DNA of 64,000 nt, from positions 3,972 through 67,971 of the forward strand of contig JAJYWL010000007.1 in the NCBI GenBank assembly GCA_021791545.1. Direction: 5' to 3'. The stretch comes from a bacterium (GTDB taxonomy: Bacteria > Patescibacteriota > Microgenomatia > Levybacterales > UBA12049). Numbering within the stretch: position 1 is the first letter of the stretch; each line of letters starts with the position of its first letter. Position numbers and translations under genes: made by a program. Shown in pieces: positions 1 to 64,000 of the stretch. The notes under the pieces were generated by a model. That model saw nothing but the letters and a program-made list of their open reading frames with translations, did not search any database and had not been told where the DNA came from.

Positions 1-900
1 AGGATGATCATTAGGTCCTCGTTCAATCTTTATTTCATGGGCTTGTTCTCCCTGTGCTGAAGCACCTAGGTTGAATACAAAAGCGACTTTTACATCGTGT
101 TGTGCATCTGTTTTAGGTAATTCTACAGAGAAGTCACCAAACTTGCTTGCTGTATAGACAATAGGCGTGTCGGTTCCGTCCCATGTAAGTTGCTTTCCTG
201 TATCAGGATCGACAGGAATAATTTGCTGGCCTGCTTCTAAACCTTTAAAGGTATATTGCATCTTCCAGTTGTTATCTACCTGTCCTGTGCCGTTTATTAG
301 GCCATCATTTTGATGTTTTCCTAATTGCATGACACCGAATTCAACTAAACCTCCATTGTCTGCAACGATAACTGTTTCTCCAACAGCACCGTGAGTTGTA
401 AGGTGAGCTGCTCCTGACTGTAATTCTTTGAAGGCAACCGGACACCAAGGTCCAATTCCTCTCCAATCGAATTTTGCATTTGCCTCAAATTCGTCATATG
501 CAGGTAAGAACCATTGTCCTTCCTGATATTTTGCGAATTTTCCTCCATCTATAAAGCTTCTTACCAAATCGCCTGAAACTTTTTGAGGTTCAGGGATTAC
601 AAGCAATTGAGCTCCTTGTGGTAATTGTTCTGCTCCTGTTGAAGGCATTGGGCTTTCAATAGGTGAAGCCGAAGGGAAGACAAGTGTTCCGGATCCTGAA
701 GGAAGCGGAATTTCTTGGCTTTGACTTGGCATAGCAGAAGTTATAGGTGAAACTTCGGGAGAGCCGGATGGCATAGGAGATCCTCCTGTGTCAGCGTTAG
801 TTACCATTTTAACAGGTCCAAATTCGGAACCTATCATTCCTGCAACTATTCCTGCTCCTGCAACCAAACCAGCGACTCCAATTTTTTCGTTTCTAGTCAT
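1..900 (-). CDS. Hypothetical membrane-anchored or secreted protein. Partial: the start codon is at 900 and the C-terminus runs off the window start.
   Basis: Manual translation of the minus strand from an ATG (reverse complement of 898-900) gives MTRNEKIGVAGLVAGAGIVAGMIGSEF... (N-terminal hydrophobic anchor). The frame stays open to position 1. It overlaps the stop of the 900..1652 ORF by 1 nt. It is absent from the ORF track, presumably because there is no stop in the window. Confidence 0.5.
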   Translation of the reverse strand, partial: MTRNEKIGVAGLVAGAGIVAGMIGSEFGPVKMVTNADTGGSPMPSGSPEVSPITSAMPSQSQEIPLPSGSGTLVFPSASPIESPMPSTGAEQLPQGAQLLVIPEPQKVSGDLVRSFIDGGKFAKYQEGQWFLPAYDEFEANAKFDWRGIGPWCPVAFKELQSGAAHLTTHGAVGETVIVADNGGLVEFGVMQLGKHQNDGLINGTGQVDNNWKMQYTFKGLEAGQQIIPVDPDTGKQLTWDGTDTPIVYTASKFGDFSVELPKTDAQHDVKVAFVFNLGASAQGEQAHEIKIERGPNDHP

Positions 901-1652
901 TATTTCTCACCCCCCTTTTTCATTAGGTTCATCTTGGTTTTCTTAATTAAGCTAAATCCTGCTCCTGCCAAAGGGAGAAGGGAAATGAGGGCAAGATCAT
1001 TAGGTCCCGTAGGAGGTGTTACCTTAAGCTGAGACGGTGGAGCAACCGTAGGTGATGGAGTTACAGTAACTGTGTTTTGAATACAGAACTGACTTGAAGA
1101 AGTGTTTGTCATTCCGTTATTGTCTGTTCCTGTTGCTTGGTTTATAAGACAGCTGACTCCAGATGAAAGGTTAGATGAGCCTGTAATTTTTAAAGTAAGG
1201 TTATATGTTTTACTCTGTCCTGCTCCTATATTAGTAGCAGTGAAAGTAAGCGTGTTATTTGAAGAGTTGAATGTAGAACCAGCTCCGGATACAAAGCTTA
1301 CAAATTGGGGAAGAGTATCGGTTACGGTCATAGAAGGGATATTTTGGCTTCCTGTATTTGTAACTACGATCTGGAAGTTTACGTTTTGTCCTGGTGAGAA
1401 TTTAGGATCGTTAATAGAGAAGCTATTAACATAGTTTCCACCGTTAGGTCCCTGTACGAATTTTTGGATAGTGAAGGTGTTTGTGCATGAAGTGCCTCCT
1501 CCGTAGACTGTTGTACAGTCTGCCAGGGCTTTTGGAGCACTAAACAGTGATACTAAAATTAAAGATAAACCTAATAGAATTAATTTCTTCATAAAGTTCA
1601 AAGAATAAATCACTGGAGGCCAGAGTATACCACATATTATAGGCTTTGTCAA
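900..1652 (-). CDS. Cell-surface protein with an N-terminal signal peptide, DUF11-like conserved repeat domain, and a C-terminal sorting-signal-like tail.
   Basis: Signal peptide MKKLILLGLSLILVSLFSAPKALA. A beta-rich T/S/N region (TVTDTLPQFVSFVSGAGSTFN...TYNLTLKI) resembles DUF11. The C-terminus is TPPTGPND, then a hydrophobic stretch (LALISLLPLAGAGFSLI), then KKTK, which is sortase-substrate-like. A sortase gene lies at 45058. Confidence 0.55.
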   Translation of the reverse strand: MTKPIICGILWPPVIYSLNFMKKLILLGLSLILVSLFSAPKALADCTTVYGGGTSCTNTFTIQKFVQGPNGGNYVNSFSINDPKFSPGQNVNFQIVVTNTGSQNIPSMTVTDTLPQFVSFVSGAGSTFNSSNNTLTFTATNIGAGQSKTYNLTLKITGSSNLSSGVSCLINQATGTDNNGMTNTSSSQFCIQNTVTVTPSPTVAPPSQLKVTPPTGPNDLALISLLPLAGAGFSLIKKTKMNLMKKGGEK

Positions 1653-1832
1653 TCAGATTATGGTCGGGCTATAGTACGTTTTAAGCTCTTCCGTTTCCCT
1701 CTTGACAAGCATAAATGGATATAGTTTAATATGAATTGCTTTTAATTAATCTTCAAAAGCATTCCCTAAAGTCACATGAACGGAATTTTCTATATTTAAG
1801 GTCGCCCAAAAAGCGTTTTTTGGCACAAAATT

Positions 1833-3134
1833 ATGGTAGACAAGAAAAAAACAGAACTACAGGAAGAAACAAAGCCTACATCAGTAGAGGATATAGTAGG
1901 ACAACCTCAGGAAGAGACTCCCGAACCAAAGGTAGAGGAGGCTAAAACTGAGGATGTTAAGGTTGAGGAACCAGCTCCTGTTCAGAAACCAAGATACGAA
2001 GATAGATATGAACAGCAACAGCAGATAACAACTCCCGTTAAGGGCATCTTAGATATCCAGCCTGAAGGACACGGATTTTTAAGGCCAAGGTTTATTCCTT
2101 CCCAAAGAGACATATATATCTCTCAATCACAGATAAGAAGATTTTTATTAAGACCAGGGGATATGGTAGAGGGTGTAGGTAGACCTCCTAAAGATACTGA
2201 AAGATATTTTGGTCTTTTGAAGGTAGAAAAAGTAAATGGATTGCCTGCAGAAGAATCCTTAAACAGACCATATTTTGATGAACTCACGCCAATTTATCCT
2301 AAAAAACAGATTAAATTAACCACGGGAAAGACTCCTTTATCTACAAGAATAATCGATCTCATTGCTCCTATTGGATTTGGACAAAGAGGAATGATTGTGT
2401 CTCCTCCTAAAGCAGGAAAGACGACAATATTAAAAGAATTAGCAGCAGGAATCACCGCTAATTTCCCTGACGTACACTTAATGGCAGCCTTAATCGGTGA
2501 AAGACCCGAGGAAGTAACAGACATCTCAAGTTCGGTAAGAGGAGACGTAATAGCATCAAACTTTGATGAACCGCCGGAGAATCAGACAAGAGTTGCTGAT
2601 ATTGCTTTGGAAAGAGCCAAAAGACTCGTAGAGCAGGGAATAGACGTAATCATACTTTTAGATTCAATTACAAGGCTTGCAAGAGCATACAATCTTTCTG
2701 TTGCACCTTCGGGAAGAACTTTATCCGGAGGATTTGATCCTGCAGCTTTATGGCCTGCAAAGAGATTCTTTGGAGCAGCCAGAAACTGTCAGGAAGGTGG
2801 AAGCTTAACAATTATAGGAACAGCTTTGGTAGATACGGGTTCAAGAATGGACGATCTTATATATGAAGAGTTCAAGGGAACGGGAAACATGGAGCTTCAT
2901 CTTGACAGAAAACTTGCAGAAAAAAGAGTATATCCGTCAATTGATATAGAGAAATCCGGAACCAGACAGGAAGAGCTTATCTTCAAGCCAGAAGATCTTA
3001 GTAAGATAGTAACAATGAGAAGAATGTTATACATGCTTGGAGAAGACGAGAGAACAGCTTTATTTATAGAACAACTTTCAAAAACTGACACAAATGAGGA
3101 GTTTCTGGAAAAACTCGGAAAAGGCAAAGTTTAG
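1833..3134 (+). CDS. rho: Transcription termination factor Rho, with an E/K-rich N-terminal extension.
   Basis: RNA-binding and ATPase motifs: [60 protein letters not shown]. Length is 433 aa. Confidence 0.95.
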
Positions 3135-3388
3135 CCTCAAAACGTTGACTTCTTAGCAATTTTCTGCTATCATTTTTTCCCGTAATGCATAAGCGTTTCA
3201 GCCTATCATTTCTGTCCGTCCTTAGGTTCCTGCACGACTTCTCGGATTTTTCCAAGGTTTTCTACTCATACTTAAAAAACAAACTTATTAAGATCTCAAT
3301 TATTTTTGAGAATTACAAAAATTCACTTGTAAAGCTGTTTACGATAAAAAGAGGACGATACACACGTCCTTTTTTACATTTAGCCACA

Positions 3389-4309
3389 ATGGGAGTCTTG
3401 GGTGTAGGAGTAATTTCTGCTCCTTTTCTGGCCAGCACTTATCCCGTATTTTCCTCTAACGCTTCTACTTCATCGGCAGTAACAAATCTTTCAGGACAAC
3501 AGTCGATTACGGTAGGAGAAAATGTATTCCAGACCGATGTTTCTCAAAAACCTAGAGACAAAACAATAACCTATACGGTTCAAAGAGGAGACACAATCTC
3601 AACAATTGCCCAAAAGTTTGGAATTTCGACAGATACTATTAAATGGGAGAATGATTTAACAGACGATAGCCTTAGTGTAGGAGATACGTTAAGAATACTT
3701 CCAGTTTCGGGAATCTCATATAAGGTTCAAAGCGGTGATACAGTCTATACTATTGCTAAGAAGTTTGATACAGAAGCACAGAAGATTGTAGATTTTCCGT
3801 TTAACGATTTTGCAAATCCTGAAACCTTTTCCTTGGTAACAGGACAGATGCTTCTCGTACCTGATGGAATTAAGCCTTCCGAGCAGCCTTATGTCAAACA
3901 TGAAGTCTATGTAGCTCAAGGTCCTACTACTTCATTCGGCTCCGGAGGATTTACATGGCCGGTTCATGGAATAGTTACACAGTTTGCTTCCTGGTATCAT
4001 ATGGCTTTGGATTTGGCGGCTCCTATAGGTACTCCTATCGTTGCCGCAAGAAGCGGTAGAGTAGTCCAGGTAAATACGGGAGGATGGGATTATGGATACG
4101 GAAACGATGTAATAATAGACCATGGTGATGGAACTACGTCTCTTTATGCCCATATGGAAGCTGTAAATGTAAGTGCAGGGCAGACAGTAACAGGTGGAAG
4201 TAGTGTAATAGGATGGATAGGTATGACCGGAAGAACAACAGGACCTCATGTTCATTTTGAAATTAGAAAGAACGGAGTAACCGTTAATCCTATGTTATAT
4301 CTCCAGTAA
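3389..4309 (+). CDS. LysM-domain M23 family metallopeptidase (peptidoglycan hydrolase).
   Basis: Two LysM repeats (YTVQRGDTISTIAQKFGIS..., YKVQSGDTVYTIAKKFDT...). M23 motifs are HMALDLAAPIGTPIVAARSGRV, DHGDGTTSLYAHM and GRTTGPHVHFEI. The ORF track starts at 3185, but that 68-aa extension overlaps the rho 3' region and is low-complexity. The Met at 3389 precedes the hydrophobic signal MGVLGVGVISAPFLAST. Confidence 0.85.
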   Translation: MGVLGVGVISAPFLASTYPVFSSNASTSSAVTNLSGQQSITVGENVFQTDVSQKPRDKTITYTVQRGDTISTIAQKFGISTDTIKWENDLTDDSLSVGDTLRILPVSGISYKVQSGDTVYTIAKKFDTEAQKIVDFPFNDFANPETFSLVTGQMLLVPDGIKPSEQPYVKHEVYVAQGPTTSFGSGGFTWPVHGIVTQFASWYHMALDLAAPIGTPIVAARSGRVVQVNTGGWDYGYGNDVIIDHGDGTTSLYAHMEAVNVSAGQTVTGGSSVIGWIGMTGRTTGPHVHFEIRKNGVTVNPMLYLQ

Positions 4310-4312
4310 TAG

Positions 4313-4383
4313 TGGACTTACCGAGAATCGAACTCGGAACTGTACAATGCGAATGTACCGGTATACCATTTACCTATAAGCCC
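4313..4383 (-). tRNA. tRNA-Ala (anticodon CGC).
   Basis: Hand-folded reverse complement: acceptor GGGCUUA/UAAGUCC with G3:U70. D-arm GGUA-AAUGGUA-UACC. Anticodon stem GUACA/UGUAC with loop UUCGCAU. T-arm CCGAG-UUCGAUU-CUCGG. Discriminator A. CCA is not encoded. Confidence 0.8.
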
Positions 4384-4421
4384 CAGAGTATAATAACAGT
4401 AAATTAAAGATAAAATCAAGC

Positions 4422-4450
4422 TTGCACATGGAATATCACTGGAGTACAAT
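4422..4450 (+). promoter_or_regulatory. Sigma-70-like promoter (TTGCAC-N17-TACAAT) driving the leaderless 4457 gene.
   Basis: Read directly from the sequence. The -10 hexamer ends 6 nt upstream of the ATG at 4457. Confidence 0.5.
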
Positions 4451-4456
4451 TTATAT

Positions 4457-5161
4457 ATGTTTTATGAGAAGAATTTAAAAGAGGAGGCGATAAAACTTAG
4501 ATTAAAAGGATTTACTTATACTGAAATTAATAAAGAGTTGGGAATTATTATACCTAAGGGAACATTAAATGCTTGGTTAAAGAAGGTTTCTCTCCCGGAT
4601 AACTATAAAGAAAGAATAAAAAAGATTAATAATTTAAATTTAGATAAGGCAAGGACAAAAGCTTTAAAAGTGAATAAATTAAAAAGGGAAGAGTATTTAA
4701 GGTCTTTAGATAAGCTGAATATTGAAATAAGTGAAAGGATTAAAAATCCAGCTATTGGAAAAATAGCTTTAGCAATGCTGTGTTTGGGAGAAGCAAGTAA
4801 ATACAAAAGCGGGAGATCATTTAACCTTGGTAGCTCAGACCCTAAAATAATCAAAATATTTTTGGAGTTGTTAAGGACATGTTTTAGCTTTAAAACTTCA
4901 AAAATAAGGTGTACCGTCCAATGTAGAGCTGATCAAGATCTAAATCAATTGGAAAAGTTCTGGATGGAGATTACAGATATCCCTAGGGAACAGTTCTATA
5001 AACCTCAAATAGACAAAAGAACCATAGGAAAGCCAACACTAAAGGAGGATTATAAAGGAGTATTAAGAGTTGATTATTTAGACAGAAATGTTCAATTAGA
5101 GCTAGAATCGTTGGCAAATTTGATATATAATCAATTGAATTCCAAAGGGCCCGAAGTTTAA
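4457..5161 (+). CDS. HTH-containing LAGLIDADG-like homing-endonuclease family protein. Paralog of 44312..44932.
   Basis: N-terminal HTH (TYTEINKELGIIIPKGTLNAWLKK). The core LAMLCLGEASKYKSGRSFNLGSSDPKIIKIFLELLRTCF aligns with YWAEGNKKDFMLSNTDPKLIKVFVEGLRNIF of the paralog. This is a degenerate LAGLIDADG-type motif (L..GE.S / WAEG). Promoter TTGCAC-N17-TACAAT lies at 4422-4450 and ends 6 nt before the ATG, so the start is leaderless. The 3' end overlaps tRNA-Ala(GGC) by 15 nt. Confidence 0.45.
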   Translation: MFYEKNLKEEAIKLRLKGFTYTEINKELGIIIPKGTLNAWLKKVSLPDNYKERIKKINNLNLDKARTKALKVNKLKREEYLRSLDKLNIEISERIKNPAIGKIALAMLCLGEASKYKSGRSFNLGSSDPKIIKIFLELLRTCFSFKTSKIRCTVQCRADQDLNQLEKFWMEITDIPREQFYKPQIDKRTIGKPTLKEDYKGVLRVDYLDRNVQLELESLANLIYNQLNSKGPEV

Positions 5162-5219
5162 ATGGTTGAACATTTGGCTGGCAGCCAGAGGGTAGCGGGT
5201 TCGATCCCCGTCGGGTCCA
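5147..5219 (+). tRNA. tRNA-Ala (anticodon GGC).
   Basis: Acceptor GGGCCCG/CGGGUCC with G3:U70. D-arm GUUU-AAAUGGUU-GAAC. Anticodon stem UUUGG/CCAGA with loop CUGGCAG. T-arm GCGGG-UUCGAUC-CCCGU. Discriminator A. No encoded CCA. Confidence 0.8.
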
Positions 5220-5396
5220 CAATTTCCACCAAACTTGCTATTTATCCTCAAAACCTATATACTCCAAATAGATGAACAGGGAACCAATCACTTCTCTCTG
5301 AATGAGCGAGGAAAGTTGACCCCAAGAATATGATCAGAGAGGAGGTGACATTTAAGATAGTTAAATAGCAGCTAAAACTGCTTAACTAACCTCAAT

Positions 5397-5693
5397 ATGG
5401 ATTTTCAAGACAAAACATTAGTATGTAGAGATTGCGGTAAAGAATTTACATGGACCGCATCCGAACAAGATTTTTATCAGAAAAAGGGTTTTACAAACGA
5501 ACCAGTTAGATGCCCAGATTGCAGAGCTTTGAAAAAAGCTAGAATGAACGAGGGCAGAGGAGGAGGACCAAGACAGTCTTTTGAAATAACTTGCGCACAA
5601 TGCGGAAGAAAAGACACTGTTCCTTTCCAGCCTAAAGGTGATAGGCCGGTTCTTTGCAGAGATTGTTTCAGAAGCAAGAGACCTACAGCATAA
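5397..5693 (+). CDS. Duplicated CxxC zinc-ribbon protein.
   Basis: Two CxxC...CxxC modules: CRDCGKEF...RCPDCR and CAQCGRKD...LCRDCF. Basic, 98 aa. Confidence 0.7.
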   Translation: MDFQDKTLVCRDCGKEFTWTASEQDFYQKKGFTNEPVRCPDCRALKKARMNEGRGGGPRQSFEITCAQCGRKDTVPFQPKGDRPVLCRDCFRSKRPTA

Positions 5694-5763
5694 GATAACT
5701 CCAGAAATTAGAATCTCGTAAGTTGATTTTATTATTTTTTGTGGTTTTACTTATCCAAAAGAT

Positions 5764-5791
5764 TCCCAATGTCCAAAATTGGGATTTTTTT
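5764..5791. terminator. Rho-independent bidirectional terminator between convergent genes.
   Basis: Hairpin tcccaat-gtccaaa-attggga followed by a T7 run. It lies between the zinc-ribbon gene (+) and the Wzy-like gene (-). Confidence 0.6.
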
Positions 5792-5833
5792 GTGGCATAA
5801 ATAAGGTAAGTAAGCTAAATATTTATTTTCAGA

Positions 5834-7954
5834 TTAAGGAGTAGGGGAAGGAGTGATAGTTAATCCGCCTTCGGTTGTTGCCGGTGTAGGAGTAGCGCTT
5901 ACTTTAGGTGTAGGGCTAACGGAAGGAGCAGGAATCTTTACCTGAGGATTCTGAGCCGGAAGTTTTGCAGAAGGTTCGTTTACTTTAAGTGTTTTTGAAC
6001 TAGCGGCTTCATTTTGTGCTGTTCCTTGATCTATCTGTTTTTGCAAGTCTGCTATTTCAGCATTTATCTTATCCAAGCTTGCTTTATCTTTCTGTACCAG
6101 CTGTTTTACCGTAAGAAGTTGTGTTTGGGCTCCTTTAAGATCTCCTTTTTGAATCAATGTATGGGCAAGATTATAGTATGCGTTAGCAAAGTCAGGTTTA
6201 AGGTTTGCTGCTGTTTGGAACTGTTCCTGGGCTTTATCCCATTGTCCGAGTTGATAGTATATTCCTCCCAAGTTTATATACTCCTGAGGATTATTAGGAT
6301 CAAGCATTGTTGCTTGCTGTGCTGTTGAGATGGCGAATGCATCTGCATTCTGACCGAATCCGATCAAACTTCTGTATATTGATGAAAGGTTCTGCCAGTT
6401 TGTTGCATCTTGTGGAGCAAGGGTAGTTGCCTGTCTTCCTGCGTTTATAGACTGCTGGATCAAGGTATAGATTGTCTGCTGTGTTTGTGCGCTTGGAGTC
6501 GCTCCTTTTGGTACAGAATTTGCCAATGAGTTGGCGAGTGCAAGGTTTGTTTGAGAGAACAATCTATAATATGAGTCATTGTTGTTAAACATACCGATTG
6601 CTTGATTCTGTAGTGTGTATGTTTGAGATCCGTTGTTTGCGGCAGCCGCAACTAATGATTTTTCAAATATTATGTTTGAATTGAGATAGTTAAAGCTTAC
6701 ATATCCTACTCCTAATGTAAATAGAAGTATTAACCCGAAAACTACATATGAAAGAATAGGGCTTATTCCTCTTTCTCTTCCGTCTACTGCCGATATTGCA
6801 AAGATACCTTTTTTGAATTGCACAAGCTGGAGTTCAACATCAAAGTATTTTCTTTCGTGTTTCAATCCCATGATTGCTGCATAGAGACCAAGAAGAATGA
6901 AGATAAGGGATGTTAATACGAAAGAGAAGGGCAATATGAATGCTGCAGCGAGTAAAAGAACCAATGGGATAAATAATGGTCTTTCTTTGACTGCTTTATA
7001 GCAAAGAAGTAGGAATGAGAGAAGGCCTAATAATCCGGTTGTTGCCAAGAGTTCCAATACTAAGCTTGAGCTCCTATAGAATGTAAGGGTCCATAGGGAT
7101 TGGTTAAGATTAAATGCTGCAGGTTTGAATCTCGTAAAGTCGTAAACATACGTTCCGTATCCAGAACCGAAGAGGAAGCCCTGAAGAATTCTTCCTGCAT
7201 CTTGAGATATGGCTGCAAATGCTGTCTGGAATCCTACAGATATTGGAAGAAGAACAGGGTTTTGAACAAAAACCATCTGATAAACTGATACTAAAAGCCC
7301 TATTAATATAGCGATTGATCCTATTCCTAGTCCTAATACCTGTACTCCGTCCGATTTTAGTTTCTCTCTATTTGAAACGTATGGAGAGAGAAGATATGCT
7401 CCTACTCCTAAGGCCATTAACAAATAGACGGCGAGGTCTAGGGTAGTGCCCATTGTAGTAAAACCTTGAACCTTTGCGAAATCAAACGGGAAAACATAAA
7501 CCTTAAAGAAGGAAAGAAGAGAAATAAGACCAGAAAGAGCAGCTCCTCCCAAGAAGCTATATAAAATTGCAAGAACCGATTTATGATCCTTTGCGTTATT
7601 TACAATAGCAAAGTAGGAAAGTGCTGCAAAAAGGAAAGGAACAAAGTTAATAAAAGAATTGACTCTGTTTAAAGAAAATACGCTTGAAAGAAGTACGGAT
7701 ACTATTAATAAGACAATAGGAAGATCAAAGACTGTTTTTCTCAATACCAATTTCTGCTGAAGAAGTACTTTTACCCCGAAAAGTAAAACCAGGACTAAAA
7801 TTGTGAAGGTTAGTATTGCTTGTTTAGGAAGTGTGAAAAAGTCTGTTGTGATTGAAGAGAAGGCGAGAGGAAATATGATCAATAATAATCCAACTAAAGC
7901 TGTTGAACTCTTGTCTAAATATTGGACTATATTGTTTTTAGTCTGCTCATCCAT
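5834..7954 (-). CDS. Polytopic membrane protein of O-antigen-ligase (Wzy_C)-like type with C-terminal TPR repeats and a P/T/S-rich tail.
   Basis: About 11 predicted TM helices in the first ~430 aa, then TPR-like repeats (YINLGGIYYQLGQWDKAQEQFQTAANLKPDFANAYYNLAHTLIQKGD), a coiled-coil, and a PT-rich C-terminus. It is co-directional with and immediately downstream of the giant surface-protein gene. Confidence 0.5.
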   Translation of the reverse strand: MDEQTKNNIVQYLDKSSTALVGLLLIIFPLAFSSITTDFFTLPKQAILTFTILVLVLLFGVKVLLQQKLVLRKTVFDLPIVLLIVSVLLSSVFSLNRVNSFINFVPFLFAALSYFAIVNNAKDHKSVLAILYSFLGGAALSGLISLLSFFKVYVFPFDFAKVQGFTTMGTTLDLAVYLLMALGVGAYLLSPYVSNREKLKSDGVQVLGLGIGSIAILIGLLVSVYQMVFVQNPVLLPISVGFQTAFAAISQDAGRILQGFLFGSGYGTYVYDFTRFKPAAFNLNQSLWTLTFYRSSSLVLELLATTGLLGLLSFLLLCYKAVKERPLFIPLVLLLAAAFILPFSFVLTSLIFILLGLYAAIMGLKHERKYFDVELQLVQFKKGIFAISAVDGRERGISPILSYVVFGLILLFTLGVGYVSFNYLNSNIIFEKSLVAAAANNGSQTYTLQNQAIGMFNNNDSYYRLFSQTNLALANSLANSVPKGATPSAQTQQTIYTLIQQSINAGRQATTLAPQDATNWQNLSSIYRSLIGFGQNADAFAISTAQQATMLDPNNPQEYINLGGIYYQLGQWDKAQEQFQTAANLKPDFANAYYNLAHTLIQKGDLKGAQTQLLTVKQLVQKDKASLDKINAEIADLQKQIDQGTAQNEAASSKTLKVNEPSAKLPAQNPQVKIPAPSVSPTPKVSATPTPATTEGGLTITPSPTP

Positions 7955-8029
7955 GTTAATAAAACTAATTTAACTGTTCAAAAATATAATGTCAAGGAGT
8001 AAATAGTAACTCCTTGTTCTTACTTATAT

Positions 8030-11000
8030 TTAATTGACAATAATCCAGTTAAATGGAATATTTGACGTTGCAAAATCGGGAAGTCCGACGGTAAATGACT
8101 GTCCCGCAACTTGTCTGATAAGGTAGATTACCTGGTTTTTTGTATCTGCTGTCGGCGTTATATAAATGAGTGATTTATCTGTTACAAGTGAATTATCTAT
8201 TGTTACTTCTTTTTGATGTGCTGCTATCCAGGCAGTTCCTGCTGAACCGGTTGCCGTAATTTCTGTTTCCGATAATGCTTGAGCAGGTTGTATTAGGCTT
8301 AAGTTAAGCTTTGCAAATGTTCCGGCACCGGAAGCTGTAAGATCTCCAGATTTTCCGTTAAGGCTAAGAATAGATGATCCTGTCGCATTTGTGACGTTAA
8401 GATTTGCCACTTTTCCGGATGGGGAGGCAAGGTTAATTGCCAAGTCATTTCCCGGAATTGGTGCAATAGCGTTGGCATATAGAGTTCCTTTAACTTGGAC
8501 ATCCGATCCGAAGGTTACGTTTCCGTTTGTATCTATATATACAAGACCTGCCATTATTGAGACTCCACCTTGTTTAAGAGGTTGAATGTTAAAGTCAGAA
8601 CCTAATACATTAATAGAGTTATTTGCAAGTATTAAGCTTCCGTTTATTGCTACCTGTCCTGTTATAGATACATCGGATAGGGAAGAAGGTCCAAATACTG
8701 TAAGTCCTTCGGAGAAGGCAGCAGTCTGGGAAGAAAGCGTGGGAACGTATGAAAGTTGTCCTGACATTGAAGATATATCCATATAACCCGTTCCTGTCTG
8801 TGTTTGGTTTGTTGTTCCTGAGGAAGTACTCGTTGAAGAGCCGTTTACAAGACCAAAGTTTGTGTTAGATGAAGGAGTACTATTATATACATTAGTAATA
8901 TTGGTTACATAAGTTGCAGAAGAGCTTCCTGAAACTATCTGATCAGCAATGATTTTCCCTACATGTAAAGTTCCAGAAATACTTGCATCATTTGTATCTA
9001 ACTGATTAGAGGTTAGCTTTCCACTGAAGCTGGCGTTGCCTTGATTATCTATTGTTGCAACGGCAGAACCGGAAGAATTATTTGTGTTCAAAACAGATAA
9101 TTTATCATTTTCAAACCTTAAAGCTACTGCTGAGCTTGTTGCAGTAGGGGCTATTAGATTTGTTTTAATAGAATCCGATGCAATAGGTGAGACAACTTGT
9201 CCATTTGCATTCTGACCAACTATGTTATTAACAATAGTAGCTATATAGTCTCCAAGGTTTTGTCCGTTTACAATTATTTGCTGTGCATTTACAACTCCTG
9301 CTCTTAGATTTGCGACTGCAAGTTGCGCAAATGCTCCAACTCTATCAATAGGATTTCCTAAAGCATCAGATATTGAATAGTAGTGGGGAACAGTAAAATC
9401 AGCGCTTGTTGTTGCTTGGTCAACAATGCTCATATCTCCTGTAGATGTAAGATAGACCTGGGGATCAGAAAATCCAGGTTTAATAAATACCAAAATTTTT
9501 CCGTATGCATAGCAGTCGGGCTCATTTTGAGTACAGGTAGAATCCAAAATTTGCCACTGTCCGTTTATTAGTCTTGCCGATTGGGTTGCACTTGAAGGAT
9601 CAAAATCTGTTAAAGCTGTTCCTACAACCATTCCTGCTTTGGTTGCTTTCATTCCAACTCCGGGAATTTCGCTTGATGTTACTAGGTCACCGACTTTAAT
9701 AGGGCCATTTTTAGAAGTGACTTTTACCGGAATACGTCCTGCAACTGTCAAGGGTCTTTCATTAGATTCCCAGAGATTGTCTGAATTAAAATTGTTATTA
9801 ATTAACATTCCCGGGTTTTCGCTTATTGCTCCTATTAAATCAGGTGAATATGGAGTACTTGTTTTCGAAGCTAAAGCTTTTTGGTAAATGTCTTTTACGC
9901 TGTTGTCATAATCTTTTGCAGCAACTATATCACCAGAATCAATCGATTGATCTTTTATTCTTATAGTTTCAGCGTAGTCAGGTGTGGTGCTTCCTGTAAT
10001 CGTACCTGCTGCTCTTATGATACCGGTTAAGCTGATTGATACAAGGCTTGTCCCACCGTTTCTTTCAAACATTAATTTTCCGGTTGTAGCAGAGCTTGCC
10101 GTCAGATAAGTGTCCATCCAATATGTTGAGTTTTGTGTCCATTTTAATCCTCCTTGTCCAGCTACGCTACCGCTACTTACAACAGTTACCCATTGTCCAG
10201 CCGATCCTGATGGATCCATGTATACGTTCCCATAGAAACCTGAGTTATCTATATTCAAAGCTGAAGATGATCCGTTTCCTCCGAGGTGAAGAGCACCAGC
10301 TGTATCCGCAACCAAGTACATGTCGGAATTACTGGTAGATCCGTCACCAACATACCCAATTCTTGTTCCACCGCTGTCATAAAAACCTAAATAGGCATTG
10401 CTTGTGGCTCCTGTAGCTTGACCATACAATCCTACATAATGGGTCTCGTTTATTCTCATGGCTAATGTCGGGTTTGTGTTTACTGCATTTATAGTGTTGA
10501 AATCAAAGTAACCTCCGGAGGTATCAGAAACAAATCCTATGCTTGCTGCTCCATACGTGCTTCTTGCGAATGCTCCGTCGCTTGATCTTCTGTTAATTGC
10601 AAGATAAGCAGCATCAATATATGTATCCATATACATTCTATTTCCGCTTGACGAGCCTATACTCCAGTTGGAATTAGCCGTCCCGTTGCCAATTGATAGA
10701 TTTTCGGCTGGGGATGTGTTTCCAATTCCGATGTTTCCACTTGATCCGGTAATTGTGCCTCCTCCGCTTCCAAGTTTAAGACTCGCTATAGCACTATTAC
10801 TATTTCCATAAAGACCAAGAGTATTTGCAACATCAATATCTGTAAAGAATGAATCGTCACCTACTTGAAGTAATTTTGCCCCAGGATTACTTCCGCTGTC
10901 TTCAATAAGTATGCCTCCATTAGTTCCTCCTCCGCCAAATACGTCCATTTTGTATCCTGAGGTAGGGCTGGTTACGTTGACTCCAATATTTCCGAGATGA

Positions 11001-14000
11001 TCTATCATCATCCTTGTCTGTGCTCCGGTAGCAAAAGAATTTGTGGTTGCAAAATACATCTTAGTTCCGTAGGCTCCGCTAGATTGTACATAAATACCAG
11101 CTTGAGCAGTATTGCCGGATGAAGATTGTCCTGCACCAAAGGTAATTCCATTAGCATAGTCAGCAACGTTTGTAGGTGCTGTTAAATGTATGCCATAAGT
11201 GGTAGCGAGTCCGGGAGTTGTTACATTTATGGTACTACTTTCGGATACATCTAATAAATCATTTGGAGCAGTTATTCCAATTCCAACGTCTCCTGTGCCC
11301 GTTATTACCATTCTTTGATTAGTACCGCCTGTTAAAAATGAAATTGGAGCATTGTTTCCTTGGAATATGTTTAGAGAGTTAGCTCCTCCATAACTTGCTA
11401 ATGCTGTTCCTCCTGCAAAAACACCCATGTTTTGAGCAGCATCGCTTTTAAGTAATAAATATGCATATCCTGCAGAATTGGTATTTTGTATCTCTCCAGT
11501 GATGCCGGATGAAGAATTTCCATAAATATGTAAAGGACTTGCAGGGCTATCTGTTCCTATTCCCATATTTCCACCATAGCTGTAAAAGGCGTAGGTAGGG
11601 TTAGTTTGTGTTCCAGCAGGAAGAGACGCAACTGAAGCAGAATTTGTTGGTGAAATTGTAATATTATTACTTGCGCTTAAAGCTGTGTATGTATATTCCT
11701 CATAGCTTGTTGGATTTTTAACATATAAAGTACCAGTAGTTGGTCCCGCATAGCTCGTTAGAACAAAGACTATGTTTGCTGCCTTAATTCCATAAAGATA
11801 AGAAGCCTGTAAAGAAACAATTGGGGGACTTCCAAATGCCGCCTGTTGTTTTACTTGCAAATGTACAAGGGCATTATCGTCAGATTGAGATCCTGCAGCG
11901 CCTTGTTTCGAGATTAAAATATCTGCTGTCCCATATCCATATTGGGCAGGAATACTTACAGATGCAATAGGGAAGTATTGATTTGTATAGGTACCTCCTC
12001 CTGTAGTTGTTGTCCACCCAGACATTATTCCTTGTTCGAATAATCCTATTCCTCCGGCAACATCAAGTTTCGTAGTCGTACCAGTAATAGAATATGTTCC
12101 TATTCCGGCAGCTCCTGCTGTCGTAAGAGAAGTTCCCGAAGCTGCTGGGTCAAGGAAGTATGAGTTGTTGTCCAAGTCAGTAAAGGATCTACCATATATA
12201 GAACCAAGATTTGTAACTTTAAATTGTAGTCTTCCAAGAGCAGGGGATAGACCTGATGAAGCATTTATTAAATCTCCTGCCCCGGTATTGCTGTCTATTC
12301 CTAAAGCAGGTCCACTTGTTGTTCCCGAGAAAGAAGCGATAGGAGTAGTTGCTGAACTTCCTCTTACATCTAAAGTCGCAAGGGGAGCTGATATGCCAAG
12401 GCCAAGATTTCCTAAATGGTCTAATCTCATTTTTTCTGTGTAGGTTGCTCCATTTCCTACCATAAACCCTATATAACCGCTTTGATCTGTGGCTGAGAAG
12501 GCAGCATCTGTTCCGAAATTTATTCTTCCGACATCTTTGAAACTCGTTCCGTTATATGCTCTACCTACAAGAGTAGTTACGTCGGAATTTGCTGTTGCTA
12601 TTGTAGGAGCTGCTTTTGTTCCTTTTGCAACCTGAAGAATTAAAGCAGATTGTCCTGTTGTGCTTCCCGTGTAATTATCTACTTCTACACTTGGATACCT
12701 TGGTGCAGTGCTTGAATCATTTTCTACTACTATTATAGAATTCATATCATTTCCTACCACATTTATTCCCCCTCCATAGCCTTTATTTGGAGTAACAATT
12801 AATTGTCCGCTAAATGAAGCTTGAGTTTGGTTTCCCATTAAACCTGTGAATGCAAAATCTGCAGATGCTGTCGAAGATCCCCCTATAAGAAGATCATCTC
12901 CAGATTGAACAGGGGATAGAGCACCCGAAAGTTCTTGCCAAAAGTTATATGTAGTCGGACATGTTCCCCAGGCAGGTATACTTGATCCGGAAAGAAGACA
13001 TTGTCCGGAAGTTGTTGTTGATGAGACTGAAGTAACAAGACCTGTTGAATTTGCAGAATAGAGTACTGCATTGTTTCCATTGTTATTAACAAGAGTAAGA
13101 GTTTTCCCTGTTGGTATTGTAGTATTTCCATTTAGAGAAACTGTTCCTGTTCCTGTTGCAAAATTACCAGTTCCTGACATTGTTATATTTCCTGAACCAT
13201 CAATGGTTAATCTTGTTGAAAGGGTTTCTGGGTTTACTCCTGATACTCCTGCGGTTGATGTCATAAAATATATGTTTCCTCCAGCAGCGTTTCCTGTAGA
13301 TATTCCGCTTGCTAGGGTAAGATTGGCTCCTGTAACGTTTGTACCTGATCCTCCGCTGGCGTGTAGTATAACTTGTCTGGGAGAAGCCGTAGTAACTCCG
13401 TTTCCAAGATAAAAATCTTGTATGTAGCTTGTGCCCGTATTTCCTCCTATAACTGCTTGATTCGACCCTGTCGCAATTGCGTTATACCCTAAAGCAAGAG
13501 AATAATTAAGGTTATTCGAAGACATATCTGCATATGCTCCGATTATGGTGTTATTGTTTCCAACAGTAGGAACTGTGCCTGCATATGCTCCTAGTAATAC
13601 ATTATCTGTTCCTCCTCCTAAATTAACTCCAGCTTGATATCCGAGTAAGGCATTTTCAGTACCTGTGCTCAAGTTTGTACCTGCGCTTGTTCCAACAGCT
13701 GTGTTGTATCCTGAAGCAGTAGGGTTGCCAGCAAATCCTCCTACAAATATATTTGAAGTGCCATAGGCAGAAAGTATATTTGTTCCTCTAAATGCATAGC
13801 CTGTATAGCTATTAACTCCTCCTCCGTATCCCTTGTTTGGCATTATGTTAAGTTGTCCGCTAAATGATGCTTGTGTCTGGTTTCCCATCAGACCTGTAAA
13901 TGCAAAATCTGCAGATGCTGTTGAAGAACCTCCTATAAGAAGATCATCACCTGGTTGAACGGGGGAGAGAGCACCTGCTAGTTCTTGCCAGAAGCCTGCC

Positions 14001-17000
14001 CCTCCATTTGTAAGAAGTACACCATTGGAATAGATATTTTGACCATATATGTTTCTCCACTGGTGTGTGGCATCTCCTAAATCTATCTGCTGATTGGTTG
14101 TAGGGGCAACATTTGATCCTGTTCCTCCGGAGGGAGCTATGGCTAGATTTCCTGAGGTAGCTAAAAGTTGGACATTGTTTGTAGTTGCTCCATCATAAAT
14201 TTGGATTCCTCCTGTTCCTCCTCCATAATCGTAGTTAAATCTAACAGCAGAAGTACCTCCGTTTGAAGATATATCCAAGATTCCGGATGCTCCTGTTTTT
14301 TTAATAACCGTATCTCCACTTGAAGCTGTAAAACTTAATCCATTTCCTGTTGTAGTTATAGCTCCGGTTGCATCAACTTGAAAATTGGAAGAAGATCCAA
14401 CGGAAAATAACGCAGCTGAATTGGAATTTCCTATTCCAACATATCCGGAGCTATTAATAGTAAGTCTATCTGTATACGTTTCTGCGCCATAGGCTGTTCC
14501 ATTGGTTCCTTGCTGAATCCTAAAATCAAAATTGCTGCTTGCCAAGTAAAGTCTTGCACCTGTTCCTATTCTATTTCCTGATGTAGTTCTGTAAAGAGTG
14601 ATTGCTGGATTAGCATTGCCCTGAACAGATTCTCCGATTGTTACCAATGAATTAGCTGAAAGAAGAAATTCTGCTGAACTCGATGCAAATGGAGTTACAG
14701 GAGTACTGGCTGAGACAGAATTTTTAAATACAGCTCCGTTTCTTACATCAAGCTGAGCAACTGGATTATTTGTTCCGATACCAACATTGCCAGCAAAATA
14801 GCCTTGTCCGTCTGCTCTCACGCTAAAATTGGTGGTTGAACCAGTTACTCCTTGAAAATAGGTGTTATTAGCACCCGTTAAATTGTCTGTTATTGCCTGG
14901 AATATTCCAGGCGCACCGTAAGAATATCCTGATCCTACTTGGTGTCCTGTAAAAAATACTTGCCCAGTTGTGCCCACTGATGCAACAGCACCGGTTGTAT
15001 TTACGGTAAATTGTCCATTGGAACTGTTGGGACCTACAGTTAAAAGTTGTCCTGGATTTGTTGTTCCTATTCCAACATTTCCTGAACTGGCTTGTATCGT
15101 CATCCAAGTAGACGTGGCATTCATGTTGGTAAATCTTAGATCAGCTCCCGTTCCGGCTCCCATTGCTGCACCTGCGCTTTCGATATAATTTATTCCACCG
15201 CTGGGAACGAATTTAAGTCCACTTAAGACGCTTGCTAGTGTTCCATTATCTCGGATATATTGAGTACCAAAAACATCTAGGTTAACTTGTGGAGCTGCTG
15301 TGCCTATACCAACATTGCCTTCTACAATAAGACCGTTTGAGGGAGGGGTAGTGGTGACATATGTTGATCCAATAGCCTGACTCCCGCTTACTTCCAATAC
15401 AGCTCCAGTATTACTATATGTTGCTCCTGTATTCGATAAAACAAAGCCACGACTAGTTGCTGCATTTAAAGAGACACCTCCCTGATAATTTGCTAGTATA
15501 TATGCATTATTGGCTGTTCCACTATTACGTCCAGTTAGGTTTAATTGAGCGTTTGCGCTTCCTGCTCCTGCGTCAATAGTAAAGGCTCCGGTAGTATGGC
15601 CGGTACCTGTTACGTCAAGAGTATATGCGGGAGTGTTTGTTCCAATTCCAACATTTCCTCCGTATCCATTATTTGGCATTACGATAAGTTGTCCGCTGAA
15701 GCTGGCTTGTGTCTGATGGTTTGCAAGTCCAAGTCCTGTGAATGCAAATTCGGCGGATGCTGTCGAAGATCCTCCTAGTAATAGATCATCTCCTGACTGA
15801 ATAGGGGACAGAGCTCCCGAAAGTTCTTGCCAGTAGTTATAGTTTCCTGTAGAACAGCTTCCCCATGAGGCATTTGCTCCTCCGATAAGACATTGTCCTG
15901 CTCCTGTTGAGGCTCCCAGTGTAATTGCTCCGGAAGTTAAGGTTAATCCGGTAGAGGCTGCTATTGCGCCTGATGAATTAACTTGGAATTGAGCCGAAGA
16001 TCCTACATTAAATAAGGATGTGGCTGTTGTTCCGCCTATTGTAAAGTTACCGTTGGTGGCAACCATATATCGTGGAGGATAGCTGGCTGAGGATGAATCA
16101 AAAACCAACGTTCCCGTGGGGATAGATGTAGAACCAGTTGGATTAGGGTAAACAGTAGCTTGAATAGATTCTGTAATATTATAGGAGATAGACGTATAGC
16201 TGGTTGCTTTGTGGTAAGTATAGACTGAAATTGATCCGTCTGTTTCCTGATAGGCCAGAATCTTAGCTTTACTTCTTACATCTCCAAATAGATCATATTC
16301 ATATTTAAAGCCATTTCTATTACCCATTAAGATATTGAATTGGGATTTTTGATTGCTGCCCCAGCCATCGTCAAGAATTCCGTTAATAACTATATGATCG
16401 TATGTCGCGCTTGTGGAAATTGGTAAAGTTGCTATTTTATAATAAGTGTCGGAAGCAGGATTAACTCCTGTTTGGCTCCAACCCCAAACGGTATTGTTTA
16501 TTTGTGCGCTATTTCCTACTACTTGAAGAGCAGTTTGTGGATTATTGGTTCCTATTCCTAAATTTCCACCAGTTAAATAAGAATTTCCACTGGAGCTAAG
16601 TTGGACAGTAGCGCTTGCTCCTGAATAATCGTTTATGCCCGGGCTTATTAGAAATGCTGAAGCATTAGCAGCGGAGTTGTTAAACTGAACAATTTTACCT
16701 GTTTGATCTAATCTAAAAGATTGATGACTAGTTGTATTGACAACATTGGTAAGATTTATAGTGGTAGCTTGAACCGTACCACTTGTGTTACCGGGTGTGC
16801 CATTCCCGATATTTATATATCCATCTCCTCCCCTTGAGATTCCCGTAGTGACTGATCCTGATCCGTTATCCCAACCAAGTGATCCTCCCGAACTTAAGGT
16901 TAAAAGTTGTCCTGGGTTTGTTGTTCCAATTCCAACATTTCCACTACTATTTATTACCATTGCCGTTCCTGTTCCAAAGGAATTATTATTAACATTAAAT

Positions 17001-19834
17001 TCAATTCCTTTGCCTGTAACCCCCTGAACTACAGTATTAAGGTTGGTTCCGTCGTATCCGAAGTAAGCTCTGGAATTTGCAGACAAATAAGATATATTAG
17101 ATGCACTGTCTACACCTGACGGAGTTAATTTAATAAAAGCATTTCCTGATGTATCTGAGATATCCAATTTTGCACCTGGGCTTGTTGTTCCAATCCCAAC
17201 ATTCCCTCCGTATCCGTTGTTTGGCATTACGATAAGTTGTCCGCTAAAGGAGGCTTGTGTTTGATGGTTAGCAAGTCCAAGTCCTGTAAAAGCAAATTCG
17301 GCAGATGAAGTTGAAGAACCTCCAATTAGCAGATCATCGCTTGAATTGATAGGGGAAAGAGCACCGGTTAATTCTTGCCAGAAATTATAGTTTCCCGTAG
17401 AGCAACTTCCCCAAGAAGGTGCGTAACCTGCTCCTGCTCCTGAAACCAAGCATTGTCCTGAAGTTGAGGTTGTAGCGGATGTCACTACTCCAGTTCCCGT
17501 AGTTGCATAGAGTACTGCGTTATTTCCGGTTATTCCTCCAAGAGTTAATGTTTTTCCGGAGGTAACTGTTGTATTACTATTTAACGTAATTGTTCCTGTT
17601 GAATTTCCGACTGAAACATTTCCCGTATTGGTAGTAGCAAGGTTTAAAGCACCAGTGCCATTAGGGATTATCGATAAATCATCGTTTGAAACAGTACCCA
17701 AAGTTGCTGCAGAGCCATTTCCTAAGTAAAGAGTAGTATTGGTGATGTTATTTCCGCTTATTGTAAGATTTTGCGCCAAGGTTAGACCAGAGCTCATGGA
17801 AAAGTAGCTCCCAGTTGTTTTGGTTATGGTTCCATCGCCAATTTTTATTCCTCCCGTTGTCCCATCGCCAAAAACCGAATTAGATGTTGAGTTTGCGGAT
17901 AAAATTCCTCCTGCAGTCACGTTTCCCGAAGCATCTACTGTAAATTTAGCTACTCCGCTTGCAGATGCACTTATTATCGGTCCTGTTGACCCTTGATTTA
18001 TTGTCACTGCGGATTGTCCGCTTGAAGTAGCAAGGACGGCAAACATGTCATCTACTTCAACTGCTCCCTGAGCGGTAGATATATTGTTATTGTATGAGCT
18101 ATTTTGTAATGGTTTTTGAAGATCAATCTTTCCTAAACCGTCCGGAGAAATAGTAACATTAGCATTTGAACCGACATTAGTGCCAAGCACAAGCGGTTGT
18201 CCTAATAGCTTGAATTGGCCGCCTGTTGCTTGAAATGTGGGAGTGGCGGTGCCTCCAATAGAAAGATTTCCTGAAGAATCCAAGGCCAGGATTACGTTTG
18301 TTGCCGAAGTAGTAGCCGTAGTCGGATACATTCCTTGGAGCGTTTCGGCGTTTGTTGCATACGCAACTGTAGCTAAAGGTTGTCTGGGAGTAAGTTCTGC
18401 AGTTTGTCCTACTGTTACTCCTAGCCACAAAGCGTTATTTTGCGTAAATACTTCCGGTGGAATAACAGAGTTTTGTCCTAAGAGGACATTGAATATTCCG
18501 TCGGTGTCGGGAGATACATAATCCGTCTCCTGCCATTTGAAAATTGTGGTTCCAGAATCCGATGCTGTAGCACTGGTATAAATACCAAAACGCAGCCACG
18601 TGGGGCTGGTGATTGGGTTATCGTTGCTGTCGGTCAGCCTACCCTGAAACGACAGTATTCTCGGTGGAGCCACGGGAGCGGCAGCAAGGATTGGACTTTG
18701 ATTTTTGGGATTATCAAAAAAGCTTGTATAGAATCCAAATCCTATTGCAGCCATTATTATTATCAAAACCGCAAAGTTAAGATAGTGGGCAAGTGGATAG
18801 GAGTGATATGTTTTATACCAGTTTGGTCTTTTATATCTCAGTGCAATCCAATACTTTTTGTAGGAAGGAAGGTTAGCTGTAGATATGGTTAAAGGAGCAT
18901 AGAATTCTTTCTTTATATTTGAGACTTTAAGAAAGTTATGATCCGGGATTTTAGCTTTGATTTCGCTAGATTTCTCCGTGAAAACATGTTTTCCTTTAAC
19001 TTTCCATGCTATATATTCGGCATTCCTTACGCCCTTAGCGAGAGTTTCGGTTATCGCTTTATCGAATATAGCTTGGAAACCTAATCCCATTTTTTGGGCT
19101 ACTCTAAGAGGAGGGAACCAAGAGTAGTTTTTAATTCTAGGTTCCTCAGTTTTTGAAAGTTCTTGTGAAATAGCTTCAGGTTGTGTTGTGAAAAAGGGAG
19201 TTTGATAATTTGTAATTTCAGGCTGTGCTTTTATGAAGCCTTCTTCTTGAGCCCAGGAAAGATATTTCCTTAGAGAAGATAGCTTCCTATTGACCGTGGT
19301 AGCAGAAAAATTATTGTGGGTGATTAACCTCTGTTTGTATTCCTCGATGAGTTCTTTGTTTATTTTCCCTACGGTTGGAAGGTCTGAGTTAGGAGTGACC
19401 GTCTCAGCCCAGGTAAGGAATTGTCGAATATCAATGATATAGTTCTTTATAGTAAGATTCGATGCGTTGAATACATAGAGGTAGTTTTTAAATTCCTTTA
19501 TGTGCCATGGATCTTTAACCTCGACGGGTTGAGGAAGGACAGCTTTGAATGGATCACTAGAGATATATCCTTCAAGCTTAAGAAAGTAGAAGAACTTTCT
19601 AAGTGATGACATGTGCCTATCAAGTGAGCTTTCGGAAAGAACGGAGGCTGATTGTGTTTTATAATTTCGTATTGTTTCAAAGCTTATCTCGGAGGGGGAG
19701 AAAGCTTTCTTGTATTGGTCTTCAAAGAATTTAATGAAATGATTTATGTCCGATAGATAATTTTTTACCGTAACCTTTGAAGGCTGGTTCTTTTGTGATA
19801 ATAAATAATTTTTAAACTGGGCAAGTATATCCAT
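8030..19834 (-). CDS. Giant (3,934 aa) membrane-anchored surface protein. It has an N-terminal cytoplasmic region with two tandem phage-integrase SAM-like (core-binding) domains, a single TM helix, and a ~3,500-aa beta-rich repeat ectodomain.
   Basis: First SAM-like copy: ILAQFKNYLLSQKNQPSKVTVKNYLSDINHFIKFFE...SLDRHMSSLRKFFYFLKLEGYISSDP. Second copy: IKEFKNYLYVFNASNLTIKNYIIDIRQFLTWAE...TVNRKLSSLRKYLSWAQEEGFI. Both match the integrase N-terminal consensus (aflehL...lsenTlraYrrdlrrF..fl...s.rsiarrlsalrsfyryl). TM helix YLNFAVLIIIMAAIGFGFYTSFF. Many fibre-like repeats (GNVGIGTT(N/S)P..(L/V)). Four long internal repeats (CSTGNYN(F/Y)WQEL.GALSP..SGDDLLIGGSSTASAEFAFTGL...SFSGQLIVMPN.GYGG). S/T/N/G-rich. 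Confidence 0.85.
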   Translation of the reverse strand: MDILAQFKNYLLSQKNQPSKVTVKNYLSDINHFIKFFEDQYKKAFSPSEISFETIRNYKTQSASVLSESSLDRHMSSLRKFFYFLKLEGYISSDPFKAVLPQPVEVKDPWHIKEFKNYLYVFNASNLTIKNYIIDIRQFLTWAETVTPNSDLPTVGKINKELIEEYKQRLITHNNFSATTVNRKLSSLRKYLSWAQEEGFIKAQPEITNYQTPFFTTQPEAISQELSKTEEPRIKNYSWFPPLRVAQKMGLGFQAIFDKAITETLAKGVRNAEYIAWKVKGKHVFTEKSSEIKAKIPDHNFLKVSNIKKEFYAPLTISTANLPSYKKYWIALRYKRPNWYKTYHSYPLAHYLNFAVLIIIMAAIGFGFYTSFFDNPKNQSPILAAAPVAPPRILSFQGRLTDSNDNPITSPTWLRFGIYTSATASDSGTTIFKWQETDYVSPDTDGIFNVLLGQNSVIPPEVFTQNNALWLGVTVGQTAELTPRQPLATVAYATNAETLQGMYPTTATTSATNVILALDSSGNLSIGGTATPTFQATGGQFKLLGQPLVLGTNVGSNANVTISPDGLGKIDLQKPLQNSSYNNNISTAQGAVEVDDMFAVLATSSGQSAVTINQGSTGPIISASASGVAKFTVDASGNVTAGGILSANSTSNSVFGDGTTGGIKIGDGTITKTTGSYFSMSSGLTLAQNLTISGNNITNTTLYLGNGSAATLGTVSNDDLSIIPNGTGALNLATTNTGNVSVGNSTGTITLNSNTTVTSGKTLTLGGITGNNAVLYATTGTGVVTSATTSTSGQCLVSGAGAGYAPSWGSCSTGNYNFWQELTGALSPINSSDDLLIGGSSTSSAEFAFTGLGLANHQTQASFSGQLIVMPNNGYGGNVGIGTTSPGAKLDISDTSGNAFIKLTPSGVDSASNISYLSANSRAYFGYDGTNLNTVVQGVTGKGIEFNVNNNSFGTGTAMVINSSGNVGIGTTNPGQLLTLSSGGSLGWDNGSGSVTTGISRGGDGYINIGNGTPGNTSGTVQATTINLTNVVNTTSHQSFRLDQTGKIVQFNNSAANASAFLISPGINDYSGASATVQLSSSGNSYLTGGNLGIGTNNPQTALQVVGNSAQINNTVWGWSQTGVNPASDTYYKIATLPISTSATYDHIVINGILDDGWGSNQKSQFNILMGNRNGFKYEYDLFGDVRSKAKILAYQETDGSISVYTYHKATSYTSISYNITESIQATVYPNPTGSTSIPTGTLVFDSSSASYPPRYMVATNGNFTIGGTTATSLFNVGSSAQFQVNSSGAIAASTGLTLTSGAITLGASTGAGQCLIGGANASWGSCSTGNYNYWQELSGALSPIQSGDDLLLGGSSTASAEFAFTGLGLANHQTQASFSGQLIVMPNNGYGGNVGIGTNTPAYTLDVTGTGHTTGAFTIDAGAGSANAQLNLTGRNSGTANNAYILANYQGGVSLNAATSRGFVLSNTGATYSNTGAVLEVSGSQAIGSTYVTTTPPSNGLIVEGNVGIGTAAPQVNLDVFGTQYIRDNGTLASVLSGLKFVPSGGINYIESAGAAMGAGTGADLRFTNMNATSTWMTIQASSGNVGIGTTNPGQLLTVGPNSSNGQFTVNTTGAVASVGTTGQVFFTGHQVGSGYSYGAPGIFQAITDNLTGANNTYFQGVTGSTTNFSVRADGQGYFAGNVGIGTNNPVAQLDVRNGAVFKNSVSASTPVTPFASSSAEFLLSANSLVTIGESVQGNANPAITLYRTTSGNRIGTGARLYLASSNFDFRIQQGTNGTAYGAETYTDRLTINSSGYVGIGNSNSAALFSVGSSSNFQVDATGAITTTGNGLSFTASSGDTVIKKTGASGILDISSNGGTSAVRFNYDYGGGTGGIQIYDGATTNNVQLLATSGNLAIAPSGGTGSNVAPTTNQQIDLGDATHQWRNIYGQNIYSNGVLLTNGGAGFWQELAGALSPVQPGDDLLIGGSSTASADFAFTGLMGNQTQASFSGQLNIMPNKGYGGGVNSYTGYAFRGTNILSAYGTSNIFVGGFAGNPTASGYNTAVGTSAGTNLSTGTENALLGYQAGVNLGGGTDNVLLGAYAGTVPTVGNNNTIIGAYADMSSNNLNYSLALGYNAIATGSNQAVIGGNTGTSYIQDFYLGNGVTTASPRQVILHASGGSGTNVTGANLTLASGISTGNAAGGNIYFMTSTAGVSGVNPETLSTRLTIDGSGNITMSGTGNFATGTGTVSLNGNTTIPTGKTLTLVNNNGNNAVLYSANSTGLVTSVSSTTTSGQCLLSGSSIPAWGTCPTTYNFWQELSGALSPVQSGDDLLIGGSSTASADFAFTGLMGNQTQASFSGQLIVTPNKGYGGGINVVGNDMNSIIVVENDSSTAPRYPSVEVDNYTGSTTGQSALILQVAKGTKAAPTIATANSDVTTLVGRAYNGTSFKDVGRINFGTDAAFSATDQSGYIGFMVGNGATYTEKMRLDHLGNLGLGISAPLATLDVRGSSATTPIASFSGTTSGPALGIDSNTGAGDLINASSGLSPALGRLQFKVTNLGSIYGRSFTDLDNNSYFLDPAASGTSLTTAGAAGIGTYSITGTTTKLDVAGGIGLFEQGIMSGWTTTTGGGTYTNQYFPIASVSIPAQYGYGTADILISKQGAAGSQSDDNALVHLQVKQQAAFGSPPIVSLQASYLYGIKAANIVFVLTSYAGPTTGTLYVKNPTSYEEYTYTALSASNNITISPTNSASVASLPAGTQTNPTYAFYSYGGNMGIGTDSPASPLHIYGNSSSGITGEIQNTNSAGYAYLLLKSDAAQNMGVFAGGTALASYGGANSLNIFQGNNAPISFLTGGTNQRMVITGTGDVGIGITAPNDLLDVSESSTINVTTPGLATTYGIHLTAPTNVADYANGITFGAGQSSSGNTAQAGIYVQSSGAYGTKMYFATTNSFATGAQTRMMIDHLGNIGVNVTSPTSGYKMDVFGGGGTNGGILIEDSGSNPGAKLLQVGDDSFFTDIDVANTLGLYGNSNSAIASLKLGSGGGTITGSSGNIGIGNTSPAENLSIGNGTANSNWSIGSSSGNRMYMDTYIDAAYLAINRRSSDGAFARSTYGAASIGFVSDTSGGYFDFNTINAVNTNPTLAMRINETHYVGLYGQATGATSNAYLGFYDSGGTRIGYVGDGSTSNSDMYLVADTAGALHLGGNGSSSALNIDNSGFYGNVYMDPSGSAGQWVTVVSSGSVAGQGGLKWTQNSTYWMDTYLTASSATTGKLMFERNGGTSLVSISLTGIIRAAGTITGSTTPDYAETIRIKDQSIDSGDIVAAKDYDNSVKDIYQKALASKTSTPYSPDLIGAISENPGMLINNNFNSDNLWESNERPLTVAGRIPVKVTSKNGPIKVGDLVTSSEIPGVGMKATKAGMVVGTALTDFDPSSATQSARLINGQWQILDSTCTQNEPDCYAYGKILVFIKPGFSDPQVYLTSTGDMSIVDQATTSADFTVPHYYSISDALGNPIDRVGAFAQLAVANLRAGVVNAQQIIVNGQNLGDYIATIVNNIVGQNANGQVVSPIASDSIKTNLIAPTATSSAVALRFENDKLSVLNTNNSSGSAVATIDNQGNASFSGKLTSNQLDTNDASISGTLHVGKIIADQIVSGSSSATYVTNITNVYNSTPSSNTNFGLVNGSSTSTSSGTTNQTQTGTGYMDISSMSGQLSYVPTLSSQTAAFSEGLTVFGPSSLSDVSITGQVAINGSLILANNSINVLGSDFNIQPLKQGGVSIMAGLVYIDTNGNVTFGSDVQVKGTLYANAIAPIPGNDLAINLASPSGKVANLNVTNATGSSILSLNGKSGDLTASGAGTFAKLNLSLIQPAQALSETEITATGSAGTAWIAAHQKEVTIDNSLVTDKSLIYITPTADTKNQVIYLIRQVAGQSFTVGLPDFATSNIPFNWIIVN
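12765..17430 (-). repeat. Four dispersed in-frame direct repeats (~180-230 bp each, ~80-85% nt identity) inside the giant gene.
   Basis: Near-identical DNA blocks at about 12765-12945, 13815-13995, 15650-15900 and 17200-17430. An example shared string is gtccgctaaatga.gcttg.g...tgcaaa.tc.gcagatg...gttcttgcca. Confidence 0.7.
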
Positions 19835-20404
19835 TGATTTAAATAATAAATTCTTGTGAAAATTCCTCTATAGCCTCGAGATTATACAGATTATACGGTT
19901 TATATCCGTGAAAAAAAGATTTATTACTCATACTATTAGAATAAAGAAAATTTTTCACCACTGTCAAGGACCTAGAGTATTATTAGATGAGATAGATTGT
20001 TAAGGATTGATATACTTGTTGTTGAAGGTGGTATTGGTGAAATAGGGTAGTGAAAAGGCTGTTTATGCCCCTGAGGCTAGTAAATTAGATAAAATAGCTA
20101 TATCTTAATGTATCAAACTAGACTTTCATCTAATTTTGGGGTAGTTGTTGATTTTGATATATTTGCCTAGAAAATGGCCGAGTTGTGTAAAATTAATCTA
20201 AGATCAGGAGGGTAGTTTAGCCTCACTCTTAGCAGATATATGGTGTGAGTGATAGGTATTTTCACATAGGGGTTTGGATTGATCTGGCGGGCTGTTTTAA
20301 ATCTATTCTAGTTTTATTCGTATGTCTCTAGCTTCGTCTATGATTTATAAAGATTTTAGTACCTTAACTGTTGTATTCCCTGAGTTTATTATACAATATA
20401 ACTA

Positions 20405-21268
20405 ATGTCCAAGACCAGACTGGCCATTCATAAATTAAAAGTAGTTCAAAGAGTGATAGGTATATCTCTTCTTGCGGTATTGTTGCTAAACATTTTTACC
20501 CCCTATGTCTCGGCTCAGTTTAAAGGATCCTTAAATACCTCCGTATCAGGAAGAGTAGGAGAGTTCTTTCTTGATGTTTCCGGATATATCTCTCCTTATG
20601 CTTCGGTTATACTAACATCCGACGGAGTGTTCCTAAGAGCTACCGTAGCGGACTCTAAAGGTAACTTCTATATCTCCCAGGTCCTCATTAACTCCGGCTT
20701 TTCACACTTTTGCTTGGAGGCTGTAGATTACAAGCAGATAGGAAGTTCGGAGACTTGCATGACCATTCCTCCGGCCACAGGCTCTGTAGAGATTAAGAAT
20801 ATATTCCTTCCTCCCACAATAGCAGTACAGAAGAAGGAGATAGCTGAAGGATCTCCCGCGATTGTTTACGGTTACACAATGCCCGGAGCAGAAGTTAAGC
20901 TATTTCTTTCAAATAAACAGACTATTACGACAACAGCCGATGAAACTGGTTTCTATAGATTTGAGATAAATAACCTCAAGGCGGGGACATATAGCTTATA
21001 TGCAAAGGCATATTATAAGGACAAGGAATCGCTGACTCCGGCTAAGAAGATTGAACTTAAAAGTCTCTCTTGGTGGGAGCAAATTATTGCTTTTATCAAG
21101 GATCTGCTAAGTAAAATCTGGCTTTATCTTACATCTTTGTCTTTAGGACCACTTTGGCTTGCTATACCAATCATTATCCTCATTATTATACTGATTTTTA
21201 AGTTATTACCCAGAGGCATTGTACGTCCCAAGGAACATCTCCATCATTATTGGATGGTACATGAATAA
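20405..21268 (+). CDS. Surface protein with a signal peptide, Ig-like/CarboxypepD_reg-like beta domains and a C-terminal TM anchor.
   Basis: N-terminal signal (LLAVLLLNIFTPYVSAQ). Segment ADETGFYRFEINNLKAGTYSLYAKA. C-terminal TM LWLAIPIIILIIILIF followed by a basic tail. Confidence 0.5.
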   Translation: MSKTRLAIHKLKVVQRVIGISLLAVLLLNIFTPYVSAQFKGSLNTSVSGRVGEFFLDVSGYISPYASVILTSDGVFLRATVADSKGNFYISQVLINSGFSHFCLEAVDYKQIGSSETCMTIPPATGSVEIKNIFLPPTIAVQKKEIAEGSPAIVYGYTMPGAEVKLFLSNKQTITTTADETGFYRFEINNLKAGTYSLYAKAYYKDKESLTPAKKIELKSLSWWEQIIAFIKDLLSKIWLYLTSLSLGPLWLAIPIIILIIILIFKLLPRGIVRPKEHLHHYWMVHE

Positions 21269-21390
21269 TCTTTTGTCAGATGAGAGAGTAGGGAAACTCC
21301 TTTATATTCTTCCTTTTAAGTTCTCTAGTCAGTTCTAAGTAGATAAGAATAAGAGAGACAGTGAGCAAAACAATTCACTAAGCCAAGTGT

Positions 21391-22377
21391 TTACTCAGCA
21401 GGTGTATGGTATTCATGGAGAACACCGGGGTTTTGAACTTTTGGTCCTTCTTCTTTCTTTCCGCCTCTTCTACTTCTCTTTCTCAAGTAGAGGATAAGAA
21501 GGATTACGGCTATTACGATTAAGACTGCGAGTGTTGTAAGTTTCCATGGGAATACCCAGAAGGAAACTGTTGCTGAAAGCGGCTGAACGCTGTTAAATCC
21601 ATATGTTCCGGAAAGAACGGCAGTGTACTTTCCGAACATGAATTGCTGTCCTACGAAGTTCTCATAGTCTCTGGCTGCACCGGGAAATACATCATGCTGG
21701 GGAAGAGTATATGTTTGATTAAAGAAAGGTCCTGTTACTGTTATTTTTGCATTAGGTCTTGTATGAATATCTCCATAGTTTCTTATCTGCGTCATTATCT
21801 TAACGGGTCCGTATTCCTGGAATGATTTTGCAAGGAAATTGGTTATGCTTGCTTTTTCAAGTACTGGGCCTTTAACGATAAGTTTAAAGATTGTTCCGAG
21901 TTGTGAATTTACAGTGCTTCCTGTGCCTTTATCTGCTGTTTTGACTTCAGGTGTATATACAACTGCTGCGTAATGTCCTCCCGGTCTTGCGTTAGCAGGA
22001 ACTTGGATGTAGTAGTTTAGATCCTGTCTTTGATGGGGTTGTACGGTAAATTCGCTTGGGTAGACGGCTATCCAGGATGCACCGGAATATTTTGATTCTA
22101 TTGTTCCTAGTGGAAGAAGTTGGGGAGTGCCAAGACTATCTGTAACTATGAAATCTTCAACTGCTGCTTTGAAAGTAAGGGGAGCATCTGTATCATTTGT
22201 AATTCTTGTTACTCCTTCGCTTTTCTCTCCGGGATTAAGGGAAGCTTCAACTACAGGGTAGGTAAGTGTGACTGTTCTTTGGACTTCCTGTGCTAAGGCG
22301 ACTCCGCCAAGAAGGGTAACTCCTAATATTGCGGTTCCTAATATTAATTTTTTATGTTTAATGTTGGGCAGTTTCAT
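21391..22377 (-). CDS. DUF916-like cell-surface protein with a signal peptide and a C-terminal TM anchor plus basic tail (module B anchor).
   Basis: Signal peptide. TYPVVEASLNPGEKSEGVTRITNDTD...YYIQVPA pattern. C-terminus FWVFPWKLTTLAVLIVIAVILLILYLRKRSRRGGKK. Paralog of 23892..24911. Confidence 0.5.
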   Translation of the reverse strand: MKLPNIKHKKLILGTAILGVTLLGGVALAQEVQRTVTLTYPVVEASLNPGEKSEGVTRITNDTDAPLTFKAAVEDFIVTDSLGTPQLLPLGTIESKYSGASWIAVYPSEFTVQPHQRQDLNYYIQVPANARPGGHYAAVVYTPEVKTADKGTGSTVNSQLGTIFKLIVKGPVLEKASITNFLAKSFQEYGPVKIMTQIRNYGDIHTRPNAKITVTGPFFNQTYTLPQHDVFPGAARDYENFVGQQFMFGKYTAVLSGTYGFNSVQPLSATVSFWVFPWKLTTLAVLIVIAVILLILYLRKRSRRGGKKEEGPKVQNPGVLHEYHTPAE

Positions 22378-22381
22378 ATTT

Positions 22382-23827
22382 TTAGAACGTAGCCGTTGCT
22401 ACATACGTCATTGTTGTCGTGTAAACACCCGGAGGTGTTGTTCCCGTTACTTCGGCTCCATATCTTACTACTGTTTTTGCTGCGCTTACAGGCCCTCCCG
22501 TATTGGAAGCAATTGTTGCGTAATATGAGTTTGTTCCAGTATTCCATGGGTTTGCAGTTTTTGCGCTTCCGGCTGCCATTGATGTTGCTCCTGCTCCCCA
22601 TACGGCTGTGGGTATATCTGCTCCACAAGGGCTTATTCCAAAGAATGCAGTTCCGTTTGCGGGGATTGTCCATGGCGCAGGAGTGTCAACAGCCGTCAGC
22701 CCGTTATTTCCTCCGTTGACAATGTTATCTGTAAGATAGAAGCCTGAAGCAGGATTAATAAACTTGCCTGAAGAAGTTGCCGTGATTACATATCCTGCTG
22801 CTCCGTTTGTTGTTACTGTTAAGAGTTGTCCTGCTTTATTGGGTCCAGTTGGAGTAAGAAGTCCTAAGTTTACAAAGGTTGCAGTAGAATCGATTCCACT
22901 ATTTGATGTTTCAGAAGTGCAGCTTGAAGAACCGGAAATTGTATTGTAATTGTCTGTATTAAGTAATCCTGCAATCGTAAAAGTAAGGGATGGTTCAACT
23001 GTTGCTTGAACTTGTACAGATTCAATGGTTGCTATTTTTGCAGATCCTGTATCTAAATCAATCCCGTTATTATCCTGGGTTTTCATTTGAACTTTCCAAG
23101 AATCGTTTGTCCCTGCAGTTGCTGTTTTTGTCGGATTAATAAGTGCTGGAGTTGTATTTCCTATTACTATCGTAATGGTGGAAGCAGCCGGTATCGTGGC
23201 AGTTGCTACTGTGCAAGTAATATTTGGCGTGGTAGTACCAACATTTACAACCCAAGTACATGTAGAAGAACCGGGAAGAGTAGCGCTAATGTTAGCAGTC
23301 TGAAGATTATTAAACTCGAAGCCGGTAGCCGATGGGGAAGCCAGATTGGAGCTTGCTAGGTCGGTGATGGTTGGATAAGTTATGATTATTTTTCCATTTA
23401 CAGGAATTGCAGCGACCGTTGTAAATTTGATGGTATGTTTTGCAGTTACTGCTGTTTGGATAACTGCTCCTATGCTATGGCCGTTTGTTACGGTATTTGT
23501 GAAATATAGGTATCTAAAGTTGGGGGTGCCCGATTGTTGAGCAGACATTGATGCTACATTTAAGCCGGCTTGGAAACCAGGCGTCATTATTGTTGCCGAG
23601 TCTGATGCAATCCATTGTGCAGTTGTTCCCGTAGTATCTGCTACCTGAACAAATGTTGCCCCGGTGGTTTGATTAGCTGTTAAGTATGAAGAGGCCGATG
23701 GTCTTGAAGTGGTAACTGTGTCCGTGACGCTGGAAAGTGAGGCTGCATCTACTGTATTAACTGAAAAAACTCCAAAAAGGAGGATAAGGGATAACAAATA
23801 AAAACTTCGCTTAACTATAATTCCCAT
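22382..23827 (-). CDS. Secreted T/S-rich beta-rich protein, candidate fibre or surface subunit (module B).
   Basis: Signal peptide, 481 aa. The C-terminal strand GVYTTTMTYVATATF is shared with the 24892..25620 protein (GLYTNVINFIATPTY). Confidence 0.5.
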   Translation of the reverse strand: MGIIVKRSFYLLSLILLFGVFSVNTVDAASLSSVTDTVTTSRPSASSYLTANQTTGATFVQVADTTGTTAQWIASDSATIMTPGFQAGLNVASMSAQQSGTPNFRYLYFTNTVTNGHSIGAVIQTAVTAKHTIKFTTVAAIPVNGKIIITYPTITDLASSNLASPSATGFEFNNLQTANISATLPGSSTCTWVVNVGTTTPNITCTVATATIPAASTITIVIGNTTPALINPTKTATAGTNDSWKVQMKTQDNNGIDLDTGSAKIATIESVQVQATVEPSLTFTIAGLLNTDNYNTISGSSSCTSETSNSGIDSTATFVNLGLLTPTGPNKAGQLLTVTTNGAAGYVITATSSGKFINPASGFYLTDNIVNGGNNGLTAVDTPAPWTIPANGTAFFGISPCGADIPTAVWGAGATSMAAGSAKTANPWNTGTNSYYATIASNTGGPVSAAKTVVRYGAEVTGTTPPGVYTTTMTYVATATF

Positions 23828-23891
23828 CTATATACTATTATATGGGTTATTTTTATATACTTGTCAATATATCAGTTTAGGTCATTTAGCC

Positions 23892-24911
23892 TCAAAATTC
23901 GGGAAGTTTTTTCTTAACACGAAGAATTATGAAAATAGCTATAAGAATTACTGCAAATATTACCGCTAAAGCCTCTAACGGGAAGGCAAAGAAATATGCA
24001 TTTCTCACATAAACAGGTCCGCTATCAGATAGTGAAAGAGTTAAAGTTGCTGTATAGGGACCCAAGAGGAATGTCTCCGGCCAGACTGCAACAGGATAAT
24101 AATTTGCAAGAACGACATCTTTAATCTGTCCGAATTCTTTCTCTTTGTCGGGAGATTGGAGGCTGTCCGGTATCCTTCTTGTCGTGCCGGCAAGTATATT
24201 TACTGGCAATAAATCTACTTTTCCTATTGTCTGTCCAAATATGTTTTTAATAGTGATGTCTCCTTTGGGAGTAATAAAGTGGGAAGATGTGTTTTTTACT
24301 CTTACTGTAAAGGGGACGGGACCTTTTTCAACGAAAAACGGAGCGCTGAAGTCAGAAATCACTCCTTCTGTTTTACCTTTTTGTCCTATCGATAAAAGAA
24401 CATTAGAAGCAATTGCTCCGGTTGCCTGGGAACCGTTAAGTTGGACATTGTCTCTGGCTTTAGAAATAAAGAGGATAGAGAAGTAATAATCCGAAGAAGT
24501 TTCTTCTTTTGGAATTTGGATATGTAGTACAAGATTTTTCTTTTGTTTTGGTGCAAGGGTTATGCTACTGACAGAATTTTCTCCGTCCAAGATTTCCATC
24601 TTTTCAAAAATGTAGGGATCTTCATAAGTACTTAAATCTTGCTGATAAGAGACTTCACCGTTTTCACGATCTCCGGCAGTAAAGGGTTTTACTGCAATAT
24701 CAAGGTCTATAGAGTCCTTGTCCGAGAGGTTTTGAACAAAAAAATTCGTTCTGATATCCGAAGGTGGATTAGCCGTGATTTGAAAAACAGGAGGGTAGAC
24801 TCCGACGTTTACGTCCTGTGCAAACGATTTTTGGGCAAAATTGTGAAAAATTAACGGTAGTAATAAAGCGATTAAAAATAATTTTTTCATTTTAGTATGT
24901 TGGTGTTGCAA
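23892..24911 (-). CDS. DUF916-like cell-surface protein with a signal peptide and a C-terminal TM anchor (module A anchor).
   Basis: VGVYPPVFQITANPPSDIRTNFFVQNLSDKDS...YYFSILF. C-terminus YFFAFPLEALAVIFAVILIAIFIILRVKKK. Confidence 0.5.
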   Translation of the reverse strand: MQHQHTKMKKLFLIALLLPLIFHNFAQKSFAQDVNVGVYPPVFQITANPPSDIRTNFFVQNLSDKDSIDLDIAVKPFTAGDRENGEVSYQQDLSTYEDPYIFEKMEILDGENSVSSITLAPKQKKNLVLHIQIPKEETSSDYYFSILFISKARDNVQLNGSQATGAIASNVLLSIGQKGKTEGVISDFSAPFFVEKGPVPFTVRVKNTSSHFITPKGDITIKNIFGQTIGKVDLLPVNILAGTTRRIPDSLQSPDKEKEFGQIKDVVLANYYPVAVWPETFLLGPYTATLTLSLSDSGPVYVRNAYFFAFPLEALAVIFAVILIAIFIILRVKKKLPEF

Positions 24912-25620
24912 TAAAATTGATTACATTGGTGTAAAGTCCTGCCGCTTGTACAGCAGAAACATTTAGCTTATATGTTATTGTTGCTTGTCTATTTCTTCCG
25001 ACATTTGAAGAACTCATTACTGTTACTGCAGAAGGGGAAGCGGCAAAAGGTCTGAAGTATGTGGAGTTTACAAAGTCAGTTGAACAATCTGTTCCGCTAA
25101 CGTTGGTGCAGTTATAACCAAATCCGAAAGTTCCCGGCAAAGTCCATGCTCTTGCGGTAGTTGTCGTACATGTGCCCGAGTCGCATGTAGTATCGGGTAT
25201 ATCTATTCCTTTTGCATTAAGTCTTAGAGGATGGTTTTCGGATGCAGTTACTATGTAGCCACCGGCAGATCCGTTCGAAACTGTTAATGTACTTGTTCTG
25301 GTTACGGCATTTGTTGCAAAGACAGGACCGAAGTCAATATTTAGCCCTGTTATCTTAAAGGAGAAGGGAATAATGGACATTATATATTGGAAACCTCCCC
25401 TTACTCTGTAATTTACTCCGGTTAAGCTATAAAAACCGTTAGCAGTCTGTCCTGCGGTAAAGCCTAAGGCATAACCTGAGCCTGTCGGATGGCCGGAAGA
25501 CATATTGAGATTTCCCATCCTTATGATATAAAAGCCGTTAGACATAGTCTGAGCCTTAACAATAGAGGCTGTAAGAAGTATTAGAAGAGTTGTGAAAAGG
25601 ACAGCCAGGAAATATTTCAT
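24892..25620 (-). CDS. Secreted beta-rich protein, candidate fibre or surface subunit (module A).
   Basis: Signal peptide, 242 aa. The C-terminal strand motif matches the 22382..23827 protein. Confidence 0.5.
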   Translation of the reverse strand: MKYFLAVLFTTLLILLTASIVKAQTMSNGFYIIRMGNLNMSSGHPTGSGYALGFTAGQTANGFYSLTGVNYRVRGGFQYIMSIIPFSFKITGLNIDFGPVFATNAVTRTSTLTVSNGSAGGYIVTASENHPLRLNAKGIDIPDTTCDSGTCTTTTARAWTLPGTFGFGYNCTNVSGTDCSTDFVNSTYFRPFAASPSAVTVMSSSNVGRNRQATITYKLNVSAVQAAGLYTNVINFIATPTY

Positions 25621-26255
25621 AGATTATTTGAACTTTCTCTTCTTAGATCTTCGGTTTCTTCCAAGACTTCATTGAGTTTTTCCATATCTTCTGGTCTTAG
25701 GTTCTGTTTTTCTTCTTTTATCACTCTATCTATATCTTTTGCGATTGTGTCTGCAGCTTCTTGGGTTCTTTCTTCAAGTTCTTCAATTTTTTCTTCTTCC
25801 TGGTCTCTTAATCTATATTCCTTTCCGAAAAAGTAGGCAAGGGGTCCGATCAAGACAAGGCTTAAAAGTTTTAGAAGATTGACTGTAAAGTCTCCCTGAG
25901 AAAGAGAAGGAACAAAAACAAGGAAAGCACCCAATATGAAAATAAAAACGGAGGCGGGTTCAAATACAAAAGCTATTCCGAAAGAAAGGAAGTATAGGAG
26001 GAAGAAGACGGACGATGAGATATTTCCGGTTGAGAATATAACTAAAAGTATAATCGAGGATAGAAGAAATATTCCAAAAGGATTTCCTCCCATCGTAAGG
26101 AAGCCTTTGCCTCTGTTTCTCAAGGAGATAAAAAGATAGAGGACAATAAAGATTGCAAGAAGTTGGACATTTATGGCTGAAAGTGGAGTTTGTTGCCATG
26201 CAAAGACAAGGATAAAGGAAGTAAGGAGTACAAGGCAGTGTTCTAAAAGCTTCAT
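25617..26255 (-). CDS. Integral membrane protein with an acidic coiled-coil C-terminus. First gene of the surface-module operon.
   Basis: About 5 TM helices, then an EEEKIEELEERTQEAAD... tail. Overlaps the next gene by 4 nt. Confidence 0.45.
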   Translation of the reverse strand: MKLLEHCLVLLTSFILVFAWQQTPLSAINVQLLAIFIVLYLFISLRNRGKGFLTMGGNPFGIFLLSSIILLVIFSTGNISSSVFFLLYFLSFGIAFVFEPASVFIFILGAFLVFVPSLSQGDFTVNLLKLLSLVLIGPLAYFFGKEYRLRDQEEEKIEELEERTQEAADTIAKDIDRVIKEEKQNLRPEDMEKLNEVLEETEDLRRESSNNL

Positions 26256-26261
26256 ATAGTT

Positions 26262-28625
26262 ATGGTAGGAGATTTAAGCTTAAAGTTCAAGTCTGATATA
26301 ATGGTTGGTATGGACGAGGCAAAGAAAAAAGAAAGATATTTCCCAAAAGAAATAGAAGAAAAGTGGCAAGATAAATGGCAGAAAGAAAATCTATATAAGT
26401 TTAGGGGAGATAGCAAAAAAGAAAAATATTACAACTTGGTAGAACTTCCATATCCTTCTGGTGATTTACATTTAGGGCATTGGTTTGCATTTACTCCGGC
26501 AGACGCACACGCAAGATATAAAAGAATGAGTGGTTTCAACGTCTTCTTTCCCAACGGTTTTGATGCTTTTGGTCTTCCTGCCGAGAATGCAGCAATAAAA
26601 AGAGGAGTACATCCTCAAGACTGGACTATGAAAAATATTGAAACCATGAAAAAGCAGTTTTCGACAATGGGGACCATGATTGACTGGTCACATGAAGTAA
26701 TAACTTGTCTTCCCGAGTATTACAGATGGAATCAATGGATATTCATAAAGATGTTCGAGAAAGGCCTCGCCTACAGAGGTAAAGCACTATCAAACTGGTG
26801 TCCAGTAGATCAAACAGTACTAGCTAACGAACATATAGAGAATGGAAAATGCTGGAGGTGTGGCTCCGAAGTAGTTCAAAAGGAAGTAGAACAGTGGTTT
26901 TTGGGTATAACGAAATATGCGGAGAGCTTAATTTGGCCTGAAGAACCCAAGGTAGATTGGCCTAAATCGGTAAGAGAAGGCCAGAATAATTGGATTGGCA
27001 GATCAGAAGGCATGATGCTAAAGTTTAAAATTTCTAAAAAAGACGGTCAATCCAAGCTAAACATGGATGAGATAACTGTCTTTACAACGCGTCCCGATAC
27101 GACTGACGGCGCAACTTTTGTCGTAGTTGCTCCTGAACATCCTTTTGCTCAACAAATTGGTCTGGAAAATGTAAAACAATATATCAAAGAAGCTCAAAAG
27201 AAGACAGAAATGGAGAGAAAAGAGGAAAAAGTAAAAACAGGAGTATTTAGTGGAGAATACGCAGTAAACCCCGTAACAGGTAAGGAGATTCCTATCTGGA
27301 TAGCAGATTACGTTCTTGCAACATATGGAACTGGTGCAATTATGGCTGTTCCTTTTGCTGACGAAAGAGATAAGGATTTTGCCGAAAAGTTTGATCTTCC
27401 TATCGAGAAGACAGATTTTGAAGCTAAACCAGACGGAGAAAAGGTAGTCCAGTATCATTTAAGAGATTGGTCCATATCAAGGCAAAGATATTGGGGAACT
27501 CCTGTTCCTATGATTCACTGTGAAAAATGCGGGATCGTGCCTGTTCCCTATGAAGATCTACCAGTTGAGCTTCCTTATAACGTAGATTACACGCCTAAAG
27601 GCAAACCTCCATTAGCAACAGATGAAGAGTGGCTAAATACAAAGTGTCCTAAATGCGAGGGGGAAGCTAAAAGAGATGCGGAAACACTGGATACTTTCTT
27701 CGATTCTGCCTGGTACTACTATAGATACGTATCTTCTCATTATGAAAGAGGGCCTTTTAGTGAAGACGAGGTGAGAGCGCTAATGCCTGTTGATGTGTAT
27801 TTTGGAGGCTCGGAACACACTTTGGGCCATACTTTATATGCCAGATTCTTCACGAAGTTCTTTAAGGACTTGGGTTTAATAGGATTTGATGAATTTGCCA
27901 AGAAAAGAGTCCAGCACGGAGTAATTCTTGGGCCAGACGGGAACAGGATGAGTAAATCGAGGGGAAATGTCGTAAATCCGGATGATATTGTAAAAGAATA
28001 TGGTACAGATGCTGTCAGACTATATCTTTGTTTCATGATGCCTTATGAGGCAACCGCTCCATGGTCTACAGATGCTATCTCCGGAATCTACAGATTTCTT
28101 CATAGAGTCTGGGATTTACGAAATAAAGTCGAAGATGGTGCGAAAATGGACAAAAATGATCTCGTTTTCATGAACCAGACAATAAAAAAGGTGGGAGATG
28201 ACTTAAATAGCCTCGAATTTAACACCGCAGTATCTTCGCTCATGACTTGGTTAAATCATTTGGAAGCTAAAAAAGCAATTACAATGGATGAGTGCTACGT
28301 TTTTATAAAGATTCTTGCTCCTTTTGCTCCATATATGACAGAAGAGCTGCGTGAAAAGTTGGGTTATAAAACATCAATTCACCTTGAAAAATGGCCTGAA
28401 TATGATGAGGCTTATCTAACTGGGGATAAGGTTACTTTTGCGGTCCAGATAAACGGAAAAACAAGAGATACGGTAGAAATTGAGGCTGAGTATATGGCTG
28501 ATGAAGATAAAGTTTCGCAAATTGTTAAGGAGAGCGCTAAGGTTTCTAAGTATTTAGAGGGTAAGGATATTGTGAAAACAATCTTTGTTAAAGGTAAAAT
28601 AATAAATTTTGTGGTAAAGAATTAG
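26262..28625 (+). CDS. leuS: Leucyl-tRNA synthetase.
   Basis: YPSGDLHLGHWFAFTPADAHARYKRMSGFNVFFPNGFDAFGLPAENAAIKRG. KMSKS as RMSKSRGN. The true start may be the downstream Met (MDEAKKK...). Confidence 0.95.
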   Translation: MVGDLSLKFKSDIMVGMDEAKKKERYFPKEIEEKWQDKWQKENLYKFRGDSKKEKYYNLVELPYPSGDLHLGHWFAFTPADAHARYKRMSGFNVFFPNGFDAFGLPAENAAIKRGVHPQDWTMKNIETMKKQFSTMGTMIDWSHEVITCLPEYYRWNQWIFIKMFEKGLAYRGKALSNWCPVDQTVLANEHIENGKCWRCGSEVVQKEVEQWFLGITKYAESLIWPEEPKVDWPKSVREGQNNWIGRSEGMMLKFKISKKDGQSKLNMDEITVFTTRPDTTDGATFVVVAPEHPFAQQIGLENVKQYIKEAQKKTEMERKEEKVKTGVFSGEYAVNPVTGKEIPIWIADYVLATYGTGAIMAVPFADERDKDFAEKFDLPIEKTDFEAKPDGEKVVQYHLRDWSISRQRYWGTPVPMIHCEKCGIVPVPYEDLPVELPYNVDYTPKGKPPLATDEEWLNTKCPKCEGEAKRDAETLDTFFDSAWYYYRYVSSHYERGPFSEDEVRALMPVDVYFGGSEHTLGHTLYARFFTKFFKDLGLIGFDEFAKKRVQHGVILGPDGNRMSKSRGNVVNPDDIVKEYGTDAVRLYLCFMMPYEATAPWSTDAISGIYRFLHRVWDLRNKVEDGAKMDKNDLVFMNQTIKKVGDDLNSLEFNTAVSSLMTWLNHLEAKKAITMDECYVFIKILAPFAPYMTEELREKLGYKTSIHLEKWPEYDEAYLTGDKVTFAVQINGKTRDTVEIEAEYMADEDKVSQIVKESAKVSKYLEGKDIVKTIFVKGKIINFVVKN

Positions 28626-28632
28626 CCTTCCA

Positions 28633-29220
28633 ATGGATACAGAACAGCTAAAGGAAAGATATTTGCCTCTTTTAAAAAGGAATTGGATTCCTTTGCTTCT
28701 TGGTTTGATAGGTTTATTGCTTCTAAGTTATGGTTTGATATCTTTATTGTCTTCAAACGAGAAAGATACGGTCGTAATAGAAAAATCTGAAGATAATAAT
28801 GTTTCTTCAAAGATAAAAGTAGATGTTGAGGGTGCAGTTGTGAAGCCGGGAGTATATGAATTGGATAATACGGCAAGAATACAAGACGCCTTAATAGCAG
28901 CGGGAGGCTTCTCAGCCTCAGCGGATAGGACTATTGTATCTAAAAAACTGAATTTAGCTTCAAGACTTGTTGACGGATCCAAGATATATATTCCTCAGAA
29001 AGGGGAGGAGACGATATTGACATCATCCGGCTCGGTGGAAGGGACTATAAATATAAATAGTGCAACAGCAGAACAGCTCGATACTCTTTCGGGTATAGGA
29101 CCTACAACCGCAGAAAAGATTATAAATCTGAGACCTTATTCTTCGCTTGAGGATTTGGTGACAAAAAAAGCAGTAAGTCAGAAAGTATTTGATAGCATTA
29201 AAGACAAGATAAGTCTTTAA
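28633..29220 (+). CDS. comEA: ComEA (SLBB domain plus helix-hairpin-helix DNA-binding domain).
   Basis: N-terminal TM. VDVEGAVVKPGVYEL (SLBB). NINSATAEQLDTLSGIGPTTAEKIINLRP (HhH). Confidence 0.85.
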   Translation: MDTEQLKERYLPLLKRNWIPLLLGLIGLLLLSYGLISLLSSNEKDTVVIEKSEDNNVSSKIKVDVEGAVVKPGVYELDNTARIQDALIAAGGFSASADRTIVSKKLNLASRLVDGSKIYIPQKGEETILTSSGSVEGTININSATAEQLDTLSGIGPTTAEKIINLRPYSSLEDLVTKKAVSQKVFDSIKDKISL

Positions 29221-29224
29221 ATTT

Positions 29225-30460
29225 ATGCCCGACAAAAAATTTCTTCTCCCTGCAATTCTTTTATTCCTTTTTTTGTCTTTAAGATTTATTTATTACTTTT
29301 CGCATCAAGAAAATTTAAGACCAGGGGAGAACCTGAGTTTTACTACTGCTATTTTATCTTCTGTAAACAGGTCCGGCTCTTTCCAGACCTTTACTGTCGA
29401 GACACCCGGAGGAACAAATGTTTTAATAGTTGCAGACAATAAAAAAGATTACTCTTACGGAGATAGTCTAAAAATCGTTGGCACTGTTAATAGGAAAGTG
29501 CTAGACAACGGAAAGAGCATTTTTGTAATTTTCACGCCGAAAATTGAATCTAATTTCCGTGAAAATAATTGGTTTTTGGCAATTACGTTAAACATCCGAC
29601 AAAGATTTGTAGACTTTTTTGAAAGGATTTTGCCCCAAAAAGAAGCGTCGTTATTGTTGGGGATAGTGTTTGGAATCAAAGAAAATATACCTAAGGATTT
29701 TAACGAAATACTCAGAAATTCAGGAGTTTTGCATGTAATTGCTGCGTCGGGTATGAATGTCACTTTAGTTGCGGGTTTCATAAGCGGACTTTTAGGATAC
29801 TTTTTAAATAGAAGAGTGGCTCTTTTAATTAGTCTTCTTGCTATTATCTTTTATGCTTCTCTTGCAGGTTTTGCTCCTTCAATTGTTAGGGCTTCTGTAA
29901 TGGGAGTTGTAGTTTTTTCGGCTCAAATAATCGGAAGGCAAGCTTTTGGTCTTTACAGTCTTTTTCTTGCCGCCGGAGCAATGCTTTTTTATGATCCCGG
30001 TCTTATCTCGGACATTGGCTTTCAGCTTTCTTTTTCGGCCACCTTGGGAATTTTGTTTATAAAACCTATTTTTGATTCTAAAAAAGTGTTTAAAAAAATC
30101 TTTTTTGAAGATTTTGCCACAACGGTTTCCGCTCAAATAGCCACAATCCCAATAATGTTTGCTAATTTTGGTACTTATTCGTTGGTTTCTGTCATAGCCA
30201 ATGTGCTAGTTTTATGGACTATTCCTCCTCTTATGGTTATTGGGGGAATAGGAGGAATAATAGGTATATTGTGGGGAGGATTTGGCTCATTGTTTTTATA
30301 CCTATGCCTTCCTTTGCTCTTCTTTTTCGAAAAGGTCGTGAGTTTCTGGGGAAGTAAAGGTTATTTGTTTAGCTTTGAAGGCCTTTCTTGGGAGTTTTTC
30401 CTAGGCTATTATCTTCTTATCGTTTCTTTTATAATCTTTCTAAGAAAGAATGAAGCCTAA
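29225..30460 (+). CDS. comEC: ComEC/Rec2 membrane channel portion (DUF4131 plus competence domain).
   Basis: VLHVIAASGMNVTLVAGFISGLLG. Polytopic. Confidence 0.8.
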   Translation: MPDKKFLLPAILLFLFLSLRFIYYFSHQENLRPGENLSFTTAILSSVNRSGSFQTFTVETPGGTNVLIVADNKKDYSYGDSLKIVGTVNRKVLDNGKSIFVIFTPKIESNFRENNWFLAITLNIRQRFVDFFERILPQKEASLLLGIVFGIKENIPKDFNEILRNSGVLHVIAASGMNVTLVAGFISGLLGYFLNRRVALLISLLAIIFYASLAGFAPSIVRASVMGVVVFSAQIIGRQAFGLYSLFLAAGAMLFYDPGLISDIGFQLSFSATLGILFIKPIFDSKKVFKKIFFEDFATTVSAQIATIPIMFANFGTYSLVSVIANVLVLWTIPPLMVIGGIGGIIGILWGGFGSLFLYLCLPLLFFFEKVVSFWGSKGYLFSFEGLSWEFFLGYYLLIVSFIIFLRKNEA

Positions 30461-31304
30461 AGGTATAATCTCTTTGATAATTTTGGTTTTAGCCTTGGTT
30501 GGTCTTTATATTTATCAGAGTCTGGTTTTCTTTGACGGTAAACTTCATGTTGTAGTTTGTAATGTAGGGCAGGGAGACGCAATATTCATCAGAACTTCCG
30601 ATGCCAAAGATATCCTTATTGACGGAGGCCCGGATAATTCCGTCTTAGATTGTCTTTCAAACCATATGCCTTTCTGGGATAGGGATATAGAGCTTGTTAT
30701 GCTTTCTCATCCTCATTCCGACCACTATACGGGGCTATTAGAGGTGATGAAAAGATATAAAGTGATACATTATGTTACTGAAAAAGTTGAAAATGGTGAA
30801 AATGAGGTTTCAAAACTTAATAAAGAATTAGCAGACAAGAATTTGAATGCTAAGCACCTTTTAAGAGGAGATAAGATTGATATTTCGGGCCAAACTCAAC
30901 TATTAACTTTATGGCCGGAGAAGGGAATGGCTAAATTAGGCAAGGATACAGATATAAATGGATCGGGATTGATAGAACTTCTTACTTTCCAAAGCTTTAA
31001 GATGCTTTTGACAGACGATGTTGGCTATAAATCCGAAGAATTAGCTTCAAGTGGGATAGGTATGATAGACGTCCTAAAAGTACCTCATCACGGCTCTTCA
31101 ACGGGCATGAGCAAAGATTTTCTAAGTAATACGGATCCTAGGCTTGCCGTTATTTCCGTGGGAAAGGGAAACTCCTTTGGACATCCCGCTTTGACCTCAC
31201 TTAACCTTCTTAAAGAGGATAATATTAAAACTCTTAGAACAGACATGGATGGGGAAGTGGAGATCGTAAGTGACGGAAAGAGTTTTACCTATAAAACTAA
31301 TTGA
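30450..31304 (+). CDS. ComEC metallo-beta-lactamase domain encoded as a separate ORF (split ComEC).
   Basis: VVCNVGQGDAIFIRTSD...LSHPHSDHYTGL. Overlaps the upstream ORF by 11 nt. Confidence 0.8.
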   Translation: MKPKGIISLIILVLALVGLYIYQSLVFFDGKLHVVVCNVGQGDAIFIRTSDAKDILIDGGPDNSVLDCLSNHMPFWDRDIELVMLSHPHSDHYTGLLEVMKRYKVIHYVTEKVENGENEVSKLNKELADKNLNAKHLLRGDKIDISGQTQLLTLWPEKGMAKLGKDTDINGSGLIELLTFQSFKMLLTDDVGYKSEELASSGIGMIDVLKVPHHGSSTGMSKDFLSNTDPRLAVISVGKGNSFGHPALTSLNLLKEDNIKTLRTDMDGEVEIVSDGKSFTYKTN

Positions 31305-32991
31305 TTGTAGCGACGGGTTTAAGCGTATTCTGCCTTATAAGATCTTCTTTTTCATCTAAAGGAAGATAGAAGAAGATTTCGGTCCCTTTTCCTTCTTCCG
31401 ATTCTACCCCTACTGTCCCTCCATGAGCTTCTACTATACCTTTTGTTATATATAATCCCAGTCCTGACCCTTTTTTGGAAAGTTCCAAGGGGTTATTCTG
31501 GATCTGATAATACTTAGAGAAAAGGTCTTTTTGTTCGTCTTTTGGGATACCTATTCCGTTATCGCTTACAGACACCCTTAGCATATTTCCTTCGATTTTT
31601 GTCTTAACTGTTATTGTTCCTCCTTCGTTTGTGAACTTAAGGCTATTTGATATCAGGTTATTGAGGACTTGGGTAAGATGAACGCTATCGAATGAGAATT
31701 GAGGAATTGCTACGGGTATCTCGTTTTTAAGCGTTATCTGTTTTTTCATTGCTTGTGGAGTAAAAGCGTCCGTTACTTCTTTTATTAGCTTTGTTATATC
31801 GTTTTTATCCTTTTTTATCGTAAACTTTCCGGCTTCCATTTTCGCTGCATCCAAGACTATCCCTATCTGTTCAAGCATGCTTTTGGATTGTTTATCGACT
31901 ATTGTAAGTAGCTTTAGTTTTTCTTCTTTTCCAAGATCTTCTTCCATCATAAGTTCTGCGGAATCCTTTATTGCAGAAAGAGGTGCTCTTAATTCATGCA
32001 CCATCATGTTGGTGAAGTCTTCCTTAATCTTACTGATGTTTTTCTCGACCGTGATGTCATGAAGGAGTATAGAGGCTCCTATTGGTGCTTCGCTCTGGTC
32101 TTGTTTGAGTCTTTTTACGGGAGTTACAAATATCTGAAAGAATCTTGTTCCGATTTGTACCTCCTTGTCTTCAACAGTCGTATTTTCTTTTATTGCCTTA
32201 TCTATTTTTGAAGCCAGATCAAAGGGGGAGAAGGCTACCTGTATATGATAGAAGTTGGCATTGGGAGGAAGATTCAAAAAGTTTTTAGCTGCATCGTTTA
32301 TTATCGAAAGGTTTTTATGCATATCTACCATGAAAACACCGTCTGCAAGGCTTCCTATCATTGAGGTAAGTTTACTTTTCTCCGTCTCAAGAAGATTCTC
32401 AAGCCTTGAAAGAGCAACAGAAGCCTGTTCGGTTATCTGATACAAAAGAGTCGTCTTATCTTCCTTATATAGGTTGGGAGTAGTAGAAGAAACGTTAATA
32501 AGTCCTACGACTTTATTATTTACGATAAGAGGAATATTGAAAAAGGATGCTACCGGAGCTAATTTAGATTCGTCAATGGTAACACCATACAGTCTTTCAT
32601 CTATCTGGGTAGGGGTTTTCTCTAAAAGTGCGCTCATGGAGTTTACCATGCTTTCCTTAACCTGCCTTATGAAGGCTGAATTTACGTTTTCATCAAGGGT
32701 TGTCTTTAAGATTATCCTGTCTTCCTTTACGACCATTGAGGAGGCTGTGGAATAGGGAAGAAGGTGTTTAAGGCTTCCGGTTATTACGTCTATTATCTTT
32801 TCGATATCCAAAGAATATCCTATTCTATTTTGAATTTCTCTAAGTATTGTTATCTGGTAGATTTTCTGTTTTTGAAGTTCTTCTCTTTTTGCAAGCTCTC
32901 TTCTTATATAGAAGTTTCTAAATAACAGAAAGATTGCTAGGAAATCCAGGGCAGTTGTTAAAAATACCCAAAATGAGGTTAAGAAAGACAT
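31297..32991 (-). CDS. Sensor histidine kinase (TM, PAS/GAF-like, HisKA, HATPase_c).
   Basis: MVHELRAPLSAIKDSAELM (H-box). DNGIGIPKDEQKDLFSKYYQ, GSGLGLYITKGIVEAHGG (G-boxes). Confidence 0.85.
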   Translation of the reverse strand: MSFLTSFWVFLTTALDFLAIFLLFRNFYIRRELAKREELQKQKIYQITILREIQNRIGYSLDIEKIIDVITGSLKHLLPYSTASSMVVKEDRIILKTTLDENVNSAFIRQVKESMVNSMSALLEKTPTQIDERLYGVTIDESKLAPVASFFNIPLIVNNKVVGLINVSSTTPNLYKEDKTTLLYQITEQASVALSRLENLLETEKSKLTSMIGSLADGVFMVDMHKNLSIINDAAKNFLNLPPNANFYHIQVAFSPFDLASKIDKAIKENTTVEDKEVQIGTRFFQIFVTPVKRLKQDQSEAPIGASILLHDITVEKNISKIKEDFTNMMVHELRAPLSAIKDSAELMMEEDLGKEEKLKLLTIVDKQSKSMLEQIGIVLDAAKMEAGKFTIKKDKNDITKLIKEVTDAFTPQAMKKQITLKNEIPVAIPQFSFDSVHLTQVLNNLISNSLKFTNEGGTITVKTKIEGNMLRVSVSDNGIGIPKDEQKDLFSKYYQIQNNPLELSKKGSGLGLYITKGIVEAHGGTVGVESEEGKGTEIFFYLPLDEKEDLIRQNTLKPVATIN

Positions 32992-32997
32992 AGGCAG

Positions 32998-33342
32998 TTA
33001 GTTTGTTAATGATTCGAGCTTATCTCCGGTTTTCTTGCTCCCGATTACTATCGTATAGGTGCCGGCGATGAAAAGAAGTTCTTCTATTATCGACAAGACA
33101 ACTCCCACTGCTCCCAAATCCGATCTCGCTATTAAAAGATAGCTTTTTACAGCCTCCATAAGGATTCCGCCGGCTATAAGAAGAACTCCTATTGCTATGA
33201 CTTTAAATCCCGTTGCCAAAATACCCGTACCGAATTTCTTTCTTACCTGCCACATTACCAAAGCTCCTACTATGGCTGCAAAAGCGGAAATAAATGTTCC
33301 CGCTTCAATCACTACTGTTAATAATCTTTGTGAATCAATCAT
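32998..33342 (-). CDS. Small 3-TM membrane protein.
   Basis: Hydrophobic segments. Lies within the two-component operon. Confidence 0.4.
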   Translation of the reverse strand: MIDSQRLLTVVIEAGTFISAFAAIVGALVMWQVRKKFGTGILATGFKVIAIGVLLIAGGILMEAVKSYLLIARSDLGAVGVVLSIIEELLFIAGTYTIVIGSKKTGDKLESLTN

Positions 33343-33345
33343 ATC

Positions 33346-33669
33346 TTATGTATTTTGTACAGGACTTTGAGTCGTTTGTGCTTCAACAGTTGGTGTTTGA
33401 AGGGGAACGGTAGGAATGCCCATGGATAAAAGAGGTTCCATTGTCTTTTTTACGATAAGTCCCGAAAGTTGGACAAATTGGTCTATAAGGCCTTGGATTA
33501 GTTCCGGCGGATTTCCCTGTATATCTAGTACTGTTCCATCGTCTGCGACGATTAAACCCTTTACGTTTCTTGCTTTTGCCAGAGTTATGCTTGGCCCAAG
33601 GATGACCATCTGTTTTTTAATTACCTCTGTAAGGAGTTTTTTATAATCTTCGTTGCTTTTAGGTTGCAT
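33346..33669 (-). CDS. Small cytoplasmic protein, possibly roadblock/LC7-like.
   Basis: KGLIVADDGTVLDIQG segment. Weak similarity only. Confidence 0.25.
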   Translation of the reverse strand: MQPKSNEDYKKLLTEVIKKQMVILGPSITLAKARNVKGLIVADDGTVLDIQGNPPELIQGLIDQFVQLSGLIVKKTMEPLLSMGIPTVPLQTPTVEAQTTQSPVQNT

Positions 33670-34034
33670 TACTTATTAAGGATGCCGTTTATCTTGTCTA
33701 CTACGTCTTTGGGTTCAACTTGATATTTGAAGACATAATCAACGGCTCCTTGGTCTATTGCCTGTTTTACCAGTTCTTCCTGGCTGAAGTTGGAAAGCAT
33801 TACGATAGGAATATTTTTTGTTGCGTCCTCTGTCTTTAGACTTTTTAGGACCTCATTTCCTGATGTGTCAGGTAGTACCTGATCAAGTAGTACGAGATCG
33901 GGTTTTTCGTTTTTTGCCTTTTCAAGACCTCCTTCGCCTGTCCCGTCCGAAACTACGTCGAAACCTTCTTTTTTCAAGGCTGTGGAAAAGACCGTTACCA
34001 ATGATTCGTCGTCGTCAATAAGGAGTATTTTCAT
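33669..34034 (-). CDS. Stand-alone CheY-like response-regulator receiver domain.
   Basis: MKILLIDDDESL...DLVLLDQVLPDTSG...IVMLSNF. Has the Asp and Lys positions. Confidence 0.85.
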   Translation of the reverse strand: MKILLIDDDESLVTVFSTALKKEGFDVVSDGTGEGGLEKAKNEKPDLVLLDQVLPDTSGNEVLKSLKTEDATKNIPIVMLSNFSQEELVKQAIDQGAVDYVFKYQVEPKDVVDKINGILNK

Positions 34035-34079
34035 ACCTAATATTTAAGCTACCAGTTATAGTATTAAAAAGCAAGAGTT

Positions 34080-34460
34080 TTATTTTGCTCTTTGAGGCGC
34101 GGTTCTGGGGTGTCTGACTCTAAACCTGTCAGGGTATCTAAGTCCTTGTATTATTCCGCCTATAGCAACTCCTTTAATGATTGTTAGATACTGGATTCCT
34201 TCAAAATATACGATTGCAATGAGAGCGATTACCGAGAGAACCATCCAATGGTGAATCCAATATGTTTTTCTTCCTATATGTATTTTGAGGTTAGGGGATA
34301 GTTCTAAGACACCAATTTTAACCTTAGGCAGCTTGTCCTTCTTTTTGGAAGGGTGGGTAAGATAAAGAAATAGTACATACCCAAGCCAGGCGAAAAATAA
34401 AAATGTAAAAAGTCCGTTCAAATTTAAGCTTTCCATATATTTTTGCTTAAACATAGGCAT
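34080..34460 (-). CDS. Small membrane protein (hypothetical).
   Basis: Three hydrophobic helices. No recognisable motif. Confidence 0.35.
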   Translation of the reverse strand: MPMFKQKYMESLNLNGLFTFLFFAWLGYVLFLYLTHPSKKKDKLPKVKIGVLELSPNLKIHIGRKTYWIHHWMVLSVIALIAIVYFEGIQYLTIIKGVAIGGIIQGLRYPDRFRVRHPRTAPQRAK

Positions 34461-34532
34461 TCTATATTAAACACAAATTTAATGCAAGTCCACCAAATTT
34501 GTTCATCTGAATATGCTAAAATCAGAATTACA

Positions 34533-36155
34533 ATGGAAAATGCAAAAGAAAAAATTTACTCAATACTTGAGAATTTGCTTCAAAATCTTAATATTGAAGA
34601 CGTAAAGATTATCGTAGAAAGACCCCATGATTTGGTCAACGGAGATTATTCATCAAATATTGCCCTTTTAGCTTCGAAAAAATTAAATATTTCACCAATG
34701 GAATTGGCACAAGAGTTGGTAGACGGTTTTGGAAAAAGTGAAATATTCGAAAAAATAGAGATTGCTACACCTGGCTTTATCAATTTTTATCTTTCAAAAA
34801 AGTATCTGCAAAGTCAGACAGAGAAAATTGTACTTGAAGGTAAAGAATATGGAAAATCAAAAAAAGGAAAAGGAAAAAGGGCGAGTGTCGAGTTTGTTTC
34901 GGCAAACCCAACAGGACCGTTACATATAGGTAACGCAAGGGGAGGGCCTTTAGGAGATACGTTGGCAAATGTTTTGGAAAAGGCTGGATACGAAGTAACA
35001 AGAGAATATCTTCACAATAACGTCGGAGGTCAGGTAGAAAGACTTGGAGAGACGATATATTTTGAAATTCACCCCGACCAAAAACCCGAGGATTATGTTG
35101 CACATTATCCCGGAGAATACGTCAAAGACCTGGCAAATTTAGTTAAAGAGCAGCTCGAAGGATCTGAGCAATATGAAGAACTTTCACAAGAGCAATTTAT
35201 AGAAAAAGCAGGGGAAATAGCAGTCGAGATAATGCTTCAAGATATCCTAAGAGACTGTAAGGACATGGGAATTGTCTACGATAAGGTAGTTAAAGAATCA
35301 GATCTCAGAAGGCAAGTTCCACAGGTCTTAGAAAAAATACATAAGTACTTAAAAGAAAATGAAGGAGCTCTTTGGTTTGCTCCCAATGATGAATTCCTAA
35401 AAGATAGAGAAACAGTAGTCAAAAAATCAGACGGAGAATATACATATTTTGCTTCGGATATTGCATATCATAATGATAAGATGTCTCAAAATGATCTTGC
35501 AATTGATGTTTTGGGCTCAAATCACAGTGGACATGTTCCAAGGCTTCAGGCCGCAGTAAAAGCATTAGGATATGATCCTGATAACTTCAAAACCATTCTA
35601 TATCAATTCGTAAGGCTTAAAAGAGGAGATGAAGTAGTCAGAATGGGAAAAAGATTTGGAAATATCATTACTTCAAAGGAGGTATTGGATGAAGTAGGGA
35701 AAGATGCCTTCAGATTTTTTCTCCTTATGCCTAAAAACTCTACCCACATGGATTTTGATCTTGAACTTGCCAAAAAACAGGCAACCGAAAATCCAGTCTT
35801 TTATGTCCAATACGCTCATTCAAGAATATCAAGTATATTCAGTAAAGCTCAGAACTATAACTTTAGCAATGCAAAGTATGAACTGCTAACAACTAACGAA
35901 GAGGTTGATCTGATAAGGAAATTGATAGTTTTCCCGGAATTAATTGAAGAAATTTCTGACTCTTTTGCCGTGAATAGTTTAACTACGTATGCGATGGAGA
36001 TTGCAACCGCTTTTCATAAGTTTTATGAGGCAGAAAAAGTAATAACAGACGTTAAAGAAGAGTCGGAAGCTCGTCTTGCTCTTATCAAGGCAACACAGGC
36101 CGTTCTTAAAAATACTTTAGATCTTTTGGGAGTTTCTGCTCCCGAAAGAATGTAA
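34533..36155 (+). CDS. argS: Arginyl-tRNA synthetase.
   Basis: SANPTGPLHIGNARGGPLGDTLANVL (HIGH) and the anticodon-binding C-terminus. The ORF track starts at 34443, but the conserved N-terminus begins at MENAKEK. Confidence 0.95.
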   Translation: MENAKEKIYSILENLLQNLNIEDVKIIVERPHDLVNGDYSSNIALLASKKLNISPMELAQELVDGFGKSEIFEKIEIATPGFINFYLSKKYLQSQTEKIVLEGKEYGKSKKGKGKRASVEFVSANPTGPLHIGNARGGPLGDTLANVLEKAGYEVTREYLHNNVGGQVERLGETIYFEIHPDQKPEDYVAHYPGEYVKDLANLVKEQLEGSEQYEELSQEQFIEKAGEIAVEIMLQDILRDCKDMGIVYDKVVKESDLRRQVPQVLEKIHKYLKENEGALWFAPNDEFLKDRETVVKKSDGEYTYFASDIAYHNDKMSQNDLAIDVLGSNHSGHVPRLQAAVKALGYDPDNFKTILYQFVRLKRGDEVVRMGKRFGNIITSKEVLDEVGKDAFRFFLLMPKNSTHMDFDLELAKKQATENPVFYVQYAHSRISSIFSKAQNYNFSNAKYELLTTNEEVDLIRKLIVFPELIEEISDSFAVNSLTTYAMEIATAFHKFYEAEKVITDVKEESEARLALIKATQAVLKNTLDLLGVSAPERM

Positions 36156-36230
36156 TTTTCTCCATGAAATTGTCCCAGAGTGTTTTAGGCCTCTAGCAAT
36201 CAACTCTAAAACCTGCTATATTAATTTCCT

Positions 36231-37505
36231 ATGAACCACCAAGGAAAAGTACTTAAAAATGGCCTCAAGGTAATCACGATTCCTATGCCTTCCTTCGAAA
36301 GCGCAACGGTCTTGGTAATGGTTGGAGCAGGCTCCAGATATGAAACAAGACAAAATAACGGTATTTCACACTTTTTAGAGCATATGGCTTTTAAAGGTAC
36401 CGAGAAAAGACCTTCCGCTTTGGATATTGCCGAACTTATAGACGGAATAGGCGGGGAGTTCAATGCATTTACAGGAAAAGAAACAACCGGGTATTATGTT
36501 AAATCGGGAAATAAATATGTAGGACTTTGCCTCGATATCCTCTCAGACATGCTCCAGCATTCAAAACTTGAACAGGCCGAAATAGACAAAGAAAGAGGAG
36601 TAATAATAGAGGAAATTAATCTTTATGAAGATACTCCTGCAAGAAAGATAGGAGATATTTACGAAAGACTTCTTTACGGAGATACTCCGATGGGTTGGGA
36701 TATAGCAGGAGAAAAAGATGTAATTCAAAAGATAAACAGGGAAGATTTTGTCAGCTATATGGGAAGCCTATATAGTCCAAGCAATATGACAGTAGTTGTG
36801 GCAGGCGGAGTTGAAGCTCCTAAAGTTGAGGAAATGACTGAAAAATACTTCGGAGAAATGAAGTCTTTCGATACAGTAGGATATAAAGAAGTAGTAGATA
36901 AACAGGATAAGCCCGAAGTAATGGTAAGACAAAAACAGACAGAACAAGTCCATTTTTCAATTGGCTTTAGAACAGTAAGTTTATTTAATCCTAACAAATA
37001 TGCATTAGCGGTTTTAGCTTCAATCTTGGGTGGAGGAATGAGCTCAAGATTGTTCCATGAGATAAGAGAAAGAAGAGGATTAGCATATTATGTCAGAACA
37101 ACTTCGGATCAGTATGTAGACGCCGGAAACTTGGCAACCGTAGCAGGAGTAGATCCCAAGAGAGTAGACGATGCCATACAGGTTGTTGTAGAAGAGTATA
37201 AGAAGTTCTCCGAAGGAAAAGGAAACGTGACAGAAAAAGAACTCACAAAAGCAAAAGAATTCATAAAAGGCCATTTGGTTTTGGAACTTGAAGATTCAAG
37301 ATCGGTAGCAGGGTTTTATGCCCAGCAGGAAATCTTGGAAAAATCTATAGAAAATCCGGATGAACTTATGAAAAAGATTGATGAAGTTAAAGTAGAAGAT
37401 GTAGAAAGAGTAGCTAAGGAATTCTTTAAATTAAATACATTAAATCTCGCGTTAATAGGTAATTTTGACGATAGACAAAGATTTGAAAACTTGCTAAAAT
37501 TCTAA
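36231..37505 (+). CDS. M16 family zinc peptidase (pitrilysin/insulinase-like).
   Basis: Inverted zinc motif HFLEHMAFKGT. Confidence 0.85.
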   Translation: MNHQGKVLKNGLKVITIPMPSFESATVLVMVGAGSRYETRQNNGISHFLEHMAFKGTEKRPSALDIAELIDGIGGEFNAFTGKETTGYYVKSGNKYVGLCLDILSDMLQHSKLEQAEIDKERGVIIEEINLYEDTPARKIGDIYERLLYGDTPMGWDIAGEKDVIQKINREDFVSYMGSLYSPSNMTVVVAGGVEAPKVEEMTEKYFGEMKSFDTVGYKEVVDKQDKPEVMVRQKQTEQVHFSIGFRTVSLFNPNKYALAVLASILGGGMSSRLFHEIRERRGLAYYVRTTSDQYVDAGNLATVAGVDPKRVDDAIQVVVEEYKKFSEGKGNVTEKELTKAKEFIKGHLVLELEDSRSVAGFYAQQEILEKSIENPDELMKKIDEVKVEDVERVAKEFFKLNTLNLALIGNFDDRQRFENLLKF

Positions 37506-37512
37506 AAAGTAT

Positions 37513-38064
37513 ATGGAAAGAACCTTAGTAATATTAAAACCCGATGCCGTAAAAAAACATGTAATGGGTGAAATCCTCACAAGATTTGAAAAAGTCGGCC
37601 TCAAAGTTGTTGCAATGAAGTTTCTTATTGCTAAAAGAGATCTTATCGAAAGACATTATCCAGAAGATAGAGAAGAACTTTGGGTGGGTATAGGAAATAA
37701 AACCCTTGAAAACTACAGAGATTTGGAAATGGATCCGGTAGAATCTCTTGGAACAAGTGATGCCAGAGAGATAGGGAAAATGGTAAGAGTCTGGCTTATG
37801 GATTACATTATGGACGGACCTGTTCTAGCTATGGTCTTGGAATCACCTCATGCTGTAGAATTAGTAAGAAAAATGGTAGGACACACGCTTCCTTTGGTTT
37901 CCGCTCCCGGAACAATTAGAGGAGATTATGCATACGATTCATCCTACCTTGCAAATAGCAATAAAAGAGCAATAGAAAATCTTGTTCATGCATCAGGAAC
38001 AGTAGACGAGGCTAAATACGAAATTCCACTTTGGTTTAGCGAAGACGAGATCCACAATTGGTAA
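37513..38064 (+). CDS. ndk: Nucleoside diphosphate kinase with a ~35-aa insertion.
   Basis: ERTLVILKPDAV...RFEKVGLKVVAMKF. Catalytic His at NLVHASGT. Confidence 0.85.
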   Translation: MERTLVILKPDAVKKHVMGEILTRFEKVGLKVVAMKFLIAKRDLIERHYPEDREELWVGIGNKTLENYRDLEMDPVESLGTSDAREIGKMVRVWLMDYIMDGPVLAMVLESPHAVELVRKMVGHTLPLVSAPGTIRGDYAYDSSYLANSNKRAIENLVHASGTVDEAKYEIPLWFSEDEIHNW

Positions 38065-38089
38065 AATTTAAGCCTTAAAAGCAGCTTTA

Positions 38090-38671
38090 TTAAGAGAAAA
38101 TTATTTTTTCTACTTTATTTATTACGCTCGCTAAGTCTGTTGAATTGTCTACAAATCTAAGTGGAATTTTGTTGTCTTTTGAAATTCTTTTAGCAAAATT
38201 GATCGAAATATCTTGACTTTGTTTTATTCTCTCTAACAAACTGCAGTCTTTTCTTATGAGGTTTTTTAATCTTCTTGGAAGATTAGTACGATCTGACGTT
38301 AATCTTTCTAGGATTGAATTTGGACTGGATTTTAAATAAATTAATGATTTAAAATTTTTTATCCATTCTTTTTCAATAACTGATTTGACCCCATTTTTAG
38401 TAAAAAGAACAAAATGTCCGTCTAATATAGCTATTGTAGATTCTAATGAAGATAATTTAGAGAAGATTTCAATTCTCCCTTTTTCTTGTTGTTTGTCTGA
38501 AATTCTGCCTAAATCAAGCTGATCGTGGCAATTAAAGTGATTCATTAAAGCTTGAGAGCCGTAGATAGGGGTAATTCTTTCATCATTTATTGCTAATTCT
38601 CTAGTAACTGATGATTTACCTGATCCTGTTATGCCCCCTATAAAGAAGAGGGCAGGCTTAATTTGTTCCAT
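38090..38671 (-). CDS. P-loop NTPase, (d)NMP-kinase-like.
   Basis: Walker A FFIGGITGSGKSS. Small alpha/beta protein of 193 aa. Confidence 0.5.
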   Translation of the reverse strand: MEQIKPALFFIGGITGSGKSSVTRELAINDERITPIYGSQALMNHFNCHDQLDLGRISDKQQEKGRIEIFSKLSSLESTIAILDGHFVLFTKNGVKSVIEKEWIKNFKSLIYLKSSPNSILERLTSDRTNLPRRLKNLIRKDCSLLERIKQSQDISINFAKRISKDNKIPLRFVDNSTDLASVINKVEKIIFS

Positions 38672-39251
38672 TTATTTGTTTAATATATTTCTTAAAAACG
38701 CTATCGATGGTTTTAATATTGAATTTTTTGTTTCCATATTTTTTCATCCATGCCCAATAAGTTTTTAGTTCATCCTCATTTAAGCTTGTTATTCCGAGGG
38801 TTTTTGCTAGCTTATTTAATCTAGTAATTGAAGCTGTCTCTTTAAGAGTTTCTATTTCCCAACAGAAAATCTTATTGTCACATTCAGTAAATTTCACTTC
38901 TTCACCATTAATTTGAAATATCCAGTCTTGACAATTAGCAACTGCCGCTTCTTTGAAGCCAAGTGTATATACAAAAAAAATGCTTGGGATAAACTGCTCC
39001 GCAGTTATCTTTATTGAGTATTCTTCTCTCGTATTTCCTTCATGTTTCCCTTTTTTGAGTACTATTTCTCCATTCAAATTATGGAGTCTTACTTGTAAGT
39101 CAATTCCTTTTTCGTTACCTGAAGTGAAGAGAATGGAAAGCCTTTTTCTTTGTTGCCATTTAGGGGAAATAGCACTTAATTTAGCTAAAACCTCATACAT
39201 TTCTTTCCTGTTTTTAAATTTTCCTCTTATTTCTTTTTCAGTTTTTTTCAT
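38658..39251 (-). CDS. Hypothetical protein, possibly CYTH-like triphosphate tunnel enzyme.
   Basis: N-terminal EKEIRGKF resembles the CYTH ExExK motif. Weak. Confidence 0.3.
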   Translation of the reverse strand: MKKTEKEIRGKFKNRKEMYEVLAKLSAISPKWQQRKRLSILFTSGNEKGIDLQVRLHNLNGEIVLKKGKHEGNTREEYSIKITAEQFIPSIFFVYTLGFKEAAVANCQDWIFQINGEEVKFTECDNKIFCWEIETLKETASITRLNKLAKTLGITSLNEDELKTYWAWMKKYGNKKFNIKTIDSVFKKYIKQINGTN

Positions 39252-39873
39252 TTAAATACTTTTTAGATTCTTTTAAGAGCCTCTCTACGGTTTCAATGTC
39301 TTTCTCATATATATGAGCAGAGGAAACCATAAATTTCATTTGTCCTAATGGATATCCTGTTGCTTTTGCTATTTTTTTATGTAGATAGTGAATTGCGATA
39401 AAATTCGCATAACTTCTTGTCACATTTTGAGATCTAAAGAATCCTGTTAAATGAAGCCTTCCTTCTCTTACTTTAATATCTATTAAGCTTAGGCACGGTA
39501 TTCTTGGTCCAGGATCATTGGGCAAAAGAAGACTGATGGTAGCAGCTTTTGTTTCTGGTTTTGATTTTAATCTTTTGACAATCCAATCTATCTGATCTAT
39601 TCCTAATTGATCGTACAATCTTTTCCCGTAAGAAGAGTTTAGTTCGGGGACTATTTCCGTAGTTTCCATTTTTTTTCTATATAAGCTAACTAATTTTTTA
39701 TCTCCCAATTCTTTAAATATCTTATCATTTGGGTCGAATGTATTAAATACTAGGAAAACATCTGTTAATTCTTTTATCTTTTCTTCTTCATCATGAAATT
39801 TACTTCCGTAATCTAAGACGTTTTTACAATAATTTATCCAGTTTCTTCCACCAGAACCTCTTATTGTTAACAT
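39238..39873 (-). CDS. Thymidylate-synthase-fold protein (ThyA/dNMP hydroxymethylase-like, minimal, 211 aa).
   Basis: PCLSLIDIKVREGRLHLTGFFRSQNV aligns to ThyA PCH...lyQRSaD. ANFIAIHYLHKKIA...SSAHIY aligns to NIASYALL...gDaHIY. The canonical N-terminal region and the phosphate-binding Arg pair are not evident. Confidence 0.5.
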   Translation of the reverse strand: MLTIRGSGGRNWINYCKNVLDYGSKFHDEEEKIKELTDVFLVFNTFDPNDKIFKELGDKKLVSLYRKKMETTEIVPELNSSYGKRLYDQLGIDQIDWIVKRLKSKPETKAATISLLLPNDPGPRIPCLSLIDIKVREGRLHLTGFFRSQNVTRSYANFIAIHYLHKKIAKATGYPLGQMKFMVSSAHIYEKDIETVERLLKESKKYLNEKN

Positions 39874-39998
39874 ATAATGTGTATATCATACACATTATAT
39901 GTTGTCAAGTGGTACTTTTTCTATCTTAATTTTCAGATATAATATGCACACGAAGTACATATTGATTTTATATTTTCTTTCAGATATCATTTTGTTGT

Positions 39999-40589
39999 AT
40001 GAAGGTATTTTTTGCAGCTTCAACTTCTCAGTTTGATAAATATTTTCCTATTTATAAACAGATTTGTAGTACTATAAAATCAAGAGGACATACATTAACT
40101 AGAGATTGGATTGATGAAGCAAAAGAAGTTCTGGAAAAAGATTTAAGAGTTGATTATGAGGAAATGTATGAAGATATTATGGCTTCTATTTTATATGCTG
40201 ATGTTGGGATAGTGGAGGGTACAGTTAAGGGTTTAAGTACTGGTCATCAAATGACTATTGCTCTTCAGAAAGGAAAGCCTCTTCTTTTTTTGCACCAGGG
40301 AAGCGGAGAAGATAAATTCCCCTTTATTGTTCAAGGAGTCCATTCTGAGCTTTTTGTAGATAAGCAATATAAAGATCCAAGTGAAATTCCGGCACTCATA
40401 AAAGAATTTTTGGAATTGAATAAGAGAGGAAAAAAGGTAAGATTTAATTTAGTTTTAACAGCAAAAGAAGAGAAATATGTTGAATGGGCTTCTTTTGTTT
40501 ATAAAAAAACTAAGACAGATATAATCAGGGAATTAATTACTGCAAGAATGGAGACGGATTTAAATTATAAAAAAGCAAATAAGAAGTAA
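39999..40589 (+). CDS. Nucleoside 2-deoxyribosyltransferase/DNPH1 (Rcl)-like protein.
   Basis: VFFAAS (compare iYFCGS). ADVGIVEGTVKGLSTGHQMTIA aligns to DNPH1 ADVVVAEVTQPSLGVGYELGRA. The catalytic Glu position is Gln here. Confidence 0.45.
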   Translation: MKVFFAASTSQFDKYFPIYKQICSTIKSRGHTLTRDWIDEAKEVLEKDLRVDYEEMYEDIMASILYADVGIVEGTVKGLSTGHQMTIALQKGKPLLFLHQGSGEDKFPFIVQGVHSELFVDKQYKDPSEIPALIKEFLELNKRGKKVRFNLVLTAKEEKYVEWASFVYKKTKTDIIRELITARMETDLNYKKANKK

Positions 40590-40623
40590 TTTCTTCAGTC
40601 TTTGGGTTTTTGGGTATTATAAA

Positions 40624-41787
40624 TTATTCTTCAGGATCTTCGGAGTGAACTCTAGTATAGAGAATAGCTAGTCTTTTTATTGGTTCGCTTTTCATTGCTT
40701 CAGCGGTTTCTGTAATTCTGTTTGGGGATGGGATTGCCTTTAATACTTCGGTTACAGCTTCAATTTGTCCAATTGATGCTAAATACTCCAAGTGGGAGAC
40801 TAGTTCTTTATCAAGAAACATTGGAAGATATTCCTGAATAATGGGATCTTGAAGCCTTGCTTTGTAGTCTTTTTTTGGTTTTACATTTCTATTTTTGTCA
40901 TAATCATAATGTTCGTCAAATCTTAATGATTCTTCGTCTGTAAAATCAGGGCCAATTACTTCGTCAAAATACGGCCTCACAAGTTTAGCTATGTCTTGTT
41001 TTGAAACCCCCAAGGCTTGTCTATCTGTATTTATTCTACCCACAAAATCGGCATATCTATCTAATGCCTCATCTGATAGATAGCGTAAATCAAAATCAAA
41101 TTTTCTACCTTCACCATTGACTCTTTCTAATACTTTTAATCCGTCAGCAGTGCCTGTTGGATCCAAGTCTTTATAATTTTTCGTTAGAACATTATCAACA
41201 ACTCTAAAAGAGTGTCCTCCGTTGATTCCTACTCGCATGTCAGCAAGTTCTTCCCAAAATCTTCCATTGTTGAGTCTTCTTCTTAGTTGAGGGCTAATCC
41301 TGTCTGCAAACATTGATCCCGGTTTTTCAACAATTTGGCTATGTGCAATGCTAAATGGTCTTTGACTGCCTGGAGCAAAAACAGTACCTTCGGGGGCGCT
41401 AAATACCATTTCCATATATATTCCGAACAGATCCTGTAACTGTTCCTCTGTGAAATTCTCTTTTGCCCAAGTCCTTGATTTTTCTCTTTCTTGATCCCAC
41501 TCAGACTTTGGAAGGCCATTTGCAAAAGTAGGAATTCCTTCATAGCTTACTTGTCCGTCAATTCTATCCATAATTCCCCAGAATCTTCCGTCTTTGATGT
41601 CTCTAAAAAGCCATGCGACACTTAAATCATCTTTTGCTTCTGGGTGTTGCTCATAATAGGAATCCATGAACTGGTTGGCTTGAGGGAAAGCGGAATCTTT
41701 CTGAGGAAGACTTCTTAGGTGTTCCCATTGAAGGGAGTCATGTGTTGGTGGCCATACTCTTTGTGTTGTTCTTTCCGGTGTTGTCAT
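40624..41787 (-). CDS. Hypothetical protein (387 aa). W/R/D-rich, atypical for the window.
   Basis: ORF only. No recognisable motif. Confidence 0.4.
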   Translation of the reverse strand: MTTPERTTQRVWPPTHDSLQWEHLRSLPQKDSAFPQANQFMDSYYEQHPEAKDDLSVAWLFRDIKDGRFWGIMDRIDGQVSYEGIPTFANGLPKSEWDQEREKSRTWAKENFTEEQLQDLFGIYMEMVFSAPEGTVFAPGSQRPFSIAHSQIVEKPGSMFADRISPQLRRRLNNGRFWEELADMRVGINGGHSFRVVDNVLTKNYKDLDPTGTADGLKVLERVNGEGRKFDFDLRYLSDEALDRYADFVGRINTDRQALGVSKQDIAKLVRPYFDEVIGPDFTDEESLRFDEHYDYDKNRNVKPKKDYKARLQDPIIQEYLPMFLDKELVSHLEYLASIGQIEAVTEVLKAIPSPNRITETAEAMKSEPIKRLAILYTRVHSEDPEE

Positions 41788-41824
41788 ATTTATTTGGGGC
41801 AGTCAGAGGCAGTTAACTTATTAT

Positions 41825-42274
41825 CTATTTTTCTTTAACTTTGTCAATAAGTAAATCTTTTGAAAGGATAGCGGGAAGTAATAATAAAGCTGAAATTAGC
41901 TCCGAGAGAAGGCAATATTGGCAAAATGCATGTATTACAAAAATCTGAAGTAAAAGTAGCTGTAGGGAGACGATAAAGCCTACAAAGACAGTAAAGACTA
42001 ATGAACGCAAATACAACCTCTTGTAGTGGAATAGGCATAAGATGGAGAGAAATATTACTGCAAGGTAAAAAATAGACCCTAAAAGAGCAAGCGGAAATGG
42101 TCCTACGGTTGAATAAGTGCTTGTTAAGACAGTTTCACAGCCGGTCTTAAGCGTGCAGGGAGGTAAGACATTCCTGTAATGCATGATAGTAAGATAGGTA
42201 GAATCAAGGAATCCTAGAAACCCCAGAACTGCGGACAGCTGAAAAAGATTATTTCTTATTAAGTTCATTGTCAA
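41825..42274 (-). CDS. Vitamin K epoxide reductase (VKOR) family membrane protein.
   Basis: Loop Cys pair PPCTLKTGC. CxxC (FCQYCLL) at the start of the last TM. Overlaps the adjacent DsbA-like gene. Confidence 0.6.
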   Translation of the reverse strand: MTMNLIRNNLFQLSAVLGFLGFLDSTYLTIMHYRNVLPPCTLKTGCETVLTSTYSTVGPFPLALLGSIFYLAVIFLSILCLFHYKRLYLRSLVFTVFVGFIVSLQLLLLQIFVIHAFCQYCLLSELISALLLLPAILSKDLLIDKVKEK

Positions 42275-43010
42275 TCAACTGCTTGAAGGCATCGTAGCTC
42301 GTTGGATTACTTATTAATTTACCGTTTAGGATAAAGCTTGGTGTATATGTAATTCCTGCGTTATTTCCTTCGTCTTGTTCTGATCGTATAAAATTCTTTG
42401 TTTGATCCGAATTCATGTCTTCCTTGAACTTATTTACGTCTAAGTTCAATTTCTGGGCATATCCTACAAAAACACTCGTTGGATCGGAAAGATCTGCCCA
42501 ATCATTCTGGTTATTAAATAATAAATCTCCCATTTCCCAGAATTTTCCTTGTTTGTAGGCAGCGTATCCTGCTTGGGCTGAAATCATTGCATTTTGGTGG
42601 ATGTTGGTTAATGGGAAGAATCTGTAGACGAAGTATATTTTATTTCCGTAATCTGAAAGAAGCTGGTTAACAAGTGGATGAAAAGCTGCACAAGCAGGGC
42701 ATTGAAAGTCTGAATATTCTATTAGGGTTACTTTTGCGTTTTTATTTCCTCTTGTGACATCAGTTGAGGAAATAGGCTTTACGTTAATTGATGTTTGAGT
42801 CGGGGTGGTAGGGCTTGAAGAGCTTGTTGCAAAGAGGATGAGACCGCCTACGGATGCAATTATTATTGCAATAGCTCCTATCCATATGCCAATCTTTTTT
42901 AATCTTTGATTTTTTTGTTCCTGGGCTAACTTATCCTGCCATTCTTGTTTTCGAAGTACCTTTTTCTCTTTTTTGGTGAGTTTTTGTGTCTCTGCCATGC
43001 CAAATATCAT
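42249..43010 (-). CDS. DsbA-like thioredoxin-fold thiol-disulfide oxidoreductase with an N-terminal TM anchor.
   Basis: DFQCPACAAFHP active site. Thioredoxin fold. Confidence 0.75.
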   Translation of the reverse strand: MIFGMAETQKLTKKEKKVLRKQEWQDKLAQEQKNQRLKKIGIWIGAIAIIIASVGGLILFATSSSSPTTPTQTSINVKPISSTDVTRGNKNAKVTLIEYSDFQCPACAAFHPLVNQLLSDYGNKIYFVYRFFPLTNIHQNAMISAQAGYAAYKQGKFWEMGDLLFNNQNDWADLSDPTSVFVGYAQKLNLDVNKFKEDMNSDQTKNFIRSEQDEGNNAGITYTPSFILNGKLISNPTSYDAFKQLIDNELNKK

Positions 43011-43041
43011 CGCACAAGTTAATCTTTAATGCAAGAATGTA

Positions 43042-44112
43042 TTAATCTTTTCTTCTAAGATTTTGGGGGTAGCTTATTGAGGAGATAACTTTTTCTATGT
43101 CGCTTCTGTCTAATTGAACCAATTGATTTGGGGTATGAAAATCTTCTGTTTCTTTATGTTCTATTACTTCTCTGGGGGAGAGAAAATAAAGACTGGTGGT
43201 TTCCGGTCCGTTTTTGTCATTGATGTTTGTCAGAATAAGATCTGTATCTAGCCTTAACTGCTCAAGTCCCGGTATTTCGTCATTAACTCCCATTTGTTCT
43301 ATAGTTTTAGGAGTGGTTATTGTCCATTCCTGACCGTCTTCCGTATTAAATGATGCTACTCTTGCTTTCCCAAGCATTTCACGAAGCTTAATCCAGAGCC
43401 TTCTTCCCGGCTCTTTTGCTTCTTCTTGCGCTTCCTTACTTAGCGTAAGTCTTTCAAGTGCCTTTTCCTCAGGTTCTTCGGGTGGAATAGATCGAAATTT
43501 AGTATCTAAAGCCTGATTATTTGAAAGATCTTCAGAAATAGCTTTTATTCCAGTCTTTCCTAGCTCGACTTTTCTAAATGAAAGTTCGCTTTCTCTGATC
43601 GGTACGGTATGTATTCCTTTATCTGTCTGTATGAATGTAGGCCATTCAAGGTCGATAAGAAGAACACCCATCTTAGTTAAGAAGTAGTATTGTCTTATTT
43701 CGTATTCCGTAATTTTGCCGTATGGATTTATCTCTTCACCCTTACTTATTCTGACTAAAGCAGCTTCCGCATTTACAGGAGAAAGTCCAAGTTCTTGTGT
43801 TTCTTCTTTTCCGTATATTCTTATGACATCTCCGCGTTTATCGATTGCTTCCATGTGGGTTGAGTTTCCCAAAAGTCCTTCAACTTGGGTTTTGAGGCCT
43901 GATGCTGCCTCTACGGCTTCATTTCTGGCGTCTTTTTGTAAGAGAGTTATATCTGCCAGATCATTTGAGATATTTCTTCTCATTGCAAAAATGAGATATG
44001 TGTCGTTTATCATTCCAAGAGACTCTTGTGTTTCTTGATTTGTGTTTTTAGAGACGATTTTTTGTGCTTCAAGTACCGTAGGGGACTGATTTGCATCTAC
44101 AAACTCGGGCAT
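43042..44112 (-). CDS. Hypothetical protein (356 aa).
   Basis: ORF only. Confidence 0.4.
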   Translation of the reverse strand: MPEFVDANQSPTVLEAQKIVSKNTNQETQESLGMINDTYLIFAMRRNISNDLADITLLQKDARNEAVEAASGLKTQVEGLLGNSTHMEAIDKRGDVIRIYGKEETQELGLSPVNAEAALVRISKGEEINPYGKITEYEIRQYYFLTKMGVLLIDLEWPTFIQTDKGIHTVPIRESELSFRKVELGKTGIKAISEDLSNNQALDTKFRSIPPEEPEEKALERLTLSKEAQEEAKEPGRRLWIKLREMLGKARVASFNTEDGQEWTITTPKTIEQMGVNDEIPGLEQLRLDTDLILTNINDKNGPETTSLYFLSPREVIEHKETEDFHTPNQLVQLDRSDIEKVISSISYPQNLRRKD

Positions 44113-44156
44113 AAAAATATTTTAAATGGTTGAGTAAACGGATGCAAGAAGAAAAG

Positions 44157-44228
44157 TCGGGGTGCCGGGAATTGGACCCGGTACCTCTCGGTCCCGAACC
44201 GAGCGTTCTACCGATGAACTACACCCCG
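44157..44228 (-). tRNA. tRNA-Pro (anticodon CGG).
   Basis: Reverse complement folds as acceptor CGGGGUG/CACCCCG, D-arm GUUC-AUCGGUA-GAAC, anticodon stem CUCGG/CCGAG with loop UUCGGGA, T-arm CCGGG-UCCAAUU-CCCGG, discriminator A. The T-loop has C55, which is unusual. Confidence 0.7.
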
Positions 44229-44276
44229 TGGGATAATTTTATTGATTTTGATTTGAATATACAAACTTGTTCTTGA

Positions 44277-44305
44277 TTGACAAGAAGGTCTCATTTGGTC
44301 ATAAT
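44277..44305 (+). promoter_or_regulatory. Near-consensus sigma-70 promoter TTGACA-N17-CATAAT, leaderless to the ATG at 44312.
   Basis: Read from the sequence. Same arrangement as the promoter of the paralog at 4457. Confidence 0.5.
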
Positions 44306-44311
44306 TAAATT

Positions 44312-44932
44312 ATGGCTAGACGCTTGAGTGAAAAAGAACTTAATAAATTGAAATTTATGAGAAAGAAAGGGAAAAGTATACTAGAAATTTCTAAAATTTT
44401 GAATATTCCTAAAACTACAGTTTTTTATCATGCAAAACAAGTGAAAATGTCTTCAGAAGTTTTGAAAGCATGGAGAACTAAGAGGGGAGGGAGTAAGAAT
44501 TTAAAATTTGAAAAAGAGAAAAAAGCTTTTGTTGAGGCTAAAAAAGAAATCGGAAAGTTATCTAAAAAGGAAAAGTTGCTATTTCTTTCAGCACTTTATT
44601 GGGCAGAGGGTAATAAGAAGGATTTCATGCTTTCCAATACAGACCCTAAACTAATAAAAGTGTTTGTTGAGGGTTTAAGAAACATTTTTGAAATAGACGA
44701 TGAAAGGTTAAAAATAAGCATAAGAATATATGAAGACATGGATAAAGAAAAGTGCCTTACTTTTTGGTCTAGTTTGATTGGTGTTCCAAAACAAAAATTT
44801 CAAAATGTTTATATTCTTAAAGGAAAGAAGCAGGGAAAACTGAAGTTTGGGATGTGTAGAGTAAGGGTAACTAAAGGCGGGGACCTGTTAAAGAAGGTAT
44901 TTGCAATAAATAATATTGTTGCTAATTTTTAA
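44312..44932 (+). CDS. HTH-containing LAGLIDADG-like homing-endonuclease family protein. Paralog of 4457..5161.
   Basis: N-terminal HTH ILEISKILNIPKTTVFYHAKQ. LLFLSALYWAEGNKKDFMLSNTDPKLIKVFVEGLRNIF aligns with the 4457 paralog. Lies between tRNA-Pro (-) and tRNA-Arg (+). Confidence 0.45.
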   Translation: MARRLSEKELNKLKFMRKKGKSILEISKILNIPKTTVFYHAKQVKMSSEVLKAWRTKRGGSKNLKFEKEKKAFVEAKKEIGKLSKKEKLLFLSALYWAEGNKKDFMLSNTDPKLIKVFVEGLRNIFEIDDERLKISIRIYEDMDKEKCLTFWSSLIGVPKQKFQNVYILKGKKQGKLKFGMCRVRVTKGGDLLKKVFAINNIVANF

Positions 44933-44956
44933 GTATTTCTATAGAATTTAGCAGAA

Positions 44957-45028
44957 GCCTCCGTAGCTCAATGGATAGAGTAGTCGCGTCCTAAGCGATC
45001 GATGCAGGTTCGATTCCCGCCGGGGGTA
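44957..45028 (+). tRNA. tRNA-Arg (anticodon CCU).
   Basis: Acceptor GCCUCCG/CGGGGGU (with G-U pairs). D-arm GCUC-AAUGGAUA-GAGU. Anticodon stem GUCGC/GCGAU with loop GUCCUAA. T-arm GCAGG-UUCGAUU-CCCGC (one A-C mismatch). Discriminator A. Confidence 0.65.
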
Positions 45029-45057
45029 CTAGATAAAGATTCTTTTACATAATTATT

Positions 45058-45756
45058 ATGAAGAGAAGCGAAATTTTGCGCTTTTTGATCTTAAGATCCA
45101 TAGGTAATTTTCTTGTTCTTTTTGCCATTTTTGGAATTTTAGCAACCTTTGGTCCTGCGATTTATTATGAAATTTCTTTTAAAGTCATACAGACAAGGGG
45201 AGTGCAATTTACGGTTCCTCAAAATGTCCAAGTTTTATCAAAACAAGAAAATAAGGCTCAATCTATTTCTAATTTTTCGGATGTCCTTACAGGCCCGAAA
45301 GAGCAGGTTCTTGTTCCTCCGGATCCATCATTTTCTATAGTAATTCCCAAAATTGGAGCAACTGCAAAAATTTTTCCAAATGTCGATGCTTCAAACCAGG
45401 ATCAATTTCTTCCTCTTTTGATGAAGGGAGTTGCTCATGCAAAAGGAACAGTTTTCCCGGGAATGAAAGGGAATGTCTATCTATTTGCACATTCTACGGA
45501 TAACTTTTGGGATGTAGGAAGGTATAATGCCGTTTTCTATCTAATTAAAGATCTTAAGCCGGGAGATGAAATAGTAATATTCTATGCAAATAAAAGGTTT
45601 AATTATGTGGTGACAGGATCAAAGATAGTTAACCCTTCGGATGTTTCATACATCGTAAATGCCCAGAATAAATCTTCGGAGACTTTAATTTTACAGACTT
45701 GCTGGCCTCCGGGCACCACTCTTCAAAGGCTTCTGGTCTTTGCCAAACCTAAATAA
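45058..45756 (+). CDS. Sortase family transpeptidase.
   Basis: N-terminal TM. Catalytic His (VYLFAHST) and Cys (LILQTCWPP). Confidence 0.75.
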   Translation: MKRSEILRFLILRSIGNFLVLFAIFGILATFGPAIYYEISFKVIQTRGVQFTVPQNVQVLSKQENKAQSISNFSDVLTGPKEQVLVPPDPSFSIVIPKIGATAKIFPNVDASNQDQFLPLLMKGVAHAKGTVFPGMKGNVYLFAHSTDNFWDVGRYNAVFYLIKDLKPGDEIVIFYANKRFNYVVTGSKIVNPSDVSYIVNAQNKSSETLILQTCWPPGTTLQRLLVFAKPK

Positions 45757-46980
45757 CTATTTGAGGCTAATTGTATAGAGGTTGGGAAGGATATTTGGAT
45801 TACCAAGGTTAGTTAATATAACAAGCTTTGTTCCGTCAGGCCATGGAAAGACATAATCATTTACAAAAGGTCCCGCATAAACCGTAGTTTGATTCTGTGC
45901 ATCGTATTCCATCATGTCAATTTTACCGTTATGTACGTATACAAGATGAGTAGAGTCAGGGAAGAACATTATTGGAGATGGTGTTCCTTCGGGAAGTTTA
46001 TCGAGTATCTTGAAGTTCTTGTCTTCTTTTATGTCATAAACGTAGACTGCACCTTTTGAAAGTGTTCTTTCTTCGGGAGTTGAGTCTGTTCCTATTAATG
46101 CAGGAGTAATTATAGGAGGAAGGGTAGCGTTATTTGAAGCTTCATAAAGAATTTTTGTTTCATCTTCAGACCACTGAAGAATGTTAAAGTCATTTGAAAC
46201 TATTGATCTTAATGTTTTAGGAAGTGCTTCGTTTTGTGCTTTTTGTTTATCTGTCTTTTGCTTATTCCAAAGTGCAGTTGTGGCGGATAGGGTTTCTGTT
46301 ACATCAGTTGGGTTAGAGTTCATTCCATTGGCAGCAAGAAGAAACATTGACTGTCCGGAAATGGAAGCTAATATTTGTGATCCGTCAGGTGACCAGCTTA
46401 GAGTTGCTTTGGAGAACGGAAAGCTTGTATCGTCTGCTATCTGATTAGAAGAAGCCTGGAAAGTAAGAATTGGCCTTGAAGACATATCTAAGACATAAAT
46501 ACCGTTTTTAACTGCAGATTGAGAAGCTACGTTAAAGGCAAGTTTGGTTAGAGAAGGATCAATCACAGGGTTAGATATTCCCGTATTTGTAATACTTTCA
46601 AGCTTTGGAGCCGTAGGAAGAAGAAGAGCGTCTGCTTTTGTTACTACTTCTTTTTTTACTACTAATTGTTTTTCCCAAGGAAAGTACCCTTCCTTATATA
46701 TCTTTACGTCGTAGTTTCCCGGTGCAAGATTAATAGTGTTATCCGTAGCAGTTGTCAGATGTCCATTTACAAATACCTGAGCTCCGTCCGGGTTACTTGT
46801 CGTAACCAAAAGGCCGGTTCCCGAAAGAGCCGGAGCTCCATTAGATAATCCGAATCTGTAACCCTTTCCGTAAAGAACGACAAGTACTGTCATTACAAGC
46901 AGAAAGATTATTATTAAAGAAGGGATAATGAGTTTTTTCATACTCAAGCGAATTATACAGGCTACAAATAATACTTGCAA
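45757..46980 (-). CDS. Membrane-anchored PEGA-domain protein with a beta-propeller-like C-terminal region.
   Basis: TM. AQVFVNGHLTTATDNTINLAPGNYDVKIYKEGYFPWEKQLVV (PEGA). Then WD/TolB-like beta segments. Confidence 0.5.
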   Translation of the reverse strand: MQVLFVACIIRLSMKKLIIPSLIIIFLLVMTVLVVLYGKGYRFGLSNGAPALSGTGLLVTTSNPDGAQVFVNGHLTTATDNTINLAPGNYDVKIYKEGYFPWEKQLVVKKEVVTKADALLLPTAPKLESITNTGISNPVIDPSLTKLAFNVASQSAVKNGIYVLDMSSRPILTFQASSNQIADDTSFPFSKATLSWSPDGSQILASISGQSMFLLAANGMNSNPTDVTETLSATTALWNKQKTDKQKAQNEALPKTLRSIVSNDFNILQWSEDETKILYEASNNATLPPIITPALIGTDSTPEERTLSKGAVYVYDIKEDKNFKILDKLPEGTPSPIMFFPDSTHLVYVHNGKIDMMEYDAQNQTTVYAGPFVNDYVFPWPDGTKLVILTNLGNPNILPNLYTISLK

Positions 46981-47078
46981 GAGACCCTTGAGCTATATAT
47001 AATCAATTTGGCGAAGCTAATCAGAGAAATTGATACACTAAGTTGATGTTTTGATATATTAGTTCGCTCCTTTTTTAT

Positions 47079-48095
47079 ATGCTTTCTAAGAGAATAGGGA
47101 TAGACCTTGGAACTGCTAATACCCTTGTATATATGGTAGGACAAGGAATAGTCCTTAATGAACCCACAGTAGTTGCCGTAACAGCAGAAGAAAACCGAGT
47201 TGTTGCCGTGGGAAAAGAGGCAAAAGAAATGCTTGGCAGAACCCCGGGGAATATCGTTGCTTTAAGACCTTTAAGAGATGGTGTAATCGCAGATTACACG
47301 ATAACAGAGGCAATGCTCACGTATTTTATAGATAAAGCAGCCGGTCAAGCACGTTTTTTCAAGCCAGAAGTAATGATATGTATTCCGGCGGGAGTTACCC
47401 AGGTAGAAAGACGTGCGGTTTTGGATGCAACTATGGCAGCAGGGGCAAAGGTAGCATATTTAATAGAAGAACCCTTGGCTGCAGCAATAGGAGCAAAAAT
47501 ACCCATTGCTCAGGCAGCAGGGCACATGATAGTAGATACGGGTGGAGGATCAACGGAATGTGCTGTTATTTCTTTAGGAGGAGTAGTTGTGCATGACAGC
47601 GTAAGAGTAGGAGGAAATAAGATAGACGAGGCCATAACAAACTACTGTAAAAAGAAATTTAACCTTCTTATAGGGGAAAGGACTGCGGAGGAAATCAAAA
47701 TCCAAATAGGAAATGCCGTAATAGACGATAAGAGAGAAGCAGAGAATACAAAAATGGAAATTAAGGGTAGAGATGCGATATCAGGTCTTCCAAGAACAAT
47801 AGAATTAAATGAAACCCATGTAAATGAAGCGATATACCCAGTTTTAGTAGACATAATATCTGCAGTAAAGGGTGTTTTGGAGCAAACTCCTCCGGAACTT
47901 GCATCAGACATCATAGATAAAGGTGTTGTAATGAGCGGTGGAACATCACAACTCAAAAACCTTGATAAGTTGATGACAAAGATAACAGGTGTTCCTTGTC
48001 ATTTGGCAGAAGATCCACTTTTATGTGTAGTAAGGGGAACGGGTGTAGCACTTGAAAACATAGAGCTTTATAAAAGAAGCATTGCTAAGAAATAA
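47079..48095 (+). CDS. mreB: Rod-shape determining actin homolog MreB.
   Basis: RIGIDLGTANTLVYMVGQGIVLNEPTVVAV. DTGGGSTECAVISLGG. Confidence 0.95.
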   Translation: MLSKRIGIDLGTANTLVYMVGQGIVLNEPTVVAVTAEENRVVAVGKEAKEMLGRTPGNIVALRPLRDGVIADYTITEAMLTYFIDKAAGQARFFKPEVMICIPAGVTQVERRAVLDATMAAGAKVAYLIEEPLAAAIGAKIPIAQAAGHMIVDTGGGSTECAVISLGGVVVHDSVRVGGNKIDEAITNYCKKKFNLLIGERTAEEIKIQIGNAVIDDKREAENTKMEIKGRDAISGLPRTIELNETHVNEAIYPVLVDIISAVKGVLEQTPPELASDIIDKGVVMSGGTSQLKNLDKLMTKITGVPCHLAEDPLLCVVRGTGVALENIELYKRSIAKK

Positions 48096-48307
48096 GTCCT
48101 ATAAGAATTTTTGACAATAAATGAGTTGGGAAAAAAAGACAGTTGAGATAGACAATTTTCACGCTTAACCATAATATAGTATTTAGAAAGTAAAAATAGT
48201 CTAAACTTAACATTATTTAAGATCTCAGCTATAAATTAAGAAGTCAAAAACTGAATAATTAAAATGTTCAAAACTAATAAAATTACAGATTCCGGAAATT
48301 ATGAAGA

Positions 48308-49033
48308 TTGCCTTATAGTAAAATGAACGATTTTGACAAAACTTTTTTGCTTGGGGTAGGGTTTAATAACCTAACTGAAACAGAAGTCCTAGAGTATATA
48401 GTAAAAAATCTTCAAAAACAAAGAAAAAAGTACTACATTGTGACCCCTAACCCCGAACTTTTGGTAATTGCCAACAATGATAAAGACTATAAAAAAGTCT
48501 TAAATGGGGCAGAATTAGCTTTGCCGGATGGCATTGGGATAATTTTAGGAAGCCAATTGTTGGGTAAGTCCTTAAAACAGCGTATAACGGGTGTTGATTT
48601 CATGGAAATGCTGTGCAAAGAAGTATCAAAACGGCCTATAACGGTAAGCTTTCTTGGTGCAGGACCAAACGTAGCAGTCAAAACATCAGAGTGCTTACAA
48701 AAAAGGTATCCTGGTTTAAACGTAGGTTGGGTCGCTCAAGAATGGTCGGAAGAGCTTAAAAATAAAGAAACAGACATTTTGTTTGTGGCTTTTGGTTCCC
48801 CAAAGCAGGAAATTTGGATCTCAGAGCACTTAAATGAACTTCCTGTTAAGGTTGCAGTGGGCGTAGGAGGTGCTTTTGACTTTGTAAGCGGTAATGTAAG
48901 AAGGGCACCGGGCCTTATGAGACGTCTTGGGCTTGAATGGTTGTTTCGTCTAGTAATACAACCATGGAGAATAAAGAGACAACTTTCTTTAGTTAAGTTT
49001 TCTTACCTTATCTTAAAAGAAAAGTTTTCTTGA
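48308..49033 (+). CDS. WecG/TagA/CpsF family glycosyltransferase.
   Basis: YYIVTPNPELLVIANND...ALPDGIGIILGSQLLG...FGSPKQEIWISEH. Confidence 0.8.
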   Translation: MPYSKMNDFDKTFLLGVGFNNLTETEVLEYIVKNLQKQRKKYYIVTPNPELLVIANNDKDYKKVLNGAELALPDGIGIILGSQLLGKSLKQRITGVDFMEMLCKEVSKRPITVSFLGAGPNVAVKTSECLQKRYPGLNVGWVAQEWSEELKNKETDILFVAFGSPKQEIWISEHLNELPVKVAVGVGGAFDFVSGNVRRAPGLMRRLGLEWLFRLVIQPWRIKRQLSLVKFSYLILKEKFS

Positions 49034-49660
49034 TATTTCAATTACATAATTACTCTAAGTCATTTAATAGTCTTACTAATCAATTTTAATTTTAGTGTTT
49101 CTTTATCTGGTTAATGTAGAAAATGACTAGTTTAATAAATGATGGGGTGGAAAAATCTAATTTCTGCTTAATGTAATATTAAGATATGTAAAAGTCTTGT
49201 CTGATATATTTTATTACTTATCAAGCTTTATAAATCTTCTTTTTCAGTTTAGAAAATTATTTCACAGGTAGGGAAGCCGGGCGTTCGAAAAATGTTTCAA
49301 TTATCTATTACCGAGGATTTTCCGAAAATACAATTTATAAAGCTAAAAACGTTGGTGAAAATTGATCGGTCAGGTAGAGATTAAAGAATAACGCTCAGCT
49401 ATCTTTATTTTCGTTTTTCCTTTAAAACTCAAGCAATTCTCTCATGTAAAGTTAATAGCACTCTTTATTTTTTCCTGCTATTGGGGTGTGAATTTAAGTT
49501 TAGAAACATTCAAATTCTTTTCAAAAACTATATCATTTAAAATCTTTATAATACTTAAATAGAACATATTTCAGCGATTTTTAAAAAATAGCTTAAATAT
49601 TTGGTTTTTCACGCACTTTTTCATTCGTGAAAAGACTTATTGCAAAACTCATGAATTTTA

Positions 49661-50551
49661 ATGTTTAATAAGTATATGGACTTTAAATTCCTGCAAGATT
49701 CTATATCTGGAAAATGGGTTATTTCAGCTCCGAAGAGATCCAAAAGACCGGATAGATCAAAAGGAGTAGAGCCAAGTTGCCCTTTTTGTGTAGGAAGAGA
49801 AGCAGATGAAAAAGAAGTCTATAGGATAGGCGGGAAAGAGGGAGATCCTAATTGGAAAGTAAGGGTAGTCCCAAATAAATATCCCTTTGCTCCCATACAT
49901 GAGGTAATAATACATTCTCCAGATCATCATAAAAGCTTTGACGAGCTTCCTTTGGACCACACCGAATTGATAATTAAGACATATAGAGAGAGGTTTAAGG
50001 CCCATCAGGATAAGGGTAAAGTATATGTATTTCATAATCATGGTGAAGGTGGAGGAGAGAGCCTTGGTCATCCACATAGTCAGCTTGTGGTTATACCGGA
50101 TAATGTAAAAATGGAAATCCCTGTTTTGCCAGAGGAGGCTAAGGGAGAAGAATTCCAGGAAACCGAATTTTTTAAGATAAGTTGCCCAATAACATCGGAA
50201 TGGCCGGATGAAGTTTGGATACACCCTAAGGAAAGAGGAAGACTTTTTTCTGAGATTACGGATCTGGAAATAAAAGATATGGCCAAAGTGCTTTATAGAA
50301 CTATTCAGATTTTTGATTTAAGGCATGGGCACGAGTTTCCTTTCAATTTCTATATCTATCCAGGAGGAGATTGGTATCTAAGATTAATTCCCAGGCTTAA
50401 GATTCTTGGGGGTTTTGAGCTTGGAACAGGTATATCTGTCAATACACAAGATCCCAAAGAAACAATAGCCTTTATAAAGGAGCATTTCGAGAGTCCTAAT
50501 GAGGAGAAGATAAGGCAAGTCCACAGAGCAGATTATAGAAGAAGTGTTTAG
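49661..50551 (+). CDS. Galactose-1-phosphate uridylyltransferase (GalT)-like HIT-superfamily nucleotidyltransferase.
   Basis: CPFCVGRE zinc knuckle. VVPNKYPF. HxHxQ motif as GHPHSQLVV. Confidence 0.7.
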   Translation: MFNKYMDFKFLQDSISGKWVISAPKRSKRPDRSKGVEPSCPFCVGREADEKEVYRIGGKEGDPNWKVRVVPNKYPFAPIHEVIIHSPDHHKSFDELPLDHTELIIKTYRERFKAHQDKGKVYVFHNHGEGGGESLGHPHSQLVVIPDNVKMEIPVLPEEAKGEEFQETEFFKISCPITSEWPDEVWIHPKERGRLFSEITDLEIKDMAKVLYRTIQIFDLRHGHEFPFNFYIYPGGDWYLRLIPRLKILGGFELGTGISVNTQDPKETIAFIKEHFESPNEEKIRQVHRADYRRSV

Positions 50552-50825
50552 TTTTTCTTCAGACCTTTTTTGAATCCCAATAGCAAAGCAATAATAAGTA
50601 TGCCAATTAAAGCTAAGACCCAAGGTTGGATGCTTCCTTGTGATAAAAACTGAGCTTCTTTTGTCAATCTTTGATTATATTTGCCAAAATGGAGATTTAC
50701 CGATATTTTGAAAGGTTTGTCGGAATGAATGTCTGTATCGAAATTCCTTATCATTCCAGGAAGAATTATGTCTGAATTGCTGTTTAGAACAGCTTCTGCT
50801 TCGGTTAGTTCTTCGGTAACTCTAT

Positions 50826-53341
<2,516 letters not shown>

Positions 53342-53345
<4 letters not shown>

Positions 53346-54814
53346 AAGTTTAGTATCTTTTCTATAATCTTATTTTCCGGTGTTGTTTTTTTAAGTAACT
53401 CATTTAATGTCTCCGAAGTTTCAATCATCTCATCAAGTTCCTTTTGTAATTTCGGGTCCTTAAGATATAGCTCCGTAAGTTTTTTTCTCTTTTCTATGAC
53501 TTCTTCAATTTTAAGATTGGGAAGTAAGGTTCCCCATACCATTACAAATATTATGACCTGTACATTAATTGGAATTATTTCATTTGATGGCTGGTCAAAG
53601 AGTTTTTGGATCTTTGCTCCTGTATCTAGCGTTATTTTTGATGATTCGTTAAGTTCGGAACCGAAATGTACAAAATTCTGTATTCTTTCATACAGGGTCA
53701 AGAATGACGTAATTTCTCTGTTTATGCTTCTTTTTATTGAGGACTGTGTTTGTCTTCCTACCCTTGTTACCGAAAGGAAGGGGTTTATTGCAGGTCTTCT
53801 TCCTTGATAGAAAAGATTACTGTCGAAGAATAGATGGCCGTCAGTCATAGACATAAGGTTTGTCTGTATAAAACCGGAAAGATCTCCCTGTGTTGTCTCT
53901 ACAACGGGAAGACAAGTTATCGCAGTCTCTCCATTGGTAGTAGAGAAGTTGCCTGCTCTTTCCATTAGTTTTGCATGTACATAGAAAATATCTCCGGGGT
54001 AGGAATTTCTTCCTGGAAATCTTTTACCGAGAAGTGAAATTTCCCTGTAAAACTTTGCATGAGTAGACATATCGTCCAAAACGACGAGTACGTCTTTTCC
54101 TTTGTCTTTAAAATACTCTGCGGCTGCCATTGCAGAGTAGGGGGTTACGAAAATTGTTCCTGCAGGATCGGTTGAAGTAGAGGCAATCAGTAAAACTTTA
54201 TCCATTATCTTATTCGCCCTAAAGAATTCTTCCGATTTTTTTATATCTATCTTTCTTTTACCTATGCAGGCATAAATACAAATATTGCCTTGTTTTGCCT
54301 GCGTAAGTATCGTATGAAGGAGAAAATTAGTTTTTCCTGTTTTTCTATCGCCGATTACCAACTCTCTTTGTCCCTTTCCCAGAGGTATCATAAGGTCGAC
54401 GATTGAAGTTCCCGTTTCGAGATATTTTTTAATGGATTCTCTTTCGACTATTCCTTCCGGTTCTCTGTCCACCGGGTAGGGAGTTGTTTTAATTGTTGCT
54501 TTTCCCTCTTCTGTTAAAAGGTTTCCGAACGGGTCTACTACTTTTCCCAACATGCCTTCTCCCGAAGGGAATTCAAGAATTGTTCCTGTTCTCGTTATTT
54601 TTGTACCCACCTTTATTTGTTCGGGTGAGAAAGTGAGTATTTCTATGGAACCCTCATTAAGTGAAAGAACTTGTCCTTTTTCTCCTGTTTCAAAAACAAC
54701 AATCTCGTCCGGTTGAACTCCGGGAAGACCTTCTGCATATACTATGCTGTCTATGACTTGAGTGACAAACCCTATTTCACCTGTTTTATCTAAAAGTTTT
54801 TTAAATGTTTCCAT
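53342..54814 (-). CDS. atpA: ATP synthase F1 alpha subunit.
   Basis: GDRKTGKTNFLLHTI Walker A. ILTQ... Confidence 0.95.
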
Positions 54815-55244
54815 TGCTTAAGTTTTTAAAAGACAGTTCTTCAAGTTTTTTCTTAATGCTTAAATCCGTATAATATCCATTGTAGCTTAGAACGATCCCA
54901 CCTAGTAGACCCTCATCTTCGTTTAAATTGATTATTATATCCTCGCTCAAGTTTTTCTTAAGCCACCTATGGATATTTTTAACGAATACTTCCGACGGTT
55001 TAAAACTCAAGGTTATATTTATTTGTTTTAGAGATTCAAGTTTTTCTTCCATTTGATCAAGTGCTTTTTTCACTTCTTCGTTATCTTTTAAAGAGTCTCC
55101 TAGTTCTTCTTTAATAATCTTTGAATAGGGAAGGGGAATCCCTTTTAAGGTTCTTTCTATTCCCTTCTCGGTGAATATTCCGTCTCTAGCCATCTGAATA
55201 TAGTCCAGTAATTGATCTTTCTCTTCTATAGTTGCTATATCCAT
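54801..55244 (-). CDS. atpH: ATP synthase delta (OSCP) subunit-like.
   Basis: C-terminal EDEGLLGGIVLSYNGYYTDLSIKKKLEEL matches the OSCP C-terminus. Confidence 0.6.
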   Translation of the reverse strand: MDIATIEEKDQLLDYIQMARDGIFTEKGIERTLKGIPLPYSKIIKEELGDSLKDNEEVKKALDQMEEKLESLKQINITLSFKPSEVFVKNIHRWLKKNLSEDIIINLNEDEGLLGGIVLSYNGYYTDLSIKKKLEELSFKNLSNGNI

Positions 55245-56755
<1,511 letters not shown>

Positions 56756-56897
56756 TTAATACAAATTAATTGAGCCTGTCAACGCTGGACACCTATTGAC
56801 ATCTACTTGAGATTAATTTTACTATTAATATAGGTATAAAGTTGGACAAAAAAAAAGACGACTGTCCAAGTTATTTTAACACTAAAAAACGTCCTAA

Positions 56898-59060
56898 ATG
56901 CAAGAAGAACTTATTTCTATCCAGAAGGCAGCAGATTACTTGGGAGTTTCTACGAAAACCCTTCGAAGATGGGAACAACGCGGCATCTTGGTACCCCAAA
57001 GAACCTCTGGAAACCAAAGAAGATATACTTTTACGGAACTAGAGAATTTTAAAAACGGTCAAGAAGAAAGAAAACATGAAGAAAGAACAGAAGAAGCTTC
57101 CGATGTAATTAATTCTCTTCAGCCTCTGGATACCATTTCTTATATAAAACTTGAAATGAGTAAATTTCCTTTGAGCAAAAAACTTCTTCTTACCTTAGCA
57201 CCTGTAATAATATTATTTTTGGCTTCCGGTATAGTCGTGAAAGACTTAGTATTTAAAGGAATAGGGACCGGAGGGGAAAAGAGCGTAGTAGCACAGAAGC
57301 AGGGTAATGGAAATGCGGTTTTAGGAGCAGAGACGGAATCTAATAACTATATCTTTAAAGTAAACGTTCCTAGCACTTTTGGTGAATCAGCAAGCTTCTT
57401 AAAAGGAATAACGGTTAACGGACAGACTATCTTTGCCGGTGGAATAGATACCAACAATAGGGATGTAAATGCGGGTTCGGGTAAATTGACGGCATCTAAT
57501 GTTATCTATAGTCTTCAAGCTGGTTCCGGACTTTCAGTTACTAACGGACAGACTCCTACAATAGCTAACACAGGAGTGCTTTCCCTTGGTGGTTCTACAG
57601 GAGCGATAGATCTCGGCGCCGGAACAGGAATATCTATAGACGGATTAAAGATTACAAATACGGACACAGGATCTTCTCAATATATATTTAAAAATATTGT
57701 TTCGGGAGGACAGAAAATCACAGCAGATTCGAACTCAGATACTTTAAACTTCACAGCCGGAACAGGTGTTACTCTTTCAACAGATGCATTGACAAAAACT
57801 ATAACTATAGCCTCAAATCAAGGACAACAAACAGGAGTAACTTCTTTGCAGGGTCAGACAGGAGCTTTGACATTAGCTGCTGGAACAGGCCTTTCTTTGG
57901 CAGGTCTTACTTTCTCCAACTCCGGAGTGACCTCTGTAAATACTCTTACAGGAGATCTTAATATTGCAGCAGGATCAAACGTCAGCGTTACAAAAGATGC
58001 TAATACAAATACTGTCACAATATCTTCAACTATATCAAATAATACTATTTCAAATGTCTCTGGTTGGACTCAAAGCGGCAATTATGTAACATTAGCAAAT
58101 TCGGGAAACTACGTAGGCATAGGAACAGCAACTCCGGCAAGTGCTTTACAGGTAGGGGGAGATATTCTTCCTACCCAAAACGGTGTTTCTAATTTAGGTT
58201 CGTCAAATCTTAGTTGGAACAATATATACGCTAATCAAATAGTTGGAACAGGTGCACAGCTTAATCTAACAATTCCTGCAACAAGTTCGGCGACCGGTCT
58301 TTCGGTCTCTATGAGCGGCACGGGGAGCGGACAGCTTGCATCCTTCAGCTTTAATGGAACCCAGGTTTTAGGCGTAGGTACAAACGACGTATATATAGGA
58401 GGAAAGGTAAGTATGATAACAGATGATACAAACCTTTCGAATGCAAAAGATGTTTTTGTTTATGACACTTCAAAAGATTCTGATGCAGGACAATGGGTAA
58501 ATGGTGATACATCTCAATCTTCTTCCTGGTATAACGAACAGTTGGATCATACAGGTCTTGCTTGCCAGATAGGAACGGATAAAAGGTGCGGACAAAGGCC
58601 CTTCCCTCAAAAAGTAACAATATATGTAACCTCGAATTCAGTTTATATCTATGACAATAAAGACAATACGATGTGGATGAAGTTCTCGGAGGGTCAGAAT
58701 TTCGCAATAAACGGAACAAGCGTTAATCTTACTTCAGTTTACGCATTAAATGGAATAATTTTCCTCGGAACAGATACGAACGGATTAATAGAAATAAACT
58801 TCTTAACGGATAAGATTTTTGAATTTAACTATAACCAGGGAAATGGTGGAAGAAGTCAGTTCCTGGGAACAATTTCCGAAAGAAATTCTGCTAAATTCTA
58901 CGGCTCTGTCGAATCTTGGGGAAGGATTGCTTCAGATAAGGTTAATGGAGTATTTGCAAGAGTAATTAACGGAAAAGTGTATGTTGCTGTTTCGACTTTG
59001 GGAGGAGCATCGGTAATAAATCTTTCAGACCAAAAAGTAGTTAAGTACGTCGATAATTAA
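56898..59060 (+). CDS. Membrane-tethered MerR-type HTH protein with a large ectodomain carrying the NVGIGT..P fibre repeat and a C-terminal beta-propeller-like region.
   Basis: N-terminus ISIQKAADYLGVSTKTLRRWEQRGILVPQRTSGNQRRYTFTELENF (MerR/excisionase-type HTH). TM helix LLLTLAPVIILFLASGIVV. Ectodomain GNYVGIGTATPASALQVGG. C-terminus ...IIFLGTDTNGLIEINF. Confidence 0.6.
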   Translation: MQEELISIQKAADYLGVSTKTLRRWEQRGILVPQRTSGNQRRYTFTELENFKNGQEERKHEERTEEASDVINSLQPLDTISYIKLEMSKFPLSKKLLLTLAPVIILFLASGIVVKDLVFKGIGTGGEKSVVAQKQGNGNAVLGAETESNNYIFKVNVPSTFGESASFLKGITVNGQTIFAGGIDTNNRDVNAGSGKLTASNVIYSLQAGSGLSVTNGQTPTIANTGVLSLGGSTGAIDLGAGTGISIDGLKITNTDTGSSQYIFKNIVSGGQKITADSNSDTLNFTAGTGVTLSTDALTKTITIASNQGQQTGVTSLQGQTGALTLAAGTGLSLAGLTFSNSGVTSVNTLTGDLNIAAGSNVSVTKDANTNTVTISSTISNNTISNVSGWTQSGNYVTLANSGNYVGIGTATPASALQVGGDILPTQNGVSNLGSSNLSWNNIYANQIVGTGAQLNLTIPATSSATGLSVSMSGTGSGQLASFSFNGTQVLGVGTNDVYIGGKVSMITDDTNLSNAKDVFVYDTSKDSDAGQWVNGDTSQSSSWYNEQLDHTGLACQIGTDKRCGQRPFPQKVTIYVTSNSVYIYDNKDNTMWMKFSEGQNFAINGTSVNLTSVYALNGIIFLGTDTNGLIEINFLTDKIFEFNYNQGNGGRSQFLGTISERNSAKFYGSVESWGRIASDKVNGVFARVINGKVYVAVSTLGGASVINLSDQKVVKYVDN

Positions 59061-59061
59061 T

Positions 59062-62000
59062 ATGACAAAAAAAGATTTTAAAAAATTTAATTTTAAAGAC
59101 CAAAAATTCTTATTCTTTGGGTTGATTGTTTTATTGGCATTTGTTACTTTTCTTGTTTCGCATAAAAATAATCAGAAAAAAGAAATGTCGGCTCTCGAAA
59201 GCTTCGTTTCAAAGCAAAAATTACCTCAAAAAGATGGGTCAGTAAAGTATTCAATCCAGAAAGAAAAGGGTTATACCTTAAAAACAGCGGAAAAGGGAAA
59301 TGTAGATTCTCCTGTAACTTTTGAGGCAAAGGGTGGATCTGTCTCTTTTACAAGTATTCCCAATCAGACCTTGGGAGGATTAAATACCTCGGTGGTAGAA
59401 GCAAAAGACGGTAAAACGGTTTATAACAATATATATAATGGTATAAACCTTATTTATACCCCTTCTTCAAACGGAATTTTGGAAGAATATGAAGTAAGAG
59501 TCAAAAGGCCTCTCGAAAATATAGTTCAAAAGATAAATGTTTCGGGTCTAACTTATAAACAGCAAAAAGACGGCTCAATACTTTTCTATAACAAAAATAA
59601 TCAGTTTGCATTTGCAATACCAAAACCGGTCATGTACGAAGAGTACAACACGAAAAACAGGAGCTATGGTCTTCATTATGAAATCTTCACTTATGGAGGA
59701 AATACATATCTTGCAAAAGTAATTGATCAGGAAGGGCAACAGTGGCTTTCCAAGACAAACTATCCGGTAATGATAGACGCTACAATTCTTCTTACCCTTT
59801 TTAGTTATCAATCTTACCCGACAACTTCAGTAAACTGGCAGATTTCAATAGATACGGTAGGGTCAGGAGATCTCAAAATTCAACCAACAGATGGCACAAC
59901 TTGGAATGATTTGAGCTTAACTTCAATTACTTGTGGAACCGAAAAAGTTTCATATTCAAATTCAAATGGTGTCATAACAATCCCTAATTACTCTTGTGAT
60001 CAGAATACATTGATTACTACCAAGTTAAAAGATCCGTCAAAGCAATCTTCTCTTTCCTTTAATTGGAGCGGATACGAAACGGTTGTTCAAAACCAGGTAT
60101 ATACGGGAAAACCTGAAATAATTTCTTCGTCTCTAAATCCCGCAGTAGTGAAAGTAGGAGACACGATTACCGTAAAAACAGAAGTAGCTGATTTAAATGG
60201 TGTAAAAAGTGTAAAAGCTGACATGGGTGGTATACAAACAATAGACCTTAGTATGACTTCGGGAACGGCACAGGATGGAGTATGGCAAGGGCAATGGAAA
60301 GTAGAGGGAACAAAGATGCTTCCTTACGAGACAAAAATAACTGCATCAAATGCTTCGGAAAGTACGACATCTTCAATAGGGTTTTTTGATCCTTACACTT
60401 GTCTAGGTGGAGGAGATCATGCAGGTGCAGCTTGGGATCCTGCTACAGATTGTCCTTCCGGGTTTGCGGGAAATCATACAAATATAGGAACAATGTCGAT
60501 AGGAACAGGTGAGACGGCAACAGTTCAGGCTTTTGATCAGGTGTCAAATTATGGAATAGCAACAATATCTGCTTCAACAGTTACTATAACAGGAACTTTA
60601 ACAGCATATGGAAAAGGTTGGCGTGGTGGTACTGCGGGTGGGGGTTCAGGTTTGGGACCAGGATTTGGAGCTGGTTCTACGGGTCATGGTGGAGGAGCAG
60701 GTTACGGAGGAGTAGGAGGAACAGGTAATGGAGCAGGGGGACCTTCTTATGGTTCGTTATCGGCACCAGGCGATTTGGGAAGTGGTGGTGGAGGAGGAGG
60801 ATCTGCAGCCGGAGGAGCAGGGGGAGGATCAATTAGGGTTGTTGCTACTGGAACTCTTACCGTAAATGGAACTATTTCTGCAAACGGAGTAAACGGTGGT
60901 AATGCAAATGGTAATAACGGTGGTGGAGGTTCGGGAGGAAGTATATATCTTACTGCCGGGACTTTAGCTGGAAGCGGTACTGTTACAGCTATTGGAGGAA
61001 ACGGTGTAAACGCTTGGGGAACAAGCGGTAACGCAGGAGGAGGAAGAATAGCAATGTATTACACTAGTGCTAATAATTTTACCGGAACTACACCTGTTAA
61101 TGTAGGAACAGGTGGTCTGGGAGGAGCAAATGGAACTGCTTTTATTGAAAATCCCAACACTAATGATCTTTTAATAGTTTCTAATAATGGAATTTGGGTT
61201 GGAAGCGATTTATCTTCTTGGAATTTTTCAAATCTTACTATTAATGCAAATGTCGCTTTTCAGCCTTCTAATGCTCAACTTTTAACAATTAATGTTTCCG
61301 GAACAACTACTATTGGTTCAGGAGTGACTGTTTCTGCTATGAGTTCTTATACTACCAATTCGAATGGAGTTGGAGTCTATTTTAATTTAAGCGGTAACGT
61401 TACAATACCGGCAACTTCTACTATAACTGCATCTGGTTTGGGTTATGCGGCCGGAGTAGTCGGAGGAACTTCTGGAGCTGGTCCCGGAGCAGGTGGTGGT
61501 TCTGCGGGTGCTGCGGCTGGAGCAGGTTATGGATCAGCGGGAGGAAATGGAAGTGGAGCAGGAGCTACAGGTGGTTCTTTTTATGGTTCGTTGACGGCAC
61601 CTGTTGATTTGGGAAGTGGTGGAGGTGGAGGAGGATCTGCAAACGGAGGTGCAGGTGGAGGAGCAATAAGGATAACTACTCCGGGAACTCTTACTATAAA
61701 TGGAACGATTACATCAAATGGAAATAACGGTGGAGATGCAAATGGAAATAACGGTGGTGGAGGAGCCGGTGGAAGTATTTATCTTACGGCGGGTACTTTA
61801 GCCGGAAACGGTTCTGTTACAGCAAATGGAGGAAATGCGGCAACTAACTGGGGAACTGGCGGTAACGGAGCAGGGGGAAGAATAGCTATATATTATACGA
61901 CTACTAATAGTTATACAGGTTCGACTGCGGTTAATGTGGGAACTGGGGGAGCGGGAGGAGCAAATGGAACTGCTTTTATAAAAGGTTCGAGCGCTGGAGA

Positions 62001-64000
62001 CTTGCTTATTCCTGCAAATAACGGAATTTGGTACGGGAGTGATCTTTCGAATTGGAATTTTCACAATATTACCATTAATGCAAACATTACGTTTAAACCT
62101 AGTGGTGCCAATCTTCTTACAATTAATTCAACCGGGTCGGCAACAATAGCTTCAGGAATTACTATTACAACGGCAGGTTCATATACAAATAATACAAACG
62201 GAGTTGGTGTTTTCTTCAATCTTACGGGAAATGTAACATTGCCTGCTACAAGTACGATAAATGCAGCTTCTCAAGGTTACGCAGCTGGTGCTGCCGGTGG
62301 ATCTTCGGGTTCCGGTCCGGGGGCGGGTATTGGTTATCCAGGCGGTCACGGTGGAGGAGCAGGCTATGGAGGGGCAGGTGGAAATGGTACAGGTGCCGGA
62401 GGAGCCGCTTATGGTTCATTAACTCTTCCAGGAGATTTGGGAAGTGGTGGAGGCGGAGGAGGATCTATAGCCGGAGGAGCCGGAGGAGGAGCAGTAAAGA
62501 TAGTAACTACGGGAACTCTTACTATAAACGGAACGATTACGGCAAACGGAGGAAATGGTGGAAATGCAAATGGTAATAACGGAGGAGGAGGATCTGGAGG
62601 AAGTATATGGTTAACAGCTGGTACTTTGGCAGGAAATGGAACTCTTACGGCAAACGGAGGAAATGGAGTAAATGCCTGGGGGGCAAGCGGTAATGGAGGA
62701 GGAGGAAGAATAGCTATGTACTACATAACAGCTAATAATTTTTCAGGAACAACGACTGCTAATGTAGGAACAGGCGGAAACGGTGGTGCAAATGGTACGA
62801 TTAACAGATCTTCAGATAACATTCCTGCAATAACAAATCTTTCCCAGTATCAAACAGATTGTATTAATTCTTTGGCTGTTGGAGGGACTTTGCAGGGTGA
62901 TAATTCGGGATCGACAGGTTGTTTTAAAGCTAGCCTAAGTACATCAAATATCTCGGACAACTTATACCTTCAGATAGAAGCGCAGCAAATCGGAGGTACA
63001 TTTAGCAATATTTATTCGACTCAAAGCGCGGGATTTGCCTTCTCGGGGTCGCCTCTTACGGCCAATGTCTCGCAAGTAGGTTTCACCCTGGGAGTAGCTT
63101 ATCATTGGCAAGCAAGAGTAGTAGATCAATATGGTTATCCTTCGGCATGGACATCTTTTGGAGGAAATTCCGAGTCGGTTGCGGATTTTGTATCAAATGT
63201 TCCTGCCCCTGCAAATATAACAGCTACATATAATTCCGACAGTCAAATTACAATTACCTGGACTAATACGGCATTAAATGTTGTTCATTTTGAGATACAA
63301 AGAAGTACGAATGGTGGTGCATATACGACAATAGGAACCACAACGGATGGTAATACTTTATCTTTTACCGATAATCCTACTAATAACCCAGGAGCTCCTC
63401 CTTCAGCAAATCATAAATATTCTTATCAGGTAAGATCTAATTTCTCCGGTTATTCTTCTGATTTTGGTACGCCTTCATCTTTGGTATATACAACTCCCGC
63501 AGCTCCTTCAGCAGTTTCTATATCTCAAACAGCAGTAGGTTCTATAACCGTTTCTTGGACAAATAATGCGAATTATCAGACAGCATTTCAGGTTCAAAGA
63601 TCGATAGGAGGAGGATCTTATCAGACAATAACATCCACAGTATCTCCTTCAGCAACTTCATTTGTTGATTCAAATGCTCAACAGGGAACAAGCTATGATT
63701 ACAAGGTTGCAGCATTAAGAACAACCCCAAATGCGCTTACCTCAGCATTTGTACAAGCAGCTTCGCCGGTAACTATATCTAAGGGCTTTGGAAGGGGTAT
63801 TTATCTTACTCAGAACGGTTCACTTGTTATTCAAAATGATGTAAAAAACAGTGTAGATATATTTACAAATATTCAGAATGATACCCAGGATAAAGTAGGA
63901 CAACAGTTTGCATATGACCAGACAAATCCTTCTTCCGGGCCTAACCTTCCCACGGGAAGTACTCTAAACGGATTAACTGTTAAAGAAGGTGTATCTACAG
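59062..64000 (+). CDS. Giant surface protein. Partial (>1,640 aa): the C-terminus runs beyond the window. It has an N-terminal signal anchor, three ~280-aa Gly/Asn-rich beta-helix-like tandem repeats, and FN3 domains.
   Basis: Manual translation from the ATG at 59062 (MTKKDFKKFNFKDQKFLFFGLIVLLAFVTFLVS...) stays open to 64000. It is absent from the ORF track because there is no in-window stop. Repeat unit: ...GGGGGSAAGGAGGGSIRVVATGTLTVNGTISANG.NGGNANGNNGGGGSGGSIYLTAGTLAG.GTVTA.GGNG.NAWG.SGN.GGGRIAMYYT.... FN3-like: ITATYNSDSQITITWTN...FEIQRSTNGGAYTTIG. Confidence 0.7.
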   Translation, partial: MTKKDFKKFNFKDQKFLFFGLIVLLAFVTFLVSHKNNQKKEMSALESFVSKQKLPQKDGSVKYSIQKEKGYTLKTAEKGNVDSPVTFEAKGGSVSFTSIPNQTLGGLNTSVVEAKDGKTVYNNIYNGINLIYTPSSNGILEEYEVRVKRPLENIVQKINVSGLTYKQQKDGSILFYNKNNQFAFAIPKPVMYEEYNTKNRSYGLHYEIFTYGGNTYLAKVIDQEGQQWLSKTNYPVMIDATILLTLFSYQSYPTTSVNWQISIDTVGSGDLKIQPTDGTTWNDLSLTSITCGTEKVSYSNSNGVITIPNYSCDQNTLITTKLKDPSKQSSLSFNWSGYETVVQNQVYTGKPEIISSSLNPAVVKVGDTITVKTEVADLNGVKSVKADMGGIQTIDLSMTSGTAQDGVWQGQWKVEGTKMLPYETKITASNASESTTSSIGFFDPYTCLGGGDHAGAAWDPATDCPSGFAGNHTNIGTMSIGTGETATVQAFDQVSNYGIATISASTVTITGTLTAYGKGWRGGTAGGGSGLGPGFGAGSTGHGGGAGYGGVGGTGNGAGGPSYGSLSAPGDLGSGGGGGGSAAGGAGGGSIRVVATGTLTVNGTISANGVNGGNANGNNGGGGSGGSIYLTAGTLAGSGTVTAIGGNGVNAWGTSGNAGGGRIAMYYTSANNFTGTTPVNVGTGGLGGANGTAFIENPNTNDLLIVSNNGIWVGSDLSSWNFSNLTINANVAFQPSNAQLLTINVSGTTTIGSGVTVSAMSSYTTNSNGVGVYFNLSGNVTIPATSTITASGLGYAAGVVGGTSGAGPGAGGGSAGAAAGAGYGSAGGNGSGAGATGGSFYGSLTAPVDLGSGGGGGGSANGGAGGGAIRITTPGTLTINGTITSNGNNGGDANGNNGGGGAGGSIYLTAGTLAGNGSVTANGGNAATNWGTGGNGAGGRIAIYYTTTNSYTGSTAVNVGTGGAGGANGTAFIKGSSAGDLLIPANNGIWYGSDLSNWNFHNITINANITFKPSGANLLTINSTGSATIASGITITTAGSYTNNTNGVGVFFNLTGNVTLPATSTINAASQGYAAGAAGGSSGSGPGAGIGYPGGHGGGAGYGGAGGNGTGAGGAAYGSLTLPGDLGSGGGGGGSIAGGAGGGAVKIVTTGTLTINGTITANGGNGGNANGNNGGGGSGGSIWLTAGTLAGNGTLTANGGNGVNAWGASGNGGGGRIAMYYITANNFSGTTTANVGTGGNGGANGTINRSSDNIPAITNLSQYQTDCINSLAVGGTLQGDNSGSTGCFKASLSTSNISDNLYLQIEAQQIGGTFSNIYSTQSAGFAFSGSPLTANVSQVGFTLGVAYHWQARVVDQYGYPSAWTSFGGNSESVADFVSNVPAPANITATYNSDSQITITWTNTALNVVHFEIQRSTNGGAYTTIGTTTDGNTLSFTDNPTNNPGAPPSANHKYSYQVRSNFSGYSSDFGTPSSLVYTTPAAPSAVSISQTAVGSITVSWTNNANYQTAFQVQRSIGGGSYQTITSTVSPSATSFVDSNAQQGTSYDYKVAALRTTPNALTSAFVQAASPVTISKGFGRGIYLTQNGSLVIQNDVKNSVDIFTNIQNDTQDKVGQQFAYDQTNPSSGPNLPTGSTLNGLTVKEGVST
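60590..62800 (+). repeat. Three tandem ~830-840 bp in-frame repeats inside the 59062 gene.
   Basis: Highly similar DNA blocks begin near 60670, 61500 and 62330. Example: ggaagtggtgg.gg.ggaggatctgca...ggagga.caat.agg.t..t.ctac.ggaactcttac. Confidence 0.7.

What the first reader, a model, noticed from the sequence alone, without database searches (positions are those of the whole stretch)
38090..40589. Compact nucleotide-modification/salvage cassette: ThyA-fold protein + P-loop kinase + CYTH-like + DNPH1-like
Three overlapping minus-strand genes encode a (d)NMP-kinase-like P-loop protein, a possible CYTH triphosphatase, and a minimal thymidylate-synthase-fold protein. The last has the catalytic Cys (PCL) but a divergent phosphate-binding region. 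A divergent gene for a DNPH1/nucleoside-deoxyribosyltransferase-like protein lies adjacent; its catalytic Glu is replaced by Gln. Phage DNA hypermodification systems combine a ThyA-fold dNMP hydroxymethylase with a dNMP kinase. A cellular copy in a small-genome bacterium could mark DNA base modification (such as 5-hm-pyrimidines), or a salvage route suited to a nucleotide-auxotrophic symbiont.
Basis: inference. Interest (0 to 1): 0.5.

Follow-up and report, generated by a model that had tools for sequence, protein, structure and literature searches.

The report
Repressor-controlled modified-uracil nucleotide gene cassette
A small-genome bacterium carries a four-gene cassette, switched by its own nucleotide-sensing repressor, that probably makes and activates a chemically altered uracil nucleotide rather than ordinary thymidylate.

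Summary

Two points change the interpretation.

1. The TS-fold protein keeps the catalytic Cys and the uracil-specifying Asn177 (E. coli ThyA numbering). It has Asn in place of Asp169, the residue that binds the folate pterin. This 'RSQN' motif is present in 113 of 117 relatives. D169N is the published diagnostic of phage flavin/O2-dependent 5-hydroxy-dCMP synthases. Canonical and methanogen-type TS keep Asp. I therefore predict non-folate C5 chemistry on a uracil nucleotide, possibly 5-hydroxy-(d)UMP.

2. The DNPH1-like protein lacks the whole catalytic triad (Tyr/Asp/Glu become Phe/Ile/Gln). It carries a C-terminal ribbon-helix-helix-like domain. A 19-bp palindrome, ATGTGTAT-N3-ATACACAT, sits on the operon's -10 box and recurs next to this gene in related loci. 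It is most likely a nucleotide-sensing repressor, not an enzyme.

The cassette recurs in CPR-like metagenome contigs. There CYTH is swapped for MazG, and the kinase for a guanylate-kinase type. The product and its end use (DNA, defence or signalling) remain untested.

Verdict: new variant of a known kind, moderately high interest.

The parts
38090..38671 (-). NMP-kinase-like P-loop protein (archaeal adenylate-kinase type), last gene of the operon
   Evidence: P-loop GGITGSGKS. Pfam AAA_17 at 1.8e-7. NCBIfam archaeal adenylate kinase at 0.0014, far below its cutoff. A profile of the window, L016 and L008 orthologues hits Sulfolobus and Methanococcus adenylate kinases (1nks 2.1e-9, 7owe 5.5e-9). 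H86, R133 and R134 are invariant among the three.
38658..39251 (-). CYTH / triphosphate-tunnel metalloenzyme, overlapping both neighbours by 14 nt
   Evidence: Invariant E5-x-E7-x-R9, R37, K66, E77, E132 and E134; D51 and R75 nearly invariant. The family profile hits PDB 2een at 2e-12, 1yem at 5e-10 and 7ns8 (SaTTM) at 1e-8. 15 of 40 members hit PF01928. Found next to the TS-fold gene in L008, L009/L019, L016 and L017.
39238..39873 (-). Minimal (211 aa) thymidylate-synthase-fold enzyme with the Cys146 / 'RSQN' (D169N) / Asn177 signature; first gene of the operon
   Evidence: PF00303 at 1.6e-14. TIGR03283 matches full length at 94.9 bits, below its 174.55 cutoff. AF2 pLDDT 96. Active-site mapping to E. 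coli ThyA. 113 of 117 homologues carry C-R-S-Q-N...N.
39864..39908 (.). Candidate operator: palindrome with 21-nt arms, core ATGTGTAT-ATC-ATACACAT at 39877-39895, covering the TS-fold start codon and the -10 box
   Evidence: arms 90% complementary. The core is unique in the 64-kb window, with 0.02 expected. The same core lies next to the DNPH1-like gene in L016 (0 mismatches), L017 (1) and L011 (3), with variants in L008, L009 and L001.
39894..39923 (-). Promoter-like site for the TS-fold/CYTH/kinase operon (TAGAAA-18-TATAAT)
   Evidence: 10 of 12 matches. The -10 hexamer at 39894-39899 lies inside the right arm of the palindrome. This is a consensus match only.
39962..39990 (+). Promoter-like site for the DNPH1-like/RHH gene (TTGATT-17-TATCAT)
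   Evidence: 9 of 12 matches; consensus match only. It overlaps one copy of the direct repeat TTTCAGATAT[A/C]AT.
39999..40418 (+). DNPH1 / nucleoside-2-deoxyribosyltransferase-fold domain (aa 1-140) without the catalytic triad: putative nucleotide-sensing domain
   Evidence: Rat Tyr13/Asp69/Glu93 (human Tyr24/Asp80/Glu104) align to Phe4/Ile60/Gln85. At the Glu position none of 29 family members has Glu; they have Gln, Val, Leu or Ile.
40434..40568 (+). C-terminal ribbon-helix-helix-like domain (aa ~146-190: RFNLVL strand, then two helices)
   Evidence: In the AF2 model residues 141-154 are extended and helices span 155-168 and 172-186. hhalign against Arc/Mnt/CopG/NikR/ParD gives probability 64% and E 6e-5 over 41 columns in register. 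No Pfam or PDB sequence hit. The domain is present in all 29 aligned family members.
37513..38064 (+). Nucleoside-diphosphate kinase, convergent neighbour; a possible last step (NDP to NTP), but probably only syntenic
   Evidence: PF00334 at 6.4e-37. The adjacency is kept in the close relative L016 but not in L008 or L009.

Best explanation
This is a self-regulated operon for making and activating a C5-modified uracil nucleotide.

Shown:
- Three translationally overlapping genes encode a TS-fold enzyme, a CYTH triphosphate-tunnel enzyme and an NMP kinase.
- A divergent gene encodes a DNPH1-fold protein with no catalytic residues and an extra C-terminal domain.
- A conserved palindrome overlaps the operon's -10 box.

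Inferred:
1. The TS-fold enzyme uses its conserved Cys to activate C5 of a uracil mononucleotide (Asn177 retained). It does not use methylene-folate, because Asp169 is Asn, the C-terminal lid is missing and position 143 is Arg. By analogy with the only characterised D169N TS homologues, it may use a flavin to make 5-hydroxy-(d)UMP.
2. The CYTH enzyme hydrolyses a (d)NTP to supply the monophosphate substrate or to remove the competing canonical nucleotide. This is the role that MazG-type enzymes fill in sister loci and gp56 fills in T4.
3. The AdkA-type kinase raises the product to the diphosphate, and NDK takes it to the triphosphate.
4. The DNPH1-like/RHH protein is a dimeric repressor. It binds ATGTGTAT-N3-ATACACAT and releases or tightens on binding a (modified) nucleoside monophosphate.

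The end use of the product (DNA/RNA incorporation, defence or signalling) is unknown.
For: Cassette and folds.

Linkage: the TS-fold and DNPH1-like genes are neighbours in L001/L012, L008, L009/L019, L010, L016 and L017. The CYTH gene is present in four of these.

Functional replacement:
- L010 and L011 have a MazG-like NTP pyrophosphatase where CYTH would be.
- L009 has a guanylate-kinase-type kinase instead of the AdkA type.
- L008 adds a Mom-like DNA-modification protein and Ham1.

Active site, at E. coli positions L143/C146/C168/D169/N177:
- Window family: R/C/Q/N/N.
- E. coli ThyA: L/C/C/D/N.
- Methanogen-type TS (virus PhiF1): E/C/H/D/N.
- DLP3 gp80, a proven 5hodCMP synthase: E/C/Q/N/D.
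The window signature holds in 113 of 117 homologues.

Literature:
- D169N was used to pick nine further TS homologues, and all made 5hodC. The enzymes bind FMN and use O2, and they needed a cognate dNMP kinase for robust incorporation into DNA (PMC13326640).
- Asp169 H-bonds pterin N3, and the C-terminal lid seals the folate site (PMC6514825).

Regulator:
- Catalytic triad lost.
- RHH-like domain.
- The operator is unique in the window and overlaps the -10 box.
- Related sites number 10 at 3 or fewer mismatches in 207 kb, against a mean of 2.6 in shuffles. Eight of them lie in or beside the cassette, most in promoter-proximal positions. In L011 the partner gene is MazG rather than the TS fold.
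Against: - No biochemical data exist for any family member.
- By overall sequence the family profile is nearer to methanogen-type TS (113 bits) than to the phage hydroxylase DLP3 gp80 (62 bits). D169N is therefore probably convergent, and the chemistry need not be the same.
- Position 143 is Arg, not the Glu of the hydroxylases.
- Several family members come from strict anaerobes (Clostridium baratii, Lachnospiraceae, Oscillospiraceae). An O2-dependent hydroxylation would be odd there.
- The fold search cannot separate TS subclasses.
- RHH support is only moderate.
- The CYTH substrate is unknown, and its nearest solved relatives include class IV adenylate cyclases.
- NDK adjacency is limited to close relatives.
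- No glycosyl- or other DNA-transferase is present in the window.
Confidence: 0.4

Rival explanations
1. It is an ordinary, if non-orthologous, thymidylate pathway for a nucleotide-scavenging symbiont. The minimal TS-fold protein is a genuine thymidylate synthase of the archaeal/methanogen type, perhaps using a non-folate C1 carrier. CYTH acts as a dUTPase analogue, the kinase as a thymidylate kinase, and NDK finishes dTTP. The DNPH1-like protein merely regulates it.
For: Asn177, Cys146, Arg166/Ser167 and His207/Tyr209 are kept. The best NCBIfam match is TIGR03283, over the full length. The family profile scores highest on a methanogen-type TS. NDK is adjacent. Archaeal TS cofactors remain uncharacterised (PMC9931769).
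Against: - The TIGR03283 score of 94.9 is far below the 174.55 cutoff.
- Asp169 is Asn in 113 of 117 members, whereas the methanogen-type representative keeps Asp.
- The Arg126/Arg127 clamp is lost, and Leu143 is Arg.
- The distribution is sporadic and accessory. Homologues lie beside recombinases, conjugation genes, transposases and STAND NTPases. They also occur in free-living Clostridium, Marinobacterium and Campylobacter, which are expected to have a canonical TS; that expectation is inference.
- The segment has lower G+C than its surroundings.
- Sister loci carry Mom-like, methyltransferase-fusion and FGE-domain partners, which a plain TS would not need.
Confidence: 0.2
2. It is a free-base or small-molecule pathway like mildiomycin (MilA/MilB) or bacimethrin (BcmA/BcmB). 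The TS-fold enzyme modifies a pyrimidine NMP, and the NDT/DNPH1-fold partner cleaves the glycosidic bond to release a modified base.
For: The pairing of a TS fold with an NDT fold is the MilA/MilB logic (PMC4081090, PMC5175136). MilA is the top Foldseek hit (query TM-score 0.83). L010 has a TS-fold::SAM-methyltransferase fusion with Asp169/Asp177 next to the DNPH1-like gene. L022 has a 357-aa Nuc_deoxyrib_tr-like neighbour.
Against: The DNPH1-like protein has none of the Tyr/Asp/Glu catalytic residues in any of 29 members. It carries a DNA-binding-type domain and has a conserved operator. A kinase and an NTP-hydrolase in the operon point towards nucleotides rather than free bases. The window enzyme has Asn169/Asn177, unlike MilA.
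Confidence: 0.1
3. It is an inducible anti-phage or conflict system. On a nucleotide cue the repressor releases the operon, which depletes a canonical pyrimidine nucleotide or makes a toxic or decoy analogue that blocks phage replication.
For: Non-CPR homologues sit beside a NACHT-SLFN protein, a kinase-STAND-TPR protein, transposases and recombinases. L001 lies next to a serine recombinase, TraG and a relaxase. The system is tightly repressed, has low G+C and is sporadically distributed.
Against: There are no PADLOC hits for any of the five proteins. No phage-derived trigger or effector is recognisable. In the window and in L016 and L009 the cassette lies among housekeeping genes (ArgRS, M16 peptidase, NDK) rather than in a defence island.
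Confidence: 0.15

Closest known systems
Phage flavin-dependent 5-hydroxy-dCMP synthases (RB69 gp48, DLP3 gp80, HY126 AfhB; PDB 9iqu) with their cognate dNMP kinases
   Same: Both are minimal TS folds of about 210-240 aa with the catalytic Cys. Both have the 'RSQN' motif, with Asn in place of Asp169 and Gln at position 168. Both work with an NMP kinase to reach the triphosphate level. TM-scores to 9iqu are 0.76 (query) and 0.74 (target).
   Different: The window enzyme keeps Asn177 (uracil type), where the phage enzymes have Asp (cytosine type). Position 143 is Arg rather than Glu. It is encoded in cellular genomes rather than viral ones. By profile score it is no closer to this clade than to other TS (62 bits against 113 for methanogen-type TS). 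The kinase is AdkA-type, not T4 gp1-type. No glycosyltransferases are present. Flavin and O2 use are untested, and some hosts are anaerobes.
T4-type pre-replicative base replacement (gp56 dCTPase, gp42 dCMP hydroxymethylase, gp1 dNMP kinase, host NDK)
   Same: The pathway logic is the same: an NTP pyrophosphatase/triphosphatase, a TS-fold C5 modifier, an NMP kinase and NDK. The logic is kept across sister loci by non-orthologous replacement.
   Different: Every component belongs to a different family (CYTH rather than a MazG/dUTPase-like enzyme; AdkA-type kinase). The folate ligand Asp169 is absent. The cassette is chromosomal, in a cell, and under a dedicated repressor.
Methanogen-type thymidylate synthase (TIGR03283)
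   Same: It is the closest overall sequence class. The match is full length, the size is the same, the ThyA C-terminal lid is absent, and Asn177 is kept.
   Different: The score is about half the equivalog cutoff. Asp169 is Asn and His168 is Gln. The Arg126/Arg127 pair is replaced by Lys/Ala, whereas the methanogen-type representative keeps Arg-Arg.
DNPH1 (5-hydroxymethyl-dUMP N-hydrolase) and MilB/BcmB NDT-family N-glycosidases
   Same: The Rossmann-like fold is the same over the whole DNPH1 length, and a Ser/Thr-rich loop sits at the position of the phosphate loop. Like MilB with MilA, it is the genomic partner of a TS-fold enzyme.
   Different: The catalytic Tyr, Asp and Glu are all replaced (Phe, Ile, Gln/Val/Leu). 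An extra RHH-like domain of about 55 aa is present. A conserved LTRDW motif is not seen in DNPH1. A cognate palindromic operator is present.
Ribbon-helix-helix repressors (Arc, Mnt, CopG, NikR type)
   Same: The domain has the strand-helix-helix layout. It has an 'RFNL' strand motif like Arc 'QFNL' and Mnt 'HFNF', and a 'KT..IIRELI' start to helix 2. A palindromic operator overlaps the -10 box, in a divergent autoregulatory layout. NikR is also an RHH protein with an attached ligand-binding domain (my own knowledge).
   Different: The sensor domain is N-terminal and has the DNPH1 fold. The full-text search found two papers mentioning both ribbon-helix-helix and deoxyribosyltransferase; neither was opened, and their titles concern unrelated phage genomics. 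Similarity to RHH profiles is only moderate.

Membership tests
Folate-dependent thymidylate synthase ThyA | TS fold with catalytic Cys146 and Arg166/Ser167 | tested here: met
   PF00303 at 1.6e-14. AF2 pLDDT 96 with Foldseek hits to TS. C127, R147 and S148 are invariant.
Folate-dependent thymidylate synthase ThyA | Asp169 H-bonding pterin N3 of methylene-tetrahydrofolate | tested here: not met
   Asn150 in the window protein. Asn in 113 of 117 homologues. The role of Asp169 is taken from PMC6514825.
Folate-dependent thymidylate synthase ThyA | Arg126'/Arg127' phosphate clamp, hydrophobic Leu143, and the C-terminal lid (residues 261-264) | tested here: not met
   Lys/Ala at 126/127 and Arg at 143. 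The protein ends at about Pfam profile position 227 of 266.
Folate-dependent thymidylate synthase ThyA | Asn177 (uracil specificity) | tested here: met
   N157 aligns to Asn177.
Folate-dependent thymidylate synthase ThyA | Score above the NCBIfam equivalog cutoffs; dTMP synthesis; thyA complementation | tested here: not met
   All eight NCBIfam TS models score below their cutoffs; the best is 94.9 against 174.55. Enzyme activity and complementation cannot be tested with these tools.
Methanogen-type thymidylate synthase (TIGR03283) | Full-length match above the trusted cutoff, with Asp169 retained | tested here: not met
   The match is full length (11-195 against 11-200 of 201) but scores 94.9, below 174.55. 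Virus PhiF1 ORF59 has 'RSHD' where the window protein has 'RSQN'.
Flavin-dependent 5-hydroxy-dCMP synthase (AfhB / RB69 gp48 / DLP3 gp80) | D169N diagnostic substitution | tested here: met
   The criterion comes from PMC13326640.
Flavin-dependent 5-hydroxy-dCMP synthase (AfhB / RB69 gp48 / DLP3 gp80) | N177D (dCMP substrate) and L143E | tested here: not met
   Asn at 177 and Arg at 143.
Flavin-dependent 5-hydroxy-dCMP synthase (AfhB / RB69 gp48 / DLP3 gp80) | Closer in sequence or structure to this clade than to other TS classes | tested here: not met
   The family profile scores 62 bits on DLP3 gp80 and 113 on methanogen-type TS. 9iqu ranks 22nd in Foldseek, with E-values indistinguishable from those of TS entries.
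Flavin-dependent 5-hydroxy-dCMP synthase (AfhB / RB69 gp48 / DLP3 gp80) | Bound FMN and O2-derived hydroxyl | not testable with these tools
   This needs purified protein, UV-visible spectra and 18O2 labelling. One hint only: the L009 operon contains GTP cyclohydrolase II.
dCMP/CMP hydroxymethylases (T4 gp42, MilA) | Asp at 177 and an acidic residue at 143, with Asp169 retained | tested here: not met
   The window protein has Asn177, Arg143 and Asn169. MilA has Asp aligned to position 177.
DNPH1 / nucleoside 2-deoxyribosyltransferase N-glycosidases | Fold | tested here: met
   Foldseek probability 1.0 with target TM-score 0.72-0.84. Profile E-value 1.2e-10 over residues 3-146.
DNPH1 / nucleoside 2-deoxyribosyltransferase N-glycosidases | Catalytic Glu nucleophile (human Glu104), Tyr24 and Asp80 | tested here: not met
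   These align to Gln85, Phe4 and Ile60. None of 29 members has Glu at that column. The triad definition is from PMC10483697.
Ribbon-helix-helix transcription factors | Strand-helix-helix domain recognisable by profile | tested here: inconclusive
   The AF2 secondary structure fits. hhalign gives probability 64% and E 6e-5. There is no Pfam or PDB sequence hit.
Ribbon-helix-helix transcription factors | Palindromic or repeated operator in its own or the divergent promoter | tested here: met
   Window 39877-39895 overlaps the -10 box. The site is conserved in L016, L017 and L011, with variants in L008, L009 and L001. Binding itself is not testable here.
CYTH / triphosphate tunnel metalloenzymes | N-terminal ExExK motif, tunnel Arg/Lys, C-terminal acidic pair, and a profile match | tested here: met
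   E5-x-E7-x-R9, R37, K66, E77, E132 and E134 are invariant; D51 and R75 are nearly invariant. PDB 2een at 2e-12 and 7ns8 at 1e-8; PF01928 in 15 of 40 relatives. The window protein alone has no Pfam hit. The substrate cannot be tested here.
NMP kinases (archaeal adenylate kinase type) | P-loop, lid arginines and a profile match; equivalog score | tested here: inconclusive
   The P-loop and R133/R134 are conserved. 1nks matches at 2.1e-9. The NCBIfam AdkA score is 18, against a cutoff of 155. It is therefore a relative, not an adenylate kinase orthologue.

The most novel reading that the evidence does not exclude
A cellular organism (a CPR-like bacterium) deliberately synthesises 5-hydroxy-dUTP or another C5-modified dUTP through a uracil-specific, folate-independent TS-fold enzyme. 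It then incorporates it into its own DNA, partly replacing thymine. This would be a pre-replicative non-canonical base pathway previously seen only in viruses. It is controlled by a repressor built from a catalytically dead DNPH1 fold that senses the modified mononucleotide.
Probability: 0.12. Interest if true: 0.9.

Novelty: new variant of a known kind. Interest (0 to 1): 0.62.

Why it matters
- TS-fold enzymes were only recently shown to do flavin-dependent hydroxylation, and only on dCMP in phages. A widespread cellular clade with the same diagnostic substitution but a uracil-type pocket would extend that chemistry to a new substrate and to cells.
- It would also point to an unrecognised modified nucleotide in CPR bacteria and in some Firmicutes and Proteobacteria.
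- The DNPH1-fold/RHH protein would be a new class of nucleotide-responsive repressor derived from an enzyme, with a readily testable 19-bp operator.
- The finding warns that about 115 database proteins annotated or annotatable as 'thymidylate synthase' probably are not. This affects metabolic reconstructions of nucleotide-auxotrophic symbionts.

Tried and rejected
- Viral contig scan with the family alignment: no relatives.
- tblastn against phage genomes: only distant TS homologues below 30% identity, and no hit for the kinase. The cassette is therefore not a recent prophage fragment.
- PADLOC: no defence-system match.
- PHROGs: only generic TS hits and the Mom-like hit in L008.
- Genome and metagenome scans gave only 4 and 8 loci. 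The first genome scan failed because the alignment was too diverse.
- Pfam on the isolated C-terminal domain and a PDB profile search for it gave nothing significant.
- Foldseek against PDB and BFVD could not discriminate TS subclasses.
- Literature searches for MJ0757, for the PDB codes, and for a TS-fold dUMP hydroxylase or 5-hydroxy-dUMP found nothing relevant. A search for ribbon-helix-helix plus deoxyribosyltransferase returned two papers that I did not open.
- He et al. 2026 (HY126 AfhB structure) is not in the library, so flavin-contact residues could not be checked.
- I considered and rejected the DNPH1-like protein as a MilB-like glycosidase (triad absent). I also rejected the TS-fold protein as a cytosine hydroxymethylase (Asn177, Asn169).

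Full report
**Observation.** They are 38090-38671(-) at 193 aa, 38658-39251(-) at 197 aa, 39238-39873(-) at 211 aa, and the divergent 39999-40589(+) at 196 aa. Each minus-strand junction overlaps by 14 nt, which suggests translational coupling. The 38-40 kb bin has G+C 0.305, against 0.36-0.38 in the neighbouring bins. The flanking genes are housekeeping: arginyl-tRNA synthetase, an M16 peptidase and NDK on one side, and a VKOR/DsbA pair on the other. Proteins identical to the window's lie on a 420-kb NCBI contig. No source gives an organism name. A distant relative of the DNPH1-like protein is labelled Candidatus Woesebacteria. 'CPR-like' is therefore an inference.

**Folds.** All four assignments made by eye hold up.
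- Kinase: it has a P-loop and matches Pfam AAA_17. A three-sequence profile hits archaeal adenylate kinases (1nks, 2.1e-9). It is far below the AdkA equivalog cutoff.
- Middle protein: it has no Pfam hit alone. An exhaustive profile search found about 150 relatives. A 40-member profile hits CYTH structures (2een at 2e-12; the Sulfolobus triphosphate tunnel metalloenzyme 7ns8 at 1e-8; class IV adenylate cyclases weakly). 15 of 40 members match PF01928. The ExExK-type motif (E5, E7, R9) and the tunnel residues R37, K66, E77, E132 and E134 are invariant; D51 and R75 are nearly so.
- 211-aa protein: it is a high-confidence TS fold (pLDDT 96).
- Divergent protein: its family profile aligns to rat DNPH1 over the full length at E 1.2e-10. 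Its model matches DNPH1 structures with Foldseek probability 1.0.

**The TS-fold enzyme is not a standard thymidylate synthase or hydroxymethylase.** I mapped it on E. coli ThyA with reference sequences fetched from phage records. Residues at L143/C146/C168/D169/N177 are:
- E. coli ThyA: L/C/C/D/N.
- Canonical Bacillus phage TS: L/C/N/D/N.
- Methanogen-type TS of virus PhiF1: E/C/H/D/N.
- DLP3 gp80: E/C/Q/N/D.
- Window protein and 15 diverse relatives: R (or N)/C/Q/N/N.

Across all 117 homologues found, 113 have C-R-S-Q-N...N. Asp169 H-bonds N3 of the folate pterin, and the ThyA C-terminal segment seals the cofactor site (PMC6514825). Here Asp169 is Asn and the lid is absent. The Arg126/Arg127 clamp is Lys/Ala.

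A 2026 paper showed that RB69 gp48 and DLP3 gp80 are FMN-binding, O2-using 5-hydroxy-dCMP synthases. D169N is their diagnostic residue; nine further D169N homologues were tested and all made 5hodC. Co-expression of a cognate dNMP kinase was needed for robust incorporation into DNA (PMC13326640). PDB 9iqu, the phage HY126 dCMP hydroxylase AfhB, carries the same 'RSQN' motif.

The window family shares that signature but keeps Asn177, the determinant of uracil over cytosine. My prediction is folate-independent C5 chemistry on dUMP or UMP, with 5-hydroxy-(d)UMP as the leading candidate.

There are caveats:
- The family profile is nearer to methanogen-type TS (113 bits) than to DLP3 gp80 (62 bits), so D169N probably arose independently.
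- Position 143 is Arg, not Glu.
- Several members are from strict anaerobes, where O2-dependent chemistry is doubtful.
- Fold searches cannot resolve TS subclasses.

**The DNPH1-like protein is most likely a repressor.** The DNPH1/NDT catalytic triad is Tyr24/Asp80/Glu104 in human numbering (PMC10483697). It aligns to Phe4/Ile60/Gln85. Across 29 family members the nucleophile column is Gln, Val, Leu or Ile, and never Glu.

All aligned members carry an extra C-terminal stretch of about 55 aa. The model shows an extended 'RFNLVL' segment followed by two helices. hhalign places it in register with Arc, Mnt, CopG, NikR and ParD at probability 64% and E 6e-5.

Independent support comes from DNA:
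- The 125-bp divergent intergenic region holds a palindrome with 21-nt arms. Its core, ATGTGTAT-ATC-ATACACAT (39877-39895), is unique in the window, with 0.02 expected.
- The palindrome overlaps the best -10 hexamer for the operon and the TS-fold start codon.
- The same core occurs beside the DNPH1-like gene in L016 (exact) and L017 (1 mismatch).
- It occurs in L011 (3 mismatches), where the divergent partner is a MazG-like gene and there is no TS-fold gene.
- Variants lie before internal or neighbouring cassette genes in L008, L009, L017, L018 and L001.
- In 207 kb of non-redundant loci there are 10 sites with 3 or fewer mismatches, against a mean of 2.6 in shuffles. Eight lie in or beside the cassette, most in promoter-proximal positions.

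The operator therefore tracks the DNPH1-like/RHH gene, as expected for its binding site.

**Conservation and variation of the cassette**:
- L016, a close relative, has the same four genes plus NDK.
- L017 has the TS fold and CYTH, with the regulator convergent.
- L008 has the regulator divergent from TS fold / CYTH / Mom-like 503-aa protein / AdkA-type kinase / Ham1.
- L009 has the regulator divergent from TS fold / CYTH / guanylate-kinase type / 133 aa / GTP cyclohydrolase II.
- L001 has the TS fold and regulator only, beside a serine recombinase, TraG and a relaxase.
- L010 has the regulator, then a TS-fold::SAM-methyltransferase fusion (Asp169/Asp177), then a MazG-like gene.
- L011 has the regulator divergent from a MazG-like gene, inserted in the str operon.

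MazG replaces CYTH, and one kinase family replaces another. This argues for a pathway logic of NTP hydrolase, C5 modifier and NMP kinase, the logic of T4 gp56/gp42/gp1.

Outside CPR-like contigs the RSQN..N enzyme has other partners. A 480-520-aa FGE-sulfatase-domain protein follows it in three Firmicutes loci. A PurM-like AIRS protein precedes it in Marinobacterium. A 357-aa NDT-like protein follows it in L022. These loci often lie beside STAND NTPases, transposases or recombinases.

**Mechanism proposed, and confidence.**
- Shown: the gene order, the folds, the residue signatures, the operator and its conservation.
- Inferred, with my own confidence: the regulator role (about 0.7), non-folate chemistry on a uracil nucleotide (about 0.6), a 5-hydroxy product (about 0.3), and incorporation into DNA (about 0.12-0.15).
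- The role of CYTH as supplier of the monophosphate, or as remover of the competing triphosphate, rests only on the MazG replacement and the T4 analogy.

**Rivals.**
- A non-orthologous thymidylate pathway (0.2): favoured by Asn177 and the methanogen-type backbone, disfavoured by D169N and the accessory distribution.
- A MilA/MilB-like free-base pathway (0.1): disfavoured by the dead triad and the DNA-binding domain.
- An inducible conflict system (0.15): the context of distant homologues fits, but there is no PADLOC hit.

**Novelty.** The library search found no paper describing a TS-fold dUMP hydroxylase or 5-hydroxy-dUMP. The 2026 paper mentions neither 5-hydroxyuracil nor 5hodU and discusses only viral enzymes. 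A search for ribbon-helix-helix plus deoxyribosyltransferase returned two phage and virus genomics papers that I did not open. I rate the finding a new variant of known kinds: TS-fold C5 modifiers, RHH repressors, and phage-style nucleotide modification cassettes.

Noticed in passing
window 8030-19834 (-): Giant ORF of 3934 aa. Its only Pfam matches are two N-terminal phage-integrase SAM-like domains (residues about 3-194). The remaining 3700 or so residues are unassigned.
   Followed up: partly
window 40624-41787 (-): 387-aa ORF with no Pfam, NCBIfam, PADLOC or PHROG match. It lies between the DNPH1-like gene and the VKOR/DsbA pair. It is absent from the syntenic close relative L016, so it is an insertion or a lineage-specific gene.
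   Followed up: partly
L011 4530-5594: A distant DNPH1-like/RHH gene is paired divergently with a MazG-like pyrophosphatase. The pair is inserted inside the conserved str operon, between rpsG and fusA, and has the same type of palindrome between the two genes.
   Followed up: partly
L010 5001-7254: A DNPH1-like/RHH gene is followed on the same strand by a 416-aa fusion of a TS-fold domain (Asp at both 169 and 177, so cytosine- and folate-type) with a SAM methyltransferase, then a MazG-like gene. This is reminiscent of bacimethrin or 5-hydroxymethylcytosine chemistry.
   Followed up: partly
L004 6001-8069; L013 6902-9093; L015 508-2711: In Clostridium baratii, Acetatifactor/Lachnospiraceae and Oscillospiraceae the RSQN..N TS-fold gene is always followed by a 478-523-aa protein with a C-terminal FGE-sulfatase domain. 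This is an unexplained conserved pair. In L013 it sits beside a protein-kinase/STAND/TPR protein.
   Followed up: partly
L008 2116-3627: A 503-aa protein with a Mom-like DNA-modification domain (Pfam 1.6e-5, PHROG 2.3e-6) is embedded between the CYTH and kinase genes of a sister cassette, with Ham1 downstream. This hints at DNA-level modification in that variant.
   Followed up: partly
L009 1704-3481: A sister cassette carries a guanylate-kinase-type kinase, a 133-aa unknown protein and GTP cyclohydrolase II (the first riboflavin-pathway enzyme). This is a possible flavin link, or simply another nucleotide hydrolase.
   Followed up: no
window 39919-39943 and 39966-39990: A direct repeat containing TTTCAGATAT[A/C]AT occurs twice upstream of the DNPH1-like gene. 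Each copy ends in a -10-like hexamer. These may be tandem promoters or a second binding site.
   Followed up: no
L006 4870-9907: In Marinobacterium the TS-fold gene follows a PurM-like (AIRS/AIRS_C) gene. It abuts a 1073-aa SLFN/AlbA-NACHT protein flanked by IS66 and rve transposases, a defence-island-like setting.
   Followed up: no

What the first reader, a model, noticed from the sequence alone, without database searches (positions are those of the whole stretch)
44157..45028. Paralogous HTH-LAGLIDADG-like gene in an identical tRNA-sandwich (tRNA-Pro / tRNA-Arg)
Second copy of the family (aligned core ...SNTDPKLIKVFVEGLRNIF versus ...GSSDPKIIKIFLELLRTCF). It sits between tRNA-Pro(CGG, minus) and tRNA-Arg(CCU, plus). 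It again has a consensus promoter (TTGACA-N17-CATAAT) ending 6 nt before the ATG. Two independent insertions into convergent/divergent tRNA pairs 40 kb apart argue for targeted mobility rather than chance.
Basis: partly seen in the sequence, partly recalled or inferred. Interest (0 to 1): 0.55.

Follow-up and report, generated by a model that had tools for sequence, protein, structure and literature searches.

The report
tRNA-linked HTH–LAGLIDADG-like gene family
This gene belongs to a large, undescribed family of endonuclease-like DNA-binding proteins in ultra-small (CPR) bacteria and some giant-phage-like contigs; every copy examined in CPR genomes sits directly in front of one particular tRNA gene, which is how a selfish "homing" gene that targets tRNA genes would look.

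Summary
The tRNA-Pro(CGG, -), the 206-aa ORF (44312-44932), tRNA-Arg(CCU, +) and the TTGACA-N17-CATAAT promoter ending 6 nt before the ATG are all there. The ORF is a real paralogue of ORF 4457-5161 (27% identity, E 1e-12).

The "sandwich" is not the conserved feature. In 88 of 88 non-redundant family genes, a tRNA gene on the same strand starts right after the stop codon or overlaps it. Each protein clade has its own tRNA: Arg-CCU, Lys-CUU or Ala-GGC. The upstream tRNA is only a variable neighbour.

Related genomes with near-identical tRNA-Arg show empty sites, or a different small gene in the same slot. Relatives also lie inside tRNA arrays of viral contigs. However, the gene is under strong purifying selection (dN/dS about 0.1) and mostly co-diverges with its neighbour.

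Best reading (about 0.55): an old lineage of free-standing homing-endonuclease-type genes specific for tRNA genes. A domesticated regulator is the main rival.

The parts
44156..44228 (-). tRNA-Pro(CGG). A frequent but variable upstream neighbour, not the conserved partner.
   Evidence: ARAGORN and Rfam at 62.5 bits. In relatives it is on either strand, at 86-674 nt, downstream of tRNA-Arg, or absent.
44256..44283 (-). Promoter-like site for tRNA-Pro (TTGTCA-N16-TATATT). Its -35 overlaps the -35 of the ORF promoter on the other strand (TTGACAA / TTGTCAA).
   Evidence: Consensus scan, 10 of 12 matches. Function is inferred.
44277..44305 (+). Sigma-70-type promoter TTGACA-N17-CATAAT of the ORF. 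The -10 ends 6 nt before the ATG, so the mRNA is predicted to be leaderless; there is no Shine-Dalgarno sequence.
   Evidence: 11 of 12 matches. A promoter-like match whose -10 ends 6-7 nt before the start codon recurs in most of the family loci listed.
44312..44932 (+). ORF-B, 206 aa: a family member of the tRNA-Arg(CCU) clade.
   Evidence: 427 homologues, 52-67% identity among the best 120; dN/dS 0.06-0.17.
44324..44446 (+). N-terminal helix-turn-helix domain (residues about 5-45), Tc3/Hin/resolvase type. R17 and G20 are invariant.
44564..44929 (+). C-terminal single LAGLIDADG-like domain (residues 85-206).
44585..44611 (+). LAGLIDADG-like motif L92-S-A-L-Y-W-A-E99-G100 at the end of helix 85-99. 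E99 (44606-44608) is the putative metal-binding catalytic residue.
   Evidence: Read from the sequence. E99, L95 and K102 are invariant in 88 of 88 sequences. hhalign places E99 on I-CreI D20 and D111 on Q47, but the score is not significant (E 0.3).
44919..44947 (+). Promoter-like site for tRNA-Arg itself (TTGCTA-N17-TAGAAT). The -35 lies inside the end of the ORF and the -10 ends 9 nt before the tRNA.
   Evidence: 9 of 12 matches. Comparable -10 elements lie 8-15 nt before tRNA-Arg in both occupied and empty loci.
44957..45029 (+). tRNA-Arg(CCU). The conserved partner of this clade, starting 24 nt after the ORF stop, with no terminator between them.
   Evidence: All 58 non-redundant ORF-B-clade genes are followed by tRNA-Arg(CCU).
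4457..5161 (+). Paralogue ORF-A, 234 aa, of the tRNA-Ala(GGC) clade. Its last 15 nt overlap the tRNA. Its promoter TTGCAC(4422-4427)-N17-TACAAT(4445-4450) ends 6 nt before the ATG.
   Evidence: Orthologues L010-L012 are each followed by tRNA-Ala(GGC) at gaps of -15, +4 and -10.
5147..5220 (+). tRNA-Ala(GGC), the conserved partner of ORF-A.
4312..4383 (-). tRNA-Ala(CGC), a variable upstream neighbour of ORF-A.
   Evidence: In relatives it is on the + strand at 41 nt (L010) or 916 nt (L012) upstream, or absent (L011).

Best explanation
ORF 44312-44932 is one member of a very large family that has not been described, found mainly in CPR/Patescibacteria.

Shown: The protein has an N-terminal Tc3/Hin-type HTH, a helical linker, and a single divergent LAGLIDADG-like domain that keeps the motif's acidic residue (LSALYWAEG, E99). 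Every family lineage is encoded immediately 5' of one specific tRNA gene on the same strand. This one precedes tRNA-Arg(CCU), and its paralogue at 4457-5161 precedes tRNA-Ala(GGC).

Inferred mechanism: The protein is a free-standing homing-endonuclease-type gene. It probably acts as a homodimer, with the HTH adding DNA contacts. It would recognise the conserved tRNA gene and its 5' flank in alleles that lack the gene and cut there. Repair from an occupied allele would then copy the gene next to the tRNA. That would explain why each lineage stays attached to its own tRNA and why occupied and empty sites coexist.

Inferred expression: The gene is transcribed from its own strong promoter as a leaderless mRNA. 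With no terminator, transcription reads into the tRNA, so RNase P cleavage of the tRNA 5' end would define the mRNA 3' end. The tRNA also keeps a promoter of its own.

The insertions are ancient and mostly vertically inherited, not recent.

For: 2. Target linkage. All 88 family ORFs have a same-strand tRNA within -60..+120 nt of the stop; the listed cellular gaps run from -45 to +51 nt. The stop codon often lies inside the tRNA, at U8A9G10 or U36A37A38.

3. Clade-to-tRNA specificity. The nearest protein relative has the same tRNA in 85 of 88 cases: Arg-CCU 58, Lys-CUU 23, Ala-GGC 4. This is the pattern expected of site-specific endonuclease lineages.

4. Presence/absence. A scan with a tRNA-Arg(CCU) 25-mer gave 53 metagenome loci. 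Among those with at least 700 nt upstream, 8 carry the ORF (one of them frameshifted) and 25 do not. In many of the latter, the 5' ends of tRNA-Pro and tRNA-Arg are only about 45-170 nt apart. Five of them (six loci in all) hold a 23S_rRNA_IVP-like ORF in the same slot.

5. Other LAGLIDADG genes in the same position. Canonical LAGLIDADG_3/_1 ORFs occupy the equivalent place 5' of tRNA-Leu(UAG) and tRNA-Cys(GCA) in L068 and L088.

6. Viral contigs. Ten relatives lie in or beside tRNA arrays in IMG/VR contigs. In three of them the stop is 1, -10 or 4 nt from a tRNA.

7. Occasional decay and rearrangement. L034, L057 and L129 are frameshifted. Rearrangement breakpoints fall at the tRNA.

8. No intron. 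There is no intron ribozyme and the tRNA is uninterrupted, so the gene is free-standing.
Against: No cleavage activity has been shown.

No Pfam LAGLIDADG model matches any of the 70 members tested. The hhalign comparison with I-CreI is not significant (E 0.3). Foldseek against the PDB gave no LAGLIDADG hit. The strand order in the model (alpha-beta-alpha-beta-alpha-beta-beta-alpha) differs from the canonical alpha-beta-beta-alpha-beta-beta-alpha.

dN/dS is 0.06-0.17, as low as for a housekeeping gene. ORF identity follows the identity of the neighbouring sortase gene (r 0.61, no strong transfer outliers). The locus is syntenic across Microgenomates. Only about 4% of copies are broken. All of this fits a host function equally well.

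Occupied and empty loci are all at least about 19% diverged in their flanks, so no recent gain or loss was caught. The tRNA sequence can be identical in occupied and empty loci, so how an occupied allele would escape cutting is unexplained.
Confidence: 0.55

Rival explanations
1. It is a domesticated LAGLIDADG/HTH protein that works like WhiA. It would be a sequence-specific DNA-binding factor without nuclease function, acting in cis on the promoter region it shares with the adjacent tRNA genes. It might autoregulate, or tune expression of a non-essential isoacceptor tRNA such as Arg-CCU, Lys-CUU or Ala-GGC. Its absence in some genomes would then be simple loss.
Against: The motif's acidic residue, which WhiA has lost (from my own knowledge of WhiA; not checked here), is invariant here. 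A trans-acting regulator would not need to stay within 0-50 nt of one tRNA through every rearrangement. Related genomes with near-identical tRNA and promoter manage without the gene, or carry an unrelated gene in the slot. Relatives occur in tRNA arrays of viral contigs.
Confidence: 0.25
2. It acts on RNA. It could be a maturase-like protein, or a processing factor that binds the precursor of the tRNA it is co-transcribed with and helps folding, 5' maturation or stability.
For: The ORF and tRNA are contiguous with no terminator, and in about 40% of loci the stop codon lies inside the tRNA, so the two share a transcript. Some LAGLIDADG proteins are RNA maturases (established knowledge). The family also accompanies tRNAs in viral contigs.
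Against: The tRNAs look ordinary and score well with the general tRNA model. The same tRNA exists without the gene in relatives. The HTH and the conserved acidic motif point to DNA. There is no enrichment of the cognate codon in the ORFs. No structured RNA other than the tRNAs was detected.
Confidence: 0.08
3. One reading: two recent, independent insertions of a mobile gene into divergent tRNA pairs of this genome, with the tRNA 'sandwich' as the target.
For: Both copies in the window lie between a minus-strand and a plus-strand tRNA.
Against: The upstream tRNA varies in strand and distance or is missing, whereas the downstream tRNA is constant. The two copies are only 27% identical and belong to old clades with different partner tRNAs. 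The ORF-B locus is syntenic across candidate phyla.
Confidence: 0.03

Closest known systems
Single-motif (homodimeric) LAGLIDADG homing endonucleases such as I-CreI, I-MsoI and I-CeuI
   Different: No Pfam LAGLIDADG model detects it. It has an extra N-terminal HTH and linker. The first beta-hairpin is shortened and the strand order is altered. It is free-standing rather than encoded in an intron or intein. It lies at the 5' edge of tRNA genes. It is under strong purifying selection and mostly vertically inherited. Activity has not been tested.
WhiA (DUF199), a domesticated LAGLIDADG + HTH transcription factor of Gram-positive bacteria
   Different: WhiA has two LAGLIDADG domains and a C-terminal HTH; this protein has one domain and an N-terminal HTH. 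WhiA lacks the catalytic acidic residues (my own knowledge, not checked here), whereas E99 is invariant here. No Pfam WhiA model matches. WhiA is not tied to tRNA genes.
Free-standing homing endonucleases in phage tRNA gene clusters, such as T4 SegB (PMC2330249)
   Same: A free-standing endonuclease-type gene embedded among tRNA genes on the same strand. SegB drives preferential inheritance of the tRNA region. Relatives of the present family lie in tRNA arrays of viral contigs.
   Different: SegB is a GIY-YIG enzyme (PMC2330249), not LAGLIDADG-like. The present family is chiefly chromosomal in CPR bacteria, with one lineage per tRNA species conserved across classes.
Homing endonuclease genes inside group I introns of tRNA genes, including LAGLIDADG genes in cyanobacterial tRNA-Arg(CCU) introns and HNH genes in Patescibacteria tRNA-Asn introns (PMC13011429)
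   Same: They use tRNA genes, including tRNA-Arg(CCU), as a niche for endonuclease genes. They occur in the same phylum.
   Different: Here there is no intron. The tRNA is uninterrupted and no ribozyme is detected. The gene lies in front of the tRNA, not inside it.

Membership tests
LAGLIDADG homing endonucleases | LAGLIDADG core fold (alpha-beta-beta-alpha-beta-beta-alpha) | tested here: met
LAGLIDADG homing endonucleases | Motif helix ending in a conserved acidic residue that binds the catalytic metal | tested here: met
   L92-S-A-L-Y-W-A-E99-G100 lies at the C-terminal end of helix 85-99. E99 is invariant in 88 of 88 sequences. Its catalytic role is inferred.
LAGLIDADG homing endonucleases | Significant match to a curated sequence model (Pfam LAGLIDADG_1/2/3) | tested here: not met
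   None of the 70 members matches, even at E up to 1. hhalign against I-CreI gives E 0.3.
LAGLIDADG homing endonucleases | Site-specific double-strand DNA cleavage | not testable with these tools
   Needs purified protein and empty-site DNA.
Homing (selfish) genetic elements | Occupied and empty alleles of the same conserved target site among related genomes | tested here: met
   With at least 700 nt upstream of a near-identical tRNA-Arg(CCU), 8 loci are occupied and 25 are not. A different gene sits in the slot in 6 loci. However, all compared flanks are at least about 19% diverged.
Homing (selfish) genetic elements | Horizontal spread: gene tree conflicts with host or flank tree | tested here: inconclusive
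   ORF identity correlates with sortase identity (r 0.61) and there are no gross outliers. Two ORF-B subtypes are mildly incongruent with the sortase. Distant relatives occur in viral contigs.
WhiA / DUF199 | Two tandem degenerate LAGLIDADG domains followed by a C-terminal HTH, matching the Pfam WhiA models | tested here: not met
   One domain, N-terminal HTH. No WhiA model appears among the Pfam matches listed.
Intron-encoded endonuclease of a tRNA group I intron | ORF lies inside a group I intron that interrupts the tRNA | tested here: not met
   Rfam finds only intact tRNAs, at both gathering and E-value thresholds. ARAGORN calls uninterrupted tRNAs.
SegB-type free-standing endonucleases of tRNA clusters | GIY-YIG catalytic domain | tested here: not met
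   No GIY-YIG match in Pfam or PHROGs. The position next to tRNA genes is shared.

The most novel reading that the evidence does not exclude
The family is not selfish. Each paralogue would be a dedicated factor for the tRNA gene it precedes, acting in cis on the tDNA or on the shared transcript to control expression or maturation of particular isoacceptors (Arg-CCU, Lys-CUU, Ala-GGC and others). That would be a protein-per-tRNA control layer in CPR bacteria, also carried by large phage-like contigs alongside their tRNA arrays.
Probability: 0.2. Interest if true: 0.85.

Novelty: new variant of a known kind. Interest (0 to 1): 0.62.

Why it matters
If the best reading is right, CPR bacteria carry a large, previously unrecognised branch of the LAGLIDADG superfamily: 3375 clusters at E <= 1e-10 in a library clustered at 50% identity. 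It would use tRNA genes, rather than introns or inteins, as long-term homing sites, with one lineage per tRNA.

That would add a new niche for homing endonucleases in cellular genomes. It would also offer a set of natural, compact, tRNA-gene-specific DNA-recognition scaffolds. It could help explain why tRNA neighbourhoods in these reduced genomes are rearrangement hot spots.

It also gives annotators a simple rule: a roughly 200-250 aa 'hypothetical' or 'HTH' protein that abuts a tRNA gene.

If the rival is right instead, this is a second, independent domestication of a LAGLIDADG + HTH protein, tied to individual tRNAs. That would be more surprising still.

Tried and rejected
- Pfam, NCBIfam and PHROGs gave only weak HTH hits and nothing for the C-terminal domain.
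- PDB sequence searches gave HTH-only hits.
- tblastn of a viral-contig relative against GenBank phages found no match.
- A group I intron or other structured RNA around the ORF is rejected: Rfam finds only the tRNAs.
- The idea that the ORF lies in the tRNA's 5' leader and depends entirely on one shared promoter is weakened. The tRNA keeps a promoter-like -10 of its own in both occupied and empty loci.
- Translational coupling through the cognate codon (AGG, AAG, GCC/GCU enrichment) is rejected: there is no enrichment relative to flanking genes.
- A third paralogue in the window is rejected: the profile finds only the two.
- The search for a recently diverged occupied/empty pair to map insertion boundaries failed. 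The closest such pair (L127 and L103) is 81-82% identical in the flank.
- Five literature searches found no description of this family.

Full report
**1.

ARAGORN and Rfam both find exactly four tRNA genes in the 64 kb window:
- tRNA-Ala(CGC), 4312-4383, minus strand
- tRNA-Ala(GGC), 5147-5220, plus strand
- tRNA-Pro(CGG), 44156-44228, minus strand
- tRNA-Arg(CCU), 44957-45029, plus strand

Between the second pair lies ORF-B (44312-44932, plus strand, 206 aa). Between the first pair lies ORF-A (4457-5161, plus strand, 234 aa). The last 15 nt of ORF-A overlap tRNA-Ala(GGC).

The promoter TTGACA-N17-CATAAT lies at 44277-44305 and ends 6 nt before the ATG. ORF-A has TTGCAC-N17-TACAAT with the same 6-nt spacing. 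There is no Shine-Dalgarno sequence, so both mRNAs are predicted to be leaderless (inference).

**2. What the protein is.**

Sequence libraries see only a weak N-terminal HTH and nothing else. An alignment of 70 homologues (A1) gave a confident AlphaFold model (pLDDT 91.9). The model has an HTH at residues about 5-45, long linker helices, and a compact alpha/beta domain at residues 85-206.

Helix 85-99 ends in L-S-A-L-Y-W-A-E-G, a good copy of the LAGLIDADG motif. E99, K102 and L95 are invariant in 88 of 88 family sequences, and N109 and D111 nearly so. A profile comparison with I-CreI is not significant (E 0.3). Even so, it puts E99 on the catalytic D20 and D111 on Q47.

No Pfam LAGLIDADG or WhiA model matches any of the 70 members. 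The predicted strand order also departs from the canonical one. 'HTH plus LAGLIDADG-like' is therefore supported at the fold and motif level, but not at the sequence-family level.

**3. The real regularity is one gene in front of one tRNA.**

ORF-B has 427 homologues, with 52-67% identity among the best 120, in Levy-, Davies- and Gottesmanbacteria. ORF-A has 614. A profile search of 1.84 billion representative proteins finds 3375 clusters at E <= 1e-10.

In nine ORF-B loci from long contigs, the order DsbA/VKOR - tRNA-Pro - ORF - tRNA-Arg - sortase - PEGA - MreB recurs. The insertion is therefore old and inherited, not recent.

In 80 loci from GTDB species genomes, ARAGORN finds a same-strand tRNA gene starting right at the end of nearly every ORF. 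The exceptions are two frameshifted copies, one truncated ORF and one locus cut at its end. After removing redundancy, all 88 full-length family ORFs have such a tRNA within -60..+120 nt.

Negative gaps recur at -10 and at -38/-39. In those cases the stop codon is U8-A9-G10 or U36-A37-A38 of the tRNA itself.

The partner tRNA is specific to the clade. ORF-B orthologues in both Microgenomates and Parcubacteria precede tRNA-Arg(CCU) (58 cases). A third clade precedes tRNA-Lys(CUU) (23 cases). ORF-A orthologues precede tRNA-Ala(GGC). Single genes precede Gln(UUG), Gly(GCC) and Met(CAU). The nearest protein relative has the same tRNA in 85 of 88 cases.

A promoter-like match with its -10 ending 6-7 nt before the start codon recurs in most family loci.

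**4. Evidence bearing on mobility.**

A metagenome scan with a 25-nt stretch of tRNA-Arg(CCU) returned 53 loci. Among those with at least 700 nt upstream, 8 carry the family ORF (one, L129, frameshifted) and 25 do not. Some of the 53 loci are copies of the same sequence, so the distinct counts are lower.

In many of the loci without the ORF, the 5' ends of tRNA-Pro(-) and tRNA-Arg(+) are only about 45-170 nt apart and the interval holds promoter-like elements, so there is no room for the gene. In six loci the slot holds an unrelated ORF of about 190 aa with a 23S_rRNA_IVP signature (E about 1e-7, below Pfam's cut-off).

L124 (family ORF) and L097 (IVP-like ORF) share a 98% identical segment from -17 to +78 around the tRNA, plus a gene 2.3 kb upstream, but nothing in between. 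Inversions have their breakpoints at the tRNA.

Canonical LAGLIDADG_3/_1 ORFs sit in the equivalent position in front of tRNA-Leu(UAG) and tRNA-Cys(GCA) in two Parcubacteria loci.

Ten distant relatives (22-27% identity, same motif) occur in IMG/VR viral contigs of up to 498 kb. All ten lie in or beside tRNA arrays, and three have the stop 1, -10 or 4 nt from a tRNA. Three cellular copies are frameshifted.

**5. Evidence pointing the other way.**

dN/dS is 0.06-0.17, and 0.09-0.12 for the unsaturated pairs. ORF identity tracks the identity of the downstream sortase (r 0.61, 204 pairs) with no strong transfer outliers; only a mild incongruence between two ORF-B subtypes appears.

No occupied/empty pair closer than 81-82% in the flank was found, so no recent event is documented. 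The tRNA can be identical in occupied and empty loci. If the protein cuts, what protects occupied alleles is unknown.

**6. Interpretation.**

The combination fits a long-lived lineage of free-standing homing-endonuclease-type genes that use tRNA genes as targets. The features that point this way are:
- a LAGLIDADG-like domain with its acidic residue retained, plus an extra HTH
- strict, lineage-specific attachment to the 5' edge of a highly conserved gene
- patchy occupancy of the site, with alternative occupants
- canonical LAGLIDADG genes in the same position at other tRNAs
- relatives in tRNA arrays of viral contigs

This is comparable in logic to SegB in the T4 tRNA cluster (PMC2330249), but with a different fold and a chromosomal, phylum-wide distribution. 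Cleavage, dimerisation, read-through into the tRNA and release by RNase P are all inferences.

The main rival is a WhiA-like domesticated DNA-binding factor acting in cis on the tRNA locus. Selection and vertical inheritance favour it. The conserved acidic residue, the strict adjacency, the empty sites and the viral-contig copies count against it. A role at the RNA level is less likely. There is no codon-level coupling between ORF and tRNA, and no structured RNA apart from the tRNAs.

**7. Novelty.**

Searches of the held literature found nothing on this family or on a systematic gene-before-tRNA arrangement in CPR bacteria. The closest paper treats group I introns inside Patescibacteria tRNA genes (PMC13011429).

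I rate it a new variant of a known kind: a divergent, HTH-fused, free-standing branch of the LAGLIDADG superfamily with tRNA genes as its niche. Record titles such as 'uncultured Gammaproteobacteria' for some loci are the depositors' labels. Gene order and tRNA context place those loci with the Microgenomates.

Noticed in passing
L097 2923-3501; L116 2245-2844; L114 87-650; L126 1575-2168; L134 147-707; L139 556-1116 (coordinates with tRNA-Arg oriented on the + strand): An unrelated ORF of about 190 aa with a 23S_rRNA_IVP / four-helix-bundle signature (..ARSGKQNIAEG..) occupies the same slot directly 5' of tRNA-Arg(CCU), at a gap of 5-45 nt, in genomes that lack the family gene.
   Followed up: partly
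L068 2507-3169 and L088 494-1234: Canonical two-motif LAGLIDADG genes (Pfam LAGLIDADG_3/_1, above the cut-off) end 22 and 18 nt inside tRNA-Leu(UAG) and tRNA-Cys(GCA). The position in front of a tRNA is therefore used by other LAGLIDADG families as well.
   Followed up: partly
L146-L155 (IMG/VR contigs of 21-498 kb): Distant family relatives (22-27% identity, MLYWAEGSK motif) lie in or beside dense tRNA arrays of up to 21 tRNAs in 4 kb in viral contigs. I did not verify that these contigs are really phages. There is no match in GenBank phages.
   Followed up: partly
L101, L128, L136, L110, L104, L141 and others: the 8-25 nt before tRNA-Arg(CCU): Empty sites share a highly conserved extended -10-like element, TGNTAAAATACAA, just upstream of the tRNA. 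In the divergent arrangement it overlaps the tRNA-Pro promoter on the other strand. Occupied loci lack the ATACAA part.
   Followed up: no
window 44277-44283: The -35 boxes of the ORF promoter and of the divergent tRNA-Pro promoter overlap as a near-palindrome (TTGACAA / TTGTCAA). A CTAGATTGACAA-like element is conserved at this place in Microgenomates loci and could be an operator.
   Followed up: no
L003, L008, L007, L019, L022 and others; window 5147-5161: In about 40% of loci the ORF's stop codon lies inside the tRNA (U8A9G10, or U36A37A38 of the anticodon loop). RNase P cleavage of a shared transcript would then leave an mRNA without a stop codon.
   Followed up: partly
L127 vs L141; L124 vs L110 and L128: Inversions and translocations have breakpoints right at the tRNA-Arg/tRNA-Pro pair. 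In L141, tRNA-Arg is inverted relative to both tRNA-Pro and the sortase gene.
   Followed up: partly
L066 3085-3582: A second family member, of the ORF-A-like type, starts just after tRNA-Glu(UUC), 970 nt downstream of the Arg-clade gene. It runs off the end of the locus, so its partner tRNA was not seen.
   Followed up: no
window 8030-19867 (-): A single open reading frame of about 11.8 kb (about 3,940 aa).
   Followed up: no
window 43042-44112 (-): A 356-aa ORF next to tRNA-Pro with no Pfam match. Relatives have different or shorter ORFs at this position (L009: 170 aa; L001: 102 aa).
   Followed up: no
window 44957-45029: By my own reading of the sequence, tRNA-Arg(CCU) has G1-U72 and U4-G69 wobble pairs and an A51-C63 mismatch in the T stem. 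tRNA-Ala(GGC) has A rather than U at position 8. Both still score well above the Rfam threshold.
   Followed up: no

What the first reader, a model, noticed from the sequence alone, without database searches (positions are those of the whole stretch)
56898..59060. Second membrane-tethered DNA-binding fibre protein: MerR-type HTH + TM + ectodomain sharing the NVGIGT..P repeat
The 720-aa protein starts with a clear MerR/excisionase-type HTH (YLGVSTKTLRRWEQRGILVPQRTSGNQRRYT). It then has one TM helix and an ectodomain with the same GN(Y)VGIGT.TP...L.V repeat found in the 3,934-aa protein. It is immediately followed (2-nt gap) by a third giant adhesin-like gene. Two unrelated DNA-binding folds (integrase SAM-like; MerR HTH), both of mobile-element or regulatory origin, are fused to the same kind of fibre ectodomain in one window. 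This suggests a family of transmembrane regulators or DNA tethers with fibre ectodomains, possibly sensing host or partner contact in an episymbiotic CPR organism and regulating the adjacent giant adhesin gene.
Basis: partly seen in the sequence, partly recalled or inferred. Interest (0 to 1): 0.7.

Follow-up and report, generated by a model that had tools for sequence, protein, structure and literature searches.

The report
Membrane-anchored fibre protein binding its own promoter
A surface fibre protein of tiny Microgenomates (CPR) bacteria carries a transposase-type DNA-binding domain on its cytoplasmic end, and matching DNA boxes sit on its own promoter in dozens of species, so the protein probably controls or tethers its own gene from the membrane.

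Summary
ORF 56898-59060 encodes a 720-aa protein with a MerR-type winged HTH (Pfam above its cutoff, confident AF2 fold), one TM helix (N-terminus inside), and an ectodomain ending in a beta-propeller-like module. There are two corrections. The NVGIGT motif occurs once, not as a repeat, and the gap to the downstream giant gene is 1 nt.

It belongs to a family found in at least 161 Microgenomates species. Members are usually giant (over 1,000-2,400 aa) and nearly always lie divergent from the ATP synthase operon.

The new result concerns the gene's own 5' region. It carries helically phased AAA(C/G)TT(G/A)GACA boxes. These are 39-fold enriched, present in 72 of 80 species, spaced 10/21/32 bp, and start at about the transcription start. 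HTH-less paralogues lack them (0 of 4).

The same boxes mark the ends of IS607-type transposons, whose TnpA has a homologous HTH (E = 9e-14). TnpA is known to bind phased subterminal repeats.

Best reading: a transposase DNA-binding domain and its sites were exapted into a membrane-tethered self-regulator or locus tether. DNA binding itself is inferred, not shown.

The parts
56796..56825 (+). Sigma-70-type promoter of the gene: -35 TTGACA (56796-56801), 18-nt spacer, -10 TACTAT (56820-56825).
   Evidence: Consensus scan, 10 of 12 matches. The TTGACAT and TACTAT elements are conserved in orthologous loci.
56838..56848 (+). Box 1, AAAGTTGGACA, a forward operator-like box about +5 to +15 from the inferred transcription start.
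   Evidence: It matches the family consensus AAA(C/G)TT(G/A)GACA.
56863..56872 (-). Box 2, TGTCCAAGTT, the inverted partner of box 1 with 14 nt between the arms.
   Evidence: Inverted repeat I5, 90% complementary. This is the only pair of boxes within 45 nt of each other in the 64-kb window. Forward-to-reverse spacing of 17-20 nt is typical of the family.
56781..56791 (+). Degenerate third box, AACGCTGGACA, between the two divergent promoters and 56-66 nt upstream of the ATP synthase c-like gene start.
   Evidence: Direct repeat D1, 82% identical to box 1. In other species second box clusters lie 44-170 nt upstream of the c-like gene. Its role is inferred only.
56898..57062 (+). Cytoplasmic MerR/HTH_17-type winged helix-turn-helix, aa 1-55.
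   Evidence: Pfam above cutoff. AF2 pLDDT 83-96. Foldseek to RacA, Xis, BldC and CarH DNA-binding domains. 36% identity to an IS607-type TnpA DNA-binding domain, E = 9e-14. Invariant KTLRRWE and R-T-G-RRY in family members found by homology search.
57063..57176 (+). Charged helical linker, aa 56-93. Its length ranges from 19 to 151 aa across the family.
   Evidence: AF2 helices at aa 45-73 and 79-88. Linker lengths. Sequence is not conserved.
57177..57251 (+). Single transmembrane helix, aa 94-118, oriented N-in and C-out.
   Evidence: Kyte-Doolittle peak 2.73. AF2 helix at aa 92-119. Positive-inside statistics.
57315..58247 (+). Conserved membrane-proximal ectodomain, aa ~140-450. It has Gly/Thr/Ser-rich beta repeats and one NVGIGT..P motif at aa 401-421 (nt 58098-58160).
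   Evidence: aa 125-307 is conserved in about 35 HTH-bearing hits and about 14 HTH-less hits. aa 310-500 is conserved in 38 members. Motif profile test. More distant sequence relatives carry tail-fibre-type Pfam domains PF13884 and PF12219.
58410..59057 (+). C-terminal all-beta module with beta-propeller-type blades, aa ~505-720.
   Evidence: 1,316 cluster representatives at E <= 0.001, mostly as an internal module of 2,000-5,600-aa proteins. AF2 pLDDT 84.9, pTM 0.84. Foldseek matches propellers such as the BT4663 sensor domain at E = 4e-5 with low TM-scores of 0.24-0.33. Among family members it is present only in the closest orthologues.
59062..64000 (+). Downstream giant gene, partial in the window, probably co-transcribed. 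It has an N-terminal TM, Gly-rich repeats and an fn3 domain.
   Evidence: 1-nt gap. No terminator or promoter at the junction. fn3 hit. 3,556 aa on a near-identical contig. A giant gene also follows in L001, L008 and L009.
55952..56725 (-). Divergent first gene of the F-type ATP synthase operon: a c-subunit-like protein with a signal peptide and an extracytoplasmic domain. It shares the 172-bp intergenic region.
   Evidence: Pfam ATP-synt_C, weak. A homologue lies divergent from the family gene in about 68 of 80 species.

Best explanation
The gene encodes a type-II membrane protein, with the N-terminus in the cytoplasm and a fibre-like ectodomain outside. Its cytoplasmic tip is a small MerR-like winged HTH of the kind used by IS607-family serine transposases, without the effector or dimerisation parts of classical MerR regulators.

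The HTH most likely binds the AAA(C/G)TT(G/A)GACA boxes that lie, one helical turn apart or as an inverted pair, from about +1 to +40 of the gene's own promoter. Several HTHs would be brought together by oligomerisation of the fibre and would occupy neighbouring boxes on one face of the DNA.

Because the boxes overlap the transcription start, the most likely outcome is negative feedback on the operon, which comprises this gene and the giant gene 1 nt downstream. The locus would also be held at the membrane.

The module looks like an exapted IS607 left end: the boxes plus the first ~55 codons of tnpA, with the recombinase domain replaced by a TM helix and a fibre.

Shown: the domain architecture, the topology statistics, the family, the synteny, box enrichment, phasing and position, co-occurrence of boxes with the HTH, and homology to the IS607 TnpA DNA-binding domain that carries the same boxes. 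Inferred: that this HTH binds these boxes, the sign of regulation, and oligomerisation.
For: - HTH fold.
- TM and N-in topology.
- Family: 97 homologues, about 35 with HTH-TM-ectodomain; 161 species genomes, 80 loci analysed.
- Box enrichment: 163 boxes in 11.85 kb upstream (13.8 per kb) against 251 in 718 kb elsewhere in the same loci (0.35 per kb). 72 of 80 loci have at least one box.
- Box clusters: 73 of 81 lie in the intergenic region upstream of the gene.
- Extended 12-bp consensus. Direct spacing is 10 bp (22 cases), 21-22 bp (5) and 32 bp (7). The first box starts 33-34 or 44-47 nt after the start of the -35 element.
- 19 loci have only direct repeats, and inverted pairs show no RNA-type covariation (GC 18, GT 10, AC 8, AT 1).
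- No Rfam hit, and the UTR hairpin has z = -0.76.
- HTH-less paralogues with the same ectodomain module have boxes in 0 of 4 cases, including two next to the ATP synthase operon. Fisher p = 2.6e-4.
- HTH-bearing genes away from the ATP synthase operon keep the boxes.
- In the window the box pair is unique and this is the only MerR-type HTH.
- Independent system: IS607-type elements L125 and L098 carry the same boxes at both ends. Their TnpA HTH (PKTIRRW, NKTIRRW) is homologous to this one (TKTLRRW) at E = 9e-14.
- Experimental precedent: IS1535 TnpA binds four helically phased 9-bp direct repeats, about 10 bp per unit (PMC6188088). BldC binds direct repeats head-to-tail (PMC5859096). Membrane-anchored regulators capture target loci at the membrane (PMC9977878).
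Against: - No binding experiment exists.
- Tandem TTGGACA arrays are not exclusive to this family. Of 45 distinct metagenomic contexts with the array, only 5 are family genes and at least 6 are IS607/TnpB elements. The rest are unknown and include human-gut contigs where the array precedes a CBM96/DUF6531 gene with no such HTH nearby. Another binder therefore cannot be excluded.
- The 80 species loci were retrieved with the peptide pattern V[SV][TA]KTLRRW. Divergent HTH variants were not sampled, and HTH-box covariation could not be tested.
- The HTH-less control has only n = 4.
- The transcription start is inferred from consensus hexamers only.
- 6-8 of 80 loci lack a canonical box.
- Repression rather than activation rests on box position alone.
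- Oligomerisation of the ectodomain is not shown. The monomer AF2 model of it is poor.
Confidence: 0.5

Rival explanations
1. Signal-responsive transmembrane transcription regulator. The ectodomain senses host or partner contact or a ligand, and transmits this across the membrane to change HTH occupancy. This would switch the operon with the giant adhesin-like gene, in the manner of ToxR, CadC or VtrA.
For: The HTH-TM-ectodomain architecture is that of transmembrane transcription regulators, and the 2023 survey lists MerR, MerR_1 and HTH_17 DNA-binding domains among them. The C-terminal module resembles extracellular sensor propellers of Bacteroides hybrid two-component systems. The gene forms an operon with the giant gene.
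Against: The distal ectodomain, including the propeller module, is not conserved across the family. Only the membrane-proximal ~450 aa are. Typical members are structural giants of more than 2,000 aa rather than compact sensors. A single TM with a 19-151-aa variable linker offers no obvious signalling path. Fold matches have low TM-scores of 0.24-0.33.
Confidence: 0.2
2. Pure DNA tether or transertion anchor. The HTH binds the boxes mainly to hold the locus, or the nucleoid, at the membrane where the giant fibres are exported. It has little effect on transcription rate, like RacA anchoring or VtrA-type locus capture.
For: The closest structural match of the HTH is the RacA DNA-binding domain. 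Locus capture by membrane-anchored regulators has been demonstrated (PMC9977878). The target operon encodes very long membrane or secreted proteins. The linker is long and flexible.
Against: The boxes overlap the transcription start up to +40, where a bound protein should interfere with initiation or escape. A tether would not need that precise position. There is only one small cluster per locus, unlike the dispersed RacA sites.
Confidence: 0.15
3. The boxes are bound by some other factor, or are inert relics of an IS607 end, and the fused HTH binds elsewhere or nothing. The HTH could be a protein-interaction module like the HTH of RodZ, or a topology-determining cytoplasmic cap.
For: The same tandem arrays occur in many contexts without this HTH. 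RodZ shows that an HTH-TM protein need not bind DNA (general knowledge, not tested here).
Against: Boxes and HTH co-occur (72 of 80 against 0 of 4). Both are conserved in sequence, phase and position across Levy-, Ames-, Shapiro-, Woese- and Daviesbacteria. Relics would decay. Recognition-helix and wing residues are invariant while the linker drifts. A homologous HTH goes with the same boxes in IS607-type elements.
Confidence: 0.1
4. The inverted repeat acts as an RNA hairpin in the 5' UTR, for stability or translational control, and not as a DNA operator.
For: The window's two arms can pair at 9 of 10 positions. The predicted hairpin is -8.7 kcal/mol.
Against: z = -0.76 against shuffles. There is no Rfam match. 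19 loci have only direct repeats. The sequence is conserved rather than the pairing, and A-C mismatches are common (8 of 9 forward boxes with A). The 10/21/32-bp phasing is a property of duplex DNA.
Confidence: 0.03

Closest known systems
IS607-family serine transposase TnpA (N-terminal MerR-like DNA-binding domain) and its subterminal repeats
   Same: The HTH subtype is the same: 36% identity over 58 aa, E = 9e-14, with recognition helix KT[IL]RRW. The DNA box AAA(C/G)TTGGACA, its ~10-bp phasing, and its orientation directly upstream of the HTH-encoding ORF are also the same. TnpA is shown experimentally to bind helically phased 9-bp direct repeats cooperatively (PMC6188088).
   Different: There is no resolvase catalytic domain and no TnpB. 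NCBIfam transpos_IS607 scores 26.7 bits against a cutoff of 110. The gene sits in a fixed syntenic position across at least 68 species and is not mobile. The HTH is fused to a TM helix and an extracellular fibre.
Transmembrane transcription regulators (ToxR, CadC, VtrA/VtrB; survey of Demey et al. 2023)
   Same: A cytoplasmic N-terminal HTH, a single TM and an extracytoplasmic C-terminal part. DNA would be bound from the membrane. The survey's supplement lists MerR (386), MerR_1 (350) and HTH_17 (151) DNA-binding domains among such proteins.
   Different: The characterised examples use OmpR-type winged helices and small sensor domains, and they activate other genes. Here the ectodomain is a structural fibre, often over 2,000 aa. 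The sites are at the protein's own promoter, downstream of the -10 element, and the DNA-binding module comes from a transposase.
BldC (Streptomyces), an effector-less MerR-like regulator
   Same: It is a minimal MerR-like winged HTH without a coiled coil or effector domain. Structural match has rmsd 1.5 A and 36% identity. It binds variable numbers of direct repeats head-to-tail on one face of the DNA (PMC5859096).
   Different: BldC is a soluble 68-aa protein with a different repeat, AATT-N4-C. NCBIfam HTH_BldC scores 25 bits against a cutoff of 77.
RacA (Bacillus subtilis chromosome anchor)
   Same: Its MerR-like winged HTH is the top structural match (5i44, target-normalised TM 0.63). It attaches DNA to the cell envelope.
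   Different: RacA is peripheral, acting through DivIVA, and is not an integral membrane protein. It binds dispersed GC-rich sites near the origin and has no ectodomain (partly from general knowledge; mentioned in PMC5859096).
Classical MerR-family regulators (MerR, CueR, SoxR)
   Same: The N-terminal HTH and wing match the Pfam MerR models.
   Different: There is no dimerisation coiled coil or effector-binding domain. Equivalog scores are far below their cutoffs (CueR 18.7 of 147, SoxR 19.6 of 117, MerR 12 of 151). The promoter spacer is 18 nt and the sites lie downstream of the -10 element, not inside a 19-20-bp spacer.

Membership tests
MerR/HTH_17 winged-HTH domain superfamily | Sequence match to the Pfam MerR, MerR_1 or HTH_17 models above the gathering score | tested here: met
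   46.4 bits (cutoff 28.2), 44.6 (21.6) and 34.8 (27), over aa 6-54.
MerR/HTH_17 winged-HTH domain superfamily | beta-alpha-alpha-beta-beta winged-helix fold | tested here: met
   AF2 pLDDT 83-96 for aa 1-60. Foldseek to RacA, Xis, BldC and CarH with rmsd 1.5-2.5 A.
Classical MerR-family transcription regulators | C-terminal coiled-coil dimerisation helix plus effector-binding domain | tested here: not met
   The HTH is followed by a variable linker and a TM helix. All equivalog models score far below their cutoffs.
Classical MerR-family transcription regulators | Palindromic operator inside an over-long (19-20 bp) -35/-10 spacer | tested here: not met
   The spacer is 18 nt, and the boxes start at or after the inferred transcription start.
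Transmembrane transcription regulators (one-component, membrane-bound) | A DNA-binding domain and at least one TM helix in one polypeptide, with the DNA-binding domain in the cytoplasm | tested here: met
Transmembrane transcription regulators (one-component, membrane-bound) | Sequence-specific DNA binding and control of transcription while membrane-bound | not testable with these tools
   Only comparative evidence is available: conserved phased boxes at the gene's own promoter that co-occur with the HTH.
IS607-family transposase TnpA | N-terminal MerR-like HTH | tested here: met
   36% identity, E = 9e-14 to the TnpA of L125.
IS607-family transposase TnpA | Serine-recombinase (Resolvase) catalytic domain after the HTH | tested here: not met
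   No Resolvase hit. NCBIfam IS607 scores 26.7 bits against a cutoff of 110. By contrast, the L125 TnpA does have PF00239.
IS607-family transposase TnpA | Element structure: repeats at both ends, tnpB partner, variable genomic location | tested here: not met
   There is no tnpB, and synteny is fixed next to the ATP synthase operon in about 68 of 80 species. Boxes occur only at the 5' side.
BldC family | NCBIfam HTH_BldC subfamily score | tested here: not met
   25 bits against a cutoff of 77. The resemblance is structural and mechanistic only.
Excisionase (TIGR01764) | Domain model score | tested here: not met
   22.8 bits against a cutoff of 28.8.
Phage-tail-fibre-like / CPR giant surface fibre proteins | Shared repeat motifs (GNVGIGT..P...L; LG....W..iY) and fibre-type domains | tested here: inconclusive
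   There is one significant NVGIGT motif and one LGSSNLSWNNIY match. More distant relatives carry Peptidase_S74 and End_tail_spike domains. The ectodomain itself has no Pfam or PDB sequence hit, and its monomer model is poor.

The most novel reading that the evidence does not exclude
Giant surface-fibre genes of Microgenomates have each captured a recombinase DNA-binding domain together with its cognate sites: an IS607 TnpA HTH with TTGGACA boxes here, and integrase SAM-like domains with GTATAATCT repeats in the 3,934-aa neighbour. In this reading the nascent N-terminus binds its own gene copy in cis while it is still being transcribed. Insertion of the following TM helix then pins the locus to the membrane. 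The result is a self-limiting transertion hub for exporting multi-thousand-residue fibres. The shared intergenic region also couples this hub to the ATP synthase operon.
Probability: 0.15. Interest if true: 0.9.

Novelty: new variant of a known kind. Interest (0 to 1): 0.7.

Why it matters
How membrane-anchored regulators reach DNA, and whether genes are brought to the membrane for coupled transcription, translation and insertion, are still open questions with few tractable examples. This family offers a simple, self-contained case. One polypeptide is at once the structural product, the DNA-binding factor and the membrane anchor. Its binding site is predictable from comparison of about 80 species.

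It would also be a clear bacterial example of a transposase DNA-binding domain and its transposon-end sites being domesticated together as a regulatory module.

For CPR biology, it identifies a core, vertically inherited surface-fibre locus tied to the ATP synthase operon. NCBI currently names these proteins only as "MerR family transcriptional regulator, partial".

Tried and rejected
- Regulon idea. The 9-mer AGTTGGACA occurs 6 times in the window against 0.44 expected. The other five copies lie in coding regions with no shared context, so this was rejected as a regulon signal.
- RNA hairpin or known RNA family in the 5' UTR. Rejected.
- Exclusivity of the array. The metagenome scan showed the array is not unique to the family. 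This lowered confidence but revealed the IS607 link.
- Apparent natural fission in L200 (an 83-aa HTH gene followed by a TM-fibre gene). This is a scaffold gap of Ns inside one gene.
- The conserved 69-71-aa stand-alone HTH_17 proteins in L001 and L090 as fission products or as the box binder. They have a different recognition helix, and L090 has no boxes.
- The window's 720-aa gene plus downstream giant as a split of one ancestral giant. No homology was found between the downstream gene or the C-terminal module and the long family members.
- Covariation between box variants (TTACCCA) and HTH variants. The word is only 2-fold enriched and the recognition helix is invariant by the way the loci were retrieved.
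- The full 35-sequence alignment A1 was too divergent for the locus scan.
- The full-length AF2 model is unusable for the ectodomain. Foldseek hits to T4 gp34 have probability 0.1 and mean nothing.
- Literature searches found no description of this family.
Full report
OBSERVATION. The ORF at 56898-59060 (+) exists as described and encodes 720 aa. Residues 6-54 match Pfam MerR (46.4 bits, cutoff 28.2), MerR_1 and HTH_17, all above their gathering scores. AlphaFold2 models aa 1-60 with pLDDT 83-96 as a beta-alpha-alpha-beta-beta winged helix, followed by helices and a TM helix at aa 92-119. Foldseek aligns this domain to DNA-bound MerR-like domains: RacA, mycobacteriophage Pukovnik Xis, BldC and CarH, with rmsd 1.5-2.5 A and target-normalised TM 0.63-0.75. 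There is one hydrophobic segment, at aa 94-118.

The NVGIGT..P motif shared with the 3,934-aa protein is real. A profile of that protein's ten repeats scores 19.6 bits (E = 3.3e-5) at aa 401-421, against a maximum of 7.0 bits in 1,000 composition-preserving shuffles. It occurs only once here, and overall BLASTP similarity is weak (E = 0.015).

The downstream gene starts at 59062, a 1-nt gap rather than 2. It has its own N-terminal TM, Gly-rich repeats and an fn3 domain, and is 3,556 aa on a near-identical contig.

THE PROTEIN BEYOND THE HTH. The C-terminal ~215 aa form an independent module. It is found in 1,316 cluster representatives, mostly inside 2,000-5,600-aa proteins, sometimes in several copies. 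Several proteins end exactly at this module, so the stop at 59060 is a natural boundary. The module folds confidently (pLDDT 84.9, pTM 0.84) into beta-propeller-type blades. The best matches are extracellular sensor propellers of Bacteroides hybrid two-component systems, but TM-scores are only 0.24-0.33. The rest of the ectodomain has no Pfam or PDB sequence match and is poorly modelled as a monomer.

A FAMILY. A homology search returned 97 proteins. About 35 have the same order of parts: a MerR HTH, a single TM, then a conserved membrane-proximal module matching aa ~125-307. NCBI names them "MerR family DNA-binding transcriptional regulator, partial" from Patescibacteria, Levybacteria or Microgenomates. 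Others carry the same ectodomain module directly behind an N-terminal TM with no HTH, and a few have tandem HTHs.

Among these homologues the recognition helix and wing are invariant (KTLRRWE; R-T-G-RRY), while the linker to the TM varies in sequence and length. The linker ranges from 19 to 151 aa. Positive-inside statistics (K+R 212 on the N-side, 121 on the C-side; 48 proteins against 13) place the HTH in the cytoplasm.

A scan of one genome per GTDB species found relatives in 161 species. The 80 loci fetched are from Levy-, Ames-, Shapiro-, Woese- and Daviesbacteria. Most ORFs run off the locus or the contig. Complete ones are 741 to 2,166 aa, and many exceed 2,000 aa while still incomplete. 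Only aa 1-~450 are conserved. The window's C-terminal module and its downstream giant have no counterparts in the long members.

SYNTENY. In about 68 of 80 species the gene lies divergent from the F-type ATP synthase operon. Its neighbour there is an unusual c-subunit-like first gene. A giant gene often follows it.

THE KEY RESULT: CONSERVED BOXES AT THE GENE'S OWN PROMOTER. The window has a TTGACA-18-TACTAT promoter. This is followed by the inverted pair AAGTTGGACA-N14-TGTCCAAGTT at 56839-56872, the only pair of boxes within 45 nt of each other in the 64 kb.

Reading the 130 nt upstream of the gene in all species showed the same word again and again. The statistics are as follows.
- TT(G/A)GACA or its complement occurs 163 times in 11.85 kb upstream (13.8 per kb) against 251 times in 718 kb of the same loci (0.35 per kb). 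That is 39-fold enrichment, with at least one box in 72 of 80 loci.
- Of 81 clusters of two or more boxes, 56 are within 170 nt of the start codon and 17 lie further up the same intergenic region. About nine of those 17 lie 44-170 nt before the ATP synthase c-like gene. Only 8 are anywhere else.
- The conserved word extends to AAA(C/G)TT(G/A)GACA(A/T).
- Spacing between forward boxes is 10 bp (22 cases), 21-22 bp (5) and 32 bp (7), which is one, two and three helical turns.
- Forward-to-reverse spacing is 17-20 bp.
- The first box starts 33-34 or 44-47 nt after the start of the -35 element, which is at or just after the inferred transcription start.

Several points argue against an RNA hairpin and for a protein on one face of duplex DNA. 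Nineteen loci have only direct repeats. Inverted pairs show no pairing covariation. There is no Rfam match. The hairpin is energetically ordinary.

DO THE BOXES GO WITH THE HTH? HTH-less paralogues with the same ectodomain module have no box in the 200-290 nt upstream in 4 of 4 cases. Two of them sit next to the ATP synthase operon. Fisher p = 2.6e-4 against 72 of 80. HTH-bearing genes that are not next to the ATP synthase operon keep the boxes. An apparent HTH/fibre gene split in L200 turned out to be a scaffold gap, and that gene does have boxes.

RECIPROCAL TEST AND THE IS607 LINK. I searched metagenomes for the two-box array alone, and it returned 80 loci in 45 sequence contexts. Only 5 contexts are family genes, so the array is not exclusive to this family. 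This limits the certainty that the fused HTH is the binder.

At least six contexts, however, are IS607/TnpB-type elements. In L125 the array lies 24 nt before the ATG of a TnpA with HTH_17/MerR plus Resolvase domains, followed by TnpB. Inverted boxes lie at the other end. L098, L140, L107, L135 and the L096 group show the array at the 3' end of tnpB. The L125 TnpA HTH is 36% identical to ours over 58 aa (E = 9e-14) and has the same recognition helix.

[quoted passage not shown] BldC, another minimal MerR-like protein, binds direct repeats head-to-tail (PMC5859096). So one HTH subtype and one box co-occur in two independent systems, and in the relative the HTH-repeat interaction is experimentally established.

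The layout in the CPR gene is boxes in forward orientation, then the ATG, then the HTH. This mirrors an IS607 left end in which the recombinase domain has been replaced by a TM helix and a fibre.

MECHANISM. The best-supported reading is a membrane-anchored protein whose cytoplasmic HTH occupies the boxes on its own promoter. Because the boxes overlap the start site, negative feedback on the operon is most likely, and the locus would be held at the membrane. That operon comprises this gene plus the giant gene 1 nt downstream, with no terminator or promoter at the junction. Locus capture by membrane-anchored regulators has precedent (PMC9977878). Clustering of several HTHs by an oligomeric fibre would explain the two to three phased boxes typical of each promoter, but oligomerisation is not shown.

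The second box clusters near the ATP synthase promoter, and a degenerate box at 56781-56791 in the window, suggest that the conserved synteny reflects a shared control region. This is inference only.

COMPARISON WITH KNOWN SYSTEMS. The protein meets the definition of a transmembrane transcription regulator by architecture. The 2023 survey already lists MerR, MerR_1 and HTH_17 domains among such proteins (PMC10269533, supplement). It is not a classical MerR regulator. It has no coiled coil or effector domain, equivalog scores are far below cutoffs, and the operator is not in an over-long spacer. It is not an IS607 transposase, a BldC-family member or an excisionase by the curated thresholds.

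I found no paper describing this family, its boxes or its link to the ATP synthase operon. I rate it a new variant of a known kind.

CAVEATS.
- DNA binding is inferred, not measured.
- The 80 species loci were retrieved through the peptide V[SV][TA]KTLRRW, so invariance of that stretch among them is by construction.
- The transcription start is inferred from consensus hexamers.
- The HTH-less control has only four members.
- Many array contexts remain unexplained.

Noticed in passing
window 19873-19903 (- strand), upstream of gene 8030-19834; L053 about 1560-1600: The integrase-SAM-domain giant gene has its own conserved element after a TTGACA promoter: GTATAATCT-GTATAATCT-CGAGGCTA. It is almost identical in L053 (GTATAATCTGTATAATTTCGAGGCTA), where the SAM-TM gene (44% identical N-terminus, 1,375 aa) lies directly upstream of that species' MerR-TM gene. 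This suggests the same logic of a DNA-binding N-terminus with repeats at its own promoter, but it rests on only two loci.
   Followed up: partly
window 55952-56725 (-), and homologues in about 68 of 80 loci: The first gene of the ATP synthase operon encodes a 257-aa protein with a signal peptide, a ~170-aa extracytoplasmic domain and a C-terminal c-subunit hairpin (ALGRNP loop; Pfam ATP-synt_C, E = 0.0018). No a-subunit gene lies between it and the MerR-TM gene. In L201 an HTH-less fibre gene sits co-directionally right in front of this gene and the alpha, gamma, beta and epsilon genes.
   Followed up: no
window, 5' of genes at 31297-32991(-), 40624-41787(-), 55952-56725(-), 56898; 44 of 80 species loci: No Shine-Dalgarno-like GGAGG is visible before any of 41 genes in the window. 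CTGCC(C/T) lies 0-10 nt before the ATG of several operon-leading genes. It also lies within 14 nt of the family gene's start in 44 of 80 species (background 0.53 per kb). It may be a non-SD initiation signal.
   Followed up: partly
L095, L104, L108, L114, L115, L137, L156, L165 (human-gut metagenome contigs); L102, L131: Arrays of 5-6 or more TTGGACA-type boxes at 10-bp spacing precede the promoter of a CBM96 + DUF6531 protein gene in gut bacteria of ~50% GC, with no MerR-type HTH nearby. L102 and L131 carry 10 or more tandem copies. The binder and function are unknown.
   Followed up: partly
L001 21032-21241 (-); L090 4531-4746 (-): A 69-71-aa stand-alone HTH_17/MerR protein (LLTVREVAEVLRVSPLTIKRWGKRGKLPAIRINSRGDRRYKKEAV) is almost identical between two different Microgenomates lineages. 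It lies near the ATP synthase and giant-gene region. Its recognition helix differs from that of the fused HTH.
   Followed up: partly
L001 20627-21028; L009 20535-20912: A 23S_rRNA_IVP/bAvd-like four-helix-bundle gene follows the giant gene cluster in two loci. bAvd-type proteins accompany diversity-generating retroelements, but no reverse transcriptase was seen in the fetched stretch.
   Followed up: no
L010-L089: Most contigs end inside or shortly after these genes, so public annotations call them 'partial'. Many record titles read 'uncultured Gammaproteobacteria' although the loci are clearly Microgenomates-like, which suggests mislabelled MAG submissions.
   Followed up: no
L008 7848-8558 and 13334-14209; L011 4792-5727: IS1595 transposase genes flank the family gene in L008, one of them between it and the downstream giant. 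A 311-aa Fic-like gene with a C-terminal HTH sits between the ATP synthase operon and the family gene in several Levybacteria.
   Followed up: no
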